From: an uncultured bacterium
GTDB lineage: Bacteria > Chloroflexota > UBA5177 > JANWHV01
Length of the DNA stretch: 64,000 nucleotides
Reading direction: 5' to 3'
Assembly (NCBI GenBank): GCA_963827235.1
Contig: CAWHAE010000010.1
Coordinates: forward strand, 288,001-352,000
Below, one piece after another: positions 1 to 64,000 of the stretch. The translations under genes and the position numbers were made by a program. The notes below the pieces were generated by a model. The model saw only the letters and a list, made by a program, of their open reading frames with translations, ran no database searches and was not told the origin of the DNA. Numbering within the stretch: the first letter of the stretch is position 1; each line of letters begins with the position of its first letter.

Positions 1-2
1 TG

Positions 3-176
3 GACTTGATCCGTGACTTGCAGTCCCAAACGAAGACCACCTTTATCATCGCCACGCACGATCCGGGGGTGGCCGCTGCCGCCGCGCATGTGATCACGGT
101 GGCGGATGGGCAGATCGTCGCCGAGACCTTCGCCGACCAGGTCGACTACGCCACTCAGGGGGAGCGTCCGGTATGA
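3..176 (+). CDS. ABC transporter ATP-binding protein (LolD/MacB-like), C-terminal part only
   Basis: Own translation DLIRDLQSQTKTTFIIATHDPGVAAAAAHVITVADGQIV contains the H-loop (ATHD). The stop overlaps the next start (ATGA at 173-176). The gene is cut by the window edge. Confidence 0.85.
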   Translation, partial: DLIRDLQSQTKTTFIIATHDPGVAAAAAHVITVADGQIVAETFADQVDYATQGERPV

Positions 177-3043
177 AGATTACCCTCTACCTTCGCTATG
201 CCACCCGCTCGCTCTGGCGCGGCGGTAGGCGCACCGGGCTGGCCGTCCTATGTGTGACAGTCGGCGTGATGGCCCTGGTCGCGCTGCAACTGATAGGGCT
301 GATGGCCAACGACGCCCTCACCAGCAACATTCGCGCCGTGAACGGCGGCGATCTTGCCGTCTCACCGGCCGCGGGGAGTTTTACCGCGCCCGACCTGCGC
401 TTCTTCTCCTGTCTGCGCGCAGGCATCGCACCTGCCGAGCGCGCCTCGTGCGCCGCCGCGCACCTCAAGGCGAACGGAGAGATCCTCGAATACACCGCCT
501 CTGCCGGTGGCGGAGCTACCGCCTATCCATCGGATGGGCGAACGGTGCTCGTGGTCTTACAGGTGGTGAACACCAGGAGTGACCCTGTCGCCGGGGCTCC
601 ATACCCGCTGGTGGGCTCGCCGGCCCTCCAGCAGCCACCAGGCGCCGATTTTCAGCGGCTGTTGGCCGCCGGCGCCAACAATGCCATAGTGACCAAGAGC
701 CTGTTCGATGCCGTGGGCGAGCCCCTGGGATCCACCGTGCGGGTGGCCACTGCCGGCAGCGCGGTCTTCAGGGTGACCATCGCCGGGGTATTGGCCAATG
801 AGGGCGCCTACGCGCTGGGTACTCCCCAGATGGTGATCCCGCGCACTCTCCTCCGTGCGGTAGCGCCTGATCAGGCAGGCCTGTACAACACGGTCAATCT
901 GACCACCAGCAACTCGGCGCGTACCAACCAGGTGCAAACCGATGTGCAGGCGCATTTCCCCCTGGTCACCCTGACTACCACCGAGTCCCTCTTGCAGCAA
1001 AGCAAGCAGCAGGTGGATTACGTCCGCAAGTTCCTACAAATCGTCGGCTTGATGGCCTTGTTGATCGGCGGTGTGGGCATTGCCAACACGATGCAGGTGC
1101 TGTTGCGCCGCCGCCGCATCGAGATTGCGATGCTGAAGACCACCGGCTATCGGCGTCGTGATTTGTATGTGCTCTTTGGCCTGGAGGCTGGGTTGCTGGG
1201 GCTGGTAGGCGGTGTGCTGGGGGCGAGTGCCGCCGTGGGCCTGGGTCTCGGCCTCAAGAGCCTGGCCGAGGCGGCGCTGAGCCTTTCCCTCCCCTTTGCG
1301 CTTGACTGGCCCACCGTCGGGTCAGGCGTGCTGATCGGCGTGGTGACGGCCCTGGTTTTTGGCCTCCTCCCGATTGTCAGGGCCACCGCCGTCCGCCCGC
1401 AAACCGTCCTCCGAGAGATCGAGGAGCGGCGTGGCTGGCGCAGCCGAATTGTGACTGCCGGCTTGCTGTGCCTGCTCTGCTTTGTGTTCTTCCTCGTAGC
1501 TACCGCGATCATGGGGGATCTGATCTGGAGTGCCGGTGTGGTTCTTGGCGGCGCGTTCCTGGTGGGAGTACTCAGTCTCGCGTTTACCGGCATCGTCTGG
1601 TTGCTCAGCGCCCTCCCCGTCCCCGAACGGGCGACGCCCAGCTATCTGCTGCTGGTGACCGTGGCGGTGGCGGCCACCGTGGCCCTAACCGTGGCCTCAC
1701 CGGCCTTCGGCCTCCTGGCGCTCCTGGGTGCCCTGCTTGGCTATGCACAACTGTTCTTTCCGCGTCGCTGGAAGGCCATGGTGAAGTTGTGTTTGCGCAA
1801 CATCGGACGGCAGCGAAATCGTACCGTGGCAACTCTTCTGGCGCTCTTTGTGGGCGTCTTCTCGGTCAGTTCGGTCCTGGTCCTGGGTCAGGGCATCAGC
1901 GACAAGCTCCAGAACGGCATTGCCAACAGTGTGCCCTACAATATGATTGCCAGGGTACCGACAGACCAGCAGGCCGCAATCGACGCGGCACTGGTCACCC
2001 TGCCGGGATTGGTCCATGTGGGGGCCGACCAGCCACTGGTGGTCAATACTGCCTACCAACTGACGCCCGTATGCGTCGGCAATAAGCCGATCAGCGCCTT
2101 CATCACCCCTGGGTCCAGCACCAACGCACTGGGCCAACTGAGCAGTGTGCAAGGCTACGATCTGGCGCGCTATCCCGGTGGGGTGCCCAACGTGAGCATG
2201 GCCTCCGGCAATGCTGCCGGCCGGATGCTGACCGTCGCAGACGCCGGCACCACGGCCGTTCTGGCTCGAAGCAGCTTGCGGAACGCTCCCTTCCATCTCC
2301 GGGTAGGCAGCACAGTCACGCTGTTCAACGCACTCGGCGCTGGTCCTGGGGCCAGCGGTGCGGGCAGTGTCGCTTGCGGCACCCTCGGCCAGGGTCGTGG
2401 GCACCAGGGTGTCACCACCGTCACCATCGCCGGCTTCTATAGCCAGCCGTTCCTGACTCTCGACCTGGTCGGGCTCTATGGGAGCGATCGGTTGGTGCGC
2501 GCGATCGGCGGGCGCCAGACCGAGATCACCTGCTATCTCAAGGTGGGCAGCAACCAGACGGGCACCGCGGTACGGCTCCTGGGACTCGCCGCGCCAAAGG
2601 CGTACATTATCAACACATCGGACTTAGCGGTGACAATCAACCAGCTTCTGAGCAAAGTGGTTACGGCGTTGACCGCTGTGGCCGGGCTCACGCTCTTGGC
2701 CGGGATCCTCATTATCGCCAACGCCGTTGCCCTGGCCATGTTGGAGCGGCGACGCGAGGTTGGCATTCTCAAGTCGGTGGGCTATACCAGCCGCACCGTC
2801 CTGGGGCAAGTCCTGGTAGAGAACTGCTTGATCGGCGCTCTGGGCGGCTTCCTGGCGATGGCTCTGGTGACCGCGCTGATTTTCGTGCTCAGCAGGGCAG
2901 TCTTCCAGACGAGCTTGGAGGTGGGGATTCCGATCACCTTCCTGGTGATCCTGGGGACGATGGCGCTGGCGATGACCATCGCCGGGCTGGTCGCCTGGCG
3001 CGCCGTTCGGGTGCGCCCGGTGGAGGTGCTGCGCTATGAGTGA
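173..3043 (+). CDS. FtsX/MacB-family ABC transporter permease (two FtsX domains)
   Basis: 956 aa. Two repeats of the motif RRRIEIAMLKTTGY / ERRREVGILKSVGY, multiple TM segments and large extracytoplasmic loops. Confidence 0.92.
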   Translation: MKITLYLRYATRSLWRGGRRTGLAVLCVTVGVMALVALQLIGLMANDALTSNIRAVNGGDLAVSPAAGSFTAPDLRFFSCLRAGIAPAERASCAAAHLKANGEILEYTASAGGGATAYPSDGRTVLVVLQVVNTRSDPVAGAPYPLVGSPALQQPPGADFQRLLAAGANNAIVTKSLFDAVGEPLGSTVRVATAGSAVFRVTIAGVLANEGAYALGTPQMVIPRTLLRAVAPDQAGLYNTVNLTTSNSARTNQVQTDVQAHFPLVTLTTTESLLQQSKQQVDYVRKFLQIVGLMALLIGGVGIANTMQVLLRRRRIEIAMLKTTGYRRRDLYVLFGLEAGLLGLVGGVLGASAAVGLGLGLKSLAEAALSLSLPFALDWPTVGSGVLIGVVTALVFGLLPIVRATAVRPQTVLREIEERRGWRSRIVTAGLLCLLCFVFFLVATAIMGDLIWSAGVVLGGAFLVGVLSLAFTGIVWLLSALPVPERATPSYLLLVTVAVAATVALTVASPAFGLLALLGALLGYAQLFFPRRWKAMVKLCLRNIGRQRNRTVATLLALFVGVFSVSSVLVLGQGISDKLQNGIANSVPYNMIARVPTDQQAAIDAALVTLPGLVHVGADQPLVVNTAYQLTPVCVGNKPISAFITPGSSTNALGQLSSVQGYDLARYPGGVPNVSMASGNAAGRMLTVADAGTTAVLARSSLRNAPFHLRVGSTVTLFNALGAGPGASGAGSVACGTLGQGRGHQGVTTVTIAGFYSQPFLTLDLVGLYGSDRLVRAIGGRQTEITCYLKVGSNQTGTAVRLLGLAAPKAYIINTSDLAVTINQLLSKVVTALTAVAGLTLLAGILIIANAVALAMLERRREVGILKSVGYTSRTVLGQVLVENCLIGALGGFLAMALVTALIFVLSRAVFQTSLEVGIPITFLVILGTMALAMTIAGLVAWRAVRVRPVEVLRYE

Positions 3044-3769
3044 CCGGACACCAGCCGCCATCGGCCGCACGAGCAGAGCGCTGCCTGGGTGGTGGCTGGC
3101 TCTGAGGGCGGTCCGGCGAATCCTGAGATAGGGACCGGTCGACCGCCGCACTTCTGCGATGCCGTCTGCCGCGCAGCAGCCCGCCGTGTCCAGCGCCAGA
3201 CTAATGCCCAACAGCACGGCGCTGCCCGGGCCCGCCGGTGTCGTTTCGCGCATCCGGAGGGCGTGGCTCGTCAGCGTGAGCAACGCAGGCAGCGCGAAGC
3301 AGCCTGGCGCGCCCTGCTTACCCGCGAACGAGACGAGTGACGTGCGGCCGCTTTTTCATTACTCTGGGTGCAAGTCTCAGAATCTGCAGTGCGCTCAACC
3401 CGACGACGGCTCGGGCCGGCACAGGGCAAGCAGTGATGGTCCGTACATTATGAAGATGCGACAGCACGCAAAGCTCTGCGAGAGGAGCGCAGCATAAGCC
3501 GCTCCGGGCTTCACTCTTGACCAACCCTTTTGCAGTTGCACACTTTATGCGGGTCTGCACTGTAGTGGTCGACGTAGCCTGCGCCAGGCAGCAGCGCGGA
3601 GCTGGCGATCGGATCGGGAGCGCAGCCCGCTCGGCGATTCGAGGAGGTGGAGTTCGCCGATTTGCCTTCGCCGTGGAGATCTTGCGCCTGGGTGCGCAAT
3701 ACGATCGGAGTGAGGAGTCGGCGGCGATTGTCGCCTCAGGGCTTGACCCGCGAGATGCGCCGGACTCCA

Positions 3770-4043
3770 GGCGATGCCGGCCCTCCTGCTGCACCCGCGA
3801 CAGGCCGCCGCGGCCAATCAGGTCGCCGGTCAGGCGGTCGTACGCCGTCCACGTATGGACGCCGTCAGTCACCCACCGCCCGGCCATACGATCCGCTTCG
3901 CCTCCGGGCTTCTCCAGGGTCCAGACGCCGAACCACGCGGCAACCGCCGGGTCCTGAAAGAGCCGCCACACGCTCTCGGCGTGCCGTGGACCGACGGGCT
4001 CCAGCCGAAGACGCGAAGTGAAGCGCACACGCGCCGGATCCAT
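3770..4043 (-). pseudogene. GNAT (RimJ/RimL-type) acetyltransferase, N-terminal fragment
   Basis: FTSRLRLEPVGPRHAESVWRLFQDPAVAAWF...GDLIGRGGL resembles the family N-terminus. Similarity is lost after about 90 aa and there is no acetyl-CoA motif. The lower boundary is approximate. Confidence 0.6.
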
Positions 4044-4104
4044 GGGCACAATCTCTCCAGGCAATGGGGTGTCGTCAGCCCGGTGCCTGCGTACCTACGA
4101 AGAT

Positions 4105-4285
4105 ACCAGAGGCCGCATCAGGGCCAGTACGAGTTGCGAGAACTTCTCCCGTATTCGCCCGCGCGCGAACTGGACTCTGATCGCCGGGTCGACTGTGCCG
4201 TCGATCAGAGCAGCCGGCGTGTCGCGGGCGGAGACGTCCGTGATGTCGCTCGCCATGCTGCTGTCTACTATGTTCACGATTTGAG
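4105..4285 (-). mobile_element. IS110-family transposase internal remnant
   Basis: NIVDSSMASDITDVSARDTPAALIDGTVDPAIRVQFARGRIREKFSQLVLAL resembles the IS110 segment NIKLSSVASDxxGVSARAMLxALIxGxxDPxxLAxLAKGRLRxKxxxLxxAL. No start codon or catalytic domains. Confidence 0.65.
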
Positions 4286-4758
4286 GTAACGGCGCTCTGG
4301 TCGCACGGAGCGGACGTTGGGCTTTTCGCCGAGCCCGCCGCGCATCGAGCGGACTCACGTATGAAGATGCAACCTCACGTTCGCCGTCGTGGGGCGATGG
4401 CCTCGTGAGGTGACGGGTGATCTGGCTGGCCCGACTAGTCGTGCCTGGGCGCAAGGACTTCGGGTTGGGTCATACACTGGACCGAGTTTCAACGTAGAGC
4501 GTGCCCGCCTGCAGGCATGCAGCGTGGCCCACGCCTCTATCGTCGACAGCGCACCTAGCAAGAGGTGGCGAACAGTTGAGCACACGTGGAACCGTGGCGC
4601 AGAGATGCCAAGCGCGCCTGGTAGAGTGCACGCCGCGCACCTAGTCCTCCCGCGGCCACAGAGTGGTATGACGGGGAAAACGTCGGGCTAATTGTCAGTG
4701 TAGAATTGTGTGTGTCCGAGCATCGTATTGATTTCTACAGAAGCAGAAGGGGCTGCAC

Positions 4759-5295
4759 ATGGCCGTCAATGCGTATCTCAACTTTACTCTATATGATGGC
4801 ACCACTCTCACGTCTGAATCGCAGAACACGGTACACCCAGGATGGTCCGAGGTTGCCGACTTCAGCTTTGACATCGAGCAGGTCCTCAATATAGGGTCGG
4901 CCAGTGCGGGCGCGGGTGCGGGGAAGGTCACGTTCAACCCGTTCTCGATCACGAGAAAAGTGGATATCAACTCCCCAATTCTCTTTGAGATGTGCTGCTC
5001 CGGTACACCCTTCAAGTCCGTTGACCTGGCTCTCCGCAGGGCTACCGGCGCCTCCGGTACCCCGAGCGCCACGCAGGATTATCTGGTCTTCTCGTTCAAG
5101 TTGGTCGCCGTGCGCACGATCAGCTGGGCCCAGGGAGATGAAGGGCCCGGTGAGGTTATCACGTTTGAGTATGGCGGATTGGATATCTCCTATTACAAGC
5201 AAAATGCCGATGGGAGTTATGTTGCCAAGCCGGCGTTCGCAGGCTGGAACCGGGTGAAGAATCTTGCGGACACGGCGACTGCGGTCATCCAATGA
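4759..5295 (+). CDS. hcp: Type VI secretion tube protein Hcp (TssD) family, orphan
   Basis: 178 aa with Hcp hallmarks: AYL...ESQNTVHPGWSEV..FSF, GAGAGKVTFNPFSITRKVDINSPILFEMCCSG, EVITFEYGGLDISYYKQNADG, AGWNRVKN. RBS-like AGAAGGGG upstream. Confidence 0.93.
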   Translation: MAVNAYLNFTLYDGTTLTSESQNTVHPGWSEVADFSFDIEQVLNIGSASAGAGAGKVTFNPFSITRKVDINSPILFEMCCSGTPFKSVDLALRRATGASGTPSATQDYLVFSFKLVAVRTISWAQGDEGPGEVITFEYGGLDISYYKQNADGSYVAKPAFAGWNRVKNLADTATAVIQ

Positions 5296-5831
5296 CAGAC
5301 GGGGAGAATCAGAGTATGAGCATGCTCGAAGAGACCGTAGCCGCGTTGCAGCGCCGGGTAGAGGCGCTCGAGATGGAGAATACCGGACTGCGCCGGCACG
5401 TGCAGGGTCGTGCGCTTGCCGATCAGCCGACGAGCCGCCGCCGCCTGTTGTTCGGCAGTGCGGGGCTGCTTGGGGCGTTGGCCGGAGGCTCGCTGTTGGC
5501 GCACACTTCGGTCGCATCCGCCGCATCCGACCCGCAGGTCGAGGACCGGCAAGTAGCCACCCTTCGCATCTCTCCGACGGTCATGCGCAGTAAAGGCGTG
5601 TACTGGGCTGAACATGCGTGGCACCTGGGACCCCAGTTCAAGGGCGATCGCGCGCCGCTGGTTATTGCCACGGCGACAGACGACTACATGCACCGCGATG
5701 TGACCGTGCAGTGTTCCTGCTCGGTACGCGTTGAGGGGACGCCCGGTGACTATGTTGCGGTCCTGATGGTTCGCGGGATTAGCAGCCACGCACGGAGTGT
5801 CGACGTTCAGGCCGTCGCATTTGGCGACTGA
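5292..5831 (+). CDS. Hypothetical protein: coiled coil + twin-arginine signal + small beta-rich domain
   Basis: ATGA overlap with hcp (alternative start 5316). Coiled coil LEETVAALQRRVEALEMENTGL, then TSRRRLLFGSAGLLGALAGG...ASA (Tat-like). Confidence 0.75.
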   Translation: MTDGENQSMSMLEETVAALQRRVEALEMENTGLRRHVQGRALADQPTSRRRLLFGSAGLLGALAGGSLLAHTSVASAASDPQVEDRQVATLRISPTVMRSKGVYWAEHAWHLGPQFKGDRAPLVIATATDDYMHRDVTVQCSCSVRVEGTPGDYVAVLMVRGISSHARSVDVQAVAFGD

Positions 5832-5839
5832 ATGAGCCG

Positions 5840-5883
5840 GGTGGGCCGTCCCATCGCCTCCAAAGGCGATGGGACGGCCCACC
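5840..5883 (+). terminator. Strong hairpin, probable terminator closing the hcp operon
   Basis: Perfect 20-bp stem GGTGGGCCGTCCCATCGCCT-ccaa-AGGCGATGGGACGGCCCACC, 8 bp after the stop codon, with only a weak T tail. Confidence 0.75.
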
Positions 5884-6071
5884 TATTGGCCAATCCGAAG
5901 AGCATTGTGGCAGTGGATGTCGGCACTGCACGCAGGATATCTTGACTCTCGGTGCCGGCCACGAGATTGAGAATGCCATTCAGCTGGTCTTGCCCTCGCC
6001 CACTTTATTGGTTGGCCGCCATATAGAGGCAACAAGCCGCTAGCGTGCGTACTGCAGTACGATTGTGGCAA

Positions 6072-7178
6072 ATGCGGAACGCTCTCCACGCCATCGCACT
6101 CATATGGCTCACCTGGGCGCTGGCCGCGGCGCTCCTACCGTTGCACGCCGGCGCGGCTACCAGTGCCGCCTGGCTTACGACGGCGTACGAGGGGTCCGCG
6201 GCAGGGAGCGTCCAGGGCACGCGGCGCCCGGCTGTGCCGAGCTACAGCCTGTCCTATCCGCCGGAGTGGGCTCTCCAGCGGTGGCCCGACACGCTGGCAA
6301 CATTCGGCCAGCTTTCGCTGTGGTCGCCGTCTGGTAGTGTCGTCGACCTCGTGATCGTCCCTCTCAGACCGGGCGGACCGACGCTCCACGACGTGATCGA
6401 CCACGATGCCGCGTTTCTGCACGGCACCACGCGCGAGCCGGTAGCACTTCCTCTCGGCCGCGGCACGCGGCTGACGGGGGTGCCGGCTTCTGCCGGCATG
6501 GTTGAGACTGTGCTCTACGTGCGGCACATGGGCTTCGTGTACCGCATCAACGCCGACACGACGGCCGGCGGCCTACCGGACAGGACACTGGATGTGCTTG
6601 CCGCCGGCATCCACGTGCCCGCCAACGCCGCAGTGTCACCCGCGCGACCACCTTCGCATCTTCCGCCGACGGGATCGTGCTGCCATTGCCCCGCGTGGGG
6701 GTACGGATGGGGGCGCGTCCTCACCAGCCTGGATGGCGTACAGGTCTACTCCAACGCCGGTGACGTCGACAACGGTTGCACGAGCACCTACGGCATCTCG
6801 TATCAGTGCGTGGAGCTGGTTCAACGCTATTTCTCCATCCGGTGGGGCTACCCCGCCATCTGGCAGGGCGTGGCTGCGGCTGCCGACATGCGAACGCACC
6901 ATCCGGCGGGTGTCATCTTCGTGCCGAACGGCGGCTCGCCGGCACCCCGACGAGGCGACTCCGTGCTGTTTTACGGCGGCGGATTCGGGCACGTCGCGTT
7001 AGTGTCTGCGGTCGACAGGAAGGCCGGAATCGTACGTCTGGTTGAGGAGAACTGGTCGCCTACCGGCACCGCCAGCCTGACAGTGTACCCTGACGGGACT
7101 GCCGGCATCCGTGACAGCGCCTTCGGGTCCTATATAGTTGCCGGCTGGCTCCACAGTGTGAAGAACAGGGCGCCGTGA
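6072..7178 (+). CDS. Secreted CHAP-domain amidase/peptidase with an N-terminal PsbP-like domain
   Basis: Signal peptide; YSLSYPPEW motif in the N-domain. CHAP catalytic motifs YQCVELVQRY, GHVALV and EENW. Confidence 0.82.
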   Translation: MRNALHAIALIWLTWALAAALLPLHAGAATSAAWLTTAYEGSAAGSVQGTRRPAVPSYSLSYPPEWALQRWPDTLATFGQLSLWSPSGSVVDLVIVPLRPGGPTLHDVIDHDAAFLHGTTREPVALPLGRGTRLTGVPASAGMVETVLYVRHMGFVYRINADTTAGGLPDRTLDVLAAGIHVPANAAVSPARPPSHLPPTGSCCHCPAWGYGWGRVLTSLDGVQVYSNAGDVDNGCTSTYGISYQCVELVQRYFSIRWGYPAIWQGVAAAADMRTHHPAGVIFVPNGGSPAPRRGDSVLFYGGGFGHVALVSAVDRKAGIVRLVEENWSPTGTASLTVYPDGTAGIRDSAFGSYIVAGWLHSVKNRAP

Positions 7179-7404
7179 TGTACCTGCCGGGGGCGCATCG
7201 CCCGGTGCGTCACGGGCGGTTCTGCGGCTGGCCCTCCTGCGCACAGAGCTCGAGGCGCTGGGGAGCCCTGCGGATGGTCAGAACGACGCCGCAGCGGTCA
7301 CCAGCCAGAGCAGCACGCCACGTTCATGATGATTCCCTGCATTCCGCCGACTGGTGAATTGGGTGCGCCGACTCGCGCTCGCCGTCAGCAGCGACGGCTG
7401 GGCA

Positions 7405-7710
7405 CTCGCTACTGACCCTGCTCGATCCCGACGTCGTGCTGCGGGCCGACCGCACCGTCGCGGCGCGACCGCGGGCGCAGCTGGCCCGTGAGGTTCGCGG
7501 TGCGACGGCCGTCGCCCAAGCCTTCTCCGGGCGGGCCCAGGGCGTGCAACCCGCCCTGGTCGACGGCGCTGTAGGAGCCGTCTGGACGGTGGGCGGCACG
7601 CCGCGCGGTGTCTTCGAATTCCTGAGTATCTCGGGGAAAATCGTCGCCATCGACGTGCTCGCCGACGCCGCCTTGCTGCAGGAGCTTGACGTGCAGATTC
7701 TCCAGGATGA
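7405..7710 (+). pseudogene. ECF41/SigJ-type sigma factor, C-terminal SnoaL-like fragment
   Basis: LLTLLDPDVVLRAD...EVRGATAVAQAFSGRAQGVQPALVDGAVGAVW...GKIVAIDVLAD is typical of the SigJ C-terminal extension. Sigma regions 2 and 4 are absent. Confidence 0.7.
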
Positions 7711-7788
7711 GCCAACGGGTAGACGACGCTGTTCTCGGGTGTTGCTGGGGCGGCCGGGGTGCTCCCCAAGTCGCTGGACCTGACGTCG

Positions 7789-8658
7789 TCACTCGTGCTT
7801 GCGTGAGATCGTTTCCTCGCCCGCCAGCTCGACCACCAGGCGGCCGTCGCGCTCCACCCATACCCCGCACAAGCCGCCAGCCCCACTTTCTCCCAGTGCC
7901 AGCGGCGTGCCGTCCATATGCAGTGCCGGGTGGTAGAAGCGTGCCACCTGCTCAGCCGCACCGTCAATGTAGTGGCCGATGAGCGCGCGGCGGAACCGGT
8001 CGCGCGTCGTGTTGGGGAAGCTGCCATGCACGAGCGCGCCGTGGAAGAACAGCACGTCACCGGGTGCCATGGACACTGGGCGCACGTCGGCGTCGCGCGG
8101 GAGGGGCACCGTGATGTCGGTAAAGCTCAGTGCGGTGTCCGCCTGCTGGGTGCAGAGAATCGGCCAGTGCTGACTGCCCGGGACCACCTGCAGGCAGCCG
8201 TTGGCCTCGTCGCACGGGTCGAGGGCCATCCAGGCAGCCATGCACGTGCCCGGCTGGGCACGCAGGTAGAAGTTGTCCTGATGCAGCGCCTGGCCGCGCG
8301 ACCCTGCCGGCTTGAAGTAGAGCATGGTCTGCACGGCGTAGGGCTCGCGCCCGATCAGCGTGGTGAGCCAGGCGTTGAGACGGGCATCCAGCAACCAGCG
8401 CAGCGAGACGTCGTCCCAGCGGTGCATGTGGATCATCCGCGGATAGCGCTTGAGCGGGTCAGCGCTCTGCGCGTCCACGCCCGCGAAGTCGCCCTCGTAG
8501 CGGCCGCGACGGCGCAGCGTCATATAGTGCTCGCGCAAGCGCTCGACTTCATCGGGGCCGAACAGCTCATGTGCCACCACGAAGCCGTGCTCTGCATAGT
8601 AGAATCTCGCGTCCCCTGGCACGTGCGCCTCAGCCCCATTAGTCCGTGTCGTCGTCAT
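7789..8658 (-). CDS. Phytanoyl-CoA dioxygenase (PhyH) family Fe(II)/2OG dioxygenase
   Basis: Metal motif LHQDNFY, NGCLQVVPGS, GDVLFFHGALVHGS, RRAL. Confidence 0.92.
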   Translation of the reverse strand: MTTTRTNGAEAHVPGDARFYYAEHGFVVAHELFGPDEVERLREHYMTLRRRGRYEGDFAGVDAQSADPLKRYPRMIHMHRWDDVSLRWLLDARLNAWLTTLIGREPYAVQTMLYFKPAGSRGQALHQDNFYLRAQPGTCMAAWMALDPCDEANGCLQVVPGSQHWPILCTQQADTALSFTDITVPLPRDADVRPVSMAPGDVLFFHGALVHGSFPNTTRDRFRRALIGHYIDGAAEQVARFYHPALHMDGTPLALGESGAGGLCGVWVERDGRLVVELAGEETISRKHE

Positions 8659-9300
8659 ACGCCCCACTCCGCCTGTCCGCTAGTTGTATCAGTTGTCCGG
8701 CAGCCGCGTACGCAGTCGCTCTGCACCGCCGGCCATGCGCCAGCTCTCTCCCGAGCGCCGCACGGTCGCAGTCCCGGTTCGAGCGCTTTCGTCGGCAGCT
8801 GCATGGTGCTCGACCGGGCACGGCGGCCCGCGTGCCGCATGGCCATACATTGAGCATACGCCGGATCTGCGACGCAGCCAGCCGGCGAAAACTCTCGGGA
8901 TGGGACCAGTCGGCAGGCATGCCGTGGACGCTTGGCGATCACTGCCGAGACGACAGGTCACGGAGCGCTCCTTGGGCCGGGCGGGCCGGTAAGATATGAT
9001 CGCAGACCGTAGCCGTCTCGCGGCACCAGCGAACGACGAGGGCGAAGACACAGGGCGCCCTGAAAGCAGCGGGAGGGCAGCGCCTGAGCTGGCGGGCAGA
9101 AGCCGCCGGGAGGCAATGCCCGGCGCATCTGTCCGTGATGCGGCGTGGCGTCAAGGGGAAGCGGCGAAGGCGGCTTGGCATGACGCGAGACAGAGTTCGG
9201 AGACTCCTGCTGCTGGTGCGGCACCGCCAGACATGTCTCGCGCTCAGGCCCCAGGAGCCGCAGCTGACACTGCTTTGAGAGAGTGGGAGGAAACGCTGTC

Positions 9301-10314
9301 ATGCAATCTCGTGAACGGGTCGTGCGCGCTATCGGCTTCGATAGACCCGATCGTCCCCCAATCTCACACGCCATATTGCCATCCGCCCAGTATCACTACG
9401 GTGATGCACTTCAGCGCATCACCGATACCGTGCCGGAAGACTTCGGCTGGGGCCTGCTGCCGGACCTGCCTCCCGAAAGACTGCCGCCGCTCTACAAGGC
9501 AGGGGAGAACAGGGACGAGTTCGGCACGCTCTGGAAAGTGACGCACCAGGGTCGCTGCGGCATTCCCATCGCGTTTCCCATCGCCGCGGACTGGAGCAAC
9601 TATGAACAGTTCCGCTGGCCCGTGTTTGCCGCCGGCGTGCCCCAGTACCGCCTCTATAGCGGGCACATGGCCGGGACCGACAGCGCCTACTACGCGCGGG
9701 GCGGCTGGATCACCTTCTTCGAGCAGTTGCAGCAGCTCCACGGTTTCGAGGCCACACTGGTCGATCTGGTGACGCACGAGCCTATGCTCGCTCGCCTGCG
9801 TGACGATCTGCTCCGCTTCAACCTCGACTGGCTCGACCGGTGGCTGGCCGAGGAGTACCAGGGCCTGCACTTCGCCGACGACTGGGGCTCGCAGACCGAT
9901 CTACTGATCTCACCCAAGCTGTGGCGCTCCTTCTTCAAGCCTGTCTACGCTGCCATGTTCGCGAAGGTCAAGCAGGCGGGCCTCGACGTGTGGTTCCACA
10001 GCGACGGGAACATCCTGGCGATCATTCCGGACTTGATCGATCTGGGCGTCGACGTCCTCAATTGCCAGGTGTCCGTCATCGGTCTCGATCGCCTGCGGCC
10101 CTTCGTTGGCGCGGTGTGCTTTCGCACCGATATAGACCGGCAGCAGGTCCTGCCGTTCGTGACGCCGGCGGAAGTGAAGCGGTTCGTGCACCACCTGTTC
10201 GAGGCGCTCGGCACGGCAACGGGCGGCATCATCGCGTGCGGAGAGGTGAGCGAAGACGTACCGATCGAGAACATCGCCGCGATGTACGAGGCATTCCTCG
10301 ACTTCCGCTACTGA
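9301..10314 (+). CDS. Uroporphyrinogen decarboxylase (URO-D/MtaA-CmuA) family protein
   Basis: MQSRERVVRAIGFDRPDRPP, DEFGTLW, FADDWGSQTDLLISP, FHSDGN, DLIDLGVDVLN, VPIENIAAM. RBS GGGAGG. Confidence 0.9.
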   Translation: MQSRERVVRAIGFDRPDRPPISHAILPSAQYHYGDALQRITDTVPEDFGWGLLPDLPPERLPPLYKAGENRDEFGTLWKVTHQGRCGIPIAFPIAADWSNYEQFRWPVFAAGVPQYRLYSGHMAGTDSAYYARGGWITFFEQLQQLHGFEATLVDLVTHEPMLARLRDDLLRFNLDWLDRWLAEEYQGLHFADDWGSQTDLLISPKLWRSFFKPVYAAMFAKVKQAGLDVWFHSDGNILAIIPDLIDLGVDVLNCQVSVIGLDRLRPFVGAVCFRTDIDRQQVLPFVTPAEVKRFVHHLFEALGTATGGIIACGEVSEDVPIENIAAMYEAFLDFRY

Positions 10315-10753
10315 CCGGCCGTGACTGGCGGCAGCCTGATCTCCCTCGTGCGTGAATACCGCACGCCCGCGATCGCGGCGGCAATGTCAGTGGTAGTACC
10401 GACGCCGCCATTGCAGCTGGACACGAACACATTGGCGACGTGACCACGGCAGTCCGGCACTCCGCCGTGTGCTCGCTCTGCATGCCGAAGGCAGTGTCAC
10501 TGACTCGATATGCCTCAGCCCGCCAGTCTCTACTGGGTCTCCAGCACGCTTCCGGCATACTGCCAGACGTGGAAGGAAGCTCGCGGCATGGGCGCATGGC
10601 TTCGATCAGCACTGCTACCTATCGAGCATGCACCTGCCATTACCGCATGCTCGGTTCACCCCAGGGTCGGGCAGGCGGTGACTTGATGTGGGCAGGGCCT
10701 GATTGGCAGCGTGACTGGTGGCTGATGCGGCCCGGGTACAACACCGGACCCGG

Positions 10754-11797
10754 TCAATCGCCCGAGACGCGAATCACGAGCTTACCGAAGTTGCGCCCTT
10801 CCAGCAGCCCTATGAATGCAGCCGGCGCGTTGTCCAGACCCTCGACCACGTCCTCCCGATACTTGATGCGGCCTGCTCGCAGCCAGGCGCTCATCTGCGT
10901 GAAGAACTCACCGAAACGAGGGCCATAATCGAGCGTTATGATGAATCCCTGCACCTTGATCCGCCTGGTCAACAGCGTGCCCATCAGGCCCGGTAAGCGA
11001 TCGGGAGCGGCAGGCAGGCCCACGGCGTTGTAGTGCGCGATCAGGCCACACAGCGGTATGCGGGCTTTCGCATTGAGCAAGGGCAGCACGGCCAGGAACA
11101 CCTCGCCGCCCACGTTCTCGAAGTAGACGTCGATGCCGCCCGGGCAGGCCTCGCGTAACCGTTGCGGCAGATCCGGCGCGCTGTGGTCGAGGCACGCATC
11201 GAACCCCAGGACCTCGACGGCATAGCGGCACTTCTCAGGCCCGCCGGCAATGCCGATGGCCCGGCTGCCCTGGATCTTAGCGATCTGGCCCACAACCGAG
11301 CCGACAGCTCCCGTGGCCGCGGCCACCACCACGGTCTCGCCGGGCTGTGGCGCGCCAATATCGAGCAGGCCCATGTAGGCGGTGAAGCCCGGCATGCCGA
11401 GCACGCCAAGCGCGAGAGAGGGCGGTGCGAGGCCTGGGTCGAGCTTCGTGACCCCCGTGCCATCGGACACCGCGTAGTCCTGCCAGCCGCTGGACGCGAG
11501 GACCAGGTCACCAACCCGGAAGTCGGCGTGTCGCGAGGCCGCGACACGACAGACAGTGCCGCCTACCAGCACGTCGTCAAGCGCAACCGAAGCGGCGTAC
11601 GACGGACCGTCGTGCATACGCCCGCGCATGTACGGGTCAAGTGACAGGTAGATCGTGCGCAGCAACACCTGTCCGTCTGCAGGCTCGGGGACGGGTACGG
11701 TCTCCAAGCGAAAGTCCGAGGTCTTTGGCCTGCCAACCGGCCGTGCTGCCAAAACAATCCTGCGGTTGACTCGTTGGTGTTCACCGACATCCATCAT
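10754..11797 (-). CDS. NADP-dependent oxidoreductase (CurA/YncB, PTGR-like MDR family)
   Basis: NRRIVLAARPVG, LSLDPYMRGRM, GMPGFTAY, AATGAVGSVVGQIAK, YFENVGG, G.NFGKLVIRV. The ORF-track start at 12052 is over-extended. Confidence 0.93.
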   Translation of the reverse strand: MMDVGEHQRVNRRIVLAARPVGRPKTSDFRLETVPVPEPADGQVLLRTIYLSLDPYMRGRMHDGPSYAASVALDDVLVGGTVCRVAASRHADFRVGDLVLASSGWQDYAVSDGTGVTKLDPGLAPPSLALGVLGMPGFTAYMGLLDIGAPQPGETVVVAAATGAVGSVVGQIAKIQGSRAIGIAGGPEKCRYAVEVLGFDACLDHSAPDLPQRLREACPGGIDVYFENVGGEVFLAVLPLLNAKARIPLCGLIAHYNAVGLPAAPDRLPGLMGTLLTRRIKVQGFIITLDYGPRFGEFFTQMSAWLRAGRIKYREDVVEGLDNAPAAFIGLLEGRNFGKLVIRVSGD

Positions 11798-12112
11798 GCG
11801 CCTGTCCTTTCGGCCGGCCTGAGAGGGCAACCTACTATAATGTCGTGCACTCTGGTGTGTGGTGCGTCCGACTGCATCCTCAAGCAGCACGCTGAGAAAG
11901 ATAGCGCATTCGGCGACCAGCGACTGTGCCGCGTTGTGCGAGCCGCGGACTGGTACCCCTGGCCCGGGTAGGGCGCCGCCGGGCTGTCGTGCCAGAATCG
12001 ACGCGTAGTGCCGCCTGACCTGCAGGACCGCTGGCGCTGCCAGAGGTGCCAAGCTCTTTGCCAGGTCCTCATCCGGAGGATCAAAGGCGTTGGGCGCGCG
12101 CCAGCGATCACG

Positions 12113-13263
12113 TCAGTGCTGAGTCCAGGTGTGGCCGGCGTTCGCTGTGGCCAGGATGAGACCGGCGCGTGCCGGCGGCAATGTCGTCATCACCAGCCAG
12201 CCCTGCTGGGAGGTGGGGAACGATATCGCGAGGTTCACATCATACCCGACTCCGGAGATCGATGGCTGGTTGTGCCAGCTGCTGCCGCTGTTCATGGTGT
12301 GTCCCACCGCCGTGGTACCGAGGCCGCACGCGACGCAGCCGCTTGCCAGGAAGGCGACCGTCCCACTCGCGCCGAGAGGACTTCCCGGTAGTTGCCGGGA
12401 CCCGGGATCGATTGCGACGTCCCAGGAGCCGGGCCCGCCCCGGCCGTACTCTCGGCCACCACAACCCGCCAATGGGCACCGGCGTCACCCGTGCGATAGA
12501 GTGCGTAAGCATGCTGGCTCATGCCGTACCCGCCTTCCAGCGTCACCCATACCGTCGAGGGGGCCGTGCAGGCAATCTGCCCCCCGTACTGGTATCCGGG
12601 ACCGGCCGTGAGGGTCGCCAGCCAGGAGCGACCACCGGTGGTGGTGTGCCACACGGTGTCACCTTGCAGCGCTACCGCCCAAAGGTCGGTGAGCGGGCCG
12701 CTGCCGGCGCCCGGTGGGGCTGCACAGACCGCCGTGACTGCTCCGGGGGTGGTGAGCGCCGTCCAGGTCTGGCCGCCGTCGGAGGTGGTCACGATCCAGC
12801 CGCCTCCGGCGGTGGCGTTCGCTGTGGCGACGCCGACGCCTCGCGTCGGGCTGACAAAGCGGATGGACAACAATTGGGCCAGGTAGAACTGGCCGGAGGG
12901 TTCCTGCGCCATGCGCCAATGCATGCCCCCATCGGTGGTGCGAAGGAGCACGGCCGTTTGGGTCGCGGTGGTGCCCAGGGCCCAGCCGTCTTGGGTGCTC
13001 ACGAAGTCGAGTGCGCTGATAGTCGCGGCCGGATTGGTCTGCCGCGTCCAGGTCCGGCCGCCATCGCGGGTGGCGAGGAGACCGGTGCCGGCGGCCCAGC
13101 CGTGCTGGGCATCGACGAAGTCGACGGCATCAAGCATCCCGATCGCGGGATGCGTCGCGGCCGACCGGGCTAGGGCCGAGGGCGACCGCGGGCCGGATGA
13201 CGCGCCAATCAGGGTCCAGATGAGGGCGACGCAGGCCGCGCGGATCAGGGTCGTCGTTCGCAT
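12113..13263 (-). pseudogene. Secreted BNR/YCF48-like beta-propeller protein, split by a frameshift near 12388
   Basis: Signal peptide, then repeats VDFVDAQHGWAAG, TRDGGRTW, TTDGGMHW, TSDGGQTW. The repeat pattern continues in another frame (ORF 12113..12472: AISFPTSQQGWL...TANAGHTWTQH). Could be a sequencing error. Confidence 0.75.
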
Positions 13264-13856
13264 CGAGAGCACTCCTTCGGTGATGACGCTTTAGCACAGC
13301 CCGCGGATGGCAGCCCTGCGACTTGACTTGCAGCGGCGCGCTCGTGAGTGTGCGGCTCGGTCCGGCACGCCTCACGCTACACATGGCAACGCTAATGTTC
13401 AAGCCCCTGGCGGTGTCGCGTCGGGCGTGGGCGTTCCGTGCGCCTAGACCAGTGCAGCGATAGCACCCCAGACAGCGAACGATGGATCCTCGAGCGGTCG
13501 ATACGTCCTCGGCAAAGTACGTCGCCTCGAGGTCTCCTGTCGAGCTACGCAGGAGCGCAACCTGCAAACCGAGGTGCGTGTTCGCAGGCGAGGCGTATTG
13601 AATCAACGAAACGACGTGGGTCAAGCCGCCCACACAGAAGCTTCCGTCTCGAGAGAATGCGAGGGGCGCAAGCCTCACGGCCGGGCCGACCAGGCCTGGG
13701 CTCCTGGTGCGGGAGCGTGCGCGTGTGTCGGATAGCCCTGTCAGGCCAGGTGGTCAGGGTGCCTGTACATGGCGGCCGGTTCGGCGCATAATGCGGGAGC
13801 AGGCTCAGCGCAACGGTGAGTAGCGCGGTAAGCGCGCGGCAAGGTGACGTGCGGCC

Positions 13857-15503
13857 ATGCGGCAGTCTCGACCACATTGCCTGGCAGCGTTACAGATTGC
13901 GCTAGTCCCGGTGCTCGTCGTCGCCGGGCTGGCGAACGTGCGTGTAGCGGCCGCCGCGGCACCTGCAGCGTGCTCGCTGCCGCACCGGCTCGTCGTGGTG
14001 GGCGGCGCGCGAGCGCTGGCCGTGGACGCCGAGGCGCACCTGCTGATCGTGGCGGCGCAATCCACGCTGGTTCTGCTCGACAGCTGCACTGGGAAGCTGG
14101 TGACGCGAGTGAGTGCCGGTGGAGCAGCCACGCAGGTGGCAGTCGATGCTGCTGCGGGCAGGGCCTTGGTCGTGGTGGCGTCGCGGGTCCGCCTGTTCGA
14201 CACTCGCCACCGCCGCTGGCTGGCTGACGCGCGGCTTCCCGCGGACGCCCGTCCGCGGCAGATGGCGATCGCCGGCGAGACGCACGAGGCACTGCTTGTC
14301 GATCCCGGCTACGCCGCGCTGTGGGTGGTGGACACGAGGACCGGGGCGGTCGTCCACCATGTAGGGGGCCTGCGCGGCACGCTGGACGCTGTGGCGCTGG
14401 ATGCCGGCCGCCATCGGGCCTTCGTGGCCAGTGCCAGCACCAGCAGCGTTGGCGTCATCGATTGTGTCCGGTGGAGGCTGCTGCGGTGGACCGGCGTCGG
14501 GCGCTGGCCGCTTGCGCTGGCAGTGAGCGTGCGGGCGGGGCGCGTATTTGTGGCGAACCGTGACAGCGGGACGGTGAGTGTGCTGGACAGCGCGAGCGGC
14601 CGGCTCCTCCAGACTGTGGCCCTGCAGCTGACGCCGCGAGCCGTGGCGGTCGATGAACGGCGCCAGCGGGCGTATATTGCCACGCAGGGTGCTGGAGCAG
14701 GTGCAGAGGGGCAGCTGGTCGTGGCGGACGTCAACACGGGGAAGCTGCTTGGCCGGCTACGAGAGAGGCCGAGTGGTGCCGCGCTGGCGGTCGATGCACA
14801 GACGGGCACCATCCTGTGCTTGGAGCAAGGCACGGGTGCTATCGAGGTGGTGGTGGCCGGCACCATGGCGGGCCCAGCAGCACAGCCGACCGCGACGTAC
14901 CGCGCCTCGGCGACGAACTCGGCGACGCCACGGAGTACTGCGAGCGCGACTGCGACACCGCGTCCAACCGTCACCGTGACGCTGTCCCCCACGCGCACCG
15001 CGGCGCCCACCATGAGCGTCACGCCGCAGTCTACGCCCACGGCGACGCCCACCGCTCTTCCGACGTACACACCGGTGCCGACGAACACACCCCTGCCCAC
15101 CTACACGCCCCCGCCGACGCCTTCACCAACGGCCTCGTTGCTCCCGACCCCGACGGTCACTGGGACGCCGACGCCAACCGTGACCGCCACGCCGGTGCCT
15201 CTCTCGGCCGCGCAACTGGTGGGCAACTGGAACAATGTCCTCGCCTACACGCCCAGCGTGCCGCAGGTGACAATCTTGGCCAACGCCGATGGCAGCTACG
15301 CCGTGCACGGCTACGGCAGCTGCTCCCCCACGTACTGTGACTGGGGCGTAACGCCACTTATTGTGGTACCCGGCAGCGCGACGGCCGTCGCCCAGTTCGA
15401 CAATGGCAATACGCTGGTCCTCAGCCTGAGCGGAAACGAGCTACGAGTGGACGACCACCGCACAAGCGGCCCCGTCACGACCGACTACCTAGTCCGGGCC
15501 TAG
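13857..15503 (+). CDS. Secreted YVTN/YncE beta-propeller protein with Pro/Thr linker and small C-terminal domain
   Basis: Signal peptide; repeats RAFVAS...SVGVID and RVFVANRDSGTVSVLD; long PT linker; C-domain GNWNN...VHGYGSCSPTYCDWG. Confidence 0.8.
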   Translation: MRQSRPHCLAALQIALVPVLVVAGLANVRVAAAAAPAACSLPHRLVVVGGARALAVDAEAHLLIVAAQSTLVLLDSCTGKLVTRVSAGGAATQVAVDAAAGRALVVVASRVRLFDTRHRRWLADARLPADARPRQMAIAGETHEALLVDPGYAALWVVDTRTGAVVHHVGGLRGTLDAVALDAGRHRAFVASASTSSVGVIDCVRWRLLRWTGVGRWPLALAVSVRAGRVFVANRDSGTVSVLDSASGRLLQTVALQLTPRAVAVDERRQRAYIATQGAGAGAEGQLVVADVNTGKLLGRLRERPSGAALAVDAQTGTILCLEQGTGAIEVVVAGTMAGPAAQPTATYRASATNSATPRSTASATATPRPTVTVTLSPTRTAAPTMSVTPQSTPTATPTALPTYTPVPTNTPLPTYTPPPTPSPTASLLPTPTVTGTPTPTVTATPVPLSAAQLVGNWNNVLAYTPSVPQVTILANADGSYAVHGYGSCSPTYCDWGVTPLIVVPGSATAVAQFDNGNTLVLSLSGNELRVDDHRTSGPVTTDYLVRA

Positions 15504-15888
15504 GGTTTGACCCGCCGCGAAGGTGTGGCCAATGAGGGACGAGCGCACGTGGCTCTAGGGGTCTTTCCAGGGTGGTGGAGCATGCGGGTCAGAAAAACGC
15601 CGACCCGGCCACGATCACCTGCGCTGATCGGAGGCTTTCGCGAGCAGTCGCCTTCACGAACGGCTCGAGTATGAAGTTCTCTTGGTCGCGGATCTTGATA
15701 CCCTCGAGGGTGGCCGGCAGGCCTGGAATCACGATTCCCGGGTAGTGGTAGCTGGGCTGGCAAGTCAGCGAGAGCAGGCCGTAATGGTATGCCTGCAGGA
15801 AGTAGAGCGTCATCGTCCCACCGAGGCGGCACCACTTCTGGCTCCCCGCGTTGAAGACAAAGGACCGCAAGAACATACTTGCGCATGC

Positions 15889-18800
15889 TTAGCCTTGCCC
15901 GGCGACGATCTCGCGCACCATGTTATTCCCGGTGTCGGCGACATAGACGTTGACGCCACGTGGGAGCCGCGCTCCCCGATACACAGCGTACGTCGCCACG
16001 CCATAAGGCTGATCCAGCTCTGCCCGCGTCGCCGGGCCGGAGCCTCCGGCGAGACCAGTCACGCCGGTACCGGCTAGGGTGCGAATTGGGTCGGTGCTGG
16101 ACAGTAGAGGGCCGCCCACTTGGCGGATGACCTCACGCACCGCGTCGTTGCCGGCGTCGGCGACGACGATGTTGCCCATGTAGTCCAGAGCCACGCCTCG
16201 CGGCTGGTTAAGCTCAGCCTGGCCGGCCTCCCCACCGTCGCCCGCATAGCCCTGTTCGCCGTTTCCGGCCAACGTGCTGATCGCCGGTGTACCTTGCCTC
16301 GATACCCGGCGAATCACGTTGTTTCCGGTGTCGGCGATGTACATATCACCCCACCCGGCATAGGATCCATCCGGCCGGATAGCGACGTCCTCCGGTCCGC
16401 GTAGCCGCGCCTGGGCGGCGGTGCCGCCGTCGCCACTGTAGCCTGCCATGCCGTTCCCGGCCACGGTGCTGATCCTGTGGGCGGCCAATATGACCTCGCG
16501 AATCCTGTTGTTTCCCGTGTCCGCGATGAACAGGTTGCGGTGACTGTCCACAGCGACGCCACACGGTCCGTCCAGCATGGCCGCAGTCGGCGGGCCGCCA
16601 TCTCCGTCGAACCCGGCCTGGCCATCGCCGGCTACGGTCGATATGATGCCGGATCCGAGGTCCACCTCGCGGATCGCGTTGTTGCCCGTATCGGCGATAT
16701 ACAGCAACTCGTCGCCGGATAGCGCCAGGCCCTCGGGCGCGTTCAGCCGAGCGGCGGCAGCAGGTCCGCCGTCGCCGGCGTAGCCGGGCAGGGTGCTGCT
16801 GCCTACCTCCTGCGTCAGGAGGCCGGTCGACGCATGCAGCTCCATTACGCGATTAAACAGCGTGTCCGCAATGAAAACATTGCCGTGGGAATCCACCGCA
16901 AGTGATCGCGGTTCATCCAGGCCGGCCTGGACAGCCGGTACCTGCCAAGAGAAAGCGCCGGCCTTCCCCGTGCCCGCCGCCGTCAGCACCGTCGCCGAGA
17001 CGGCCTGCGGTGGTGCGCCGACCTCGCGTATCATGTCGTTGCCCGAGTCGGCAATATAGAGGTTGCCTGCAGCGTCGAGGGCGATGGCGCTAGGCTGACT
17101 CAGCTCCGCCTGGATCGCCGGGCCACCGTCTCCGCTGAAACCGCCGATAGTGGCGGCCTGGAAGCCCCCGTGCTTGGCATCATAGCCGCCGCGATAGGCA
17201 GCATACCCGGTGCCGGCGACGCTCATAATGATGCCGCTGGCTGCGAACACTTCGCGTACCGTGGCACAGCCGCTATCCACGATATACAGATTGCCCGCGC
17301 GGTCCAGCGCGAGGCCGGTTGGCCGGATCAGCCCGGCTGATTGTGCCTGATCCCCGTCTCCCACACATCCGTACGTCGTGGGCCCGGTCCCAACTCTGCC
17401 GTGAGGGCCCGAGACGAAGCCATTCCTGTCGGCGGCAGCGTAGAGGTGGCCGGCGCTATCCACGGCCAAGCCCTCCGGCCGGCTGACCTCGTCTATACCA
17501 AGCACCGCGGTGATCACGTGACGGCTCAGGCTCAGCTTGAGCAGGACCACGCCCTGGTCCGAGGTGCCGTAGGCAATGTAGAGATTGTCCTCCCGATCGA
17601 TGGCCAGCGCGTGGGGTGCCAGCAGCGGCGCGACAGGAGCCGCAACGCCCTGAGCGAGGCGCCCGGGATTGTTGCTGGCGGACACGGTCGAGATGATGCC
17701 GCTGCCGGTGTGCACCTCCCGGATACGCTGATTCCCGCTGTCGACGATGTACAGATTGCCGGCGCTGTCCAGCGCCAGCCCTTCCGGCGAGGCCAGCAGC
17801 GCCTTCGTGGCGGGGCCACCATCGCCGCCGTCGCCTCGTGTGCCGGTGCCGGCGAACGTTGTGATGATGCCGGTTGCCGCGTCCACCCGGCGGACCTGCT
17901 GGTTATTGGTGTCCGCAATGTACAGGTTGCCAGCGCGATCGACCGCCACGCCTTGCGGATGATTGAGCCATGCCCGCGTGGCAGGCCCGCCATCACCGCT
18001 GTGGCCGGCGCGTCCGGCGCCTGCGACGGTGAGAATCTGTCCGGCACGCGGTCGCGCTGGCGTGCCCTGCAGCCTGCTCCGCCCGAGGTCAGGAGTTGGC
18101 TGTGTGGTCGGGGTGGCCGTTGCCGGCGGCGTGGACGCGCTGCTCTGCTTGAGGGCGTCCGCGGGCGCGAAGACCTCGCGCACGACGTTCGCCTGTGCAT
18201 CGGCGATGTAGAGATCACCCTCGCCATCCACGGCGATGCCCTGAACACAATCGAATTCCGCCTTCGTGGCAGGCCCCGCATCGCCGCTATAGCCGACCTG
18301 GCCGGTGCCCGCGACCGTGAAGATGGCCCGGGATGAACGCTCCACCATGCGCACCACGTTGTTGCCGTCCGCGATGTAGAGGTCGCTCTGCTGGTCCACA
18401 GCCACGGATGTTGCCAGAAACAAAGACGCCTGCGTAGCCTGCCTGCCGTCGCCGCTGTACCCGCTGTGGCCGCTGCCCGCGACCCCGATTACCCCGCCAA
18501 CGGCTGAGATCTCGCGCACGCGCATATTCCCGGTGTCGGCAACGTACACGTTGCCGCGTGCGTCCGCGGCCAGTCCGCTCGGATCGTACAGGCCGTCGGT
18601 GTTGCGAGCGCCATTCCCCGCTACCGTGCTGATGATGCCGGTTGTCCCGTCGACCTTGCGTACGCGCTGGTGGGCACTGTCGGCGATGAACACGTCTCCG
18701 CCGGCATCCACGGCAACGGAGACCGGGTTGATCGCGGCGTCGATAGCCGGTCCGCCGTCCCGCAGCGCGATGCTCTTGCCGGGCCCGGCTATCGTGGTGA

Positions 18801-20475
18801 TGATCCCGGTCGCGGCGCGCACCTCCCGGACCCTGCCGTTGCCCGTGTCGGCGATGAAAAGATCGCCTGCCGCGTCGACCGCAACCCCCTGCGGTGCTGA
18901 TAATTCCGCCGCCATTGCCTTGTGGCCGTCACCGGCGAACCCTGCCGTGCCGTCGCCGGCCACGGTGGTGATCTTGGCCATGGTCATCGGCCAGGACGAG
19001 TGGACCTCGCGAATGACATTGTTCCCCGTATCGGCGATGAACACATCGCCGGCCTTGTCCACCGCCAGAGACCTTGGCCCATCGAGCATCGCGCGCCGGG
19101 CACTGCCGCCATCCCCGAACCAGCCTGCCGTTCCATCCCCGGCAATGGTCATGATCTCGCCGGCCGGCATGGATGGCACGTGCGGTGACGGCGAACCATG
19201 TGCCTGCGGGGTGATGTCAGGAATCCGGATGACTGTCGGCGTACCGGCCGGCGTGGAGGTTGCGGTTGCCGCGCCGGCAACTGCGGGCGCGGCAACCTCC
19301 AGCACCTGGTTGGCATTATTGTCGGTGAGATACAGGTTGCCCGCGCCGTCCACGGCGATGCCCCACAGGTTGTCGAAGTCGAAGCTGGTCGCAGCGTCGT
19401 GCAGGTCGCAGGGGTACCTGGCTTCCGTGTCGGCAGTACCGGCTACGGTGACTATCCTGCCCGTCGGATCCACCATGCGCAGCACGTCATCGGCGGTGAT
19501 GTACAGGTTGCCTTTCCCATCCACGGCGACGTCACGAGGCTCGTAGAGCCCCACCGCGTTCGCCGTCGCCTGACCGCAGTCGCCGCCGTAGCCGCCGTTT
19601 CCGCTGCCGGCGGCCACGCTCATGACGTGGGGCGGTGCGGCGTCCACCTTGCGCACGCGCAGGTTGTTGTAGTCGGCGATGTACAGGTTGCCGGCGGTGT
19701 CCAGGGCCAGGCCACTGGGCCCGGAGAGCTTGGCCTGGATCGCCCGCACGCTGGCACACTGCTCCGGCGCGCAGCCCACGCCGCTGGCGTCGTCCCTATT
19801 GTTCCCCGCCACGGTCGTGATCGTGCGCGGGCTCGCGGTGTTGATCTCGCGCACCTCCGTGCCGTCGACGACGTAGACGTTGCCGGCGGCATCGACCGCG
19901 ATGCCTTTGGGGTCCATTGCGGCGCCGAGCGCCGGTCCGCTGGGCTCCCGGTCGGTCGCATTCCCGTCGCCGCTATCCCCCGCCACGGTGGTGATACTGT
20001 GCAGGTCGGCAGACACCTCGAGCACCCGGTGGTCGCCAGTGTCGGCGATGAACAGGTTGCCCTGTGCATCCACGGCAACACCTGCCGGGTTCTCCAGCGC
20101 GGCGTCGGTGGGCGACCCGCCGCTCGCCGCGTCGTCGCTACCGCCCCCGGCCACGGTGGTCAGGGTCCGCGTGCCCGGTTTGATCTCGCGAACCAGGCTG
20201 TTGCCGGTGTCCGCGACGAACACGTCGCCGGCTGCGCTCACCGCTATTCCCTCCGGCTCCTTGAGCGGGGGAGTGCCGCTGCCGGAGATATTCGCGATGC
20301 AGCCACGCGCCATAGCGACGCCAGGTTGGCAGAAGGGCTGCACCTGCGCCGGCCGTGCACTGGCGGCCATGACGCCTGCGGGAAGGCGGGGTCTCCAGTC
20401 TGCCGGCCGGCTCAGCCCTATCGGCAGCACCACGAACGCAACACACACGCACCGCGGTTGCCATACTCGCCACAT
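15889..20475 (-). CDS. Giant NHL-repeat (teneurin-type) multi-propeller exported protein
   Basis: Many repeats of P.GVAVD..GNLYIADTGN..IREV......ITTVAG.G..G.SGDGG.A..A.L in blocks separated by Pro/Thr linkers. Start chosen at the ATG with RBS AGGGAGG (about 1528 aa). Confidence 0.88.
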   Translation of the reverse strand: MWRVWQPRCVCVAFVVLPIGLSRPADWRPRLPAGVMAASARPAQVQPFCQPGVAMARGCIANISGSGTPPLKEPEGIAVSAAGDVFVADTGNSLVREIKPGTRTLTTVAGGGSDDAASGGSPTDAALENPAGVAVDAQGNLFIADTGDHRVLEVSADLHSITTVAGDSGDGNATDREPSGPALGAAMDPKGIAVDAAGNVYVVDGTEVREINTASPRTITTVAGNNRDDASGVGCAPEQCASVRAIQAKLSGPSGLALDTAGNLYIADYNNLRVRKVDAAPPHVMSVAAGSGNGGYGGDCGQATANAVGLYEPRDVAVDGKGNLYITADDVLRMVDPTGRIVTVAGTADTEARYPCDLHDAATSFDFDNLWGIAVDGAGNLYLTDNNANQVLEVAAPAVAGAATATSTPAGTPTVIRIPDITPQAHGSPSPHVPSMPAGEIMTIAGDGTAGWFGDGGSARRAMLDGPRSLAVDKAGDVFIADTGNNVIREVHSSWPMTMAKITTVAGDGTAGFAGDGHKAMAAELSAPQGVAVDAAGDLFIADTGNGRVREVRAATGIITTIAGPGKSIALRDGGPAIDAAINPVSVAVDAGGDVFIADSAHQRVRKVDGTTGIISTVAGNGARNTDGLYDPSGLAADARGNVYVADTGNMRVREISAVGGVIGVAGSGHSGYSGDGRQATQASLFLATSVAVDQQSDLYIADGNNVVRMVERSSRAIFTVAGTGQVGYSGDAGPATKAEFDCVQGIAVDGEGDLYIADAQANVVREVFAPADALKQSSASTPPATATPTTQPTPDLGRSRLQGTPARPRAGQILTVAGAGRAGHSGDGGPATRAWLNHPQGVAVDRAGNLYIADTNNQQVRRVDAATGIITTFAGTGTRGDGGDGGPATKALLASPEGLALDSAGNLYIVDSGNQRIREVHTGSGIISTVSASNNPGRLAQGVAAPVAPLLAPHALAIDREDNLYIAYGTSDQGVVLLKLSLSRHVITAVLGIDEVSRPEGLAVDSAGHLYAAADRNGFVSGPHGRVGTGPTTYGCVGDGDQAQSAGLIRPTGLALDRAGNLYIVDSGCATVREVFAASGIIMSVAGTGYAAYRGGYDAKHGGFQAATIGGFSGDGGPAIQAELSQPSAIALDAAGNLYIADSGNDMIREVGAPPQAVSATVLTAAGTGKAGAFSWQVPAVQAGLDEPRSLAVDSHGNVFIADTLFNRVMELHASTGLLTQEVGSSTLPGYAGDGGPAAAARLNAPEGLALSGDELLYIADTGNNAIREVDLGSGIISTVAGDGQAGFDGDGGPPTAAMLDGPCGVAVDSHRNLFIADTGNNRIREVILAAHRISTVAGNGMAGYSGDGGTAAQARLRGPEDVAIRPDGSYAGWGDMYIADTGNNVIRRVSRQGTPAISTLAGNGEQGYAGDGGEAGQAELNQPRGVALDYMGNIVVADAGNDAVREVIRQVGGPLLSSTDPIRTLAGTGVTGLAGGSGPATRAELDQPYGVATYAVYRGARLPRGVNVYVADTGNNMVREIVAGQG

Positions 20476-20864
20476 GATGGCCTCCCTCACTCCGGTGAGG
20501 CTGCCGTGACCTCCTCGGGCACTCATCCATCCTGTTGGGCTTGAGGCTCGCGGCCCAATCATACTGCTGTTCAACTCGCTTCGCAATGGAGTAGCCGATC
20601 CTGCAGATGCACACACGGTAGTCGATCTGTCACCGCGACCGCCTGCGCACTGAGCACGCGGACCTTGCAGCATATGCAATCCATCGGCGCATTGTTCACT
20701 CCGACCGATGTCCTTGAGATTTGAGATAACATTACGCCCCGCACAGGGCGCTGGGCGCCTGGCGGCAGTACACAACGGCGCTGGTGGTCGGGTCAAGGAG
20801 CGGATGGCCGGTACCATAGGCTAGCTCTGGAGGGTACTGACCCATGTTTCCTCCATGCGGCGGC

Positions 20865-20895
20865 TTGACTTTGACCTTGGGGGAAGCCGCAGTCT
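20865..20895 (+). promoter_or_regulatory. MerR-type promoter/operator with a 19-bp spacer
   Basis: TTGACT (20865-70), 19 bp, then CAGTCT (20890-95). Imperfect dyad CTT...AAG across the spacer, directly upstream of a MerR gene. Confidence 0.55.
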
Positions 20896-20931
20896 TGTTC
20901 TGTAACGGTCATGTCGATGAGGAGCGAGCAC

Positions 20932-21771
20932 GTGGATCAGATGAGCATCGGAGAGTTCGCCAGACGTTCGCGACTCTCCGCCAAGGCATTGCGGCTCTAT
21001 GACGAGCTAGGTCTACTGCCGCCTGCACGGGTGGATGAGGATTCTGGCTACCGCTTCTACGAGCTCGGCCAGCTGGGGCAGGCACGCCTGATCGCGGCGC
21101 TGCGCCAGCTGCAGGTCCCGCTGGCGGAGATCAAGGCGATCCTGCCGCTCGAGCGGGTGCACGCAGCAGAGCGCGTCCGCCAGCTCAGGGCTGCCGCCGA
21201 GGCCGAGCACGCGGCCCTCCGTGCGCTCGCTACCTACCTGATCGACGAGCTGAGCGGGAAGGGGCCTGTTGTGTACGAGGTCGGCACGCGGCAGATGCCC
21301 GAGCGGAGCCTGCTGTGTGTGAAGCGCAACGTCGTCGGGGTGGATCGGGCGTGGGCGTTCGGCAAGGAGTTCGTCGGCCTGCTTCGGCACTACCAGCTGC
21401 CGCAGCTACCGGGACGCCCCGGCGCGTTCTTCTGTATCTTCTGGGGTGAGGTCAGCGAGGACAGCGACGGTCCGATGGAGTGGTGCCGTCCCGTCCCAGC
21501 AGACGAGGCGGAAGCGCTCGCCGCCCGCTGCCCGGAGCTGACCCTGCGTGCCGAGCCCGCCCACCAGGAGGCGTTCGTGAAGATCGTCGATGGGCAAGTC
21601 GACGGCGCCGACTGGCACGTGGTCTCACGATCGCTGGAGGCGTGGAGCGAGCAGCAGCCAGACATACTCCCGACTGATCTGGGATTGCGGCTCACCTATC
21701 TCCCCAGCGAAGTGGGGCAGGATACCTACCAAGACTTCGCGGTCCCGTTCGACGGTCGGACACGCGGATGA
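20932..21771 (+). CDS. MerR-family transcriptional regulator with GyrI-like effector domain
   Basis: MSIGEFARRSRLSAKALRLYDELGLLPPARVDEDSGYRFY is a MerR HTH. BmrR/GyrI-like C-terminal domain. Confidence 0.92.
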   Translation: MDQMSIGEFARRSRLSAKALRLYDELGLLPPARVDEDSGYRFYELGQLGQARLIAALRQLQVPLAEIKAILPLERVHAAERVRQLRAAAEAEHAALRALATYLIDELSGKGPVVYEVGTRQMPERSLLCVKRNVVGVDRAWAFGKEFVGLLRHYQLPQLPGRPGAFFCIFWGEVSEDSDGPMEWCRPVPADEAEALAARCPELTLRAEPAHQEAFVKIVDGQVDGADWHVVSRSLEAWSEQQPDILPTDLGLRLTYLPSEVGQDTYQDFAVPFDGRTRG

Positions 21772-22664
21772 CGGCCGTCGTCAAAGCCGAGTCGTTGACC
21801 AAGCGCTTCGGTGCGGTCCCCGCGGTCACGGACCTGTCATGTGCGTTGGAGGCTGGGACGATCACGGGCTTTCTCGGACCGAATGGCGCTGGCAAGACAA
21901 CGACGCTTCGGATGATCCTGGGTCTGGCGGCGCCGACGAGTGGACGAGCACTGGTGTTCGATCATCCGTACGCGGCGTTGCCGCGTGCGGCGTTGCGGAT
22001 TGGTGCCGTGCTCGAGGCGACCGATTTCCATCCCGGCCGTTCGGGCCGCGATCACCTGCGGATGCTCGGGCAGGCCGTTGCTGTGCCTGACTCACGTGCG
22101 GACGAGGTGTTGCGCTTGGTGGAGCTGGGTGGCGCCGCCCGGCGGCGTGTGAAGGGATATTCGCTTGGGATGCGTCAGCGACTTGGGCTCGCGGCGGCGC
22201 TGCTTGGCGACCCGGAGCTGCTGATTCTCGACGAGCCGGCCAACGGGCTTGACCCGGAGGGCGTTCGCTGGCTGCGTGACTTCCTGCGCAGGCTGGCCGC
22301 AGCGGGTCGCACGGTGCTCATCTCCAGTCATGTGCTCTCCGAGGTCGCGCAGACGGTTGACCGGGTGCTCATCATCAGTCGCGGGCGGCTCGTGCTCTCG
22401 TCCGCACTGGCAGAGCTGACCGCCCGTGCCGGCGGCGCGGTTCGCGTCCGCTGTGGCGATCCGCAGCGGCTCACTACGGCGCCGCGTGATCAGGCGTTGC
22501 AGGTGACGACGGGTACCGACCACGCGCTGCTCGTCCAGGGAGCATCCAGCGAGCGGATCGGTGAGATCGCCTTCGCCGCCGGCGTCCCGGTTCACGAGCT
22601 GGTCAACGATGGCGGCGTGCTGGAGGACATCTTCCTCGAACTGACCGCGAAGGCACCGGCATGA
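21768..22664 (+). CDS. ABC-2 type exporter ATP-binding protein (BcrA-like)
   Basis: Walker A GPNGAGKTT, signature YSLGMRQRL, Walker B LILDEPANGLD, SSH. Confidence 0.95.
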   Translation: MTAVVKAESLTKRFGAVPAVTDLSCALEAGTITGFLGPNGAGKTTTLRMILGLAAPTSGRALVFDHPYAALPRAALRIGAVLEATDFHPGRSGRDHLRMLGQAVAVPDSRADEVLRLVELGGAARRRVKGYSLGMRQRLGLAAALLGDPELLILDEPANGLDPEGVRWLRDFLRRLAAAGRTVLISSHVLSEVAQTVDRVLIISRGRLVLSSALAELTARAGGAVRVRCGDPQRLTTAPRDQALQVTTGTDHALLVQGASSERIGEIAFAAGVPVHELVNDGGVLEDIFLELTAKAPA

Positions 22665-23071
22665 TCGCGCAGATCCGGGCAGAGCTCCTGAAGATTCGCT
22701 CGACCCGGACCACGCTCGGACTGGTCCTCGGGATGATCGCGCTGATCCTGCTCATTACGCTGCTCACCGGGCTGCTCACCCTCCCAAGCGGGCTTGCCGG
22801 CAAACAGGACCAGCGTCAGCTGCTGAGCCTGAGCAGTCTCGCAGGCGTGTTCTCTGCACTTGCAGGGGTGTTGCTTGTGACCGGCGAGTACCGCTTCGGC
22901 ACGATCCGCCCGACGTTCCTGTTCAACCCCGCGCGCTCACACGTCCTGGCCGCCAAGGTCATCGCCGGCGCACTGGCCGGCATCGCATTCGGCGTCCTCG
23001 GCGAGGCAATCGCCTGGGCGATTCCGCTATGCGATCCCCGCCGGGCGTGGCATCACTCAGCTCAGGCATGA
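22661..23071 (+). pseudogene. ABC-2 permease, 3'-truncated
   Basis: MIAQIRAELLKIRSTRT...GEYRFGTIRPTFLFNPARSHVLAAK. Only 136 aa (about half the usual size), and it runs into the convergent gene. Confidence 0.75.
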
Positions 23072-24240
23072 GCACCGGCGGTCACCGTGCCCACGGTCAA
23101 GCTGGGCTGGGCACCGAGCATGGCCCCGATGCGCTCCACCTGGTCGCGCAGTGCCCGGTCTTGCGCGGCACTCAGGGCATCGAATGGCTCCACGGTGATC
23201 GCCGCGCGGCGGCCCGTGCGGCGCACGTGCCACACGCCAGCGACCATGCCGTCGATGAGCAACACCGGATAGTTCCCGGCTTGGCCGCTTGGGGTCAGCG
23301 CGCGCGTGCTGGCGCGACCGGGAAACAGCAACGCCCGCGGCTGGCAGCCGACGACATAGGCATCGAAGTAGGGGAGCAGCCGGACACTTGCCGGCGGAGC
23401 AGGAGAAGCCTCGCCGTCGTCGGCGCTGACCCAGGCCCTGGTGCCGGCGACGTGGAGGGGCCGGAGTTGCTGACCGAGGGACGCGAAAAGACGGCGCGCC
23501 CAGGCGTGGGGTGCGCGCAGCCACTGGGCGAAGTGCTCCGGCGTGGCCGGCCCGTAGGCATAGAGGTAGCGGTGCACTAGTGCGACAAGGGCCGCCTCGC
23601 CTTCCAGCGGGCGGAAGGTGGGGAGCCAGCGGTGGGGACTGGTGTAGGTGACCGTCTTGCCTCGGTTCGGGCCGAAGCAGAGCATCCCGCGATGCGCCGC
23701 CGTGGCCAGCGCTTGCCGCCACCGCGGCCACAGCGTGCCGAACGCGGGCATGACGCGCTCGCCCGCCCAGCCGCCAGCGCGCGCAATAACCGCCGCGTCC
23801 AGTTCCTCCAACGTCAGCTCCTGGTCCTCCAGCGCCCGTCCGATCGCATCGACCACGGAGTCAGTTTGCAGCGGCGTCAGACGCACAGCCGGAGCGTGGC
23901 CGAGCGGGGCGAGCGGCATGGCGGAGAGCGCCCCGATCCACGCGGGCAGGTCGGCCGTCGCGAGCAGGTGGACGGTGCCGCGCGGCCCGAAGGTCTTGAT
24001 CAGGCTACGCTCGCGCCACAAGGCGTCCTGCACCGCCGTGCGCGACAGCGCGGTGGCGCGTAGCCCAATGGCCAGCTCTGCCGCGGAAAGCACCTGCGCG
24101 TGCACAGCGCACAGCGTAGTCACAATGGCTGCGGGTTGGGCGGTGTGGCGTGGCTCGAGCAGCGCATGCCGCGCCAGGCGCCTCGCGCAGACGTTGCGCC
24201 AGGACCAGCTCGGAAAGTCGATGTTCTGGCCATCCGCCAT
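23062..24240 (-). CDS. AlkZ-like (HTH_42, winged-helix) DNA glycosylase family protein
   Basis: AVHAQVLSAAELAIGLR (HxQ motif), LIKTFGPRGTVHL, RYLYAYGPAT, VRLLPYFDAYVVG, VLLIDGMVAGVW. RBS GAGGAGG. Confidence 0.88.
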   Translation of the reverse strand: MADGQNIDFPSWSWRNVCARRLARHALLEPRHTAQPAAIVTTLCAVHAQVLSAAELAIGLRATALSRTAVQDALWRERSLIKTFGPRGTVHLLATADLPAWIGALSAMPLAPLGHAPAVRLTPLQTDSVVDAIGRALEDQELTLEELDAAVIARAGGWAGERVMPAFGTLWPRWRQALATAAHRGMLCFGPNRGKTVTYTSPHRWLPTFRPLEGEAALVALVHRYLYAYGPATPEHFAQWLRAPHAWARRLFASLGQQLRPLHVAGTRAWVSADDGEASPAPPASVRLLPYFDAYVVGCQPRALLFPGRASTRALTPSGQAGNYPVLLIDGMVAGVWHVRRTGRRAAITVEPFDALSAAQDRALRDQVERIGAMLGAQPSLTVGTVTAGAHA

Positions 24241-24256
24241 GAGCAGCGCCTCCTCC

Positions 24257-25426
24257 TCACCGTCCAGGAAGCGCCACGCTCGAGCTGGGCGGCTCCGGCC
24301 GCCACCATGGCACGTCCACCGTTCCCACGGCGTCCACGTCATCAGGAGCCGCGGGCGGCATGGCCTGCGCGGTCCCGGCCAATGGCGTGTGCGGTGGGCG
24401 GCGCGGGATGCGCTGGTCCGATGGAGGGATGCCACCGCCGGGGGTCCAGTCGCCTGGGCGCCGCACCTCCCACTGTTGGTCCGGCCTGTCGCTGCCCAGC
24501 GCGATCACCATCACCAGGAGGTCATCGCCCAAGCTGCCGTCACTCACGACGCCCAGACAGGAGACCTTGCCTTCTCCGGCCTCCGCGACCATCAACGTCG
24601 CCACTTGGGCGGCTTCGAGCGGCGAAAGCTGGTCCGCTGCCACTGCATAGAACAGCCGGATCGCGTTGCTCGGCGCAGTCCGCAGGAGCGGGCTTGTCAG
24701 CGCCTGCAGGGCGGCGTATGTCGCGCGGTCCAGACCTGACGCCCGGCCGATGCCGATAGAGCTGCGACCTCCGGCGGGGAGCAGGCCATTCAGGTCCGCA
24801 ATGGAAATCCCAGCTATGCTCGGCTCCACGAAAGTGCGCGCAAGGATGCGCACGACAAGCTGCACGAACTCGTCGGCGAACGCGAACGCCATGTCCATCG
24901 AGAATTTCCTGTCTGACACGTGCAGCAACAGGTCGCACGGGACGACAATCAGCAAGTCGACCGCGGATGTTAGTGTGTCGATCGCTTCGGCGGCCGTGTC
25001 GCGGCGGCGACCTTCAAACGTGAACGGCGCGGTGACGACGCCAATGGTCAGAACACCTTCTTGACGAGCAATCCCGCCAAGCACGGGTGCGCAGCCGCTT
25101 CCCGTCTCGCCGCCCATGCCGGCCACGATGAAGAGCACGTCGTTTCTCTCGACGGCCAGCCGGAGCGTCTCACTTGCCTCCTGGGCGGCCCTTCGACCTG
25201 GGCTTGCCGCGACGCCGGCGTTCGGTCCGCTCAGGGTTGGCGCGACGAGGTGAATCTTCTTGGGCGCTCTCGACCGCGCCAGAGCGTCCGCATCGGTATC
25301 GATGACGGCGATCTGCGCCTCCGGAATCCCGGCAAGCATCATGGCATCAATAACCCTGCCGCCGGCGCCGCCCACGCCGACAATCCTGATCCTGGCGTCG
25401 TGCGCTGGCGAGTCCTGCTGAGCCAT
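24257..25426 (-). CDS. Divergent FtsZ paralogue (tubulin/FtsZ GTPase fold, degenerate motifs)
   Basis: IRIVGVGGAGG, AVIDTD, FIVAGMGGETGSGCAPV, LTIGVVTAPFTFEGRRR, IGIGRASG.DRA, ALTSPLL and VMVIALG follow the FtsZ motif order. Several catalytic positions are altered. Confidence 0.9.
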   Translation of the reverse strand: MAQQDSPAHDARIRIVGVGGAGGRVIDAMMLAGIPEAQIAVIDTDADALARSRAPKKIHLVAPTLSGPNAGVAASPGRRAAQEASETLRLAVERNDVLFIVAGMGGETGSGCAPVLGGIARQEGVLTIGVVTAPFTFEGRRRDTAAEAIDTLTSAVDLLIVVPCDLLLHVSDRKFSMDMAFAFADEFVQLVVRILARTFVEPSIAGISIADLNGLLPAGGRSSIGIGRASGLDRATYAALQALTSPLLRTAPSNAIRLFYAVAADQLSPLEAAQVATLMVAEAGEGKVSCLGVVSDGSLGDDLLVMVIALGSDRPDQQWEVRRPGDWTPGGGIPPSDQRIPRRPPHTPLAGTAQAMPPAAPDDVDAVGTVDVPWWRPEPPSSSVALPGR

Positions 25427-26041
25427 GCCATACACCTTACGCGCTGTCTGGTAATCCAGCTCATTGTCGCACAATGCTGCGAAGCGACGCGCCGGCACCA
25501 TGTGGCGGCCCGCCGAACCCTCCGGTACGGTTGAGCGGGGACATACCGAATCTGATTGAGTGGACGTTGCTCTCTAATACCGAGTTTGATCGATTTAGCG
25601 GACTTACCGACGTAGAACTCATCTTTCGCGAGGCACGTTCAAACTGCTCTTGGCGGCGGCATCGGCGTGCTGACGGCGCTGGGGCATGATGACCTCCCTG
25701 ATGCGTCACGTTACGGTTGCGGGTGAGGGGCGTCGACGTGTGTGCCGCGTACCGCCGGACAGCGTGTCCTGCTGGTGGGCCATACACGGTCACGATGCCG
25801 GCCGGGCGCGCAACGCCCCGACGAGCCGCGGACCGGTGAGCCGATCGTCCTGGAGCCAGGAGTCATCGAACTCGAGGATCACCTGGGCCCGCCAGCGCTG
25901 GATGGCACGCTCTCCCTCGAACCGGTCATACCCCACCAGTTGCACGAGCAGAAGCCACGCAACCTGCCGGTCGTGTAGCGGCGGCGGTAGGGTCGTTGCA
26001 GTATCATGTGCGCAACACACGTTGCTGTTAAGGTGGCAGGG

Positions 26042-27172
26042 ATGGCGACAATCAAGGATGTGGCGCGACTGGCCGGCGTTACCCACACCACGGTCTCGCA
26101 TGCGCTGAGCGGGAATCGGCCGGTGGCACCCAAGACGCGGGAAGCCATACTGGACGCGGTGCGCGAGCTCAACTACCACCCGAACGCCAATGCCCTCAGC
26201 CTGACCGCGCGATTCACGAAGCGCATCTGCCTGGCCGTGCCGCTGGATGCGCCGAATCGAAGCCTTTCAAAGGGACCGTCCTTCGACTTCATCGCGAGCG
26301 TCGGCGATCGGCTCTCCCACCATGGCTATGCACTGGTGTGCGAGATCTCCCATGGACTGGACGCGGCCAGCGTGGTCGATCTGGTGCGCCGGCGCCACGT
26401 CGACGGTGTGTTGCTGCTGGGCACACAGTTGGTTGACCCTCGCGTGGAGGCTCTGCGCAAAGCAGGCGCCCCGTTCGTGACTCTTGGCCGCACAAAGCGG
26501 CCATCGCACTACGTGCGCGTCGACGCAGACGCGGCCGGCGCGGCGGAAACCGCGGTGGAGCACCTGTTCAGCCTCGGGCATCAACACATCGGCCTGGTAT
26601 TGCCGGTGCTGAACGGGGCGCCGGTACTGGGCAGCCACTTTCACGCGCTTGCGGGCTTCAAGCGAGCCTATGCCGGCTTGGGCCTGCCGGTACACAAGCG
26701 GCAGATTGTGACCTACAACCTGATGGAGGGCGTGCGCGAGAGCCTGCGGCCGCTCTTCGAGCGTCGCAGCGAGCTGACGGCGCTCATCGCGGCGGGCAAC
26801 GACCTCGAAGCAGTCTCCGTCCTGCGTGCGCTGATCGAGCACGGCCGGCGCGTGCCCGAGGACATCTCGCTCATGGGACTCGTGGATTCGCCCCTCACTC
26901 AAATGTCGCAACCCTCGATTTCGGTGACGGATCTTCCTGTGAGCGAGATGTGCAAGCTCGCGGTGGACTTGCTGGTGGACCTGGTTCAAGGGCGCAAGCC
27001 GCGCCAGATGGAGTACCTCTTGCCCGTGACCCTCATCGAGCGCCCCAGCACGGCACGGATTGGCGCGTCGCTGTATCACGAGCCGAGGCCGCTCGGCAAT
27101 CGTCCTCGAGCCACTGCACCGCCGTTCCGCCAAAATGCATGCTCAGATCGTCGATCAGGCCGTTCGCATTGA
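26042..27172 (+). CDS. LacI-family transcriptional regulator
   Basis: MATIKDVARLAGVTHTTVSHALSG...LNYHPNANALSL; GRRVPEDISLMG; LIERPST. The C-terminal tail overlaps a permease remnant. Confidence 0.93.
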   Translation: MATIKDVARLAGVTHTTVSHALSGNRPVAPKTREAILDAVRELNYHPNANALSLTARFTKRICLAVPLDAPNRSLSKGPSFDFIASVGDRLSHHGYALVCEISHGLDAASVVDLVRRRHVDGVLLLGTQLVDPRVEALRKAGAPFVTLGRTKRPSHYVRVDADAAGAAETAVEHLFSLGHQHIGLVLPVLNGAPVLGSHFHALAGFKRAYAGLGLPVHKRQIVTYNLMEGVRESLRPLFERRSELTALIAAGNDLEAVSVLRALIEHGRRVPEDISLMGLVDSPLTQMSQPSISVTDLPVSEMCKLAVDLLVDLVQGRKPRQMEYLLPVTLIERPSTARIGASLYHEPRPLGNRPRATAPPFRQNACSDRRSGRSH

Positions 27173-27385
27173 AGAGCAGCTGGAAGGCCACGCCCTGGAC
27201 GACCAAGAAGATCACGCAGGGGAGATAGCAGATAGCGCGGAAGAGCCGCACGCCGCCGTGCGGCTGGTTGAGAAAGACGGCCAACGCGAGGCTTCCGGCC
27301 ACGCCCGCCCCGACGGGTATCCCGGTGAACAGCACTGCCTGCTTGATCACCGTGCCCAGGTAGGGATCCTGCGGCGCGTCGGTGT
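27100..27385 (-). pseudogene. Carbohydrate ABC permease internal fragment
   Basis: DPYLGTVIKQAVLFTG...LALAVFLNQPHGGVRLFRAICYLP...FQLLFNANGLID...VQWLED; no EAA motif region. Confidence 0.7.
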
Positions 27386-27619
27386 AGTCGCTCCAGCCCT
27401 CCCTCCAGCGCATGTGCGTGCCTGGAGAGCCGTATAGTTGGTAAAGCTCAAGATGGGGTTGAGTGTGGTGTCAAACCCTCGCTCGCCGGGCACCTCGGGC
27501 AGGCGACCGAACCGGATCGGGATGATTGGACAAGAACGGCGAAGTTGCCAAACAAGCGCGACCGTTGAGGCGTTGACGCCGAGCCACTATGTCGGTGCGG
27601 CGAGCGCGCGCATGTCCCT

Positions 27620-27710
27620 CAGGTTGCTGAAGGCAAGGAGCCAGAGCGGTACGAACGCGATGCCGCGCCGTTCGCACTCGACCAGCATCTCGATGTCAAG
27701 TTGCTGGTTG
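27620..27710 (-). pseudogene. Possible aldo/keto reductase micro-fragment
   Basis: Own translation LDIEMLVECERRGIAFVPL resembles the AKR segment ELLxxCxxxGIAFVP. Very short. Confidence 0.3.
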
Positions 27711-27780
27711 GTTAGGTTCAGCGGCAGACCGAGAGGGCGTAGGTGATACGTACACGCGCTGCTGTCCTCGAGGTTCCGCC

Positions 27781-27870
27781 TTGCCTACCCCTCGCAAACC
27801 CACCGAGCCGGCCGCCAGGGCGATTGACGCCGTCTGCGTCCAGTTTGACCATCTCTTCAATCGGCTTCAT
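27781..27870 (+). mobile_element. Possible IS701-family transposase N-terminal remnant
   Basis: MPTPRKPTEPAARAIDAVCVQFDHLFNRL resembles IS701 N-termini (R.PT.P....D.YC..F..LF). It stops resembling the family after about 30 aa. Confidence 0.4.
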
Positions 27871-27944
27871 CAATCGATCGGATCCCTGGGCGCTTCGCAA
27901 GTGGTGGCGAGACCCGCGCTCCGGTCTGCATCGCTAACTGTGTC

Positions 27945-29270
27945 CTACACCTCAAGGTGCTTGAATTGCGGCAGATAGCCGCGATTCTGGGCAAACATCT
28001 CGTTGACCATTGTCCGGATTTCGGCGAGTGACAACACGGCCGCGGTCAGTGGATCGTAGGCGACGGCCTGGAACACAAGCCGCGGATTGCCGGTGAGGGC
28101 TGCCTCCACCGCCATCTCCTCGACCATGACGCTCACATGGTTGAGCGTCACCAGCTGTGCGGGCAACGCGCCAACGTGTACGGGCCGGAAGCCATTCCGA
28201 TCCACATACACGGGGACCTCGACACATGCGTCCTGCGGCAGATTGGAGATCAGCGATGTGTTCCGTACGTTTCCGTTGAAGCCGAAAACCTCGCCACCTA
28301 GCAGCGCGTTAATGATGTACGCCGCGTACTCGTAGCCGCGTTCCAAAGAGATCGGAGTCTTGCTATCGAACCACTCGCGTGCCTCATCGCGCCAAGTTGA
28401 TTCGCGATCGGAATAGTGCTTGACGATGTAGGCGTACTCCCCGGGGTTCCAGCCCGTGCCATGAGTGCAGTACTTCTCGATGAGATCGGGGCGCTTGCGG
28501 AACCACCAGTTGTATTCCGAATTGTGCCCGCTGGACTCGGTAGGATAGTAGTCGAGATGCAGGAACATCTCGTTGCGAACGATCTCTTCGTTATAGATCT
28601 CCGGGTTACGCATGGCCTCGGCGATGCGCGGATACGCATCCACGCCATTCCACGCGTAGCGCAGATAGAAGGCTTGGTGATTGATGCCGGCGCATGTGTA
28701 GGTGATCTCGTCCATCGGCGCCCCGATCCAGCGCGCGAGCATCTCCGCCGTACCCTGTACGCTGTGGCACAAACCGGTAGTCACGATCGGCGACGTCCGT
28801 TGAATAGCACGACAGAGCATGGCCATGGGATTGGTGTAGTTCAGCAGCACAGCATTGGGACAATACCGTTCCATGTCCCTGACGATGTCCTGCATTACCG
28901 GGATGGTGCGCAGCGCGCGAAAGATGCCTGACGGCCCTCGGGTATCGCCCACGTTTGTGTCGACGCCGTACTTCTTGGGGATCTCGATATCATGCCGCCA
29001 CACGTCAACACCGCCGGCCAGGATGGTGCAGAGTACGACGTCGCTGCCTTTGAGCGCCTCCGCCCGATTCGTCGTGGTCTCGACGCGAGCCGGATACTGG
29101 CCGAGCTCGACAATCCGGCGCACCGATCGGTCGGCAAACTCCAGCCGCTCGCCATCGACGTCCATCAGGACCAGCGTGGCATCCCGAAGCAACGGGAAGG
29201 TGAGAAGGTCTCGAACCAGCCCACGGGTAAACCCGTAGCTACCAGCTCCAACAAATGTGATTCTGGTCAT
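27945..29270 (-). CDS. melA: GH4 NAD-dependent alpha-galactosidase
   Basis: [73 protein letters not shown]. Confidence 0.92.
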
Positions 29271-29339
29271 GGCGCTCTCTCCCATCCTCGTTTGGCGTGC
29301 GCGGTTTGCCCGATCAGACTGCATTCTGCCGGGTGGCGA

Positions 29340-30416
29340 TCAGGGCACCCAAGATTGAGTCGTGGTGGACACGGGAACCCCGCTCTTCACCGCGGCGTCG
29401 ATCGAAAGACCCAAATAGTGGTCCTGTGCCGCCTCCGGTAGGCTGTAGAAGCCGGATCCGCCGCTCACATAGCGGTCCATATGCAGCAGGCAGGTTCCGA
29501 CCGCGATCTCGTCGTCGGCAAGTCGTGCGGGCGCGAGGGGATTGTGATAGAGCCACTCCTGCCCTGCAAGAATGCCCTTGTGATAGTAGCCTTCCAGGTT
29601 CCCATCCTGGCCTGCATCCTCGCGCCGCAAGGTGAGGACGACCGGTGTGCGGTAGTCAGCGAGATAGCGGAGCTCCGCATTGTGTATCTCGCCGCGCTCA
29701 CCCCGAACGAGCAGGCGCGGCGAGCGAATCCACGAGAAGTACTGGTCGCCGGTGAAGTCGTACACGCCGAGTTTGTCGCCGAAGTCGAGATGAGCGATTA
29801 CCGTCGTCGATTGGCCGATCTTCTCGTTCGAGGGTGGCCCCTCTCGCCCAGGGCCATCGACGATTGGCGCGACGAACTGGCGGGCGGTGATGGTGGCGTT
29901 CTCGAACGATAGGCCGAGCAAGCGCCGCAGCATGCTCATGCCGTGGTAGCCGTGCGCCAGCGACACCTCAGCCAAGCGCACGGTGCCCAGCTTCCCGGAC
30001 GTCACGATCGCTACCCGCGCCGCGTTGAGCGGCTGAAACGGGTACTGCTCGGCCACCTGTATCTTGGCGTCCGCTCCCACGCGCCGGTAGAGCTCATTGA
30101 GCGCCTGCAGATCCGGCGCCGGTGGCGTCTCCGCCAATGCCGGCACACCGCGATCGTGCAGGTCGCCGAGCACGGCGGGCGTCGCCGCCCAGGGGACGCT
30201 GGCCACGACGAAGCCAAGGTCCGCTACGCCGAGCAGCGCGTCGAGTGAGCCATAGGTCGCCACCTCAAAGCGATCGCTCAGTACCCGCTGCTTGGCCGGA
30301 TCGCGAACCACCACGCCGGCAACGCGAAAAATGTCCGGCAATTCTCGTGCCACCCGCAGATAGAAAGCAGCCCGCCAGCCTCCGCCGACAATGCCAAAGG
30401 ATATGGGTTTCATCAC
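29340..30416 (-). CDS. Gfo/Idh/MocA family oxidoreductase
   Basis: FGIVGGGWRA Rossmann motif, LAETPP, VAEQY, AHGYHG. Confidence 0.88.
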   Translation of the reverse strand: MMKPISFGIVGGGWRAAFYLRVARELPDIFRVAGVVVRDPAKQRVLSDRFEVATYGSLDALLGVADLGFVVASVPWAATPAVLGDLHDRGVPALAETPPAPDLQALNELYRRVGADAKIQVAEQYPFQPLNAARVAIVTSGKLGTVRLAEVSLAHGYHGMSMLRRLLGLSFENATITARQFVAPIVDGPGREGPPSNEKIGQSTTVIAHLDFGDKLGVYDFTGDQYFSWIRSPRLLVRGERGEIHNAELRYLADYRTPVVLTLRREDAGQDGNLEGYYHKGILAGQEWLYHNPLAPARLADDEIAVGTCLLHMDRYVSGGSGFYSLPEAAQDHYLGLSIDAAVKSGVPVSTTTQSWVP

Positions 30417-30442
30417 ATGATCCTCTTCATAACATTCGTGCC

Positions 30443-31513
30443 CTACGGCGTGCGTCCGTCGCGGCCGCCGCCGAATCCCCCATACGGGATCCCCGGATCC
30501 CAGGCGCTGGGTGCCGGCGGGACAAACCGATCAAGCGGGAACAGCACCTGGCAATGATGACGGCTCGAGATATAGGCTGCTTCGCACATCTCGAGCGCGA
30601 GAAGTGAGCCATCCGGGATGGCATAGTCGAGCTCGCCCGTCGCGATCATGTCGGCGAGCCGCTCGAGGTGCCGCTGATGGCCTGTCACGGGGAGCTCATC
30701 GGGAGTGATTAGCGTGCCGGAGGGGTGTTCGGCGTTGAGCAGGATGTAGCCGTTCTCCCAGCCCCAGAATTCAATCTGTCCCCGTGTCCCGATCAATCGG
30801 AAAAGCGTGCCCTTCCCGGTCTGATTGACCGCGATCTTGTCGCCGGTCTGCATCACCACCCGCACGCCGCTGCGGGTCTGTCCATAAGTCACGGCAACAG
30901 TCTCCACCTGCATGCCGTCGCGGTACGTACGCGTGCTGGTGTCGCACGCGGCGAGCACGGAATTCACGGGCTCGTTGCCGGTAAGGGCGACAAAGAAGTC
31001 GAGCCAGTGAATGCCGGCGTTGATGATGTCCCAACCAGAGCACTGGATCTCAACGAGCTTCAGCTCGCCAATCGCATCGTTCTGCACGAGGCCGATGATC
31101 TCGAGCGGTGTCTTCTTGGCCAGCAGGTTGTGCGGCACGGCCATGGGAAGTGATCCGGCCTTGATCGCGCTCAGAATGCGCCGCCCGGATTCGACGGTGT
31201 GGCCAAGCGGCTTCTCAACCAGGATGCCTTTGAGAGGCAGCGCAAGCGCATCCAGAGTGATCGCCTCGTGGCTCGGCGGGTACGTGCTCACACACACGAC
31301 GTCAGTCGGACAGGCGGCGAACATGTCGCGATGATCCGTGAATGTGCGAATGCCCGGGTACTCAGTCTGCAGGGCCGCGAGCGCTTCTGGTCGAAGGTCG
31401 GCAGCGGCCACGAGGCGAAAGCGGCTAGAGCGCGCGAGCCCTTGCATGCTGAGGTGCCCGCCGACGCCTGCACCGACCACGCTCGCGCTCAAGGGTTCCG
31501 GAAAGTCTGGCAC
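30443..31513 (-). CDS. Gfo/Idh/MocA family oxidoreductase
   Basis: VVGAGVGG Rossmann motif, DVVCVST, ILVEKPLG, GIHWLD. Confidence 0.9.
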   Translation of the reverse strand: MPDFPEPLSASVVGAGVGGHLSMQGLARSSRFRLVAAADLRPEALAALQTEYPGIRTFTDHRDMFAACPTDVVCVSTYPPSHEAITLDALALPLKGILVEKPLGHTVESGRRILSAIKAGSLPMAVPHNLLAKKTPLEIIGLVQNDAIGELKLVEIQCSGWDIINAGIHWLDFFVALTGNEPVNSVLAACDTSTRTYRDGMQVETVAVTYGQTRSGVRVVMQTGDKIAVNQTGKGTLFRLIGTRGQIEFWGWENGYILLNAEHPSGTLITPDELPVTGHQRHLERLADMIATGELDYAIPDGSLLALEMCEAAYISSRHHCQVLFPLDRFVPPAPSAWDPGIPYGGFGGGRDGRTP

Positions 31514-31642
31514 GACTACTCCTCCTGCCGCTACATCTTCTGCGCGGAGGCTCCGGCGTGCGCTCTGCGCTCAATCGCCACTCCGCGTCCGGCCTTGGCT
31601 TCTGCTTGGCCCGGTTCCGCCAGGCCTCACCTGCCGGCCCCT

Positions 31643-31658
31643 GTGGACACGTGTCCAC
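31643..31658. promoter_or_regulatory. LacI-type operator, perfect palindrome
   Basis: GTGGACACGTGTCCAC, a 16-bp perfect palindrome with central CG, upstream of the Gfo-Gfo-melA operon. Confidence 0.65.
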
Positions 31659-31937
31659 CAGGTTAGCAAAGCAGGGCGCCTTTGTCAATCGGCAAACCTT
31701 TCGATCTCGAGCGGGCCGCGAGCCAACCCCGGGGCGTTCACGCTCGACGCCTAGACTCGCCCTGAGGTGCGATGTGTACCGCGCCCCGGGCAGTCGGCCC
31801 TGCCGGCGGCAACCGCGAAAGTTCCGGGTCGCCATGCCCCGCAACGAGCAGGCCAACCGAGAGCGGAAACCGAATTGACGCGTATTTACCACTATTTAGC
31901 GCGGTAAAGAGCGATTGCTGCGCGGTCTTCGGATGCC

Positions 31938-31966
31938 TTGACAAGCGTTGGCGACTCGCATATAAT
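31938..31966 (+). promoter_or_regulatory. Consensus sigma70/sigmaA promoter for the sugar ABC operon
   Basis: TTGACA (31938-43), 17 bp, TATAAT (31961-66): perfect consensus. Confidence 0.85.
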
Positions 31967-31980
31967 CCTCTCATTCTGTC

Positions 31981-31996
31981 GTGGTCACGCGTCCAT
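31981..31996. promoter_or_regulatory. Second LacI-type operator just downstream of the -10 box
   Basis: GTGGTCACGCGTCCAT matches the 31643 palindrome at 13/16 positions and lies at a typical repressor position. Confidence 0.6.
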
Positions 31997-32191
31997 GGAA
32001 ACGAGAGCACGCGGCAGGTGTGCCTCCGCTCTGGACAGGCATCGGCTCGGACGGTAGGTCGAGTGCTCTGGCCGTGACGCAGAGTTCAGCCAGGATAGTC
32101 GATACTCGCGCCAAGTCGCGGACTGTTCGCAGGCTCGGCTCAAGCTAGCTCCTCGCCAGTCGGACCAGCATGAGTGTTGCGGAGGGTGGAC

Positions 32192-33136
32192 ATGGCTGGG
32201 CTCAACCCTAGTCGACGAGTACGCCAAGTGCCCACCGGCGCAGATGACGGGGCAGTGGGAGCGCTGGCACGTCGGGATGCTATTACCGGCTTGGTCTTCC
32301 TTACTCCGAATCTGATCGGGCTCTTCCTGTTCGGCGTATTCCCCCTCATCTTCGTGGCGTTCATCAGCTTCACCCGATGGAGCGACTTCAGCCAGGCGCC
32401 GCACTGGATCGGCCTGGCTAACTATGGCTCGCTCAAAGACGATCCCATGTTTTGGAACGCCATCTGGCGAACCGTCGAATTCGTCATGCTTGTCATCCCG
32501 CTGCAAACGCTGGTCTCAATCCTGATGGCCATCGCACTCAATCAGCGCTTGCCGTGGATGAGGCTCTACCGGCCGCTGTTCGTAATCCCCTGGATCACGA
32601 CGCCCGTGGTAGTCGGCTTCATGTGGAGATGGCTCTACCAGAATGATTTCGGCCTGATTAATACGGTGCTCACCGACATCGGCTTGCCAAGCCCGGACTG
32701 GCTTACCGACGACTTCTGGACGCCGCTCTCCATTGTAATCGTGACGGTATGGCAATTCGCCGGCTACAACATGCTCTTCCTTCTCGCGGGGCTGCAAGGC
32801 ATACCGGATCACCTGTATGAAGCCGCGGCGATTGATGGGGCTACCGGATTTCGGCAGCATATCCACGTTACCCTGCCGATGCTCAAGCCGGTGATTTACT
32901 TCACGATTGTCACGTCCGTTATCGGGTCCTTCCAGATATTCGACGTGGTATACAACCTGTTCGCCGGCCAACCACCCGACTCGGTTCGGGTGTACTACTT
33001 CTACCTCTACCAAAAAGCGTTTGTCTACAGCGGCACCATGGGCAGTGCCTGTGCCATGGCCGTCGTCCTGTTCGTCATACTGGTGGGCGTTACATTGCTC
33101 CAGGCGAGGGTATACGGCGAGAACGACATTGTGTGA
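32192..33136 (+). CDS. Carbohydrate ABC transporter permease (MalF/UgpA-like)
   Basis: WIGLANY, FGLINTVL, EAA motif AGLQGIPDHLYEAAAIDGA, IGSFQIFD. Confidence 0.95.
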   Translation: MAGLNPSRRVRQVPTGADDGAVGALARRDAITGLVFLTPNLIGLFLFGVFPLIFVAFISFTRWSDFSQAPHWIGLANYGSLKDDPMFWNAIWRTVEFVMLVIPLQTLVSILMAIALNQRLPWMRLYRPLFVIPWITTPVVVGFMWRWLYQNDFGLINTVLTDIGLPSPDWLTDDFWTPLSIVIVTVWQFAGYNMLFLLAGLQGIPDHLYEAAAIDGATGFRQHIHVTLPMLKPVIYFTIVTSVIGSFQIFDVVYNLFAGQPPDSVRVYYFYLYQKAFVYSGTMGSACAMAVVLFVILVGVTLLQARVYGENDIV

Positions 33137-33229
33137 GGCGCACGGGTGCATGTTCCGGCGGACCAGCCCTGCCGGGGTGTCGTGCAGCCGCGGCCTGATA
33201 ACCGCCTGTTGTGGGATCGAGGAGCCGCG

Positions 33230-34153
33230 ATGGCAATGGATGGCAGTGCTGACGTCCTGACGAGCGTCACGGCGGAGATGCGGGCTGCGCACCGTCGTTA
33301 CAGAAACCGGAGGCGGCTCGTCCGTTTTGGACGGAACACGATCATCTACGTCGTGATGACCGTTGCGGCACTGGTCTGTCTGGTGCCGTTCATCTGGATG
33401 CTGCTGTCGTCGTTCAAGGACTCCAACGCGATCTTTGACATCCCGCCTGACTGGCTGCCGCCGAGCCCGACCATACAGTCCTACTTGAATGCCTGGAACA
33501 GCTACCCGCAGGACGGTGGCATGTTCGGCCAGTGGTATGTCAACACGGTGCTTCTGGCATCGGTGTGGACGATTGCCAACGTCCTGTTCTGTTCGTTGGC
33601 CGGCTACACGTTTGCCCGCATCCGCTTTCGCGGGCGCGACACGATATTCATGGGCTATCTCGGCACGCTGATGATCCCGCCCATCGTGACGATCATTCCC
33701 CAGTACATCATGGTCAGCAAGCTGGGCTGGGTAGACAGCTACCAGGGCATCCTGTTACCGGGCCTGCTCGGCAACGTGTACGGTACGTTCCTGATGCGCC
33801 AGTTCTTCAGCACGCTGCCCGCCGAGCTGGATGAGTCCGCGCGTATTGACGGAGCCGGCCGGCTGCGTATCTTCTTCCAGATCGCCGTGCCGCTGTCGCT
33901 GCCCGGCGTCGCCACGCTCGCTGTGATCACCTTTGTCAACAGCTGGAACAACTTCCTCTGGCCGCTGCTGGTGACCAATAGCGAAGGCAAGAAGCTGATC
34001 ACGGTTGGCTTGCTAGACTTCTTCGGCCAATCCAATACCAACTGGGCAGATGTGATGGCCGGATCAACACTCGCCGTGTTGCCGCTGGTAGTGCTGTTCT
34101 TTTTGATGCAGCGCTTCATCGTGCAGGGTATCCAGTTCACCGGGCTGAAGTAG
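33230..34153 (+). CDS. Carbohydrate ABC transporter permease (MalG/UgpE-like)
   Basis: PFIWMLLSSFK, FLMRQFFSTLPAELDESARIDGA, WNNFLWP, QRFIVQGI. Confidence 0.95.
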   Translation: MAMDGSADVLTSVTAEMRAAHRRYRNRRRLVRFGRNTIIYVVMTVAALVCLVPFIWMLLSSFKDSNAIFDIPPDWLPPSPTIQSYLNAWNSYPQDGGMFGQWYVNTVLLASVWTIANVLFCSLAGYTFARIRFRGRDTIFMGYLGTLMIPPIVTIIPQYIMVSKLGWVDSYQGILLPGLLGNVYGTFLMRQFFSTLPAELDESARIDGAGRLRIFFQIAVPLSLPGVATLAVITFVNSWNNFLWPLLVTNSEGKKLITVGLLDFFGQSNTNWADVMAGSTLAVLPLVVLFFLMQRFIVQGIQFTGLK

Positions 34154-34336
34154 GACTGCCCTGCCGCGGTCACGCGGGCTGGCGCGACGCGGGCTCGGAT
34201 ACGCCGGCGGCAGCGGAATACTGCCCGCGGAGAGAAGGGAGGGGGTGGTAGATCGCCGTATCGGTACTGAACGTGAGTTGTCACTAATGGTAATGACAGA
34301 GGTTCATGACCCAACAGTGTGACGGAGAAACATCTG

Positions 34337-35758
34337 ATGTCCAACCCCGAAGATCGTGACCAGCGTGAGCTGACACCCGACCCCGAGAAGGAAGCGTGGC
34401 GCCGCCGTTCCAATCGGCGCGAGTTCCTGAAGAAGAGTGGCGTCGTGCTGGCTACCAGTGCCGGTGTACTGGGCAGCCAGGGCTGGGTCGGGCCGCGAGG
34501 CGTGGAAGCAGCGAACACGGTGAACCTGCGCTACACGCTCTGGGATCCCAACCAAGAGCCGTACATGAAGCAGGCGATCAAGCAGTTCACCGACGTCAAT
34601 CCCAACATCAAAGTCTCGGTTGAGCAGTACGACTGGAACCACTACTGGACGAAGATTCAGACCGAGACTGCCGGCAGGAACGCCGCCGACATCCAGTGGG
34701 CACACGTGTCCTGGTGGCCGGGCTGGATGGCGCAAGGCGGCTACTATCTGAACCTGAGCAAGTACATCACACGAGACAAAATCGATCTCGGCATGTACTT
34801 CCCGCAGCTCGTAAACATGTGGAAGGTAAACGGTCAGGAAACGTCTCTGCCCAAAGACTGGGATACCATCTGCGTGTACTACAACAAGAGTCTGCTCTCG
34901 AAGGCAGGCCTGCCCGAGCCGCCCTCCAACTGGTCCTGGAATGCCAAGGATGGTGGCGACTACATGAAGTACATTCTGAAGCTGACAGTCGACAGCAGCG
35001 GGAAGACCGCGGCGGACAGCGGCTTCAACTCCGGCAAGGTCAAGCAGTACGGCATCGATTCCTGGAACACAATTCAGGAGTGCTGGTTGAACTTCGTCTG
35101 GATGAACGGCGGCAGCGGCCTGCTCAAGGGGCCATACAGCAACGTGGTTACGATTGATGAGCCGGAGGCCATTGCGACGTTCCAGTGGCTGCACGACTTG
35201 AACTTCACCTACCATGCATCGCCTCCGGCACAGATCTTCGTCACCGAGAATGGCGAAGAGCCGATGTTCGCAAACCAGAAGATGGCCATGGCCACCAAGG
35301 GCTCCTGGAACAACAATTTCTTCTCCACGTCGATAAAGAATTTCAACTGGGGTGCGGCCTACTTGCCCACCGGTCCGGCGGGCCGTATCAGTACCTTCAA
35401 CGGCTTGTCGCACGTCGTCGCCGCCAGCACACAGCACCCGGAGGAGGCATGGCAGCTGGCCAAGCACATGGACAGCGTGCAGGCTCAAACGCTTATCACC
35501 AGCGCAGGCGTCGTATTCCCATCCATCAAGTCGTTGACCGGTGACTACGTCAAGGCGTTCAACGGCCGAAATCCCACGGGCGTCCAGCACTTTGTCGACG
35601 AGACGGCGCATACCCTGCCGTGGCCGGTGCATCCCAAGTGGACCCAGATCTTCGACGCGGTCAACACCTCGTTGAACACGTTCTGGAATACTTCCGGTGC
35701 GAAGGCGAGTGACGCCATACCGGCACTCGGGAAGAAGCTTCGCTCGATCGTCGCCTAA
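34337..35758 (+). CDS. Sugar ABC transporter substrate-binding protein with Tat signal
   Basis: SNRREFLKKSG twin-arginine motif; NPNIKVSVEQ, YYNKSLLSKAGL, STQHPEEAW. Confidence 0.93.
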   Translation: MSNPEDRDQRELTPDPEKEAWRRRSNRREFLKKSGVVLATSAGVLGSQGWVGPRGVEAANTVNLRYTLWDPNQEPYMKQAIKQFTDVNPNIKVSVEQYDWNHYWTKIQTETAGRNAADIQWAHVSWWPGWMAQGGYYLNLSKYITRDKIDLGMYFPQLVNMWKVNGQETSLPKDWDTICVYYNKSLLSKAGLPEPPSNWSWNAKDGGDYMKYILKLTVDSSGKTAADSGFNSGKVKQYGIDSWNTIQECWLNFVWMNGGSGLLKGPYSNVVTIDEPEAIATFQWLHDLNFTYHASPPAQIFVTENGEEPMFANQKMAMATKGSWNNNFFSTSIKNFNWGAAYLPTGPAGRISTFNGLSHVVAASTQHPEEAWQLAKHMDSVQAQTLITSAGVVFPSIKSLTGDYVKAFNGRNPTGVQHFVDETAHTLPWPVHPKWTQIFDAVNTSLNTFWNTSGAKASDAIPALGKKLRSIVA

Positions 35759-35780
35759 CATACACTGCCGACTCTACCCA

Positions 35781-35817
35781 GGGGGCAGGGTTCGTGGGGG
35801 TTCACGGACCCGCCCCC
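35781..35817 (+). terminator. Hairpin after the substrate-binding protein gene
   Basis: GGGGGC-A-GGGTTCGTG...CACGGACCC-GCCCCC imperfect stem, weak T tail. Terminator or mRNA-stabilising stem. Confidence 0.5.
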
Positions 35818-35975
35818 TGTGCGGATACTCTAGATAGATCAACTGCGGTATTCAGCGATGAGGCGGTACATGTCGCCCAGCATGTTGTGCTAAGTCTGCC
35901 GTACCGGAGATTGGCCAGGACGCCGGTGTGCCGCGAGTGCATGACAGCCTGAGGCTTAAGGAGCACTTATTCAGC

Positions 35976-37583
35976 ATGGGTAAGCTGTTGGTCCACGATC
36001 AAGAAGCACGAGAGGCATTGCAACGCGGTATCAACACGCTGACGCGCGCGGTGCGGAGCACGCTCGGGCCTAAAGGCTGCAACGTCGCGCTCGGCAAAGC
36101 GGGCGGACCACCACTCATAACACATGATGGCGTAACGGTTGCCGAGGACATCGACCTCAAGGACGTGCTCGAGAACATGGGCGCTCAGCTGCTGAAGGAA
36201 GCGGCGAGCAAGACGAACGAAGCAGCCGGAGACGGCACTACCACGGCCACCGTGCTGGCCAACTCTCTCGTCAATGAAGGCTTGCGGGCGGTCGCGGCAG
36301 GCGCCGACCCAGTGATCCTCAAGCAGGGAATCGCCGCGGCCACCGCCGCTGTGGTTCAGCACGTCCGCGAGCACAGCAGGCCAGTGGCGGAGCAGAGCGG
36401 CATCGCGGAAATTGCCAGTATTTCGTCCGCGGATCGGGCCATCGGAGCATTGATCGCAGAGGTGCTGCAGAGGGTGGGCGCCGACGGGACTATTACCGTG
36501 GAGGCCGGCAATCGAACGAGCACGGAGGTCAGGTACGTGGAAGGCATGGAGATCGAACAAGGGTTCGTCTCCGCGCACTTCATCACCGATGCGGAGCGGC
36601 GCCAAGCGGTGATCGAAAACCCCCTGGTCTTTGTTACGGATCGAAGACTCACCACTATCGACGATGTGGCGCCACTGCTGGAGATATTGGTCACGGCGGA
36701 CAGGCGAGATGTGCTCATCGTCGCCGACGACGTCATCGGCGATGCCCTTGCCACTCTGGTGGCAAATACGGTGCGTGGCGTGATCCGGTCAGTAGCGATC
36801 AAGGCTCCGTTTCTCGGCGAGAGGCGTTTCGACATACTCATGGACATTGCCACGCTCACGGGCGCTGAGCTGTACAGCACATTGAGCGGCCGCCAGCTCG
36901 ACTATCTCGCCTTCCGCGACCTTGGCTCGGCCACACGCATCATGTCGAATGCGGATACGACCGTGATCGTGGGCGGTGGCGGCTCGGCGGACGCAATACG
37001 CTCCCGGATCAACGCGCTCAAAGTCCAGCTCAGCACGGCAACTAACTTCCACGTGCGCGAACGACTTGAGCAGCGAATCGGCAAGCTGTCCGGCGGCGTG
37101 GCGGTCATTCACGTCGGGGCTTCCAGTGAGGTTGAGATTAAGGAGAAGAAGGCCCGGATAGAAGATGCCCTTGCCGCCGCCCGCGCTGCGGCGGCAGAAG
37201 GCGTCGTTCCCGGCGGTGGAGTGGCCTTGCTCAATGCCACCGCGGCCCTGGACCACCTGGATGCAGAAGGGGATGCCAGGATCGGTGTGAGTCTGCTGCG
37301 CCGTGCCTTGGAGGAGCCGGCGCGCCAGATCGCGCTGAACGGAGGAGGAGACGGGTCCGTAGTCGTAGACGCTATCCGAGCACGACAGGCCGCCGCCCAA
37401 AACAATAACATTGGCTACAACACTATCACCGACGCGTACGAGGATCTTATGGACTCAGGTGTCATAGATTCCGCAAAGGTCACGCGCATAGCCCTGGAGA
37501 ACGCCTCGAGCATCGCGCAGATGGTGCTGACCACGGAGACGCTTGTCGCCGAATGCCGGGGAGCAGCCGGGGCTAGGCCATAG
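35976..37583 (+). CDS. groEL: Chaperonin GroEL (Cpn60) paralogue, no adjacent groES
   Basis: TLGPKG, ITHDGVTVA, AGDGTTTATVLA, KLSGGVAVI.VGA, EKKARIEDAL, GVVPGGG, KVTRIALENA.S. No GGM tail. Confidence 0.95.
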   Translation: MGKLLVHDQEAREALQRGINTLTRAVRSTLGPKGCNVALGKAGGPPLITHDGVTVAEDIDLKDVLENMGAQLLKEAASKTNEAAGDGTTTATVLANSLVNEGLRAVAAGADPVILKQGIAAATAAVVQHVREHSRPVAEQSGIAEIASISSADRAIGALIAEVLQRVGADGTITVEAGNRTSTEVRYVEGMEIEQGFVSAHFITDAERRQAVIENPLVFVTDRRLTTIDDVAPLLEILVTADRRDVLIVADDVIGDALATLVANTVRGVIRSVAIKAPFLGERRFDILMDIATLTGAELYSTLSGRQLDYLAFRDLGSATRIMSNADTTVIVGGGGSADAIRSRINALKVQLSTATNFHVRERLEQRIGKLSGGVAVIHVGASSEVEIKEKKARIEDALAAARAAAAEGVVPGGGVALLNATAALDHLDAEGDARIGVSLLRRALEEPARQIALNGGGDGSVVVDAIRARQAAAQNNNIGYNTITDAYEDLMDSGVIDSAKVTRIALENASSIAQMVLTTETLVAECRGAAGARP

Positions 37584-37669
37584 GGCCTCGCAACGTCGGT
37601 GCCGGCCCACGGGCGTGGTCCACAGCAATGCACACCGGCCGATTGGCAGGACGGAAGAGGGTGGGACTG

Positions 37670-38707
37670 GTGGTCACCAGCAACGATGTCGCGCGTCTGG
37701 CGGGAGTCTCCCGAGCCACCGTATCCCGTGTGCTCAACGGCTCGGAGCATACGAGCGCTGAAGCGCGCAAGCGTGTAGGGGAGGCAATTGCGCAGACCGG
37801 CTACGTGCCGGACGCTACCGCCCGCAGCCTCGTCGGGCAGCGCTCGCACACGATTGCGCTCAGTCTCTTCTCCACTGACGCGCAGCATATGCTCTCGTAC
37901 TTCGCCCGAGCTTCCAATTTCTTTTACCACGATTTGCTCGGCAGCGTCGAAGCGGAAGCTTCCGAATCCGGTTATGACATCCTGCTCATGCCGCGTAAGC
38001 ACGACTCGGCCGCCAGCTTCGTACTCGCCGTACGTGCCCGCCGTATCCTCGGCGTGATCATGATGGGGCCAGACCTGTCGGACGAGCGTATCGCCGCCCT
38101 GGGAGAGTCGGGCATACCTACCGTGTGCGTCGACGCACGCGTGCAGGGACCGCGCATGACCTACGTCGAAACGGACAAAATCAGCGGCGCCCAGCAGGCA
38201 ACCTCCCACCTGCTCGACCTCGGCCACCGACGCATCTCCTTCATGGGCGGCCCTAGTGACTCGGTCAATAGCGGCCAGCGGGAGCTCGGCTATCAGCAGG
38301 CCTTCGTCCAGCGTGGGTTGCCCTTCGACGCGTCGCTGGTTCGTCACGCGGGCTATGAGACCGAGGACGGGTATGTCAGCGCCACGAAGCTTCTCTCTGA
38401 GCGCACTGATTTCACTGCCATCGTGGCAGTGAGCGACATGGTAGCGATTGGCGTGCTGCGAGCCTTGTACGATCGCGGCCTGCGGGTGCCCGACGACATG
38501 TCTGTGACGGGATTCGACGACAACATCCTGGCTGGCTACACCATTCCGCCCCTTACCACCGTACGTCAGGACACGCTCATTCTGGGCAAGGGAATCGTGT
38601 CGCGGCTGCGCACCGTCATCGAAGGAGTAGTTGGGCCTCTGCCCCTGATCGTGCCCACCCGGTTGGTCGTGCGGCAGTCAACAGGTCCGCCGCGGGCGCT
38701 CGAGTAG
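37670..38707 (+). CDS. LacI-family transcriptional regulator
   Basis: VTSNDVARLAGVSRATVSRVLNG, HLLDLGHRRI, GLRVPDDMSVTGFD, PPLTTV, LVVRQST. Confidence 0.95.
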   Translation: MVTSNDVARLAGVSRATVSRVLNGSEHTSAEARKRVGEAIAQTGYVPDATARSLVGQRSHTIALSLFSTDAQHMLSYFARASNFFYHDLLGSVEAEASESGYDILLMPRKHDSAASFVLAVRARRILGVIMMGPDLSDERIAALGESGIPTVCVDARVQGPRMTYVETDKISGAQQATSHLLDLGHRRISFMGGPSDSVNSGQRELGYQQAFVQRGLPFDASLVRHAGYETEDGYVSATKLLSERTDFTAIVAVSDMVAIGVLRALYDRGLRVPDDMSVTGFDDNILAGYTIPPLTTVRQDTLILGKGIVSRLRTVIEGVVGPLPLIVPTRLVVRQSTGPPRALE

Positions 38708-38856
38708 GCGGTCCTTGCTGGATAGTCGCGGCAGGCACGCCGCTCGCCCTGGAGCGAGGCTGCGTGCTCGCGGGGTTCGGCCGTGCCACCGCTGAGCGTT
38801 TGCCTGCTGGCTCGGGTGTGACCGGCCATCGGAACGAGGAGCAAGGAGGTGGCCGG

Positions 38857-40290
38857 TTGCGATCGAGGTTGCAAGCTGCAATTCTTCGACACGGTTCCGC
38901 CCAATGGACAGTGCTTGGCCTGTGCATCGCGATCGGCTTGGCTGCGCGATTGGCGATCTATCACGTCGAAACTGACGACTACAAGTACTTTGTAAGCCGC
39001 TGGTACGAGTTCATATCACAGAACGGCGGATTCCACGCGCTCAAGTACGACCTTTCCAATTACAATCCGCCCTATCTCTATCTCCTCGCCCTGGCAACAT
39101 ATCTACCCCTCTCGGAGCTGGTCGCGATCAAGTCGATCTCTGTTATATTCGATGTCCTACTTGCCTTCTTCACCTACCGGATTCTCAGCCTGAAGTACAG
39201 GCAGAGAGCAGTACCTATCTTCGGCGCCGTGGTCGCATTCCTGGCCCCAACAGTGATCATCAACGGCGCGGCTTGGGGTCAGTGCGATGCCATCTACACG
39301 GCCTTCTGCCTGGGCAGTCTCTACTTCATGCTTCTCGAGAGACCTGTGTGGGCCTGCATCTTCTTTGGCCTGGCGGTCTCATTCAAGCTGCAGGCGATCT
39401 TCTTCTTGCCGGTGCTGGCAGTGCTGCTGCTGCGCGACAGGAAATCGGCACTCTCCGTCGTCTTCGTTCCGCTCACGTGCGCTGTGCTGCTGCTTCCGGC
39501 AATTGCTGAGGGGCGGGACGTTCAGAGCTTGCTGCGCATCTACGTAGATCAAGTGGAAACCGGCGGTATGACGCCAGTGAGCATGCCGCGAACCGCGCAG
39601 CCGCCGGGGCCAGCAAGCAACTTGTACCACTTGAAGAGCAAGTCACTCGTCGGTACGCGCCCCGGCGATGCACTTGGCCGACCGCCCAGCACCAGATTTG
39701 GCGTAGGAAGGCCTCCAGGTGCTGGACCTGAATTCCCGCCCTTCGGTGTCCGCGACGCTGGCGCCGGAGGAGGATCATATCACTTCCCGCCGTCGGCGTT
39801 CACGTTCAACGCGCCGTCGTTCTACCAGTGGATCCCGATCGACTGGCCCGCCTACTGGAAGTGGATTGGCGTAACGCTGGCCGGGCTCTACACCGTTGCT
39901 CTTGGTGCCATTGCCTTCTTGAACAGGAACAGACTCAGGCGCGACATCATCATCACAGCGGCACTGCTGTCGGTCGTGGCGATACCGTTCTTGCTTCCAA
40001 AGATGCACGAGCGGTACTTCTACACCGCCGACGTCCTCTCGATAACCTTTGCATTCTACTTTCCACGCTACTTCTTAACGGCCGCTATCATGCAGCTTTC
40101 GTCGCTGCTAAGCTACGCACCCTACTTCTTCAATCACGATGCGCCTCCAGCGTATCTCCCCTTCGTCTCGCTTGCCGTGCTCCTCCTCATCTTCGTTCTG
40201 GTGATCAAGCTGCTGACATCCCTGTACCCTGATCGCCTTGCTTTGATCCGTCCGCGCCCGCGACTACGAAAGCGGTTAACATGGCCGTGA
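38857..40290 (+). CDS. Integral-membrane GT-C glycosyltransferase (GT87/mannosyltransferase-like)
   Basis: TDDY..F..W, NYNPPYLY, IKSISVIFD, AWGQCDAIY, SFKLQAIF, NAPS.Y, PKMHERYFY. TTG start after RBS AAGGAGG. Confidence 0.8.
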   Translation: MRSRLQAAILRHGSAQWTVLGLCIAIGLAARLAIYHVETDDYKYFVSRWYEFISQNGGFHALKYDLSNYNPPYLYLLALATYLPLSELVAIKSISVIFDVLLAFFTYRILSLKYRQRAVPIFGAVVAFLAPTVIINGAAWGQCDAIYTAFCLGSLYFMLLERPVWACIFFGLAVSFKLQAIFFLPVLAVLLLRDRKSALSVVFVPLTCAVLLLPAIAEGRDVQSLLRIYVDQVETGGMTPVSMPRTAQPPGPASNLYHLKSKSLVGTRPGDALGRPPSTRFGVGRPPGAGPEFPPFGVRDAGAGGGSYHFPPSAFTFNAPSFYQWIPIDWPAYWKWIGVTLAGLYTVALGAIAFLNRNRLRRDIIITAALLSVVAIPFLLPKMHERYFYTADVLSITFAFYFPRYFLTAAIMQLSSLLSYAPYFFNHDAPPAYLPFVSLAVLLLIFVLVIKLLTSLYPDRLALIRPRPRLRKRLTWP

Positions 40291-40348
40291 TGCTGTGGGC
40301 GCGGGCGGTTAGCTCGCGGCGGACACCGCAAGAAAGGATGCCCGTGGC

Positions 40349-42544
40349 ATGATCGTGCACATGATCGGCAACTCCCACATCGACCCGGTGTGGCTCTGGA
40401 CCTGGCCGGCTGGGGTCGACGAAGCTCTGGCGACATTCCGCGCTGCCGCGGACCGCTGCGATGAGTATCCGGAATTCGTCTTCACTCGTGGAGAAGCCTG
40501 GCTCTACCGGCAGGTCCAGATGCTGGACCCGGTGCTCTTCGAGCGTGTTCGGTCGCTGGTGGCTCGCGGGCAATGGCACGTTACCGGCGGCCAGGTTGTG
40601 CAGCCGGATCTGAACGTGCCCACCGAGGCCGGCCTGCGCAGACAGTTCCTGCATGGCTTGCGCTATTTCGAAGCGACATTCGGCGTGCGGCCAACAATCG
40701 GGTACAACGTGGATTCGTTCGGCCACCCAGGGACACTGCCCGACATTCTCGCGTCCGCGGGTTTCACCGGCTATGTATTCGGGCGACCCACGAGTGCGGA
40801 CATGCCGCTGCCTGCAATCACCTTCCGATGGCGCGGCTCGGGCGGGACCGAGATTCTTGCTTCGCGCATCACTCCCTGGTACCTAACACGCTACGACGAT
40901 CTCAGTTCTGCGATTCACGATGCGGTCGCGGCCGCTGATAGTGACCTTGGGCACGTCATGTGCTTCTTCGGCGTGGGTAATCACGGTGGGGGACCTACCA
41001 AGGGACAGATCGAGTACATCCTCCGGCACCGCCACGCCTTCGACGGCGTTGAGCTGCGGTTCAGCACGCCCGCGGCGTTCTTCCAGGCAGTCGCACCGCT
41101 GCGCGATCGGATTCCCCTGATCACGACGGACCTGCAGCTGACGCCACCCGGCGTATACAGCCTGATGCAGGACATCAAGCAGGAGCAGCGGCGCGGCGAG
41201 CACCTGCTCGCGCAGTGCGACAGGTTGATCGAGCAATTGGCCGGCGATGATGCGGCCCAAGCGACTCTCCGTTGTAGGCTGGACGCGGCCTGGGAGGATC
41301 TGGTTTTCACGCAGTTCCACGACATTCTGGGCGGGTCATCGATTCCGTCCGCATGGAGAGCCACGCGCGCCACCCAAGGCAGAGCGCGGATGACCGGCGA
41401 GGAGATAGCGACGGAGGTGACCAGACGATGGGCACGCCGGGACCTGCCTCCCGTGAACAATCAGCAGATCGTCGTCTACAACCCGGACAGCGAGCAGTGG
41501 ACGGGTATCGTGGAGGCGGAGCCATGGCTTGACTTTGAGTACTGGGGGGAGCGCTGGCTGTCCGACATGGACGGTCACCAAATCCCGTGGCAGCTTGTGC
41601 AGGCAGAATCGCCGCAGTTGGTGCCGGGCATCCTATTTCCTGCCAGGCTCGAGCCCGCCGGCCACACACTCGTCCAGATCCGCTCGGAAGTGCGATCCGA
41701 AGTAGAATACATGTCCTCTGATCTGCATGCCTCCACGACGTCGATGAGTAATAGCCAGATTGAGATGACCCTCGGTCCCGCCGGCCTGCAGGCAATCCGT
41801 GTCAAGGGTCTGGAGATGCTCGCCGGCGAGGGTATGGCGCTAGAGATGCGCGAAGACCTGACCGATTGTTGGAGCTTCGGCGCCGGCAGCTACCGGGACC
41901 CGGTGGTTGGGGCGCTCAGGACCGACGGCGAGTGGGTTGTGGCCGAACGAGGACCGTTGCGCGCACGCGCCTTTGTGGAAGGCTGGATCGGCAGTTCGAG
42001 GGTACGCTGGACCGTCTCGCTTCCGCGCGATAGCGCCCAATTCCTCATGGAGCTGGAAGTGCTGTTTGCCGAACGCAATCGCGCCCTCCAACTCAAGGTG
42101 CCACTTGCCTGGCAGCCGTCTCGCTGGGTCACCGGACTGCCGGGCGGGCAAATGGGGCGTGACTCGGGAGCCCGTGAGTGGCCCATGCACGCCTGGGCGC
42201 GCTCGGCGGGCGTAGAGCAGCGCGTTGCCGTGGTTAGTCACGATTGCTATAGCGCCAGTCTGGAAGACGGGTGCTGGCGGTTCACGCTGTTGCGGAGTCC
42301 GCGGATGGCGAATCTACAGGGCAGCTGGGAATCCGAGGTGCCTGAGCCCAACTCGCAGCGCGCGTGGCATACCGACCAGGGCAACCACACGTTTGCGTTC
42401 ATCGTGCTCTGCGGTGGCGACCTATCGGACCAGTTCCTGCAGCGCACGGCACGGCAGACGGCACAGCCGCCCATCGTCTTCAACCGCTATGAAGGTCTGG
42501 ACCGGCCCCCGTGGGGCAGTGTGCCGCCCAAGCACCTGCGCTAA
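40349..42544 (+). CDS. GH38 alpha-mannosidase family glycoside hydrolase
   Basis: HMIGNSHIDPVWLW, DSFGH, GVGNHGGGPT, QFHDILGGSSI, FTLLRSP, TDQGNH. Confidence 0.93.
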   Translation: MIVHMIGNSHIDPVWLWTWPAGVDEALATFRAAADRCDEYPEFVFTRGEAWLYRQVQMLDPVLFERVRSLVARGQWHVTGGQVVQPDLNVPTEAGLRRQFLHGLRYFEATFGVRPTIGYNVDSFGHPGTLPDILASAGFTGYVFGRPTSADMPLPAITFRWRGSGGTEILASRITPWYLTRYDDLSSAIHDAVAAADSDLGHVMCFFGVGNHGGGPTKGQIEYILRHRHAFDGVELRFSTPAAFFQAVAPLRDRIPLITTDLQLTPPGVYSLMQDIKQEQRRGEHLLAQCDRLIEQLAGDDAAQATLRCRLDAAWEDLVFTQFHDILGGSSIPSAWRATRATQGRARMTGEEIATEVTRRWARRDLPPVNNQQIVVYNPDSEQWTGIVEAEPWLDFEYWGERWLSDMDGHQIPWQLVQAESPQLVPGILFPARLEPAGHTLVQIRSEVRSEVEYMSSDLHASTTSMSNSQIEMTLGPAGLQAIRVKGLEMLAGEGMALEMREDLTDCWSFGAGSYRDPVVGALRTDGEWVVAERGPLRARAFVEGWIGSSRVRWTVSLPRDSAQFLMELEVLFAERNRALQLKVPLAWQPSRWVTGLPGGQMGRDSGAREWPMHAWARSAGVEQRVAVVSHDCYSASLEDGCWRFTLLRSPRMANLQGSWESEVPEPNSQRAWHTDQGNHTFAFIVLCGGDLSDQFLQRTARQTAQPPIVFNRYEGLDRPPWGSVPPKHLR

Positions 42545-42548
42545 CTGC

Positions 42549-42848
42549 TAGCACAGCGGCGCTCGGCCTGGCGGTCAGTCCCGACGGCACGCTGCTGGCC
42601 ACCGGGGACGGGTACGGGATGGTCCAGGTGTGGGACCTGGACCCCACGACGCTGGCGCAGCGCGCCTGCCGCGTTGCCAGTCGCAACCTGACGCGCGCGG
42701 AGTGGCGGGCCTATCTGGGCGACCTCCCCTATCAGAGGACCTGCCCCGGCTTGCCCGCGGGGACATGAGCGGCCGACCATCACGATTGGTCTGCTGGATC
42801 TCCTGCCGATCGCCGCCGCGCGCACTGCCCGCGGTCGCGATCATGAAA
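42549..42848 (+). repeat. 300-bp direct repeat copy 1 (orphan copy of the 3' end of the WD40 gene plus downstream DNA)
   Basis: Aligns to 48478-48777 (offset 5929) with about 8 substitutions by manual count. Encodes STAALGLAVSPDG...RNLTRAEWRAYLGDLPYQRTCPGLPAGT*. Confidence 0.95.
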
Positions 42849-42849
42849 C

Positions 42850-42935
42850 CCGAGGAGGCCCTGAAACGCCGTCTGTCGCGCCAGCATGTGGTACATGGTG
42901 ACCAGTATGGTCTGCGCCACGGCCAGCGAAGGAGT
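42850..42935 (-). mobile_element. IS110-family transposase C-terminal remnant
   Basis: LAVAQTILVTMYHMLARQTAFQ resembles the IS110 C-terminal motif AVAH.ILV..YH.L.R...Y. It abuts repeat copy 1. Confidence 0.55.
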
Positions 42936-43436
42936 GCCTATCCGCGTCAGGACGTCGGCCTCTGTAGACACCTATGCCTGAAGCGGACTCATCAAAGACA
43001 ACGGCCCCGGTCTCGCGCCAAGCATGTGGTTGCACCACGTTGCGCTTCCATAGTGAGCAAGCGCGGCATCGTATTTGCATGCAAGCGTCCGGCTGAACCG
43101 CGAGAGGTCTGGACACCCCCGCAGTGGGTGCGGAAGTGACAGATGAAGAGCACGCGATGGGCGCAAGTGTGCCGTCGGCGCGCGCAAGGACTTCGAAGTC
43201 CTTGCGCAGGGCGCGGCGGCCTGGGAGCGAGCTCCTACTGTCACTGGTGAACGTGTGAGCGGTTGGCGTTGGCGGGCGGCACGGGCTTCGGCAGCATGAG
43301 CTTGTGTGGGTCGGCGCGCTCTGTTTGCCACGGGGCCGTAGCCGGTAGAGCGGATAGCCGGTGCTACCCCTGACCCTGAACGCGCTGCTGGTCAGCGCGG
43401 CCCCGGCTGTCATCGCCCCGCGGGCGGCTACTCGCC

Positions 43437-43757
43437 TCAGTGCCAAAGGGGACAGAGCAGCATGGTGCCGTACCCTGGCCGCGTGCAGGCCGCGAGCGCG
43501 CTCAGGTGGCCCGCCGGCAACTGCACCGAGATCTGCCCGCTTGCGGCCGGGAGCAGAACCCGGTTGCCGAGCGGGTTGAAGCTGCAGGCGACCGGCTGCC
43601 CGCCGGAGAACGTCAAGGGCTCGGGAAAGACGCTGCAGTAAGAGGTGGCGGCGCGTATGGGAGCCGGGTCATGCGCTGCGAGGGCGGGGCTGGCCAGTAG
43701 CCCGGCAGCGAGCAAAGTGGCCAGCGCACGTCGGCTGGGGCGAAGCGTCAAGTTCAT
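43437..43757 (-). CDS. Small secreted Cys-containing hypothetical protein
   Basis: RBS GAAAGGA. Signal peptide PSRRALATLLAAGLLASPALA; four Cys. May be truncated by a frameshift. Confidence 0.55.
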   Translation of the reverse strand: MNLTLRPSRRALATLLAAGLLASPALAAHDPAPIRAATSYCSVFPEPLTFSGGQPVACSFNPLGNRVLLPAASGQISVQLPAGHLSALAACTRPGYGTMLLCPLWH

Positions 43758-44122
43758 GGTCGGATCCTTTCGTTCTTGTCCTTACGGGTGCCGCATGGTG
43801 GTGATCCACCGGGCATCCGTCGTCGCCGTGGGTCATGCGGTGCAGCTGCTGCCTCCCGCTCCCAACGCGGTCTGGCCTCCTTCGACTGATCCTCCTTTCC
43901 CTCGTCTTGCTGGTCGGCTTGGCACGCCCGGCTTGGCAGGAGTACTGCCCGGGACCCTGCGACCAGTCTGCGCTCACCGGCCGGCCCCAACCACGCAAAA
44001 CCGGCAACGCGACCGGCAAGAGCATCGGCAAGTCTTCCACGGTGTGCTATGCTCGTGCCTGTAGGGCGGAAACGGCCGGTGCACCGCTGCCCCGCTGGGC
44101 GGCAGAGGGACGGGCAGGCGCC

Positions 44123-47100
44123 GTGACCACGCTGTCGGGACCCTCCGAGGACGGGCGCCCGTCTGAGCAGGCGTTCGGCACGCTGTTGCGCGGCTACCGG
44201 CATGCCGCGGGGCTGACTCAGGAAGAGCTGGCCGAGCGGGCCGGTCTCGGAGTGCGCAGCATCAGCGACCTGGAGCGAGGTGCGCCGCACGCGCCGCGCA
44301 AGGACACCGTGGCCCTGCTGGCGGAGGCTTTGGCCCTTGGATTTGCTGAGCGCCGAGCCTTCGAGGCGGCAGCGCGCCGCCTCAGTCGCCCCCCCGTACC
44401 CGACGGAGCAGCTGCCGTAGAGCGGCCCGCGATCTTCGTGTGCTACGCAGGCGAAGATCGCGCCTTCGTGGAACGCCTGCGTGCCGACCTCACCAAGCGC
44501 GGCCTCGCCGACTGGGAGGGACCCCACGGTGCGCCTCCGGGCACCGCCGACTGGGAAGAGGCTGTCCGGGAGGGCATCCGCGCCTGCCAGGCCGTGGTGC
44601 TGGTCGCCTCGCCGGCGGCGCGCCTCTCACGCTTCGTTAAGGGCGAGCTGGCCGTGGCCGAGATGTATCGCCGCCCGATTGTGCCGATCTGGGCCGCCGG
44701 GGAGCAGTGGCTGGACTGCGTGCCGCTCGTCCTGAGCACCGCCCAGTACGTCGATGCCCGCGATCCGCGCTACTCCCAGGCGGTTGAGGAAGCTGCCGCA
44801 GTGCTGAGCGCGCTGGTCGCCGCCATCCCCACCACTGCGCTGAGCAGGCCGGCCGCCGACCGCTCAGGCACTCCGGCGGCCGCGGTGCGCCCGGTTTCCC
44901 CACGCAACCCGTACAAGGGGCTGCGCGCGTTCACCGAGGCGGACGCGGACGACTTCTTCGGGCGTTCCGGCCTGGTCGGCGAGCTGCTCGCGGCGGTCGG
45001 CGATGCCGGCGCGGGGCCGCGCTTCTTGGCCGTGGTCGGCCCCAGCGGCTCGGGCAAGTCCAGTGTCGTGCTGGCCGGCCTCCTGCCTCGCCTGCGGGCC
45101 GGCGCCCTCCCAGGCAGCGCGGGTTGGACCTACCTGCCGCCGCTGCTGCCGGGCGCCCACCCGCTGGAGGCGCTCACTGTTGCCCTGGGCGCCGCCCTGC
45201 CCCTGAGCCTCGCCACGCTGCGCGCCGACCTGGATGCCTCGGAGCGTGGCCTGCACCTGCTGGCGGCCCGCCTCGTGCCCCAGGCAGGCGGCCTCGTGGT
45301 GCTCGTGGTCGACCAGGCCGAGGAGCTGTTCACCCTGACGGCAGAGGAGGAGGAGCGGGAGCAGTTCTTCGCCCTGCTGACGACGGCCGCCGGCGAGCCG
45401 CAGGGCCGCACGCTGGTCGTGCTGACCCTGCGCGCCGACTTCTACGACCGCCCCCTGGCCTACCCGGCGCTCGGCCGGCTGCTGGAGGGGCACAGCAAGG
45501 CGGTGCTGCCCATGGGGCTTGCCGACCTGCGCGCGGCCATCGAGGGACCCGCCGGCCTGGCCGATGTGGGACTGCACTTTGAGGAGCGCCTGGTGGGGGA
45601 CCTGCTCTACGAGGTAGGTGGCCAGCCGGGGGCCCTGCCCCTCCTGCAGTTCACGCTCGATCAGCTCTTCGAGCGACGGCAGGACCACCTGCTGACCCAG
45701 GCGGTCTACGCGGAGCTGGGAGGGGTGCGCGGCGCGCTGGCCCGGCAGGCCGAGCGCACCTACACGCTGCTGCCGTCGGCTGAGCACGGCCGGATGGCCC
45801 GCGCGCTGTTCCTGCGGCTGATCGAGCCGGGGGCCACCGAGCAAGACACCGTCCGCCGCCGCGCCCTGCTGAGCGAGCTGGAGCTGGCCGACCGGCGGCA
45901 GACGGCACTGCTGCGCGCGGTGGTCGATGCCTTCGTGGGGGCCCGGCTGCTCACCACGGCGGAGCATGGGGGCACGACCACCGTGGAGGTGAGCCACGAG
46001 GCGCTGATCCGGGAATGGCAACGGCTGGCGGCCTGGCTGCACGAAGCACGCGAGGACATCCGGCTGCAAGAGGCGATCAGCGCGGATGCGGCGGCATGGG
46101 TCCGGCGGGGCCGTCCGCCCGACAGCCTGTATCGGGGCAGCGTGCTGCAGGAGGCACGGACCTGGGCGGCGCGGAACGTGGCGAGCGCGGAGGAGGTGGC
46201 CTTTCTGGAAGCGGGGGTGGCCGAGGCAGAGCGCCGGGAGGCGGCTGAGCGCGATTCACAGGCGCGCGAGCTGCACCTGGCCCAGGAAGCAGCTGCCGCG
46301 GCCCAGCAGACGGCAGCGGCCAATCGGCGCACCGCCGTACGGTCGCGCGCACTGGCAGGGATGCTGGCACTCTTCCTGCTGGTGTCTGCTGGCCTGAGTG
46401 TGTACGCCTTCAACAAGGCCTCGGATGCCAGCCAGGCCAGGACACGCGCGGCGGCCAGCGCCCGTGAAGCCCAGGCCAATGCACGCGCCGCGAGTCTGGC
46501 CCGTACCACGGCGCTCGGCGAGCGGACCACCGCCCTGGCCGCACTGTCCCGCGAATTGACGCTGCGCGCCGCTGAGTTGCTGGGGAGCCGGACAGGCAGT
46601 CAGACGCAGCTTGCCCTGTTGTTGAGCGCGGAAGCCCTGCACTTGAGCAGCTCAGCAGAGGCGCAGATCAACGTAGTCAGTTTCATCAACCACAACCCAC
46701 GGGTGCGGTCAGTTCTCGGCCCGCAGACCGGCGCCGTGGAGAGCGTGGCCTTCAGCCCCGACGGCACATGGCTGGTCTCACGCAGCAACGTGGGCACGGT
46801 CCAACTGTGGGACGTGGCCGGCGGCCAACCCCTGGCCGCACCCCTCAGCGTGTCCACAAGCACGGTCGAGAGCGTGACCGTCAGCCCCGACGGGAAGACC
46901 CTGGCCCTGAGCAGCGTCGACGGCACCCTGCGGTTCTGGGATGTGGCCCGCCGCCTGCCACACGGCCCGCCCCTCAGGGGGCACATCTTTGGGGATACCC
47001 TGGCCTTCAGCTCCGACGGCACGCTACTCGCCTGCGGCAATGCCGATGGCACGATTCAGGTGTGGGACGTGGTCCGCCTCCAACGCCTTGGCCCGCCCCT

Positions 47101-48697
47101 CGCCGGGCACACCGGCTCCGTGAACAGCATCGCCTTTAGCCCCGACGGCAAGACCCTGGCCTCCGGCGGTGCCGACAACACCATCCGGTTCTGGGACGTG
47201 GCCCGCCGTCAACCCTTGGGTCCGCCCCTCACCGGGCACGCCGGCTCCGTGAACAGCGTCGCCTTCAGCCCCGACGGCAAGACCCTGGCCTCAGGCAGCC
47301 ACGACGACACGATCCGGTTCTGGGACGTGGCCCGCCATCAACCCTTGGGCCAACCGCTGACAGGAGACACCGGCGCAGTGGAGAGCGTGGCCTTCAGCCC
47401 CGACGGCAAGACCATTGCCTCCGGCAGTGCCGACAACACTATCCGGCTGTGGGACGTTGCCCGCCGCCAACCCATGGGTCCGCCCCTCACCGGGCACACC
47501 GGCCCCGTGAACAGCATCGCCTTCAGCCCCGACGGCTCGGCCCTCGTCTCGGGCAGTGCCGACAACACCATCCGGCTCTGGGACGCGGCTGGTCCGCCGT
47601 CGCTTGGTGTGTCCCTGCCCCTCGCCGGGACCACACATGGTGTGAATTCCCTGGCCTTCAGCCCCGACGGCAGGCTGCTGGCCTCCGGCAACATGGACGC
47701 GACCGTCCGGCTGTGGGACATGGCCAGCCGGCACCAGCGGGGTGCCCCCCTCACCGGGCTGACGGGCTTTGTGAACGGCGTGGCCTTCAGCCCCGACGGC
47801 ACGCTGGTGGCCGCCGGCAGCAGGGACGATCACGTTCAGTTCTGGGACGTGGCCAGCGGGCGCCCGCTAGGCGTTCCACTCACCGCGAACACAAACAGCT
47901 TTGGGTATCTGACAGCCGTCAGATTAGGTGGTGTCGATGCCGTGGCCTTCAGCCCCGATGGCACGCTGCTGGCCACCTCCAGCGACGACGGCGAGATCCG
48001 GTTGTGGGACGTGGCCCGCCGCCGGCTTCGCGGGGCGCCCCTCGTCACCAATGGCCAGATTCCGGTGGAGAGTATCACCTTCAGCCCCGACGGGAAGACC
48101 CTCGCCTCCGGCAGCGAAGACGGCACCCTGCGCTTCTGGGACATAGCCCGCCGCCGGCAACTCGGCGCGACCCTGATTGCCAGGGTCGCGCAGGGGGTGG
48201 AAAGTGTCGCCTTCAGCTCCGACGGGAAGACCCTGGCCTCCGGCAGCGATGACGGCACCGTCCAGTTGTGGGACGTGGCCAGCGGGCAGCGGCTCGGCCT
48301 CTCGCTCACAGGGCCCACACAGGCAGTGGCGAACGTGGCCTTCAGCCACGATGGCACGTGGCTGGCCGCGGGCAGCAAGGATGGCACCATCTGGTGCTGG
48401 GACGTGGCCAGCGGCCAACCGTTGGGCGCTCCGCTCATCGCCATCGCCGTGACTCCCTCGAAGGTAGGCGTTTTCATTAGCACGGCGGCGCTCGGCCTGG
48501 CGGTCAGTCCCGACGGCACGCTGCTGGCCACGGGGGACGGGTACGGGATGGTCCAGTTGTGGGACCTGGACCCCACGACGCTGGCGCAGCGCGCCTGCCG
48601 CATTGCCAGTCGCAACCTGACGCGCGCGGAGTGGCGGGCCTATCTGGGCGACCTCCCCTATCAGAAGACCTGCCCCGGCTTGCCCGCGGGGACATGA
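44123..48697 (+). CDS. NLR-like protein: XRE HTH - TIR - nSTAND1 NTPase - TM - WD40 repeats
   Basis: HTH FGTLLRGYRHAAGLTQEELAERAGL; TIR IFVCYAGEDRAFVERL...SRFVKGEL; NPYKGLRAF...FFGR; Walker A GPSGSGKSS; Walker B LVVDQAEELFT; ALPLLQFTL; EVSHEALIREW; TM segment; about 14 WD40 repeats; C-terminal RNLTRAEW. Confidence 0.93.
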   Translation: MTTLSGPSEDGRPSEQAFGTLLRGYRHAAGLTQEELAERAGLGVRSISDLERGAPHAPRKDTVALLAEALALGFAERRAFEAAARRLSRPPVPDGAAAVERPAIFVCYAGEDRAFVERLRADLTKRGLADWEGPHGAPPGTADWEEAVREGIRACQAVVLVASPAARLSRFVKGELAVAEMYRRPIVPIWAAGEQWLDCVPLVLSTAQYVDARDPRYSQAVEEAAAVLSALVAAIPTTALSRPAADRSGTPAAAVRPVSPRNPYKGLRAFTEADADDFFGRSGLVGELLAAVGDAGAGPRFLAVVGPSGSGKSSVVLAGLLPRLRAGALPGSAGWTYLPPLLPGAHPLEALTVALGAALPLSLATLRADLDASERGLHLLAARLVPQAGGLVVLVVDQAEELFTLTAEEEEREQFFALLTTAAGEPQGRTLVVLTLRADFYDRPLAYPALGRLLEGHSKAVLPMGLADLRAAIEGPAGLADVGLHFEERLVGDLLYEVGGQPGALPLLQFTLDQLFERRQDHLLTQAVYAELGGVRGALARQAERTYTLLPSAEHGRMARALFLRLIEPGATEQDTVRRRALLSELELADRRQTALLRAVVDAFVGARLLTTAEHGGTTTVEVSHEALIREWQRLAAWLHEAREDIRLQEAISADAAAWVRRGRPPDSLYRGSVLQEARTWAARNVASAEEVAFLEAGVAEAERREAAERDSQARELHLAQEAAAAAQQTAAANRRTAVRSRALAGMLALFLLVSAGLSVYAFNKASDASQARTRAAASAREAQANARAASLARTTALGERTTALAALSRELTLRAAELLGSRTGSQTQLALLLSAEALHLSSSAEAQINVVSFINHNPRVRSVLGPQTGAVESVAFSPDGTWLVSRSNVGTVQLWDVAGGQPLAAPLSVSTSTVESVTVSPDGKTLALSSVDGTLRFWDVARRLPHGPPLRGHIFGDTLAFSSDGTLLACGNADGTIQVWDVVRLQRLGPPLAGHTGSVNSIAFSPDGKTLASGGADNTIRFWDVARRQPLGPPLTGHAGSVNSVAFSPDGKTLASGSHDDTIRFWDVARHQPLGQPLTGDTGAVESVAFSPDGKTIASGSADNTIRLWDVARRQPMGPPLTGHTGPVNSIAFSPDGSALVSGSADNTIRLWDAAGPPSLGVSLPLAGTTHGVNSLAFSPDGRLLASGNMDATVRLWDMASRHQRGAPLTGLTGFVNGVAFSPDGTLVAAGSRDDHVQFWDVASGRPLGVPLTANTNSFGYLTAVRLGGVDAVAFSPDGTLLATSSDDGEIRLWDVARRRLRGAPLVTNGQIPVESITFSPDGKTLASGSEDGTLRFWDIARRRQLGATLIARVAQGVESVAFSSDGKTLASGSDDGTVQLWDVASGQRLGLSLTGPTQAVANVAFSHDGTWLAAGSKDGTIWCWDVASGQPLGAPLIAIAVTPSKVGVFISTAALGLAVSPDGTLLATGDGYGMVQLWDLDPTTLAQRACRIASRNLTRAEWRAYLGDLPYQKTCPGLPAGT
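47095..47600 (+). repeat. Near-identical 129-bp tandem WD40 repeat units
   Basis: For example ggctccgtgaacagc...ctgggacgtggcccgcc..caacccttggg recurs at 47114 and 47243 (period 129 bp = 43 aa). Confidence 0.85.
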
Positions 48698-48777
48698 GCG
48701 GCCGACCATCACGATGGCTCTGCTGGATCTCCTGCCGATCGCCGCCGCGCGCACTGCCCGTGGTCGCGATCATGAAA
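48478..48777 (+). repeat. 300-bp direct repeat copy 2
   Basis: Covers the last 72 codons plus stop of the NLR-like gene and 80 bp of downstream DNA; see copy 1. Confidence 0.95.
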
Positions 48778-48854
48778 TGAGCGCGTGTCGTTGTGGATGA
48801 CGCGCGCACGAATACGTCGCGACCTGCACGCGATGCGCGAGACGCCGTTGGTGC

Positions 48855-48935
48855 ACCGCATTTCGCCGGCGCATCTGCCCCACATCCTCGAGCCGTTCTA
48901 CCGTGCGGATGCAGCGCGTGCTGGCAGTGGCAGCC
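48855..48935 (+). pseudogene. Histidine kinase HATPase micro-fragment
   Basis: ISPAHLPHILEPFYRADAARAGSG matches the F-box/G2 region (GI..EHLPHIF.RFYRAD.AR). Confidence 0.5.
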
Positions 48936-49014
48936 ACGTCGAGCCCGCACGACTGAGTCCTGACTTTCCAGCGGAAGCCACCTCGACCTGCCGGTCTACG
49001 CGTTTCCCGGCTCC

Positions 49015-49455
49015 TCAGCTGGCCTTCCCGAAGTCGGCGGAGAGCCAGGCTTGGGGCTGTAGGCGGATCAGGATGTCTCCTTGCCCCGCCGTGCTCCCCC
49101 CGTTCTGCTCCACCCACTGATCACCGCCCTCAACGCCCAGGTACCGCCGGGCCAGCGGCCGCAGATCGCGCTCCAGGTCGACTGCGTCAACGGCTACGAT
49201 AGGGCCGGAGACGGCGACGTACCGGTACGGTGGCGTCTCATCCTGCACACAAAGGCTGCACCGGCCCGCCTTGCGGAGCGCGTGCGCCTTGCGCGTGGCC
49301 GTGCCCGTGACGATGTGCACCTCGCCACCTGCGGCGTAGCTGTACCACACGGGAACGGCCAGCGGCGCACGGCCGTCTAGCTCGATACTGAGCACTCCGA
49401 CATGTAAATCCGCAAGGAAAGTCTCGCGCTCCTGCCTGGTCATCATCGTAGTCAC
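49015..49455 (-). CDS. Pyridoxamine 5'-phosphate oxidase-like (F420/FMN split-barrel) protein
   Basis: MTRQERETFLADLHVGVLS, PLAVPVWY, SLCVQDETPPYRYV, LARRYLG, WLSADF. RBS GGAGG. Confidence 0.88.
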   Translation of the reverse strand: MTTMMTRQERETFLADLHVGVLSIELDGRAPLAVPVWYSYAAGGEVHIVTGTATRKAHALRKAGRCSLCVQDETPPYRYVAVSGPIVAVDAVDLERDLRPLARRYLGVEGGDQWVEQNGGSTAGQGDILIRLQPQAWLSADFGKAS

Positions 49456-49564
49456 TGCCCATCTCCTCCGCGTGCTGCTCCTGCCCCTGCGTGTCGTCAC
49501 CGCTCCCGCCACGGTAGCTACGACAGTGGCACCATCGCGAGCGCCTGCAGCGCTGCAGGCGGTC

Positions 49565-49969
49565 CTATGCTCCGTCCGGCAAGGTTGCCCGCAGCTCGTA
49601 GTAGTGCTCGCCATTGACGACGTCGATCGCCAACGAGCCTGCCAAACCTGCCAGCTGGCCCGTAGCAGAGTCCGGCACAATGGTCACGAGCAGCGTGGCC
49701 ATGCCGCGAGCCATCGTGCCGGTATGTTGCAGGGCGAACGTGCCGCTCCGCCCGAGCAGCGTGCCCGTCACCCGTTCCATCGCCACGTAGCCGGCTGAAC
49801 CCTCCACACTGGTCGTCATTGCCAGCATCTGCCCGTCACTCGTGCCTGCGAGGTCGCCGAAGAACTGCTTGACGAGCACCATCCGGGCCACAGTCGCCTC
49901 GCCAGCGCTCTTGTCAGCATCGGCAGGTGTGATCGTCACGCTGAACGCGCCTTTGCACGTGATCTCCAC
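49565..49969 (-). CDS. DUF3224 family protein
   Basis: KQFFGDLAGTS.GQML...GSAGYVAMERVTGTLLGRSGTFALQH.G...IVPDS.TGQL.GL.G. Confidence 0.88.
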   Translation of the reverse strand: MEITCKGAFSVTITPADADKSAGEATVARMVLVKQFFGDLAGTSDGQMLAMTTSVEGSAGYVAMERVTGTLLGRSGTFALQHTGTMARGMATLLVTIVPDSATGQLAGLAGSLAIDVVNGEHYYELRATLPDGA

Positions 49970-50224
49970 GTCAGTCTCCCTGTTTCGCCGGCATCAGGAT
50001 GGACTCATGCCTCGAGTATGCCAGGCGCTCAGTCCAATCCCAATGACGTTGACGACGAAGTCCTCTCCGATTCGAGCCCAGTAGAGGCGTGCGCTCTGCT
50101 GGGCGTGGACTTCTCCGTGCGCCAGTTGACATGCACGCCGGGCATGCCCCGGCGGCCCCGTCGATACCAGCTACAGCGCGCTCCGGGCCGGCAACAACGT
50201 GATGCCGAGGCGCGGAAGACTGGG

Positions 50225-50722
50225 CTAGGGCGCGCCAGCCGTGGTGGAGGCCATCGCCTCACCGTACGTCCAGCCATCGAGATCCGGCGGTTCGATGCCG
50301 AGCTGGCTCAGGATGGTCGCCACGTGGGCACGATGTTCGGTAGCGTGGTTGATCGCCTGGATCAGGATGGTGGCCGCCGGGAGAGCATAGGGCTCCCCAC
50401 GCCAGGTCCCGCGCAGGATGCGGCCGGCTGTCTCTTCCTGTGCCGCGACGCACAGCGCCTCCCCGCTGCTGCTGGCGCGCTCGCGGAGCGCGGCAACGCC
50501 CAGGAACGGCCCCTCCGCCCAGGCACGATCAGGCCGCTCGGCCTGGGCGAGCCTGGCCAGGTAGCTTTCCTCGGCCGCCACCAGGTGCACAAGGGTGGCA
50601 CCTAGCGGCCCGAAGGTGCCGGGGACTGCAGTGTCCAGCTGCACCGCGGTCAGGTCCGCGCAGGCGTCCAGCAGACGCAGGTTGGCCCACCGGTTGTGCT
50701 TGAAGAACTCGGCGAGAATCAT
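50225..50722 (-). CDS. DinB family protein
   Basis: FKHNRWANLRLL, TLVHLVAAE..Y, QAINHATEHRAHV, LG..PPDLDGW. Confidence 0.9.
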   Translation of the reverse strand: MILAEFFKHNRWANLRLLDACADLTAVQLDTAVPGTFGPLGATLVHLVAAEESYLARLAQAERPDRAWAEGPFLGVAALRERASSSGEALCVAAQEETAGRILRGTWRGEPYALPAATILIQAINHATEHRAHVATILSQLGIEPPDLDGWTYGEAMASTTAGAP

Positions 50723-51159
50723 CGGCACTCTACCTCCGTGGTGCGAACGGGCCACAGCCGGGCGCATGTACACGCGAGGGAGTATACCGCACCGGCGCGG
50801 AACGGAGCTCCGGGAGCCAGAGGTCGATGTCGGCGCCTGCTCTCGGGACGGCACCCCGGCGGTAGGCGCCGGAACAGAAGCCGTTGATCCTGCCTGCCCA
50901 CACAGCGCCTGTAGAGACGCCACGAGACGATGACGCCTCAGCTCGCCGCTGCGTCGACCGAACTGAGCCATGAGCACGTGGGGCATACATCACGCCGACC
51001 TTGTAACCGGTGCCCAGTCCACCCAGGATTCCGCGCGCCGAGTCGGTACGTACCTGTGCTGCCGGCGTTCGATCAGGCGAATGTTTCGGCCACCTCGGCT
51101 GCCACCTGCGCCCATTGCCAGAGACGCTGGGGCTCGTACCGCACGGTACTGACGTCTTT

Positions 51160-51900
51160 CATGATCACTGTCCTGGCGCACCACAGGGATCTGGATCGCG
51201 CTCCTGGCCTATATCGGTGTCGTCATCGGGCTGAGCCTGGTGACGGCCGGCGATGCCATCTGGCTGGCCCATGGTGGCAACGCCTTTGATGCGGCCTACG
51301 ACCCGGCGCCGACCAGCGCGACGTACGCGGCGGCAGCCGATCTGTTCCCGGTGGGCAATATCCTCTTGGTGCCGGCCTTGTTGCTCGGCGTGCCCGCCGT
51401 CCTGTACACGCCTTGGGCGTACTGGCGGCGGCCCCATCGCGGGCCCACTGCCGGGACCCGGCGGGAGCAGCGGCTGGCGCGCGGCTTGGAGCTGGGCGCT
51501 GTCGTGGCGGCAGCGAGTCTGGCCGTGCTGGCGCCGGTGGTCGCCACGGTCGCCGACCCGTCGCTAAGCCTACCTGCATCCTCGACGGGGCTCCGGCTGG
51601 CGTTGCTGGACGGCGGCCTGGTGCTCGCGGTCGTCCTGGTCACTACGGGCTTCGCCTTGGATCTGCGCGGTACCCGCTGGGCCAGACAAGGGCGGGTGCT
51701 GCTCTGGATCGGGACGAGCGCCTTGACCGTGGCGAGCCTCCTGGACTCGTGGGCCGGCACGAGCCTCAGTGGCACGACGGGCAGGTACGTGGCCCGCTCC
51801 TTCGCTGACCCGACCGCCTATGGCGGCGTGCTCGACCACTGCGTGGGGGCCGGGAGCTTCGTGCCAGCCGCAGCGACCGCGGCACCGCTGTTGGCGGTCG
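51160..51900 (+). pseudogene. Degraded multi-TM membrane protein (possible sensor input domain)
   Basis: Hydrophobic helices LLAYIGVVIGLSLVTAGDAIW...AAADLF...LLDGGLVLAVVLV. No clear start and apparent frame breaks; boundaries approximate. Confidence 0.35.
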
Positions 51901-52049
51901 TGGTCGAGCACGGGCATGGAGTTGCCGACATGCGGGCCGATTCGTCGCACTACAAGCGGGGCGCAGACGCGCTTGCAAGCGCGAATCAGGAGAACAGGTT
52001 GCGCAGCAACATGCGAGAACCAGCGCCCAGAGCGTGCTGGACCGAGGAG

Positions 52050-52305
52050 TGCGGTTGAGGCAAGGAGCCTGGCCTTGCTGGAGCACTGGGACGGCTTGGG
52101 TTGGCGGGTGGTAGCGGGTCCCAAGGTCGCAGATGCCTCCAACAGCCTGGCCGGCGTGACGGCGGTATCGGCCCATGATATCTGAGCCGTCGGGTCGAGC
52201 ATGCAGACTCCGCAGCAGTCGGGCTCCTGCCGCGGCGGACCGTGCCCCACGCGGACGCTGATCGAGCACTGGGACGGCATGCGCTGGAGCATCCTCCTGA
52301 GCTAA
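52050..52305 (+). pseudogene. Remnant of a TLIEHWDG-type beta-propeller repeat protein with an in-frame stop
   Basis: LALLEHWDGLGWRVV...SLAGVTAVSAHDI*AVG...TLIEHWDGMRWSILLS*. TGA at 52183-85 replaces the Trp of the expected DIWAVG motif. Confidence 0.7.
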
Positions 52306-52367
52306 AGCGATGCCACGTCGAGATCTACATGCCTCGCACGGCGCTGGGACCGCGGCCGTCTGTGTTC

Positions 52368-52422
52368 TTGACAACTCGCGATTCCGTGCTAAACTAGACT
52401 CAGAGATAGAACGTATGTGCTA
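52368..52422 (+). promoter_or_regulatory. Sigma70-type promoter followed by a LexA-like box
   Basis: TTGACA (52368-73), 16 bp, TAAACT (52390-95) with TG extension. TAGAACGTATGTGCTA at 52407-22 resembles the Gram-positive/Chloroflexi SOS box GAAC-N4-GTTC. Confidence 0.5.
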
Positions 52423-52835
52423 CTATCTGCGACACCGGCACCAATGGACGGCGAGCATACCCGTTGGCTCGCGCGCGCCCGCACCGTTGCTCGACGAGTT
52501 GGATGGACCACGCTGGACTGTGCCCGCCGCGCCGGCACGGACCCCTGCCCACCGCCGCCGAACACCGCTGCGCCCGGCTGCACCGCTTGCGCCCGCGCCG
52601 GCCGCCCGCGCTACGGCTGCCCGCGCACTCACGCTGCCGGCCCACGCGGCGCCGTGGATCTCAGATGGTTGCAAATGCTTGTAAATGCTTGTCAGGAACT
52701 TGTCCCGCTGACGCATCCTACTGCTTGCTTATGCTAAGACGGCCCTGGGATCGTGCGTCGTAGCGCAGTTCCAGCTGCACACTCTATTGCGGGTCTGCAG
52801 GTTGGTCCCACTGCCGTGCGACGACGCGTATCGCA

Positions 52836-53924
52836 TCACGGTGCCGGAAACGGCAGCGGGATGGCGTACAGCTTAGCCACCGCGACCAGCCCGCGCGCAA
52901 CTTCCAGGTCGAGACGGACGCCATCGCGCAGCGATCGCTCCATGGTCCGATGCTCTCTCTCGCCGGCAACAAGGATCTCCACCTCCGACTCGGCCCGGGC
53001 GGTGCCCTTGACGCGCAGTATCAAATCCGTGAGCCGGCGCCTAAAAGACGCCGGCTCGTCGAAGGCGGCGATGTTGACTGCCATGAAGAACTGCCCCAGG
53101 TCGCTGGCTCTACTGCCGCGGGCTCGCTGGATGAGCGGCCCGTAGAGTGAGCCCGGCAGCACGGCGCTCAGTATCTCCACCGCCATCGCCAGCCCGTAGC
53201 CCTTGTAGCCGGAGGTAATCGCCAGGCCGCCAAGGGGTAGCAGGCCGCCCGCCAAGCCCTCCTCGGGCGAGTCCGTGGGCCGGCCCTCAGCGTCCAGCGC
53301 CCAGCCGGCAGCCAGCCGCTCACCCCGGCGGCGCGCCACCTCAAGTCTGCCCTGTGGCACCACGGATGTCGCCACGTCCAACACGAAGGCAGGGATGCCT
53401 TCCGTAGGCGCAGCAATGGCGATGGGATTGGTGCCCAGGGCCGGCTGCTTCCCACCGGTGGGCACGACCAGCGGAGGGCTGTTCGTCAGCGAGACGCCAA
53501 TCTGGTCGTGCTCGAGCGCCATCATCGCGTAGTAGCCGGCCATTCCGTAGTGGTTCGAGTGGCGGACGGTCACGATACCGACGTCATGCGCCGCCGCCAT
53601 CTCGATAGCCTGCCGCATGGCGTGCACGCCAGCCGGATGGCCCATACCGTTGCGTGCGTCCAGCACGGTGGTGGCGGCCGACCGGCGCACGACTACCGGC
53701 TGCGCCGTGGCGTCGATCGCCCTCATCTCGATCATGGTGGCGTACCATTTGAGGAGTCCGACGCCGTGCGAAGCAATGCCGCGCATGTCGGCGGCAAGCA
53801 GGACGCGGGCGGTCGTCTCCGCATCATCGCTGCTTTGACCGGCGGCATGCAGTACTCGCGCGGCGAACGCCTGCAACTCGCCGGCAGCCACGCGGATCGA
53901 GGCAGCGTCAGCGAACGAGTCCAT
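52836..53924 (-). CDS. Ldh2-family (type 2 malate/lactate dehydrogenase, AllD/ComC-like) oxidoreductase
   Basis: ADMRGIASHG, SNHYGMAGYY, GTNPIA, LDVATS, YKGYGL, ILVAGERE. Confidence 0.93.
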   Translation of the reverse strand: MDSFADAASIRVAAGELQAFAARVLHAAGQSSDDAETTARVLLAADMRGIASHGVGLLKWYATMIEMRAIDATAQPVVVRRSAATTVLDARNGMGHPAGVHAMRQAIEMAAAHDVGIVTVRHSNHYGMAGYYAMMALEHDQIGVSLTNSPPLVVPTGGKQPALGTNPIAIAAPTEGIPAFVLDVATSVVPQGRLEVARRRGERLAAGWALDAEGRPTDSPEEGLAGGLLPLGGLAITSGYKGYGLAMAVEILSAVLPGSLYGPLIQRARGSRASDLGQFFMAVNIAAFDEPASFRRRLTDLILRVKGTARAESEVEILVAGEREHRTMERSLRDGVRLDLEVARGLVAVAKLYAIPLPFPAP

Positions 53925-54506
53925 CTTCTTCCCTTCTTCGCCTTGATTCCGACACTACTTTGTGAGATTCAATCCGATCGCTTCGCCGCAGGATGGCCGC
54001 ACACGGTGACCTTCGTACATATATCGGACCAGTTATCGGCATCCGTTCATTTTTGGGGGCGCCGCCGCGGGCATCGTGCCCGACGCAAGCCAGGTATCGG
54101 CCGCACTGCGCTCCTCGCTCTTGTGGCCCAGACGTATCGGACGCACCACTCAGTTCGGAGCTCCGGTCGCCGACGTTTCCTGCCACACTGAAGGCGATTC
54201 TACCAGGCTTTCCTAGTCCTCATGTATTTGCACGCGCACCAATACGGTATATCCTACGGTTGGTAAATCGGCGTTTGCCGGCTGGGAGGGTCCTGCTCAA
54301 GCCCGGGATGTCGCGTTGGTATCATGCCACGGACTGGGCCGGCACCAGCTTGAGAATGAAGCCGGCGCTGATCGGATTTCTGACTGCCGCCTGGGAACGT
54401 TCTCGGCCAAGCCTAGATTGGGATCGCTGCGCACATCGAAAATGCCCGGACCGTACCGTATGCCGGAATCGTCGTGCCAAGCCAAAGTACAGTTTGCGAG
54501 GCTCCA

Positions 54507-57218
54507 ATGGCGTGTCTGCATGAAGACGAGAGCCGCTCAGTTGCTGGGCGAGATGATGCGCTCGATGCCGCCCTCTCTGTCGAAGAAGCGCGTGAGGAGC
54601 TGATCGCGTACTGGAAGGCACGCCTAGCCGGGGCGCCGGCATTGCTCGAGCTTCCTGCCGACCATCCGCGCAGTGCTCTACCTTCCGGCCCGAGGGCAAC
54701 TGTTCGCTTCGAGATCCCAGAGGGGATGCTCAACCAGGTTCGGGCCCTCGCGAGCGACAACGAAGCTACCCTGTTCATGACGCTGCTGGCGGCATTCGAC
54801 GTGGTGCTCGCGCGCTATAGCGGACAGACGGACGTGTGCGTCTTCGTGGCAGAGAGAGCTCGGGGCGGGATTTGCTGCCCGCCGGAACAGAGGGATACCG
54901 TCGCTACCAACACGCTCGTCTTCCGGCTAGACCTGGAGGGGAATCCCAGCTTTCTCGCGCTGCTGAGCCGCGTTCGCGAGCAGCTCCTGAGCGACGTGAA
55001 GCATCCGGGGCTATCTCTCGCGCAGCTGGTGGAGACACTACGTCCCCAGCTGAGTCCGGCGTACAATCCGCTCGCGCAGGTGCTCGTCATCATGCATGGC
55101 ATGCCGGCATCCGGCTCGGCGACGACGGGCGTGGAACAGCAATCCTCGCAGCCTGACCTGGACGTAGCCAGGCTCGATCTCGTGCTGCGCCTCACAGAGA
55201 CGGCGACCGGGATCGCGGCGGAGCTGGACTATGCCACCGATCTGTTCGAGCACGCGGCGATCGAGCGACTGGCGGCGCATTTTACGATCCTTCTGGGCGG
55301 GATCATCGCCGAGCCGGACAAGCCGATCTGCACGCTGCCGCTGATGACGCCCGTGGAGCGCCATCACGTGCTCATCGAGTGGAATCAGACTGCCAGCCCC
55401 TATCCATCCGAGAGCTGCCTGCACCAGTTGTTCGAAGAGCAGGTGGAACGCACGCCAGAGTCTGTCGCGCTCGTCTTTGGCGGCGAGCAGCTGTCCTATC
55501 GACAACTCGACGAGCGGGGCAATCAACTGGCATTCCGACTCCGGGAGCTCGGGGTTGGTCCAGAGGTTCTCGTCGGACTGTTCATGCAACGGTCGGTCGA
55601 GGCGTTCGTGTCGGTGATCGGCATTCTCAAGGCAGGCGGTGTATGTGTTCCCTTCGACCCTGGCAACCCGGCTGAACGCCTGGCACGCCTGATGGGCGAT
55701 GCGCGGCCGGCCGTCGTGCTCACGCATCGCAGCCTCGCTCACCAGCTTCCCGATCACTCGGCCGCAACCGTCTTCCTCGACGACCGGCTCGCCGACAGCA
55801 CGCTCTCTAGTGGCCGGCGCGTTCAAAGCGGCGTCACATCGCGGAATCTCGCCTACGTGTTCTTCACTTCGGGCTCGACCGGTAAGCCCAAGGGAGTGAT
55901 GCTGCGGCACAGCGGTCTCTGCAACATGGCGACAAGCCTTTCCGAGATGCTCGGGACCGGAACGTCGAGTCGAGTCTCGCAGCTCGCTTCACTCAGCTTC
56001 GTCGCTTCGCTCTGTGAGATATTCTCGGCACTGTCAAAAGGTGCGACTCTCGTCGCGGCCACACCGGACGAAAACCAGCCGGGACTGCCTTTGTGGCGCT
56101 TTCTGCAGCGACAGTCCGTCTCGATGGCGACGTTTGTGCCGTCTGCCCTGGCGGTCATGCCATCCGACCCGTTGCCCGAGCTCGATACGATAACCGTCAT
56201 GGGCGAGAGGTGTCCCGCGGATCTCGTGCGACGGTGGTCTTCCGGCCGCCGATTCTTCATCGGCTACGGCGCGACCGAGGTCAGCGGCCGCGCGATCATG
56301 TGGCAGGCATCGGCCGCCGCCGAGGCTCCGTTGATCGGCCGGCCGCTGCACAACGTTCGCGCATATGTGATGGACGAGTATGGCCAGCCCGTGCCTGCAG
56401 GTCACACCGGCGAGCTCTATGTCGGCGGCCCGGGAGTGGCACGCGGCTACCTGAATCACGACGAGCTCTCGGCTGAGCGCTTCGTCGCCGATCCGTACTG
56501 CGACGTGCCCGGATCGCGACTCTGCCGGGTCGGCGATCTCGTTCGCTATCGGCCGGACGGCAACCTTGAGTATCTGGGTCGAGCCGACCAGCAAGTAAAG
56601 CTGCGTGGTTATCGAATCGAGCTCGGCGAGATATCGGCTGCCTTGCTCGAGCATCCGAGTGTGGCCAGCTGCGCGATAACCACATATGAATTCGCACCGG
56701 GCAGTCCGGACCTCGTGGCGTACGTGGTCGCCCGCTCGGAGCCGCCGCCATCGGCACAAGCTTTGCGCGACTTCTTGCTGCAGAAGTTACCCGTGTTCAT
56801 GGTGCCGGCGAGGTACATGTATCTGGCGGTACTTCCCTTCACCCCAAACGGGAAACTCGATCGCCCGGCGCTTCCACAGCCGGACGAATCGGAGCCGGCG
56901 GGTTCCGGCACGTACGTGCCTCCGCGCACGGAGCTAGAGGAGCACGTGGCCCACGTCTTCGCGGAAGTCCTCGGCCTGGATCGGATCGGGAGAGACGACG
57001 ACTTCTTCCGGCTCGGCGGTCATTCGTTGCTAGCGGCGCGCGCGATGGCAAGGCTCAGCGATTTGTATGGACTGGAGATTCCGCTGGACGTTCTGTTTAC
57101 GCATCCTACGCTTGGCGCGTTCGCAGAGTATGTCGACGCAGTGGCATGGGTACAGGCGCAGGCTTCGTCAAACTCGACGAGCGCCGGCGGTGCAGGACGG
57201 GTCGAGGAGACCATATGA
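54507..57218 (+). CDS. Single-module NRPS-like protein: partial C - A - PCP
   Basis: C-terminal half of a C domain only (YWKARLAGAPALLELPADHPR; no HHxxxDG). A motifs: AYVFFTSGSTGKPKGV, GELYVGGPGVARGY, GRADQQVKLRGYRIELGEI, PNGKLDR. PCP motif DDFFRLGGHSL. Confidence 0.92.
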   Translation: MACLHEDESRSVAGRDDALDAALSVEEAREELIAYWKARLAGAPALLELPADHPRSALPSGPRATVRFEIPEGMLNQVRALASDNEATLFMTLLAAFDVVLARYSGQTDVCVFVAERARGGICCPPEQRDTVATNTLVFRLDLEGNPSFLALLSRVREQLLSDVKHPGLSLAQLVETLRPQLSPAYNPLAQVLVIMHGMPASGSATTGVEQQSSQPDLDVARLDLVLRLTETATGIAAELDYATDLFEHAAIERLAAHFTILLGGIIAEPDKPICTLPLMTPVERHHVLIEWNQTASPYPSESCLHQLFEEQVERTPESVALVFGGEQLSYRQLDERGNQLAFRLRELGVGPEVLVGLFMQRSVEAFVSVIGILKAGGVCVPFDPGNPAERLARLMGDARPAVVLTHRSLAHQLPDHSAATVFLDDRLADSTLSSGRRVQSGVTSRNLAYVFFTSGSTGKPKGVMLRHSGLCNMATSLSEMLGTGTSSRVSQLASLSFVASLCEIFSALSKGATLVAATPDENQPGLPLWRFLQRQSVSMATFVPSALAVMPSDPLPELDTITVMGERCPADLVRRWSSGRRFFIGYGATEVSGRAIMWQASAAAEAPLIGRPLHNVRAYVMDEYGQPVPAGHTGELYVGGPGVARGYLNHDELSAERFVADPYCDVPGSRLCRVGDLVRYRPDGNLEYLGRADQQVKLRGYRIELGEISAALLEHPSVASCAITTYEFAPGSPDLVAYVVARSEPPPSAQALRDFLLQKLPVFMVPARYMYLAVLPFTPNGKLDRPALPQPDESEPAGSGTYVPPRTELEEHVAHVFAEVLGLDRIGRDDDFFRLGGHSLLAARAMARLSDLYGLEIPLDVLFTHPTLGAFAEYVDAVAWVQAQASSNSTSAGGAGRVEETI

Positions 57219-58324
57219 CGCCGTTGGCGCCGGCCGATCTCGACCTTCTGACGCGACTGCGCCAGGCCGACATCAGGCTCTCGGTGGACGGTGAGAGCCT
57301 TCGCGTGAGCGCGCCGGCCGGCGCCGTTACGCCGGAGCTACGCGCCGAACTGGCCCAGCACAAGGCAGAGCTGCTCGCGTTCCTCCGCTCGACCGGTGGC
57401 GAAGGCACGAACCAAGGCGGGCGAGCGCCAATAGTTGAGATTCAGCACGGCGCGGGCAAGGCCCCCTTCTTCTTCCTGCATGGCGACTTCACCGGCGGCG
57501 GATACTACGCACACAGACTCGCGCGCGGCCTCGGCCCGGATCGGCCCTACTACGCGCTGCAGCCCCATGGACTAGACAGCGAAGACCTCCCACGCACCAT
57601 GGAGGCGATGGCGGCGTCGTTCGTCAAGCCGCTGCTTGGAGTGCGGCGGGAGGGGCCGCTGTTGCTCGGCGGGTACTGTGCCGGGGCATGGGTAGCTCTG
57701 GAGCTGGCCCGGCTCTTGACGGCGCGCGGAGAGAACGTGGAGCTCGTCGTCGTCCTGGATCCGCCCATTCAACCGCCGCTCCGAATTCGTCTCGTAAGAA
57801 GGTTGGTCGCTGGAATCGGTGCCGTATTGCGCATCTCTCCGGAGCGCCAGCTGAACGTCTATCTGGCGCTCTGGCGGCGTTATGGAAGGGGGCCCGCGGC
57901 GGCTCGGGGTCATGCGGAGCATCCAGAAGGCCGAGCTCCGTGGCACCGCGCTCTCGACCTGGTGCTGGCGCGACTCTGTGACGCCCCAGGGAATAGCCAG
58001 GGCCGCGCAACGCTGGCTGGGAAAGCCGCGCTGGATAACACCGACATGGGAGCCAAATACGTTTGGGTCCGGGCCCGCTATCGACCCCGAGTGTACGACG
58101 GCCGCGTCACGCTTCTCCAATTCTCGGATCGACCGGTTCGCTACCTGGAGCGACAGGAGAGGTGGTGGCGGTCCCTGGCCCGGCATCTCGAAATCCGCAC
58201 GGTCCCTGGGGATCACGATACCTCGATCACGCAGCACAACGCAGTGCTCGCGGAGCAGCTCCGACTCTGCCTCGAGGAACGATCTCAACCGCCGGCAGGC
58301 GAGCACACGCATCGCGGCGGTTGA
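57215..58324 (+). CDS. Stand-alone thioesterase with N-terminal TubC-type docking domain
   Basis: ATGA overlap with the NRPS. LLTRLRQADIRLSVDGESLRVSAPAGAVTPELRAELAQHKAELLAFL (TubC_N-like); FFFLHGD, GGYCAG, VPGDHDT. Confidence 0.85.
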   Translation: MTPLAPADLDLLTRLRQADIRLSVDGESLRVSAPAGAVTPELRAELAQHKAELLAFLRSTGGEGTNQGGRAPIVEIQHGAGKAPFFFLHGDFTGGGYYAHRLARGLGPDRPYYALQPHGLDSEDLPRTMEAMAASFVKPLLGVRREGPLLLGGYCAGAWVALELARLLTARGENVELVVVLDPPIQPPLRIRLVRRLVAGIGAVLRISPERQLNVYLALWRRYGRGPAAARGHAEHPEGRAPWHRALDLVLARLCDAPGNSQGRATLAGKAALDNTDMGAKYVWVRARYRPRVYDGRVTLLQFSDRPVRYLERQERWWRSLARHLEIRTVPGDHDTSITQHNAVLAEQLRLCLEERSQPPAGEHTHRGG

Positions 58325-58390
58325 CGACGCACGCACCTGGCGGCCTGTCGGAGAGATGGTGCAGAACGTGATGAACTCGGAGTCGGTCAA

Positions 58391-61300
58391 CTACGCCGAG
58401 TCCCGCACCACCAGGGTGGTGGGAATCGCTCTGTGCGTGTGCGTTTGCGGATCGCCCTCGATGTGTTGCAGGAGCAATCCGGCTGCCAGCTGACCGGTTT
58501 CGTAGGCAGGCGCGCGAACGGTGGTGAGGGCCGGCTCGACAATCTCCGCCTCGTCGATGTCGTCGTACCCGACAACGGCCACGTCCTGAGGTATACGCAC
58601 ACCGCGCCGGCGTAGCGCCCGCATGGCGCCGATAGCCATCAGGTCGTTGGCCGCGCAGACTGCGTCGAAATCGAGACCGCCATCGAGCAAGGTGCGCATC
58701 GCCTGCTCTCCGCCTGCACACTTGAAGTCGGCCTCGACGAGAAGCCGCTGATTGACCGAGACACCGAACTGCCGGTGCGCGGCCAGATAGCCGGAATACC
58801 GGCGTGCGGAGGCCAGTGTGTCGGCCAGACCGCCGATGAACGCTATGTGGCGCCGGCCTTGCCGCAGCAGGTGCTGAACGGCCTGCTCAACTCCGCCGAC
58901 GTCGTCGAGATATATCGACGCCATCTCGACAGTGCCGATCGCAGAGCTGATCACGACGGCCGGCATGTCGTGGCCGGCAAGAGACAGTACATCATCCGTG
59001 GTCAGTCGAAACGGAAAGTAGATAACGCCGGCAGCCAGCTGGAGCGCACTCTCTTCGAGGAAGTAGGCCTCCTTGCCGGCCTCGGCGTCGGTGCTGCCGA
59101 TCATTACGTGGAGGCCGCGTGAGGTGATCGTGTCCTCGACTCCGCGCGCCATCGCAGCGTAGAAGTGATTCGCGACGTCGGGCACGATCACCGAGACCAT
59201 GTGACTGCGTCGTGTTCCCTGGATACGCTCCGAGCCATCTCGCCGATGGTTGCGCGTGGGTGCCGGCTCCTCGACGGGCAGCGGTGTCACCGGAGTGGCG
59301 ACAATTGGGAGACGCAGGCGAAACGTGCTGCCCTGGGGGCCGGTGGATTCGAGATCTACCTCACCGTTCATCGCCCGGGCGAAGCTGCGGGCCAGGTAAA
59401 GCCCCAGACCGGTGCCCACGCGGCCGGCGCGCATCCGGCTGCCGGGCACGCGACCAAACCGGGTGAACAGTTGCTGCCGGCCTTCTTCCGAGACGCCGGT
59501 ACCGAAGTCTCGCACGCCGAGGACGGCGTGGGAGCCTTGCTGGGCCCAGACTACACGAATCGGAGATCCTTCCGGTGAGTACTTGGCCGCATTGTCGATC
59601 AGATTGAGCAGAATCTGCACGGCCGCGATCGGGATCGGCCAGCACCTGCAGGTCGGCCGGGCCTTCGAGATCGATCCTCTGGCCTGGATAGTTCGTGCGA
59701 ATCTCCTCGGCCGCGCGGCCGGCGAGGCTGCCGAGGGCTACGGGCTCCGTCTTGGCCACGATGGCGCCCATCTCCAGGCGACTGAGCAGCAGGAGCTCCT
59801 CGACCAGTCGCTTCTGCCGGTTTGCCGAGGCGACGATGTGATGCAGCATTTTCAGGCGATCCGGATCTCCCAGCCTGCTCCACTGCATCTCCAGCAGCTC
59901 GGCGTAGCCGACGATGGCCGTGAGCGGGGAGCGCAACTCATGACTCACCGTGGCCACGAAGTTGCTGCGCAGCTGCGCCAGGTCCTCGGCGACGGCTGCC
60001 TGGTGGGCGAGGATCTCCTCAGCGCGTTTCAGCTTTGTGATGTCTCGCGAGATCCCCACCAGTCCGACGAAGCGGCCGTCACGCATGATAGGCACTTTCG
60101 TGGACTGGAGCCAGCACGGCCGGTGCGCCACGGCGGCGAGATCCTCCAGCATGCCAATCTGGGGCTGCCCAGTGCGCATGATCTCCTGCTCTGCGTCATA
60201 GATGACCTGGGCAAACTCGCGCGGATAGAAATCAAAGTCAGTCTTACCAATCTCCTGTGCCGGATCTCGATGGCCGACAAAGCTGGCGTGGGCCTGGTTG
60301 GCCCGGATGATTCGCGACTGGCGATCCTTGAAGTAGATGAAGTCCGGCATCGCGTCGAGCAGCGTTTGCAGCAACTGCTCGCTCTCGCGAAGCGCAGCCT
60401 CGGCCCGTACGCGCTCCGTGACGTCTGTGAACACCACCGCGAACTGACCAGGTGCTGGCCGGAATAGGACGAGGTCGTAGTGGCGCCCCAGCTGCTGCTC
60501 ATGGCGCTGGTACGATACCGGATCGCCGGTCAGCACCACATGGCCGGCCACCTCGATCAAGTGCTGCTCGATGGCTGGCTCCAACTGCTTGACGGTCTTG
60601 CCTATTAGCTCGGCGGCTCGTGCACCTGTTATCCGCTCATAGGCAGGGTTGATCTCCAGAAACCGGAAGTCGGCAGGGTTGCCGGCGTCGTCATAGATCA
60701 TCTCGTGCAGGGCAAAGGCCGCGGTCATATGCTCAAACAGCAAGCGATACTTGCGCTCGCTCCGGCGCAGTGCCTCCTCTGCCGCCTTGCGCGCGCTGAT
60801 GTCTTCGACCACGACCACGAAATAGGCCGGAGCACCCGCGCCGTCGCGGACCAGCGATGCCGTGCGATTGACCCAGACAGGGAGTCCCCGCTTGTGTATA
60901 CAGCGCTTCTCGGTACTTACCGACGGGAGCCGGCCTGCCAGAAGGTCGTGCCGGAGCACCAGGTCGGATCCCACGTCTTCGGCGTAGGTGATCTCCTCAA
61001 ATCCTCGCTGCAACAACTCCTCAGCCGTGTAGCCCACGATGGCGCACAGCCGCTGGTTAACGAGCATGAAGCGCCCATCAAGCGCCACGAGGGCGAGGCC
61101 GACCGCGGCCTGCTCGAAAGTGGCCCTGAACCTCCGTTCGCTCTCAGCGAGGGCCGTTTCCGCCTGGTGTAGCGCGGTAATGTCGCGCGTGATGCCCACA
61201 AGACCGGTCACGCTGCCGTCGCGCACGATCGGCATCTTGGTCGCCAGGAGCCAGTACGTCTGAGAACCTTGCACCAACTCCTCGAGCTTGTTGATGCTCG

Positions 61301-61982
61301 GCTCACCCGTGTCTATCAGTCGCCGCTCCGCAGCCATCGTGGCACGGGCGAACTCGGTGGGCAAGAAATCGGCGTCCGTCTTGCCCACGGCCTGCGCCGG
61401 CTCGTCCAGCCCCAAATGTTGAGCATGTGCGCGGTTGACCCGGAAGAAACGTGTGGCTCTGTCCTTGAAGTAGATGGACTCGGGCACCGTGTCCATCAGG
61501 GCTTGGAAGAGGTCGCGTTCGGCGACCAGTTCCTGTTCCATCCGCCGGCGTTCAGTGATATCCTCGAACTCTACGACTACCTCCGTCGGGCGGTCTGCAC
61601 CGGCGGCGGTGATCGGGATGGCAGCAATGTTGAGCCAGCGATAGCGTTGGTCCACGGGATGAAACACGCCTATGACCACGTCGTGGATCTCCTCGCCCGT
61701 GGCAAGGGCGACGCTCGCCGGATGCGTCGCGCCCGGGAAGTCGCTGCCGTCGGGGTGGATGGTACGCCAGCGTGGGTCGACGGACGTCCGCCCTTGCAAC
61801 TGACCGAGTGTCAGACCCAGCAAGCGCTGCGCCGCCTGATTGGCGGTCGTGATGACCCCCTCCGCATCGTGGAAGACCACGCCTAATGACGTATGCTCAA
61901 ACAGAAAGCGATAGCGGCCCCCGTCGTCGCCCGGTGTCTGTTCGGCGTCCGAACGCACTGTCTCTTCGTTCAACCCGCTCAT
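58391..61982 (-). pseudogene. Multi-PAS histidine kinase fused to a C-terminal LacI-type ligand-binding domain, +1 frameshift near 59624
   Basis: Five PAS/PAC units; H-box VSHELRSPL. After the frame break: QILLNLIDNAAKYS, DFGTG, GTGLGL, then SHMVSVIVPDVANHFY...RIPQDVAVVGYDD...LVVRDSA. Removing one G in cgc-g-gcc-gtg restores DRAVQILLN. May be a sequencing error. Confidence 0.85.
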
Positions 61983-62427
61983 GTGGGGTACCGTCCATTC
62001 CCCTCGCGTGGAGAGCATGAAGCTGACGATGGCACCCCGGTCCGGCACCGACGCCATCCAGACACGCCTGCCAGACCGCTCGGTGATCTGGAAGCAGGCG
62101 GCCAGCGCGATGCTGGCTCTCTTGACGACGACGCGGGTGCGCCAACTGAGCGGCTCATAGCTCTCCCCACCGTCTCAGAGTGGCCTCTGTGTGATGAGAA
62201 TAGCACTCTCAGCCGTGTATTGGAACGGGTCCCGCGCCTACGGATCAGGGGGAAACGCTGGTACTGTGAAAGTACTCCCAGGAAGGAGGTATACACGCGC
62301 AGCAGGCGATCCGACTACCCAACCCCAACTTCTCCACCCAACTGGGGCAACACCTTGAACATGGCGCAACGTGTCGATTGGGCCCCGATTGACTGCTTGT
62401 GCCGAGCACCTGATGAGGAGTCATGCT

Positions 62428-64000
62428 ATGTCCCGATGGCTGCCCGTCGTACTCTTCGCACTCGTGCTCCAGGTGGCGGTCTCGCCCCTTTCGCGTGGAT
62501 ATCAGGCTGCTCTGGCAAAGCCAGGCCCGGCTCCGGCGAAGCCCGCGGGCACGGCGCGGGTGCTGATGCTGAGCGTGCAGCCTCCCAAGGTCCAGGTCGG
62601 CCGCGACGTCTCGCTCCGTATCCGCGTGGCGGATGACTCGGGCAGGCCCGTGTCGCGCGCCGTGGTCAGCATCACCGGCGCCGATCGCCCTGGCCTGGGC
62701 GTCGCGAACTCCGGCACCTTCAACTTCACCGTGCACGCCGCATTGCTGGGCACGATCGTGGTGCGAGCCAGCCGAGCCGGTTTCTCCCCGGTCACAGTGA
62801 TGGTGCCCATCGTGTCCGGCTCACCGGCTACGGTCGTCGCGATCAAGTCGGGTCTAGCGGTAGTGGTACCGCACGCGAAGGCCCAATCGGGCAAGGTGGG
62901 CACCGACCTCTTCGAGCTCTATCACGCCGTGACTGCCAAGAGCCAATATGCCTCGCTGGTGCTTCGCGACGGCACCATGCTGGACATGAACGCAAATACC
63001 GACGTGGTGATCCACGATCCCTTGCACACCACGCTGAAAGACGGCGAATTGTTCATGGAGGTCGTTCACGGCGAAGCAAGTCACCAGATTCAGGTCGGTA
63101 ATGCAGTGGCTGCCACCAAGGGCACGCGTCTCGACGTAAAGGGAGACTCCAGAACTCAGACGTGGGTGGTGACGGTGATTGAAGGGCAGGTTAGGGTCAC
63201 CAATGTCAAGCTGAAGGGGGCGACGAGCAGCATCCTGGTTGGGTCAGGGCAACAGTGTACCGTGGTAGGCAACTTCCCCCCGAGCAAACCCACAGCGGTG
63301 GACGTGAGCAAAGCGATCGTATGGGTAAACAAGGTGCCAAACACCAACAGTACCACTGTTCCCCCTGTGCTCAACCTTCCGCTGCCGCGCTTCGTATCAC
63401 CCGTTGTGCCTCCTCCACCCGGCGGCACGCCCGCAATCACCATCACACGCTCCCTGTCGAGCACCACCTGGACAGCCGCGAGCGGCCCCTATCTCCTGGA
63501 TGGCGGAGTAACCGTGCTCGCGGGGAGCACGCTGACTATCGAGCCGGGCACCAAGGTGGAGATGGGACCCAACGCCTACCTGTCCGTGCAGGGCACGCTC
63601 CTGGCACAGGGCACCGACGCGGCACCAATCATCTTCACCAGCGCCCTGGCATATCCCAGACCGGGTGACTGGCAGTACATCCGATTCGACGGATCCGGCG
63701 CGGCCGCCAGTGTGTTCGACCACGTGCAGGTCTTCTATGGCGGTGGCGGGGATGGCAACGCTCTCGGCATGCTGTCGCTGACGGGAGGAGCCAATCTCAC
63801 GGTAAGCGACGACGTCTTCAGCCAGGGCGCCGGGCTGGGGATGTCGATTGACGACGCCACTCGCCCCACGGTGACCGACTGCGTCTTTGCCGGGAACGGC
63901 AGCTATGCTCTCGAGGCGCCGGTCGACGACCTCGGGCTGATCACCGGCATCAGCTACGGTCCAGGCCAAGCGGGTATGCAGGTGCGAGGCGGCGCGGTCA
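62428..64000 (+). CDS. Secreted FecR-domain + right-handed beta-helix protein (runs off the window; absent from the ORF track)
   Basis: Own translation from the ATG after RBS GAGGAG: signal peptide MSRWLPVVLFALVLQVAVS; Ig-like segment; FecR motifs ASLVLRDGTMLDMNANTDV, AATKGTRLDV, VTVIEGQVRV; Pro-rich linker; TWTAASGPYLL..VTVLAGSTLTIEPGT...GTDAAPIIFTS...PGDW. Confidence 0.85.
   Translation, partial: MSRWLPVVLFALVLQVAVSPLSRGYQAALAKPGPAPAKPAGTARVLMLSVQPPKVQVGRDVSLRIRVADDSGRPVSRAVVSITGADRPGLGVANSGTFNFTVHAALLGTIVVRASRAGFSPVTVMVPIVSGSPATVVAIKSGLAVVVPHAKAQSGKVGTDLFELYHAVTAKSQYASLVLRDGTMLDMNANTDVVIHDPLHTTLKDGELFMEVVHGEASHQIQVGNAVAATKGTRLDVKGDSRTQTWVVTVIEGQVRVTNVKLKGATSSILVGSGQQCTVVGNFPPSKPTAVDVSKAIVWVNKVPNTNSTTVPPVLNLPLPRFVSPVVPPPPGGTPAITITRSLSSTTWTAASGPYLLDGGVTVLAGSTLTIEPGTKVEMGPNAYLSVQGTLLAQGTDAAPIIFTSALAYPRPGDWQYIRFDGSGAAASVFDHVQVFYGGGGDGNALGMLSLTGGANLTVSDDVFSQGAGLGMSIDDATRPTVTDCVFAGNGSYALEAPVDDLGLITGISYGPGQAGMQVRGGAV

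What the first reader, a model, noticed from the sequence alone, without database searches (positions are those of the whole stretch)
4759..5883. Orphan Hcp in a probable monoderm, translationally coupled to a Tat-signal protein: candidate T6SS-independent tube/ring system
Seen: an intact, well-conserved Hcp gene overlaps (ATGA) a 179-aa gene, and the pair is closed by a perfect 20-bp hairpin. No tssB/C, vgrG, PAAR, baseplate or membrane-complex gene occurs in the 64 kb. Known: canonical T6SS is a diderm machine and Hcp forms hexameric rings that stack and chaperone cargo. Inference: if the host is a monoderm Chloroflexota without a T6SS elsewhere, this two-gene operon would be a repurposed Hcp module. 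One option is Hcp rings exported by hitch-hiking on the Tat partner or assembled as a surface tube.
Basis: partly seen in the sequence, partly recalled or inferred. Interest (0 to 1): 0.8.

Follow-up and report, generated by a model that had tools for sequence, protein, structure and literature searches.

The report
Hcp ring gene with Tat-leader partner
A soil-type Chloroflexota genome with no type VI secretion machine and no outer-membrane genes keeps intact Hcp tube-protein genes, each next to a small protein with a twin-arginine export leader, which suggests that Hcp rings may be exported here without any injection apparatus.

Summary
An intact Hcp gene (4759-5295) is followed by a small gene (5292/5316-5831), and a perfect 20-bp hairpin closes the pair. 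The assembly is 7.98 Mb and 95.9% complete. It has no sheath, VgrG, PAAR, gp25, gp19, TssM, TssA/F/G, Omp85 or LpxC, but it has TatC. No TssC was found in 401 genomes of the phylum.

"Orphan" is wrong. The genome has three Hcp-partner pairs on three large contigs, plus a tandem-Hcp gene.

The partner is a tiny, genus-restricted family. It has a GCN4-like coiled coil, then SRRxLL, a Gly/Ala-rich hydrophobic stretch and AxA, then a roughly 100-residue domain of unknown fold.

The same coiled-coil/twin-arginine leader is fused directly to Hcp domains in at least 32 protein clusters from metagenomes. The nearest non-T6SS relatives of this Hcp, in Actinomycetota, are start-overlapped with an unrelated Tat-signal protein.

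The window's Hcp is 50-57% identical to genuine T6SS tube proteins of Acetobacteraceae and is under purifying selection.

Best reading: a T6SS-independent Hcp module whose export is tied to the Tat pathway. Export and binding are inferred, not shown.

The parts
4759..5295 (+). hcp: 178-aa Hcp/TssD-family protein. It has no signal peptide; only 9 codons are open upstream of the ATG.
   Evidence: Pfam T6SS_HCP E 5.8e-19. PDB 1y12 E 2e-13. 50-57% identical to T6SS-cluster Hcps. dN/dS 0.148 against the G154 orthologue. Stop-to-stop frame of 187 aa.
5292..5295 (+). ATGA overlap of the hcp stop with the first in-frame ATG of the partner ORF. This is probably not the start that is used.
   Evidence: Most homologue lengths (168-172 aa) and all paralogue N-termini point to the later ATG.
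5301..5306 (+). GGGGAG, a Shine-Dalgarno-like site 9 nt before ATG 5316.
   Evidence: Read from the sequence.
5316..5831 (+). Partner gene, 171 aa. Residues 1-30 are a heptad coiled coil with Asn22. Residues S40-F46 read SRRRLLF (5433-5453). A Gly/Ala-rich hydrophobic stretch runs L44-A62 (5445-5501). A67-S-A69 lies at 5514-5522. The conserved C-terminal domain runs from about L83 to D171 (5562-5828).
   Evidence: No Pfam, PHROG or PADLOC family. Only GCN4-like coiled-coil hits in the PDB. 11 close homologues among 5.8e9 proteins. 38 profile hits among 1.84e9. dN/dS of the C-domain is 0.162.
5840..5883 (+). Perfect 20-bp hairpin with a 4-nt loop, 9 nt after the partner's stop. It is a likely transcript end or stabiliser and has no U-tract.
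6045..7178 (+). Downstream gene for a 377-aa protein with an N-terminal hydrophobic signal and a C-terminal CHAP domain. It is possibly associated but not shown to belong.
   Evidence: Pfam CHAP E 1.7e-8. Single copy in the genome. A 56%-identical orthologue lies 2.7 kb from another partner/Hcp set in G181.

Best explanation
This is a working two-gene module that uses an Hcp ring protein without any contractile injection system, in a bacterium that lacks outer-membrane biogenesis genes. The Hcp descends from genuine T6SS tube proteins. It has no export signal of its own.

The gene next to it encodes a small protein with an unusual leader: a short dimer-type coiled coil, then a twin-arginine motif, a weakly hydrophobic stretch and an AxA site. 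A conserved domain of about 100 residues follows the leader.

Most likely sequence of events (inferred): the two proteins are made from one transcript; folded Hcp binds the partner's folded domain in the cytoplasm; and the partner's leader takes the complex through TatABC (piggy-back export). Hcp then ends up outside the membrane as a ring or short tube.

Shown: gene content, conservation of the pairing, the fusion forms, purifying selection and the absence of T6SS. Inferred: co-transcription, binding, Tat dependence, cleavage and the final location.
For: 1. T6SS-independent. All CIS markers tested are absent from a 95.9%-complete assembly. VipB was found in 0 of 401 phylum genomes, although Hcp occurs in 17 of those 401.

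2. No Omp85 or LpxC; TatC present.

3. Pairing across the 11 partner-family loci examined:
- In 6 an Hcp gene lies within 100 nt: window, C12, C9, G127:C701, G154:C8 and metagenome L141.
- In 1 an Hcp lies 2.4 kb away: G181.
- 2 are cut by contig ends.
- 2 have no Hcp: a C-terminal fragment on C18 and a broken copy at G154:C10.

4. The three own-genome pairs are old. The partners are 27-32% identical to each other and their Hcps belong to different Hcp types.

5. Fusion forms. Of 11 proteins of 230 aa or more that matched only the leader, 6 carry a Pfam Hcp domain. A search with one of them listed 28 of 120 hits as 242-272-aa leader-Hcp fusions. All 26 that were newly fetched show a coiled coil, T/S-R-R-x-L/V/F-L/F and AxA. 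P0147's Hcp part is 40% identical to the C12 Hcp, and its leader aligns with the C12 partner's leader.

6. An independent analogue. In 3 Actinomycetota loci (L050, L064, L068) a related Hcp is start-overlapped with an upstream 176-219-aa protein that has a Tat motif. That protein is unrelated to the partner here (hhalign probability 1.9%). Their genomes have no VipB.

7. Purifying selection on both genes: dN/dS 0.148 and 0.162.

8. In the own genome the full leader occurs only in the three partner proteins.
Against:
- Curated Tat-signal models are below threshold for the partner and only weak for the fusions (19.6 and 17.6 bits against 22.7).
- The RR pair sits at residues 41-42, later than in ordinary Tat signals (a rule recalled, not tested). 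An uncleaved signal-anchor is therefore possible.
- An Hcp hexamer is a large cargo for Tat (size recalled, not computed).
- The partner family is tiny and was found full-length only in one genus (5 of 401 genomes).
- Two partner copies have no Hcp, and both copies in G154 carry frame breaks.
- The hairpin has no U-tract, and no promoter consensus was found.
- The assembly is a bin with 9.06% contamination and 4% missing.
Confidence: 0.5

Rival explanations
1. Hcp stays in the cytoplasm and acts as a ring-shaped chaperone, as it does for small T6SS effectors. It holds the partner's domain of about 11 kDa until the partner alone is exported by Tat. On this reading the partner is the cargo, not the carrier.
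For: The partner's mature domain is small, about 100 residues. Hcp is described as a chaperone and receptor of effectors (abstract and passages of PMC5874247). Hcp has no signal. The adjacency and co-conservation fit this reading equally well.
Against: The same leader is fused directly to Hcp domains in many proteins. Other Hcp-domain proteins of Chloroflexota and Actinomycetota carry Sec, lipoprotein or membrane-anchor N-termini. In these lineages Hcp itself is evidently meant to leave the cytoplasm.
Confidence: 0.2
2. The leader is not cleaved. The partner is a membrane protein with its coiled coil in the cytoplasm and its C-domain outside. Its cytoplasmic zipper, or Tat-inserted anchor, docks Hcp rings at the inner face of the membrane, and Hcp is never exported.
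For: The n-region is long and conserved, with a GCN4-like heptad pattern. It would be lost on cleavage, which argues that it has a function of its own. The RR pair lies at residues 41-42. Tat HMMs are below threshold.
Against: The hydrophobic stretch is Gly/Ala-rich with a mean hydropathy of only about 1.5-2.0 over 18 residues. In nearly all members small-x-small (AxA-type) residues follow it. Fusion proteins place the Hcp domain after the hydrophobic stretch, that is, on the far side of the membrane.
Confidence: 0.12
3. The module serves a contractile or tail-like machine that is encoded in the unassembled 4% of the genome, or is too divergent for the profiles used.
For: The assembly is 95.9% complete and in 21 contigs. 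Profile searches can miss divergent proteins.
Against: Seven Pfam families plus five tblastn queries gave nothing. Four genus-mates and 396 further genomes of the phylum have no VipB. A T6SS needs an outer membrane, and its markers are missing here.
Confidence: 0.05
4. The hcp gene is a decaying remnant of a horizontally acquired T6SS fragment, and its neighbour is coincidental.
For: GC dips to 0.58 over hcp against about 0.65 around it. Its closest relatives outside the genus are proteobacterial and acidobacterial.
Against: The frame is intact. dN/dS is 0.148. Related metagenome proteins are 74-87% identical. There are three independent pairings in one genome.
Confidence: 0.03

Closest known systems
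T6SS tube protein Hcp/TssD (e.g. P. aeruginosa Hcp1, PDB 1y12; the Hcps inside Acetobacteraceae T6SS clusters)
   Same: Same family by Pfam and by sequence match to solved Hcp1. It is 50-57% identical to Hcps that sit between TssC and ImpE/TssF/TssG/ClpV in 58 of 80 fetched loci. The conserved GSxSxGAGAGK loop region is retained.
   Different: There is no sheath, spike, baseplate or membrane complex in the genome, and none of the outer-membrane marker genes tested (Omp85, LpxC). It lacks an insert of about 16 residues after the first strands that its T6SS-cluster relatives have: 8 residues against a median of 24. It is paired with a leader-bearing protein.
Tat piggy-back (hitch-hiker) export, in which a signal-less subunit is carried by a partner with the twin-arginine signal. 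The [NiFe] hydrogenase and DMSO reductase subunit examples are recalled. The principle is stated in the abstract of PMC10924467, seen in the listing.
   Same: A signal-less protein is encoded next to a small protein with an RR leader. TatC is present.
   Different: No redox cofactor is involved. The leader has a conserved coiled-coil n-region. The cargo would be an oligomeric ring. Nothing has been shown experimentally.
Orphan hcp islands and specialised Hcps with added domains in Gram-negative bacteria (abstract of PMC13098142, listing; passages of PMC3482391 on toxins fused to HCP1 domains)
   Same: hcp genes away from a core cluster. Hcp domains combined with other modules.
   Different: Those serve a T6SS encoded elsewhere in the same cell. 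Here no T6SS exists, and the added module is an N-terminal export leader, either in cis or on the neighbouring gene.
Hcp-domain proteins with Sec, lipoprotein, membrane-anchor or collagen-like N-termini seen here in Chloroflexota, Actinomycetota and Armatimonadota
   Same: Hcp domains in T6SS-less genomes that carry export or anchoring signals.
   Different: Those carry the signal on the same chain, and none has the coiled-coil/RR leader. The window's form is split over two genes.

Membership tests
Hcp/TssD (PF05638) | Sequence match to the family model above the curated cut-off | tested here: met
   69.1 bits against 23.5. TIGR03344 gives only 37.5 bits against 58.9, so it is not a typical Hcp1-subfamily member.
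Hcp/TssD (PF05638) | Homology to solved hexameric Hcp rings | tested here: met
   phmmer against the PDB: 1y12 E 2e-13, plus 14 further Hcp chains.
Hcp/TssD (PF05638) | Forms hexameric rings or tubes | not testable with these tools
Type VI secretion system (as a system) | Sheath TssB/C, spike VgrG/PAAR, baseplate TssE/F/G, membrane complex TssM in the genome | tested here: not met
   0 hits for PF05943, PF05954, PF05488, PF04965 and PF06761. tblastn with TssA/C/F/G/ImpE gave none. TssB, TssK and TssL were not searched separately.
Type VI secretion system (as a system) | Diderm host | tested here: not met
   No Omp85 and no LpxC. The assembly is 95.9% complete.
Extracellular contractile injection system / phage tail | Phage-type sheath, gp19-type tube, gp25 or gpD baseplate genes | tested here: not met
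   PF04984, PF06841, PF04965 and PF05954 gave 0 hits. There is no PHROG structural hit beyond an unnamed Hcp-like family.
Tat substrates (partner protein) | Twin-arginine motif S/T-R-R-x-F-L-K followed by a weakly hydrophobic stretch and AxA | tested here: met
   SRRRLLF at residues 40-46, LLFGSAGLLGALAGGSLLA, then ASA. RR is present in 14 of 15 aligned family members.
Tat substrates (partner protein) | Match to curated Tat-signal models at their cut-off | tested here: not met
   There was no PF10518 hit. TIGR02811 gave 15.1 bits against 48.45. Short-signal models are weak tests.
Tat substrates (partner protein) | Tat translocase present | tested here: met
   TatC at G000:C8:306398-307030, E 4.4e-54.
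Tat substrates (partner protein) | Tat-dependent export | not testable with these tools
   Needs an experiment.
Tat piggy-back pair | Stable complex of the signal-less protein with the signal-bearing partner before export | not testable with these tools
The only support is genomic: adjacency and fusions.

The most novel reading that the evidence does not exclude
Hcp rings form the core of a previously unrecognised, T6SS-independent extracytoplasmic system in bacteria that lack an outer membrane. Hcp reaches the cell surface through the Tat pathway by means of a dedicated coiled-coil/twin-arginine leader. The leader is either fused to Hcp or supplied by a small adaptor protein, as here. Outside the cell, Hcp would assemble into rings or tubes that act as a surface structure or as a carrier for neighbouring secreted proteins: the CHAP peptidoglycan hydrolase, and the NHL and LCCL proteins beside the three pairs.
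Probability: 0.3. Interest if true: 0.85.

Novelty: new variant of a known kind. Interest (0 to 1): 0.7.

Why it matters
Hcp is regarded as a part of one machine, the T6SS of diderm bacteria, and its presence is used to annotate that machine. Here Hcp genes are maintained under selection in genomes with no T6SS and without the outer-membrane marker genes tested (Omp85, LpxC). They are repeatedly tied to general export signals: in trans through a dedicated partner, or in cis through fusion.

If export is confirmed, three things would follow:
- The ring/tube fold would have a second, machine-free life at the surface of monoderm bacteria.
- A new kind of Tat cargo and a new, recognisable leader type would be defined.
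- Automatic "T6SS" calls in Chloroflexota and Actinomycetota would need correcting.

Seven full-text searches found no paper describing Tat- or Sec-linked Hcp, or Hcp function in T6SS-less monoderms. That library omits most subscription journals, and supplements were closed.

Tried and rejected
Tools that gave no result
No fold is claimed.
- ESM Atlas: the window's sequence is not held. The stored homologue P0010 gave one hit at 0.75, below any useful level, and has no structure.
- The hosts of the leader-Hcp fusion proteins therefore could not be named.
- RNA evidence: no RNA holder was listed.

Ideas tested and dropped
- Partner C-domain as a degenerate Hcp: hhalign probability 0.4%. Rejected.
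- Partner related to the actinobacterial Tat partner: hhalign probability 1.9%, with only the RR stretch aligned. Rejected.
- Partner as a phage or defence protein: no PHROG or PADLOC family.
- Riboswitch or other RNA in 3000-7500: none at E <= 1.
- Hairpin as a repeated element: it is unique in the genome.
- Loss of the functionally important "extended loop" L2,3: rejected. The shortened segment lies before Hcp1 residue 24, and the window's Hcp has the same length there as P. aeruginosa Hcp1.
- A conserved neighbour beside orphan Hcps of Acidobacteriaceae and Alphaproteobacteria: none was evident.

Searches with thin results
- Wider survey of the partner: the metagenome scan with A3 failed for lack of a conserved stretch. 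With A1 it gave 1 locus.
- The actinobacterial Tat partner was found in 1 of 381 sampled Actinomycetota genomes, its own.
- The tree grouping of the window's clade with the actinobacterial Hcps has SH-aLRT 90 only, and long branches are involved. It is treated as a lead.
Full report
WHAT IS THERE

The window is G000:C10:288001-352000, part of a 1.08-Mb contig in a 7.98-Mb assembly of 21 contigs. The assembly is 95.9% complete with 9.06% contamination.

ORF 4759-5295(+) encodes a 178-aa protein. It matches Pfam T6SS_HCP (E 5.8e-19) and the solved Hcp1 ring protein 1y12 (E 2e-13). Only nine codons are open upstream of its ATG, so it has no room for a signal peptide.

ORF 5292-5831(+) overlaps the Hcp stop as ATGA. 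Seven of its 10 other database homologues are 168-172 aa, and all three paralogues begin at the equivalent Met. The likely start is therefore ATG 5316, 9 nt after GGGGAG. That gives a 171-aa protein and a 20-nt gap between the genes.

Nine bases after its stop lies a perfect 20-bp hairpin (5840-5859 / 5864-5883; -53.9 kcal/mol, z -8.4). It is unique in the genome and has no U-tract.

Upstream of the pair lie an FtsX/MacB-type permease and a truncated GNAT-like ORF. Downstream lies a CHAP-domain protein.

THE HOST

Own-genome searches gave no hit for any of these families:
- VipB/TssC, phage sheath, gpD/VgrG, PAAR, gp25, T4 gp19 and IcmF-related/TssM.
- TssA, TssC, ImpE, TssF and TssG, taken from a real T6SS locus and run by tblastn. 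ClpV found only ClpB-like ATPases at 39-40% identity.
- Omp85/BamA and LpxC, although the same searches hit 7 and 5 of the 14 control genomes.

TatC is present.

A same-genus genome (G127) holds the protein P0010, which NCBI names "Chloroflexi bacterium".

In a sample of 401 genomes of the phylum, VipB was found in 0. Hcp was found in 17, a count that includes G000 and one unpublished genome, G145.

Within the limits of a 96%-complete bin, the host is a Chloroflexota bacterium without a T6SS or phage-tail-like system and without the two outer-membrane marker genes tested (Omp85/BamA and LpxC).

NOT AN ORPHAN

The genome has four Hcp-family genes:
- the window's gene;
- a TssD-type gene on C12;
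- a divergent 148-aa gene on C9 (25.3 bits against a cut-off of 23.5);
- a 293-aa tandem-Hcp gene on C9.

Three of these are followed by a paralogue of the window's partner:
- C12: 13-nt gap; partner 32% identical, E 3e-22.
- C9: 89-nt gap.
- The window itself.

The window's and the C12 Hcp are barely alike. The pairing has therefore persisted, or been rebuilt, across very divergent Hcp types.

A fourth partner copy, on C18, is only a C-terminal fragment with no Hcp nearby.

THE PARTNER FAMILY

It matches no Pfam, PHROG or PADLOC family. NCBIfam gave only the sub-threshold TIGR02811 Tat-region hit.

A word-indexed search of 5.8e9 proteins found 11 members. A profile search of 1.84e9 cluster representatives found 38 hits at E <= 1e-3, of which 16 were at E <= 1e-10.

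Among 401 phylum genomes, full-length matches occur only in the genus: G000 plus 4 of 4 genus-mates. The other 21 genomes gave matches of 25.4 bits or less, mostly over profile positions around 26-100 (the RR and hydrophobic part), in larger ORFs.

Architecture:
- Residues 1-30 form a heptad coiled coil with a conserved Asn at an a-position. The only PDB hits are GCN4 zippers, E 0.03.
- A variable linker follows.
- Then S/T-R-R-x-L-L, present in 14 of 15 aligned members.
- Then a Gly/Ala-rich stretch of about 18 residues with modest hydropathy (about 1.5-2.0) and small-x-small residues (ASA in the window).
- Then a conserved domain of about 100 residues (W102, F108, P114, DDY122-124, C-terminal AxAFG) with no detectable relatives.

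The C-domain is not an Hcp (hhalign probability 0.4%).

In the own genome the full leader occurs only in the three partner proteins. Ordinary Tat substrates match only its RR and hydrophobic part.

CONSERVATION OF THE PAIRING

I examined eleven partner loci.
- In six an Hcp gene lies within 100 nt: window, C12, C9, G127:C701, G154:C8, and the metagenome contig L141. In L141 the order is partner then Hcp, and the Hcp scores 28.6 bits.
- In G181 an Hcp lies 2.4 kb away, behind a DUF6345 gene.
- Two loci (G127:C60, G172:C217) end inside that DUF6345 gene and cannot be judged.
- Two have no Hcp: the C18 fragment, and G154:C10, which is in two frames.

Against the G154 orthologues, dN/dS is 0.148 for Hcp and 0.162 for the partner's C-domain. 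G154's partner has a frame break at the RR motif. G154 is a 20-contig bin, and this may be an assembly error or a real defect.

THE LINK BETWEEN THE LEADER AND Hcp

Several profile hits matched only the leader. I examined eleven such proteins of 230 aa or more.
- Six carry a Pfam Hcp domain after the leader: P0147, P0149, P0154, P0155, P0156 and P0167 (E 1e-25 to 8e-11).
- The other five carry a beta-helix domain, Gly-rich domains or unknown domains.

A search with P0147 listed 120 proteins. Of these, 28 are 242-272-aa forms that cover 84-100% of the query. All 26 that I newly fetched show the coiled coil, T/S-R-R-x-L/V/F-L/F (mostly TRRDLLR), and AxA before the Hcp domain.

P0147's Hcp part is 40% identical to the C12 Hcp (E 4e-40), and its leader aligns with that of the C12 partner. 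The leader that sits on the neighbour gene here therefore sits on Hcp itself elsewhere.

ORIGIN AND RELATIVES OF THE WINDOW'S Hcp

It belongs to a strongly conserved subfamily (FSFDIEQxLNIGSQSxGAGAGKVTFNPFSITRK).

I fetched 80 loci from other genomes.
- In 58, Hcp sits in a T6SS cluster (TssA, TssC, Hcp, ImpE, TssF, TssG, ClpV). These are mostly Acetobacteraceae and Rhodospirillales.
- In 22, no T6SS gene lies in the fetched flank.

None of the 80 holds a partner homologue.

A quick maximum-likelihood tree of 86 rows places the window's clade (5 rows, support 99) in a group of 11 non-T6SS rows. That group also contains the Actinomycetota Hcps and one Fimbriimonas Hcp, and it is nested among alphaproteobacterial T6SS Hcps. 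Support for it is only SH-aLRT 90, and long branches are involved, so I treat this as a lead.

The window's clade has 8 residues where T6SS-cluster relatives have a median of 24. This segment lies before Hcp1 residue 24. It is not the L2,3 "extended loop" that the literature links to assembly and effector delivery, and that loop is retained.

AN INDEPENDENT PARALLEL

In three Actinomycetota loci (L050, Nakamurella L064, Jatrophihabitans L068), Hcp starts at the last codon of an upstream 176-219-aa gene. That gene encodes a Tat-type motif (LSRRxAL..., AxA) followed by a beta-rich domain of about 130 residues. The domain is unrelated to the partner here. It gave one sub-threshold AOC_like hit.

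Their genomes, and those of two Solirubrobacterales, have no VipB (0 of 5).

Elsewhere, Hcp domains carry their export or anchoring signal on the same chain:
- a membrane anchor plus collagen-like repeats (L077, L083, L150; L134 in Chloroflexota);
- Sec-type signals (L076, L082, L121, L147, L155);
- a lipoprotein-type signal (L125);
- an RR-containing anchor (L149).

Hcp occurs in 14 of 381 sampled Actinomycetota genomes, a count that includes G402 and the unpublished G406.

INTERPRETATION

The data show a selected, T6SS-independent Hcp module whose second gene supplies a twin-arginine-type leader.

The most economical mechanism is piggy-back export of folded Hcp on the partner through Tat. 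I hold this at about 0.5. Binding, Tat dependence, cleavage and location are all untested. The Tat call rests on motif and composition, with curated models below threshold.

The main rivals are:
- Hcp acts as a cytoplasmic chaperone of an exported partner.
- The partner is an uncleaved membrane anchor that docks Hcp inside the cell.

The fusion proteins and the many signal-bearing Hcps argue that in these lineages Hcp itself leaves the cytoplasm.

What the ring would do outside is open. The three pairs lie beside genes for a CHAP hydrolase, an NHL propeller and a double-LCCL protein, each with a hydrophobic N-terminus on inspection. The CHAP gene is single-copy and has an orthologue near another partner/Hcp set in G181. 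This is suggestive only.

PRIOR KNOWLEDGE

Seven full-text searches found nothing on Tat- or Sec-linked Hcp, or on Hcp in T6SS-less monoderm bacteria. I read passages of PMC3482391 and PMC5874247, and otherwise only listings and abstracts. Supplements were closed. The library omits most subscription journals, so "not in print" is limited to those searches.

VERDICT

The mechanism is plausible but unproven.

Noticed in passing
Proteins P0147, P0149, P0154-P0156, P0167, P0169-P0279 (no loci held): A family of 241-272-aa proteins from metagenomes has an N-terminal coiled coil, then T/S-R-R-x-L/V/F-L/F, a Gly/Ala-rich stretch and AxA, then a TssD-type Hcp domain. They make up 28 of the 120 hits listed. 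Their hosts are unknown.
   Followed up: partly
L050:9342-10552, L064:9390-10552, L068:9462-10555: In three Actinomycetota genomes without VipB, an Hcp of this subfamily starts at the stop of an upstream gene. That gene encodes a protein with a Tat-type motif and a beta-rich domain of about 130 residues. Its family was found in only 1 of 381 sampled Actinomycetota genomes.
   Followed up: partly
L077:9530-10567, L083:9500-10549, L150:1405-2664(-), L134:1474-2268(-): Single proteins combine a membrane anchor, Gly-X-Y collagen-like repeats and a C-terminal Hcp domain. They occur in Solirubrobacterales, in another Actinomycetota genome and in one Chloroflexota genome.
   Followed up: no
G000:C9, L086:4252-5133(-): A 293-aa protein has two Hcp-like domains in tandem (Pfam E 6e-14, two stretches). 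It lies between a methyltransferase gene and an ECF-type sigma factor gene, about 1 kb from the C9 Hcp-partner pair.
   Followed up: partly
window 6045-7178; L139:1956-3170: The CHAP-domain protein downstream of the pair is single-copy in the genome. Its 56%-identical orthologue in genus-mate G181 lies 2.7 kb upstream of a different partner paralogue, a DUF6345 gene and an Hcp.
   Followed up: partly
G000:C18:261200-261493 (L087:5195-5500): A 101-aa ORF holds only the C-terminal domain of the partner family (53% identical to the window's). It has no leader and no Hcp nearby, so it is likely a gene remnant.
   Followed up: partly
L137:7700-8260(-) and L117:1492-2100(-) (G154): Both partner copies of genus-mate G154 are split between two frames. 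One break falls exactly at the RR motif. This could be an assembly indel or real decay, and it was not resolved.
   Followed up: no
window 3318-4064(-): A 248-aa ORF is GNAT-like only in its first 100 residues or so (Pfam Acetyltransf_3). It is 63-74% identical over that part to loci on C16 and C9, and the rest looks like read-through. It is probably a truncated paralogue.
   Followed up: no
window 4065-4758 and 4500-5400: About 690 bases upstream of hcp have no convincing gene. GC falls from about 0.65 to 0.58 across hcp. No Rfam family and no sigma-70 consensus were found there.
   Followed up: partly
L011, L034, L048, L084 (Acidobacteriaceae); L027, L041, L051, L032, L039, L072 (Pseudomonadota): Hcps of the same subfamily in diderm genomes lie with no T6SS gene within the fetched 10-kb flanks. 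No conserved neighbour was evident.
   Followed up: partly

Follow-up and report, generated by a model that had tools for sequence, protein, structure and literature searches.

A divergent FtsZ paralogue with degenerate GTPase motifs and a conserved C-terminal tail in an uncultured member of the Chloroflexota

Overview

The window, i.e. the whole stretch of 64,000 nucleotides that was analysed, contains on its minus strand a real, intact and divergent FtsZ paralogue, here called ftsZ3. On balance, this gene probably represents a maintained non-catalytic FtsZ derivative, a pseudo-GTPase with an FtsZ fold, in a tiny, lineage-restricted subfamily derived from a duplicated FtsZ of a Chloroflexota-like lineage. 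The asparagine and the first aspartate of the T7 loop were lost family-wide, after which the nucleotide-binding loops were eroded independently in different members; the residues that define the fold and a novel C-terminal extension (PPSDQRIPRRPP ... DAVG.I.VPW) have stayed conserved. The features discussed are listed in Table 1.

Table 1. Coordinates of ftsZ3, its motifs and the adjoining elements in the window.
Feature	Position	Strand	Basis or remark
ftsZ3 CDS, 389-aa degenerate FtsZ paralogue	24257..25426	-	stop codon included
Tubulin/FtsZ GTPase-like domain, residues 13-170	24917..25390	-	Pfam PF00091, E=3.8e-29
Degenerate tubulin signature GGETGSG, residues 105-111	25094..25114	-	third Gly replaced by Glu
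Degenerate T7 loop SIAGISIAD, residues 203-211	24794..24820	-	alignments
FtsZ C-terminal domain, residues 220-311	24494..24769	-	Pfam PF12327 FtsZ_C, E=7e-7
Tail motif 1, GIPPSDQRIPRRPPHTPLAG, residues 332-351	24374..24433	-	best-conserved block of the family
Tail motif 2, VDAVGTVDVPWWRP, residues 364-377	24296..24337	-	alignments
Spacer of 16 nt holding GGAGGAGG	24241..24256	-	GGAGGAGG, Shine-Dalgarno (SD) sequence 8 nt before the next ATG
AlkZ-like (PF06224) DNA glycosylase family gene, 392 aa	23062..24240	-	Pfam E=2.8e-59; downstream of ftsZ3
Upstream region of 579 nt, common to ftsZ3 and the divergent LacI-family gene	25427..26005	.	scans
LacI-family regulator gene, divergent	26006-27172	+	annotation

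The ftsZ3 gene

The frame was read from an ATG at 25426-25424 to a stop codon at 24257-24259. An alternative in-frame ATG is located upstream at 25501 and would result in a protein of 414 aa, with GGAGGG 16 nt before it; ATG 25426 is preceded by AAGGTG at 6 nt. The start at 25426 was preferred because of this spacing and because it agrees in the alignment with the N-termini of the relatives P0003, P0123 and P0269. The frame, described as intact in an earlier note on this DNA, was indeed found to run over 389 codons without stops or frameshifts, and homology of the protein to its family extends to residue 377. As the window DNA, at the 65% G+C of this genome, contains many spurious frames longer than 300 aa, an open frame is weak evidence for the gene. 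Its G+C content by codon position (0.69/0.50/0.78) resembles that of the neighbouring genes. A look-up of sequencing runs listed one DNA run, with 6% of the sampled words, and no RNA run; the DNA run covers only positions 23000-23280, outside ftsZ3.

Both Pfam domains scored above their gathering cut-offs, PF12327 with 29.9 bits against a cut-off of 27. With the NCBIfam equivalog model for ftsZ, TIGR00065, a score of 202.1 bits was obtained, below the cut-off of 295.2. At E<=0.001, 50 distinct PDB sequences matched the protein, of which 49 are FtsZ chains (1e-37 to 1e-53, the best at 1.4e-53). The remaining match was 4b46, a CetZ entry (1.8e-7); no TubZ chain was found among these 50, and no Tubulin_2 (PF13809) match was obtained in Pfam at E<=0.1. 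A tree of which the rows included neither CetZ nor TubZ placed the protein within bacterial FtsZ, in a set of 12 rows comprising FtsZ1 and FtsZ2 of its own genus (support 100/96).

Other FtsZ genes and distribution

Elsewhere in the genome a canonical ftsZ was looked for, and two canonical-type copies were found, FtsZ1 and FtsZ2, scoring 426.5 and 390.7 bits with TIGR00065. The ftsZ1 gene lies on contig C20 with ftsA directly upstream and encodes the peptide DLPTFLR; FtsZ2 has no C-terminal peptide. No ftsA, ftsQ or mur gene was present among the genes annotated between approximately 10.7 and 48.7 kb of the window, which bears out the earlier placement of ftsZ3 outside the dcw cluster.

No ftsZ3 orthologue was detected in four genomes of the same genus (83-92% complete), 16 other genomes of the class and 380 further genomes of the phylum. 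The neighbourhood is not syntenic within the genus either, neighbouring genes being only 30-46% identical, and ftsZ3 is therefore considered accessory. Among 21 genomes of the class, a degenerate DNA pattern for DQRI[PA]RRPP was found in the source genome only. When one mismatch was allowed, 19 of 401 phylum genomes matched, with scattered matches for a reversed-pattern control as well. Two of these matches were read, the only other exact one (G266) and one with a single mismatch (G111), and both were rejected as Arg/Pro-rich frames unrelated to FtsZ; the remaining 16 matches all have one mismatch.

Degeneration of the nucleotide and T7 motifs

FtsZ proteins are characterised by the tubulin signature GGGTG[TS]G and the T3 loop GxGxG..P. 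The third glycine of the former and a glycine of the latter, the asparagines of T1 and T6, and the asparagine and first aspartate of T7 make contact with the phosphates and with the water that attacks them, and the T7 loop (N-x-D-x-x-D) enters the GTP site of the neighbouring subunit, where it triggers hydrolysis. The substitutions that the earlier note had read from the sequence were all recovered in the alignments. GGGTGTG has changed to GGETGSG, GGNAVN to GGRVID (residues 22-27), NTD to DTD (43-45), the T3 motif GLGAG..P to GPNAGVAA (67-74) and IPND to VPCD (162-165). From the T7 loop GLINLDFAD, the asparagine and the first aspartate are gone and the last aspartate is retained (Table 1). 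The eroded nucleotide loops thus read GGAGGR (T1), DTD (T2), GPNAGVAA (T3) and GGETGSG (T4), and PFTFEGRRR in T5 is kept (134-142). The changes include G to E in the signature, G to N in T3, N to R in T1 and N to C in IPND.

For comparison, 121 columns were defined by a conservation of 85% or more across 55 canonical FtsZ sequences. The window copy departs from these in 46 columns, its relatives P0003 and P0123 in 35 each, FtsZ2 of the same genome in 20 and FtsZ1 in six. Of the 55 canonical rows, 98% have the third glycine of the signature, which is a glutamate in ftsZ3, and 100% have the T3 glycine that asparagine replaces in ftsZ3; for the T7 asparagine and first aspartate these values are 98% and 100%. 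The earlier prediction of a GTPase-impaired, non-catalytic protein agrees with the replacement of the T7 catalytic residues and of several GTP-contacting residues in the alignments, and GTP binding by the window copy is unlikely. Residual nucleotide binding may nevertheless occur, since the last T7 aspartate, E138, R142, F181 and D185 are retained.

The FtsZ3 family

Relatives of ftsZ3 do exist. A search of 1.84 billion cluster representatives, together with a word-index search of 5.8 billion proteins, resulted in a family of six sequence clusters (window/P0002, P0003, P0004, P0123, P0124 and P0269) that share the T7 loss and a specific tail. In the first profile search five members scored 335-711 bits and canonical FtsZ at most 310; P0122 (531 bits) was not counted as a member, being a tandem fusion of canonical type with two matches to the profile. 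In the second search the family scored 539-679 bits and the next protein 414. The family was monophyletic in two trees with a support of 100/100. Profile scans of genome and metagenome contigs, based on a three-member alignment, were swamped by canonical FtsZ through F[IV]VAGMGG and yielded no further tail-bearing locus.

The T7 asparagine and first aspartate are absent in all six members, which have GISIAD, HWGIAE, HVAFAE, TLSFSE, TLSFGE and TLSFGE in the place of NLDFAD. NTD is replaced by DTD or DAD in each of the five members having this region. The T4 loops differ within the family, with GGETGSG in the window copy and GGGIGTG, GGDTGSS, GGGTGSG and GGDAGGR in the others, GGGTGSG being kept only in P0123 along with GLGTDGNP and VPND. 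Given these differences between members, erosion of the pocket came after the T7 loss. P0271 is a canonical FtsZ with GGGTGTG and NLDFAD that carries motif 1 as PPSTQRIPRRP, which fits an origin of the family from an active paralogue; it is also the nearest canonical row in the tree, through a weakly supported link (58/54). FtsZ duplications are part of the history of this lineage, the examples being FtsZ2 and proteins in which a helix-turn-helix (HTH) domain is fused to FtsZ.

It is improbable that FtsZ3 still depends on nucleotide and assembles by itself as a cytoskeletal protein, using a non-canonical active site and building filaments of its own for a purpose such as differentiation in a large-genome filamentous bacterium. 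Such a role would suit the retained fold, T5 PFTFEGRRR, F181/D185 in helix 7 and last T7 aspartate, the loops GGGTGSG, GLGTDGNP and VPND of P0123 and the duplications and HTH fusions of the lineage, and special roles are known for accessory FtsZ paralogues, for instance the truncated FtsZ of Magnetospirillum (passages of 10.1101/412759). Against it stand the glutamate in the signature, the replacement of the T3 glycine and of the T1 and T6 asparagines, and the T7 residues missing from 6/6 members.

The C-terminal tail

All six members have a common Pro/Arg-rich tail, PPSDQRIPRRPP ... DAVG.I.VPW, with the consensus PPSDQRI[PA]RRPP ... [DE]AV[GA].[IV].VPW. Over tail residues 329-377 the window copy is 57-69% identical to the other members, and 70-85% over motif 1; the identity is 42-45% in the N-domain and 36-43% in the C-domain. 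The best-conserved element of the tail, PPSDQRIPRRPP, had not been flagged in the earlier note, which had drawn attention to VDVPWWR (residues 370-376) as reminiscent of the peptide by which FtsZ binds FtsA and SepF. This element is present, at the position of DLPTFLR in FtsZ1, and is conserved across the family as VPW[WLI]. It is one residue shorter and, unlike the canonical peptide, has no residue between the proline and the aromatic residue in the alignment. The canonical peptide, D-[ILV]-P-x-F-[LI]-[RK], serves FtsA, SepF and ZipA, and its consensus was also seen in FtsZ1 of this genome and in relatives.

A DNA pattern for motif 1 matched the window at 24393-24418. When the genome was searched for the tail motifs, only the ftsZ3 locus was found, plus one QRIARRP in a junk frame, and tblastn matches to the tail were discarded as low-complexity Pro-rich noise. 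A protein search of 5.8 billion sequences with the tail only returned, from 119 candidates at E<=10, just the ftsZ3 protein itself; the motif is too short to reach significance and this search is therefore silent on absence.

Maintenance or decay

The branch of the window copy was the longest in both trees (2.45 and 2.08 changes per column). The median was 0.26, and in the tree with 2.45 the branch of the sister P0003 measured 0.73. Because of this branch and of its canonical-column changes (46/121), the highest number observed, the constraint on the window copy may be relaxed. Where three or more of the other members have the same residue, the window copy has it too in 92 of 130 cases.

These observations raise the question whether the window copy is a decaying duplicate, open only because stops are rare in G+C-rich DNA, in a family that may be functional elsewhere. 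This is considered unlikely. Besides the long branch and the changed columns, decay would account for the lowest TIGR00065 score in the family (202 versus 232-295), the retention of 11/16 agreed tail residues where P0003 retains 16/16, and the lack of a same-genus orthologue, and the many long spurious ORFs in the window would leave room for a frame that is open by chance. The 389 uninterrupted codons, with homology up to residue 377, speak against it, as do the coding-type G+C pattern and the tight coupling to the downstream gene through an SD sequence. The disordered-looking tail, expected to decay first, is the best-conserved part, and retention at canonically constrained columns (54/67) is far above the overall identity of about 43%. 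A mere decaying duplicate is further argued against by the relatives, which conserve the T7 loss and the specific tail. Conservation of this kind indicates that ftsZ3 is a maintained pseudo-enzyme lineage and not a fresh pseudogene.

Proposed function

FtsZ3 probably works by partner binding and not as an enzyme. It would be unable to stimulate the hydrolysis of GTP by a partner subunit, acting instead through protein-protein contacts, for which two routes can be envisaged. It could join FtsZ1/FtsZ2 protofilaments and serve there as an end or poison subunit that does not hydrolyse GTP, or its conserved tail could dock on a partner. One possible partner is FtsA, which is the sole FtsZ tether found in the genome. 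By either route it would modulate assembly of the Z-ring instead of building the ring, and the capping or regulation suggested in the earlier note is a plausible hypothesis.

In passages of PMC3684127, E. coli FtsZ with a mutated T7 loop still binds GTP, whereas its polymerisation is disrupted; according to passages of PMC8936486, mutations in the bottom interface are toxic and filaments become shorter when the bottom is capped. When T7 or bottom-face function is lost, subunits that poison or cap filaments result. These mutants and the capper MciZ provide a mechanistic model for the action of a T7-less FtsZ. The mutants, however, are laboratory-made and have an intact GTP pocket, and MciZ is a small peptide, whereas the pocket of the window copy is eroded too, so that the same docking is not assured. 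As the GTP pocket on the top face and T7 on the bottom face are both altered, neither face is an obvious candidate for docking on FtsZ.

Comparison with known FtsZ relatives

FtsZ3 has the two-domain fold signature of canonical FtsZ, and its origin lies in the FtsZ of the lineage to which it belongs. It differs in its score below the TIGR00065 cut-off, in the degenerate GGGTGTG, T3, NTD, IPND and T7 NxDxxD motifs, in the location of its gene away from ftsA, and in the replacement of the C-terminal peptide by PPSDQRIPRRPP ... VPWW. Accessory copies have been described in passages of 10.1101/412759: FtsZ1 and FtsZ3 of Agrobacterium tumefaciens and a truncated FtsZ of Magnetospirillum are extra, non-essential copies beside the canonical gene, lacking the canonical linker and C-terminal peptide. 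Of the A. tumefaciens copies, FtsZ1 has GTPase activity and co-polymerises, and FtsZ3 is diffuse and gives no phenotype (same passages). These proteins are truncated, one to a partial GTPase domain and the others tailless, whereas the window protein is full length with point-degenerate loops and a new conserved tail.

The FtsZ homologue of Nitrosopumilus maritimus lacks the T7 loop (NVDFAD) and the GTP-binding motif and formed no polymers in yeast (passages of PMC3684127). It is archaeal, of an unrelated lineage, and the only FtsZ of a host dividing by Cdv; a PPSDQRIPRRPP/VPW tail is not described for it in those passages. FtsZl-1/FtsZl-2 (Tubulin_2), TubZ and CetZ are, like ftsZ3, divergent FtsZ/tubulin members encoded outside the division cluster (PMC2875224 and PMC9871819), but FtsZ3 has no Tubulin_2 match and nests in bacterial FtsZ. 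In the literature covered, mostly outside subscription journals and exclusive of supplements, no FtsZ subfamily with an FtsZ3-type tail and no natural T7-less bacterial FtsZ clade was found.

Accessory or degenerate FtsZ proteins are thus already known, usually as truncated or isolated cases, and the FtsZ3 clade would add an ordered pseudo-enzyme trajectory. This would lead from a P0271-like active paralogue with a new tail, through family-wide T7 loss, to independent erosion of the GTP pocket under strong constraint on a Pro/Arg-rich docking tail. If FtsZ3 caps or poisons filaments, it would be the encoded counterpart of the laboratory bottom-face mutants that define FtsZ polarity, and a new kind of division regulator derived from FtsZ. 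The family is very rare and the organism is known only from a genome assembly, which tempers this interest; the conserved tail offers a direct handle on the partner.

Genomic neighbourhood

The neighbours of ftsZ3 are the AlkZ-like gene, one of three AlkZ-like loci in this genome, the LacI-family gene, ABC transporter genes and a GH4 gene. Because the gap to the AlkZ-like gene is only 16 nt and holds GGAGGAGG, ftsZ3 is probably co-transcribed with this DNA glycosylase gene, and the arrangement suggests translational coupling; the two proteins would then be co-expressed. It is very unlikely that FtsZ3 is a scaffold unrelated to the Z-ring, with fold and tail reused for the AlkZ-like glycosylase or another binder of the Pro/Arg motif. 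The operon-like arrangement is in line with such a scaffold, as are tail motifs unlike the canonical D-[ILV]-P-x-F-L peptide and the fact that SepF was not found in the genome; on the other hand, the alignment puts motif 2 where FtsZ1 has its C-terminal peptide, and neither a LexA-type box nor another regulatory clue was seen upstream of ftsZ3.

A promoter and terminator scan recognised no ftsZ3 promoter in the upstream region. The single promoter-like site, at 26031-26003 on the minus strand, lies about 580 nt upstream of the gene and is uninformative. The region gave no Rfam matches, and no remnant of a truncated ABC-2 permease was seen upstream of ftsZ3 when an insertion was considered. LexA-type boxes (GAACN4GTTC) were absent near ftsZ3, the two in the window being located at 36.5 and 61.1 kb, and an involvement in DNA damage is therefore without regulatory support. 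This concerns the highly improbable proposal that the family is a natural Z-ring poison subunit, docking on FtsZ filament ends or, by means of its VPW tail, on FtsA and thereby arresting division, which the co-transcribed homologue of an interstrand-crosslink glycosylase would turn into a damage-coupled checkpoint, analogous to SulA but built from FtsZ; the acidic residue (Glu or Asp) found in the phosphate loop of three of the five members having the T4 region might then mimic bound nucleotide. Neither FtsZ3 nor the AlkZ-like protein was matched by PADLOC, which gave generic 'mads' matches for the neighbouring MerR and ABC ATPase genes.

The ftsZ3 gene and its product

The minus-strand frame that the earlier note had read as a degenerate FtsZ paralogue is real (ftsZ3 in the table). 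Its ATG at 25426 is preferred over an in-frame ATG at 25501, because AAGGTG lies 6 nt before it and the N-termini of three relatives agree. The predicted protein (P0002) has matches at E≤0.001 to 50 distinct PDB sequences, of which FtsZ chains rank first (1.4e-53). Its fold and its descent make it an FtsZ; identity as FtsZl (Tubulin_2), TubZ or CetZ was ruled out by Pfam, the PDB matches and the tree. It departs from a functional FtsZ equivalog in four defining features, namely the score cut-off (202.1 bits versus 295.2 for the NCBI model TIGR00065), the signature motif, the T7 loop and the cluster location.

Every motif change proposed earlier was recovered in the alignments. The tubulin signature GGGTGTG (T4) reads GGETGSG, GGNAVN reads GGRVID, NTD reads DTD, the T3 loop is GPNAGVAA, IPND (T6) reads VPCD and the T7 loop is SIAGISIAD; PFTFEGRRR and the C-terminal domain are retained. 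A set of 55 canonical FtsZ has 121 columns with conservation of at least 85%; the protein deviates at 46 of them, and beyond T7 it has additionally lost residues of loops T1, T3, T4 and T6.

Features of the ftsZ3 protein, its surroundings and the FtsZ2 gene. Identities are those of the window copy to the other family members.
Feature	Position	Strand	Details
ftsZ3	24257-25426	-	389 aa; stop codon 24257-24259
Tubulin/FtsZ GTPase domain (Pfam)	residues 13-170		E=3.8e-29
FtsZ_C (Pfam)	residues 220-311		E=7e-7
N-domain			42-45% identity
C-domain			36-43% identity
Linker	residues 312-328		18-24% identity
Tail	residues 329-377		57-69% identity
Tail motif 1	residues 332-351		Pro/Arg-rich; 70-85% identity
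Tail motif 2	residues 364-377		contains VDVPWWR
AlkZ-like gene	23062-24240	-	392 aa; PF06224, E=2.8e-59
LacI-family gene	26006-27172	+	
ABC-2 permease frame	22661-23071	+	ends after 136 aa
Stop-to-stop frame	25790-26266	-	
NHL-repeat (beta-propeller) gene	15889-20817	-	1642 aa
Chaperonin gene	35928-37583	+	Cpn60/GroEL family, E=8e-62
nSTAND1-WD40 gene	43835-48697	+	1620 aa; nSTAND1 NTPase domain, E=1.6e-114
FtsZ2 gene	L002:1399-2505 (contig C12 of the window's genome, G000)		same-genus counterpart L162 (G001)

Other FtsZ genes of the genome

The assembly comprises 7.98 Mb in 21 contigs (64-68% G+C, completeness 95.9%, 'contamination' 9%), and the contig that holds the window measures 1.08 Mb. 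A canonical ftsZ, expected elsewhere in the genome, is present as two canonical-type copies, so that ftsZ3 is the third FtsZ-like gene. FtsZ1 scores 426.5 bits with TIGR00065 and ends in DPYDLPTFLRNR, and ftsA (447.5 bits on TIGR01174) lies immediately upstream of its gene. FtsZ2 (390.7 bits) has all catalytic motifs in canonical form and lacks the C-terminal peptide; since a genome of the same genus has it too, it is not an assembly contaminant. FtsZ2 clusters with own-genus FtsZ1 in the trees. A short second FtsZ (about 320 aa) is found in most of the other genomes of the class; FtsZ2 groups apart from it, and the two types therefore look like independent duplications. SepF was searched for in the genome and not found.

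A small family of FtsZ3-type proteins

An orthologue was found in none of 40 related genomes, where the best matches are ordinary FtsZ with 32-39% identity. True relatives, whose absence together with a dN/dS near 1 the earlier note would have taken as a sign of decay, do exist in large protein collections and are few: P0003 (411 aa, 42% identity), P0004 (341 aa, N-terminus cut and about 30 residues around T5 missing), P0123 (391 aa), P0124 (a 264-aa fragment) and P0269 (389 aa). A first profile search, run on 1.84 billion cluster representatives, gave 335-711 bits to the members it found and at most 310 to canonical FtsZ; in a second profile search the family scored 539-679 bits and the next protein 414. 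Four members tested with TIGR00065 (294.9, 246, 232 and 202 bits) all fall under the cut-off. P0122 (531 bits in the first search) was rejected: it matches twice, being an 840-aa canonical fusion of two complete FtsZ units in tandem, and ends in NIPEFLRRR.

Phylogeny recovered the family with 100/100 support in both maximum-likelihood trees, of 52 and 33 rows, the former holding the five members then known. In the 52-row tree the next nested set adds P0126, an HTH-FtsZ fusion (100/97), and a 12-row set adds own-genus FtsZ1 and FtsZ2 (100/96). Because this set leaves out FtsZ from the other families of the class, the FtsZ3-type family is, on the tree topology, the product of a duplication within this lineage. 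The lineage probably belongs to Chloroflexota: canonical FtsZ labelled 'Chloroflexota bacterium' by NCBI either neighbour the own-genus FtsZ1 rows or are interspersed with them. The canonical row nearest to the family, with weak support (58/54, 33-row tree), is P0271 (412 aa, 383.5 bits with TIGR00065), which has all catalytic motifs, including GGGTGTG, NTD, VPND and NLDFAD. It carries motif 1 (PPSTQRIPRRP) without motif 2 (VPW), and may represent the type, still catalytically active, from which the degenerate family descended.

Two FtsZ, P0126 (537 aa) and P0283 (525 aa; HTH_17, PF12728, among its precomputed Pfam entries), are extended at the N-terminus by about 190 aa. Both fall near this lineage's FtsZ1 and have no C-terminal peptide, and their altered T7 loops read ILDLVD and NLDFAA.

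Catalytic loops and conserved tail

The T7 residues are gone throughout the family: Asn and the first Asp are missing in all six members (GISIAD, HWGIAE, HVAFAE, TLSFSE, TLSFGE, TLSFGE), and the last Asp is kept in the window copy only, being Glu in the other five. NTD is DTD or DAD in the five members having the region, the T4 signature reads GGETGSG, GGGIGTG, GGDTGSS, GGGTGSG or GGDAGGR, IPND reads VPCD, LPCD, IPNN, VPND, VSND or LSND, and T3 is near-canonical in P0123 only. Since T7 loss is common to all and the pocket loops differ, the comparison dates T7 loss as shared and old and GTP-pocket erosion as later and independent, which is the usual route of a pseudo-enzyme. The third Gly of T4 has become Asp or Glu in three of five members; mere transition bias (GGN to GAN) could account for this, or the change may place a carboxylate in the phosphate site.

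Other FtsZ lack the tail that all six members have in common, G.PP[SA]DQRI[PA]RRPP..P.AG.A ... [DE]AV[GA].[IV].VPW[WLI]. The likeness seen between VDVPWWR and the C-terminal peptide of FtsZ holds in position, motif 2 aligning at DLPTFLR of FtsZ1, but not in spacing, as no residue separates Pro from the aromatic.

Recent decay of the window copy is unlikely, although it is the most altered member at conserved columns and its terminal branch is long (2.45 changes per column, where its sister has 0.73 and the median is 0.26, 52-row tree). The gene is also part of accessory DNA that is not syntenic within the genus, and open frames are cheap in DNA of 65% G+C. However, it has no frameshift or stop, and homology continues through the tail. 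Of 130 residues on which three or more of the other members agree, the window copy retains 92; for those at canonically conserved columns the figure is 54 of 67, and for those in the tail 11 of 16. Codon-position G+C (0.69/0.50/0.78) is like that of neighbouring genes, and the stop codon overlaps GGAGGAGG, 8 nt before the next gene's ATG.

Proposed role and known systems

In FtsZ the T7 residues complete the neighbouring subunit's active site, and residues of T1, T3, T4 and T6 make the phosphate and base contacts; both faces of the window copy are altered. We lean, by a modest margin and from sequence comparison, towards the ftsZ3 product being an FtsZ derivative without catalytic activity that functions through contacts with other proteins. 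On FtsZ1/FtsZ2 filaments it could serve as a terminal subunit or as one that does not hydrolyse GTP, or its conserved tail could dock on a partner such as FtsA. PMC3684127 describes T7 mutations that disrupt polymerisation but not GTP binding, and PMC8936486 toxic bottom-interface mutants and filaments shortened by bottom-end capping.

The closest precedents are described in 10.1101/412759 (FtsZ1 and FtsZ3 of A. tumefaciens, truncated and non-essential, and a truncated Magnetospirillum FtsZ) and in PMC3684127 (the FtsZ of N. maritimus, degenerate and non-polymerising). None of these accounts unites a full-length fold with loss of T7 across a whole clade and a tail whose conservation is new. 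A literature search of incomplete coverage, with supplements outside it, found no description of such an FtsZ clade.

Genomic context

Downstream of ftsZ3, at 16 nt and on the same strand, lies a gene of the AlkZ-like DNA glycosylase family; the genome has three loci of this kind, this one included. Upstream, a 579-nt spacer is followed by the divergent LacI-family regulator, and MerR, ABC transporter and sugar-utilisation genes surround the locus. A LexA-type box, an Rfam element and a defence-system match were looked for at the locus and none was found.

The ABC-2 permease frame is only about half as long as usual and shares 10 nt with the 3' end of the AlkZ-like gene, which is convergent to it; at position 23022 one base is missing in a low-depth metagenome contig aligned to the window. 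Possible reasons are a frameshift, a misassembly or the edge of a rearrangement. The stop-to-stop frame upstream of ftsZ3 overlaps the LacI-family gene start, has a protein-like end (...DRFEGERAIQRWRAQVILEFDDSWLQDDRL...) and could be a gene remnant; the tested ORFs overlapping it gave no Pfam match. Long antisense ORFs cover the NHL-repeat gene, spurious frames easily staying open in G+C-rich DNA. The chaperonin gene stands alone amid sugar-utilisation genes. In the 1620-aa protein many WD40 repeats come after the nSTAND1 domain, as is typical of multicellular-type bacteria with large genomes.

Follow-up and report, generated by a model that had tools for sequence, protein, structure and literature searches.

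A two-gene NRPS-like locus with valine at the amine-binding position and a cysteine thioesterase behind a docking domain, a possible loader of a 2-oxo or 2-hydroxy acid

Adenylation (A) domains that activate keto acids have an aliphatic residue in place of the amine-binding Asp235 (GrsA numbering) (PMC10949194; PMC13643306). In the keto-acid domain of StsA the change to a hydrophobic residue is accompanied by Met415 at the position of the conserved A5 Pro, which provides the Gly-X backbone carbonyl contact, and the LgrA substitutions P483M and P483A both raised keto-acid activity, with a gain of activity on alpha-ketoisovalerate (PMC11253843, excerpt). By a published rule, the remaining code residues of keto-acid domains resemble the code of the matching amino acid. 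The A domain described here resembles those of the A-KR-T modules of StsA/CesA, Vlm1/2 and CrpD-M2 in that Asp235 has given way to a hydrophobic residue. Its A5 Pro is absent as well, but the residue there is Ala and not the Met of StsA. Unlike them, it stands beside neither an embedded KR domain nor a working ester-forming condensation (C) domain; Pfam found no KR domain between A and T, with AMP-binding_C extending to residue 794 and the PCP starting from residue 825. Moreover, the rest of its code resembles no amino-acid code compared, and it is sister to a paralogue inside an Asp-bearing clade.

The A-T-TE enzymes that dimerise aromatic keto acids, such as the atromentin and polyporic acid quinone synthetases, also consist of one loading module and a thioesterase (TE) with no condensation step. 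We take the bacterial furanone synthetase RalA to be of this kind. The quinone synthetases have Val at code position 1 (PMC10316625), as does the A domain studied here, which likewise derives from an aromatic-amino-acid-type clade. By their descriptions, these dimerisers differ from our system, in which the TE is a separate protein with a dock and a C-lobe remnant is kept; furthermore, the TE nucleophile here is Cys, and no aminotransferase is clustered with the genes among the 15 neighbouring ORFs scanned. Thioesterases with a Cys nucleophile in a 'GXCXG' motif, which form a thioester acyl-enzyme, are known from the NRPSs ObiF (beta-lactone) and SulM (monobactam) (PMC6668435). Ours likewise has a type-I TE fold with Cys at its nucleophile elbow and hence would form the same kind of intermediate, but it belongs to a different TE lineage: its profile matched 31 solved TE sequences at E <= 0.01, none of which is named ObiF1 or SulM. 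As in split NRPSs with TubC_N (beta-hairpin) docks, the downstream protein bears an N-terminal dock and the upstream one ends in a short acidic tail, although the usual dock leads into a C domain and this one into a thioesterase. Finally, the loading A domain of McyG has Val at the Asp235 position and takes non-amino or hydrophobic acids in a starter module (PMC11253843, excerpt); McyG, as described, is part of a PKS-NRPS hybrid, whereas our pair stands alone.

The window, that is the whole 64,000-nucleotide stretch of DNA that was analysed, comes from the genome of an uncultured bacterium. Its features relevant here are collected in Table 1. The 903-aa form of the NRPS-like protein, starting at ATG 54507, is the recorded one (P0005), and the open frame would also permit GTG 54474. 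The recorded TE protein (P0125) is the 369-aa form; its open frame extends from 57146, and ATG 57215 is most likely the gene start. This ATG overlaps the NRPS stop codon (57216-57218) as ATGA and is preceded by GAGGAG at 57204-57209. Pfam found only part of a Condensation domain, AMP-binding, AMP-binding_C and PP-binding in the NRPS protein. The surroundings of the pair, which encode STAND-WD40, DinB, histidine kinase and FecR proteins, do not look like a biosynthetic cluster. The intergenic region between the Ldh_2 and NRPS genes contained no Rfam match at E up to 1 and no promoter-like site. Scans of 52000-58700 gave one sub-threshold Rfam match outside that region, a promoter-like site at 52368-52395 and a terminator-like site within the stretch that encodes the A domain, none of which rises above chance level.

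Table 1. Positions of genes, domains and key residues of the locus in the window
Feature	Position	Strand	Remark
Ldh_2-family (malate/L-lactate/sulfolactate-type) oxidoreductase gene, 362 aa	52836..53924	-	Pfam PF02615
Divergent intergenic region, 582 bp, Ldh_2 to NRPS gene	53925..54506	.	
NRPS-like gene, 903 aa	54507..57218	+	C-lobe remnant - A - T - docking tail
C-terminal lobe of condensation domain	54582..55364	+	Matches positions 188-453 of 456 in the Pfam Condensation model
Adenylation domain (AMP-binding + AMP-binding_C)	55431..56855	+	Pfam E 2.7e-79
GTC, Val at amine-binding Asp235 position (GrsA numbering)	56001..56003	+	
GCG, Ala at conserved A5 Pro (GYG-A-TE)	56271..56273	+	Second keto-acid determinant position
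CGC, Arg at code position 331	56289..56291	+	Pocket floor
A7, C-R-V-G-D vs Y-[RK]-T-G-D	56523..56531	+	Two unusual replacements
Carrier (PCP/T) domain	56946..57134	+	Pfam PP-binding E 5.9e-17; phosphopantetheine Ser codon TCG 57024-57026
C-terminal tail after PCP, candidate dock partner	57135..57215	+	Ends ...GRVEETI
Gene encoding dock and thioesterase, 369 aa from ATG	57215..58324	+	
TubC_N-type N-terminal docking domain	57242..57388	+	Pfam PF18563 E 1.4e-18, 67 bits vs cut-off 26
Type-I thioesterase fold	57428..58300	+	Pfam Thioesterase

A sequence-only reading of this DNA had reported an A4 motif of SFVASLCEIF, with Val in place of the amine-binding Asp, next to an A5 of GYGATE and an intact catalytic Lys and carrier Ser, and all of these were found as described (A10 Lys in NGKLDR, codon 56853-56855; PCP Ser in GGHS). 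In HMMER alignments to the solved LgrA, the Val lies opposite the Asp of 'sfDgs' in module 1 and of 'ifDis' in module 2. This column is Asp in 187 of 213 related A domains and Val in none of the 213, and judged by this comparison the Val is not chance. The A5 Pro is kept in 166 of the 187 Asp domains and absent from 20 of the 22 scorable non-Asp domains; the two losses thus co-occur in the sampled domains. With both replaced here, the earlier view that the substrate is probably no standard alpha-amino acid gains support. Motifs A3, A5 (Thr-Glu), A6, A8 and A10 are intact. The A7 motif is unusual, with a Cys at the Tyr column that is shared by 1 of 213 related domains and a Val at the Thr column that is found in none of them.

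The same reading had regarded the C domain as a C-terminal half only. This was borne out, as the Condensation match lacks the model positions before 188. With four full C domains as tblastn queries, similarity began only at window position 54585, about 54 residues past their HHxxxD motif, and no N-lobe remnant was found upstream of 54585 in any frame at E < 1. Since the N-lobe and its HHxxxDG are absent, no condensation chemistry would be expected from the remnant; with the C-terminal lobe alone kept, protein 1 would form no peptide bond.

Three elements are new beyond that reading, namely the Cys nucleophile, the docking domain and a paralogue. First, the nucleophile position of the TE is occupied by Cys (TGT 57677-57679, in GYCAG), which aligns with the Ser of Skyxy-TE 7crn, and the candidate catalytic His lies in PGDH (CAC 58214-58216). 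All 56 of 56 family members in the alignment have this Cys, and conservation of the His is at least 90%. An AF2 model of the TE (pLDDT 83.6) found NRPS/PKS TE domains as its best Foldseek matches. The family is large, with 512 cluster representatives at a cut-off of E <= 1e-30, and 63 of the 401 genomes of the phylum contain it; its members show the consensus LHGD...GGG.Y and G[FYH]CNG plus a long helical insert. An NCBIfam scan of eight of its proteins gave no specific family, ESM Atlas placed the TE part only in generic 'thioesterase domain-containing protein' clusters, and none of 193 pattern matches from a search of the genome contigs with a two-sequence TE alignment was confirmed. We considered a Cys-TE as a marker of non-amino substrates and rejected the idea, because Asp235 is present in 47 of 65 A domains of the listed family proteins, as well as in each of the 23 TE-proximal A domains that were captured beside a Cys-TE elsewhere.

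Second, the TubC_N dock is the only one in the whole assembly (tblastn, E <= 0.01), and among 40 TE-family members scanned it occurs in the window's own protein alone. Compared with the fused paralogue, tail and dock form an insertion, with collinear matches jumping from 57113 to 57401. Two related subunits (P0090 and P0078) also end in acidic tails. In complex prediction, the PCP tail (residues 860-914) and the dock (residues 1-70) scored 0.33 against a mark of 0.34, with controls at 0.00. The dock presumably binds the acidic tail of the upstream protein.

Third, a paralogue (P0061, contig C19) is present in the same genome. It is about 48-49% identical over 859 residues, is truncated at the identical point in the C domain, and shows the same truncated-C/A/T/TE layout, but its TE is fused. 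It has Ser at the Asp235 position and Ser at the A5 Pro position. In a FastTree tree of A cores, whose rows do not include the reference keto-acid domains, the two cores group as sisters with support 100. The supported clade around them has 31 rows, and the other 29 all have Asp. Because the paralogue shares the layout, with Ser at both positions, the trait is probably inherited and not a fresh lesion. A search for an orthologue, which might have revealed purifying selection, gave none with more than 50% identity: the best non-self match in a set of 5.8 billion clustered proteins reached 42-48%, and the best in 40 related genomes 44%.

Our best explanation, which we hold with somewhat less than even confidence, is that the pair is a functional stand-alone, two-polypeptide NRPS-like loader of a 2-oxo or 2-hydroxy acid with release by the Cys-TE. 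Protein 1 would contribute the A domain, the carrier and the acidic tail, and the translationally coupled protein 2 the dock and the Cys type-I thioesterase. The A domain would adenylate a carboxylic acid that lacks an alpha-amino group and load it onto the carrier; a 2-oxo or 2-hydroxy acid is the most probable kind. The TE Cys would then take over the acyl group in thioester linkage, for release by hydrolysis, cyclisation or self-condensation.

Extraction of the specificity code by alignment, as proposed in the sequence-only reading, gave the ten residues V-A-C-T-T-M-G-G-R-K, but no substrate can be read from them because 7 of the 10 positions differ from the published Phe and Tyr codes. As a check on the mapping, the same columns gave DFWNIGMVHK, DALWLGGTFK and DASTVAAVCK in relatives, so that published and canonical codes were recovered. 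The first two we take to be Thr and Val codes, respectively, and the third equals the published CepA Tyr code. The GrsA code DAWTIAAICK was confirmed in PMC11355689 (Table 1). A simple switch from Phe or Tyr to the corresponding arylpyruvate was rejected on account of the same seven differences. The pocket appears rebuilt and wide (Gly322 and Gly330) with Arg331 as its floor, so that the acid may bear a distal acidic or polar group; Arg331 would suit an acidic one.

The substrate may be of another kind, either an acid without an alpha substituent (an arylpropanoid, aryl or fatty acid, as in a McyG-type starter) or still an amino acid. McyG, which accepts L-Phe in vitro as well as hydrophobic acids, and the aryl-acid domains, which likewise have no Asp235, speak for this (PMC11253843, excerpt). 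So do the nearest Asp-bearing relatives, which are aromatic-type, with 10 of the 20 most similar cores at most two mismatches from the published Phe or Tyr codes. However, the A5 Pro, which is tied to keto-acid binding in the literature, is lost too (PMC11253843, excerpt). Moreover, the aryl-acid A5 signature QQVxFMAEGL, as quoted in a review, is absent from our A domain, and in beta-amino-acid domains the Asp sits at position 236 instead, as in an observed VDWVISLADK, whereas our domain has Ala at 236. The code VDWVISLADK is presumably that of beta-alanine. We regard another kind of substrate as unlikely.

The Ldh_2 gene had earlier been proposed to act in trans in a three-gene pathway. There, Ldh_2 would reduce the 2-oxo acid in free or tethered form, the A domain would be responsible for loading, and an ester, lactone or dimer would leave the TE. 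Members of the Ldh_2 family are reductases of 2-oxo acids, and a free-standing keto-acid reductase that feeds a hydroxy-acid-activating A domain has a precedent in the fungal enniatin synthetase. The protein is full-length (PF02615, E 7.6e-112, residues 13-345, model positions 2-331 of 333). All five NCBIfam matches (sulfolactate, ureidoglycolate, malate/lactate and diketogulonate dehydrogenase) fall below cut-off, the best being sulfolactate dehydrogenase with 245 bits against 500, and no named equivalog resulted. Among solved chains, type-2 malate dehydrogenase 1v9n and sulfolactate dehydrogenase 2x06 come closest; the substrates of both bear a second acidic group that would fit Arg331. The gene is arranged head to head with the NRPS gene and, of the 27 Ldh_2 genes that five genomes of the genus contain, it alone adjoins an NRPS; a rough post hoc count would put chance adjacency for the family below 1%.

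However, Ldh_2 copies are many: the window's genome has 8 and the four others of its genus have 3-7 each, and none of the other 26 is near a listed NRPS match. No Ldh_2 gene lies within about 10 kb upstream or 6 kb downstream of the paralogue, and a homologue was likewise absent from all 60 loci (942 kb) that carry this TE family in further genomes of the phylum. The closest same-genus copies (66% in G001 and 60% in G002) share no neighbouring gene with the window; that of G001 is flanked by squalene-hopene cyclase/radical-SAM (hopanoid) genes and NAD synthase. In a synteny search, the flanking genes of the window sat on separate contigs in the four same-genus genomes and yielded no insertion boundaries. 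Third-position G+C is also higher in Ldh_2 (0.82) than in the NRPS and TE genes (0.74 each). Linkage was judged on the paralogue and the TE-family loci, as the NRPS has no true orthologues, and to that extent ldh2 was not linked to homologues of the system. The three-gene proposal therefore did not find support and appears quite improbable to us. The Ldh_2 gene is most probably a mere neighbour, or at most an optional supplier of 2-hydroxy acid, and adjacency alone would have given a wrong three-gene cluster call.

Decay offers a different account, in which part of an aromatic-amino-acid NRPS module was duplicated, lost its N-lobe, its Asp235 and further conserved residues, and now makes nothing. 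The NRPS is confined to one genome, its surroundings are not those of a biosynthetic cluster, A7 departs at two near-invariant columns, and the changes D->V, P->A and Y->C each need a single base. The C-lobe motifs are also more eroded than those of the paralogue (e.g. HPGLSLAQLVE vs HKDLPFDQLVE). Yet both frames are open and long (903 and 369 aa) and end-to-end homologous to relatives, and the catalytic Lys, PCP Ser, TE Cys and TE His are all in place. Only 3 of 47 conserved columns (>=93%) are violated, which lies inside the range of related domains, 11% of 202 having as many violations. The ATGA coupling and the matched tail and dock are elaborations, and the paralogue independently keeps the layout without the same two residues. 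We think decay decidedly unlikely.

There is a slight chance that the pair is a split bacterial counterpart of the fungal keto-acid-dimerising enzymes, with an Arg-floored pocket for an acidic or aryl 2-oxo/2-hydroxy acid and a Cys-TE that holds the acid as a thioester and brings about C-C or C-O self-condensation to a dimer, lactone or oligo-ester instead of hydrolysis. In a broader form of this improbable reading, the Cys-TE family would represent a distinct, uncharacterised release chemistry unrelated to the cysteine thioesterases of ObiF and SulM.

If the favoured loader is active, it would be a compact two-gene system of about 3.8 kb for non-amino acid activation and release via a thioester-forming TE. 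It would offer a small, expressible test of the switch of A domains from amino to keto/hydroxy acids, for which one genome holds two independent solutions, Val/Ala and Ser/Ser. It would likewise test what a thioesterase gains from a Cys nucleophile outside beta-lactone and beta-lactam formation, and whether T and TE tolerate a docking pair between them. The system alone does not reveal a new kind of system.

Some minor observations concern the genes themselves. The Val codon GTC is one base away from Asp GAC, as are Ala GCG from Pro and the A7 Cys codon TGC from Tyr; recent point damage or an assembly error may lie behind these codons. The codon-position G+C of the NRPS and TE genes resembles that of the neighbouring genes. 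Collinearity of the two paralogous loci in tblastx is confined to the NRPS and TE; they have no neighbours in common, and a gene for an Sfp-type PPTase adjoins the paralogue downstream.

The loading of a non-amino, keto- or hydroxy acid by the NRPS A domain, proposed in a sequence-only reading of this DNA, is the best-supported account of the locus, because two signature positions, a paralogue and rules from the literature favour it. We put it forward tentatively, as a quite possible function. Its extension to a three-gene pathway with the Ldh_2 gene is not supported.

Three genes make up the locus, in a G+C-rich stretch (62–68% G+C), and 582 bp separate the Ldh_2 and NRPS genes. The Pfam matches of the NRPS protein are Condensation (model positions 188–453 of 456 only), AMP-binding, AMP-binding_C and PP-binding. 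As had been read from the sequence, the C domain is a C-terminal half only: four full C domains match solely from position 54585 of the window, about 54 residues past their HHxxxD motif, and upstream of this point no N-lobe match below E = 1 was found in any frame. The ATG of the TE gene overlaps the TGA of the NRPS gene (ATGA, 57215–57218), with a GAGGAG box upstream at 57204–57209. The neighbours are non-biosynthetic and comprise STAND-WD40, PNPOx-like, DinB, two family-less ORFs, a PAS histidine kinase and a FecR-like protein.

Features of the locus and of its surroundings (positions in the window)
Feature	Position	Strand	Length	Remarks
nSTAND1 NTPase	43835–48697	+	1620 aa	About a dozen WD40 repeats
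ORF	51240–52058	+	272 aa	No Pfam family
Ldh_2-family oxidoreductase gene	52836–53924	-	362 aa	Pfam, E 7.6e-112
NRPS gene	54507–57218	+	903 aa	Pfam; alternative GTG start at 54474 in open frame
TE gene	57215–58324	+	369 aa	Pfam; TubC_N docking domain and Thioesterase domain
HATPase_c frame	58391–59620	-		HATPase_c fused to LacI-type periplasmic-binding domain
PAS-HisKA frame	59361–62057	-		PAS x5-HisKA

The A4 motif indeed lacks the amine-binding Asp (Asp235 in GrsA numbering). It reads SFVASLCEIF, and its Val, encoded by GTC at 56001–56003, stands in HMMER alignments opposite the Asp of both A domains of solved LgrA. A5 reads GYGATE, and the catalytic Lys (A10, NGKLDR) and the PCP Ser (carrier motif, GGHS) are present, also as first read. 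According to what a review of A-domain structures says of the keto-acid domain StsA (PMC11253843), the Asp is replaced there by Ile, and the sole other essential contact is made by the backbone carbonyl that precedes Met415, whose position is held by a conserved Pro in amino-acid domains; M415P kills StsA, and LgrA P483M/A acquires alpha-ketoisovalerate activity. The matching residue is the A5 Pro, which is Ala in the window domain. Among 213 A domains drawn from the homologues found, this Pro is retained in 166 of the 187 that bear Asp235 and missing in 20 of the 22 scorable non-Asp domains (26 are without a readable Asp, four of them being cut alignments). The replacement of Asp by an aliphatic residue in keto-acid domains is stated as a rule in PMC10949194 and PMC13643306, and for A-T-TE quinone synthetases Val at code position 1 is described as marking keto-acid activation (PMC10316625).

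The ten-residue code of the window domain, with positions placed via the core motifs, is V-A-C-T-T-M-G-G-R-K. The same columns in relatives yield DASTVAAVCK, DFWNIGMVHK and DALWLGGTFK, the latter two of which we take to be Thr and Val codes. The numbering agrees with the GrsA and CepA codes published in Table 1 of PMC11355689. The window code differs at 7 of 10 positions from each of the published Phe and Tyr codes, so the predicted pocket is a rebuilt one, whose substrate is not readable from the code. Gly322, Gly330 and Arg331 suggest that it may be roomy with a basic floor. Sixteen A-domain rows, none with Asp235 (P0145, P0149, P0157, P0171, P0179, P0247, P0256, P0265 and others), form a separate clade with good support, and most belong to A-T-TE(Cys) proteins of about 900–950 aa; codes in this clade include GQTSKGFETK and AQTVKGNGRK, and Gly330-Arg331 is common to these and the window domain.

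A paralogue on contig C19 of the source genome (P0061, 1161 aa) shows 48% identity across 859 residues. Its gene (C19:70266–75096 region; locus L014, 10267–15097) encodes a truncated C-lobe, A, T and Cys-TE in one fused protein, with a Sfp-type PPTase gene directly after, and the C-lobe begins at the same point as that of the window (Pfam model positions 189–456). Its A4 (SFSVCVWEIF) and A5 (VYGSTE) have Ser at both the Asp235 and A5-Pro positions, and its code is S-V-W-L-V-G-V-T-G-K. In a FastTree tree of 206 A-domain cores, the two cores are sisters (support 100), nested in a supported clade of 31 rows, the remaining 29 of which are all Asp-bearing. With the truncation shared by the two proteins and Ser at both positions in P0061, the truncated layout is older than the duplication that gave the two genes, and the loss of amine binding probably is as well. 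The 20 Asp-bearing cores of highest similarity are for the most part aromatic-type (7 within one and 10 within two mismatches of published Phe/Tyr codes), and the lineage seems to be derived from Phe/Tyr-type domains. Upstream of P0061 lie three ORFs (325, 165 and 470 aa), for which no Pfam family was found.

Compared with fused P0061, the window has about 260 extra bases between carrier and TE, which encode a tail, the stop/start and the dock; tblastn (E ≤ 0.01) found no second TubC_N-like dock in the assembly. This insertion, the sole dock and the ATGA overlap indicate that the NRPS and TE proteins are one functional unit, as putative binding partners. The pair would work as NRPS-like A-T-TE enzymes do, whereas it differs from depsipeptide keto-acid modules in having no KR, their defining feature.

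It is improbable that the pair is instead a decayed relic. A single base change would turn each of Val, Ala and the A7 Cys into the consensus residue, and in A7 (C-R-V-G-D) the Cys occurs in 1 and the Val in none of 213 related domains at the respective columns; however, both frames are open with homology along their whole length, and the catalytic residues are all present. No orthologues of the NRPS gene were found, the best match in 40 related genomes (a tally including G018, flagged as unpublished) being 44%. Yet of 47 columns with conservation of 93% or more, the domain departs from just 3, a number that 11% of related domains also show, and the translational coupling and docking pair resemble elaboration rather than decay.

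Participation of the Ldh_2 protein as a partner of the NRPS and TE, which would give the three-gene pathway, is also unlikely. Its gene is adjacent to the NRPS gene and divergent from it, but the family is expanded in the genus, with 8 matches in the source genome and 3–7 in each of four same-genus genomes. The closest homologues (66% in G001, 60% in G002, both same-genus) have no other gene in common with the window; the G001 copy sits between squalene-hopene cyclase/radical-SAM genes and NAD synthase. No listed NRPS match lies near any of the remaining 26 Ldh_2 genes, and the 20-kb stretch of P0061 has no Ldh_2. Linkage of ldh2 to the TE family was likewise not found: an Ldh_2 homologue (E ≤ 1e-5) occurs in 0 of 60 loci (942 kb) that surround matches to this family elsewhere in the phylum, none of them from G018, G055, G175 or G226. 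Moreover, third-position G+C is 0.82 in Ldh_2 against 0.74 in the NRPS and TE genes. These negative results leave adjacency and divergent orientation as the sole evidence for a role. Among NCBIfam equivalogs, none of which reached its cut-off, sulfolactate dehydrogenase scores best for the protein (245 bits; cut-off 500). At E ≤ 1e-20, Ldh_2 was found in none of the 16 searched genomes that belong to other genera within the class (including unpublished-flagged G018).

The TE has a Cys nucleophile (GYCAG in the window, GYCAA in P0061). A profile of these two sequences, searched against 1.84 billion cluster representatives, matched 27,659 proteins with E ≤ 0.001, of which 512 reach E ≤ 1e-30. 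A rough motif count across complete protein sequences gives G-x-C-x-[GA] in 137 of 149 listed family members besides P0061; in a 56-member alignment the Cys is invariant and the His of PG.H reaches at least 90% conservation. Among solved structures, the matches of the profile are confined to the first half of type-I TE domains, the best being Skyxy-TE (7crn), whose Ser aligns to the window Cys, and neither ObiF1 nor SulM was among these matches. The AF2 model of the TE protein (pLDDT 83.6) comprises a docking domain together with an alpha/beta-hydrolase core and a helical insert, with NRPS/PKS TE domains as best Foldseek matches (7crn, Pks13, AB3403, NocB, Vlm2). According to PMC6668435, the known cysteine thioesterases ObiF and SulM are of a rare kind that takes part in strained-ring formation. 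The window's family is distinct from them; the full-text literature search for further NRPS cysteine thioesterases returned only these two, which is no proof that the family is undescribed.

Family architectures are A-T-TE, C-A-T-TE, T-TE and stand-alone TE, and TubC_N is present in 1 of 40 members scanned, the window's own protein. The family (window 57428–58300; proteins P0125–P0273), comprising NRPS-terminal and stand-alone TEs with consensus G[FYH]CNG and LHGD..GGG.Y, is not specifically named in either Pfam or NCBIfam. In the phylum, 63 of 401 genomes have a match to it (including unpublished-flagged G018, G055, G175 and G226). We rejected the family as a marker of non-amino substrates, with Asp235 in 47 of 65 A domains of listed members and in 23 of 23 TE-proximal A domains of Cys-TE loci from other genomes.

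In the surroundings, the upstream nSTAND1 NTPase has no relation to the NRPS finding. The two minus-strand frames after the TE gene (58391–62057) share 260 bases and may represent a histidine kinase broken by a frameshift, or else an unusual split. The 272-aa ORF is strongly coding-like (codon-position G+C 0.70/0.59/0.84) and has homologues of 41–42% identity in two same-genus genomes, with one in-frame stop per match.
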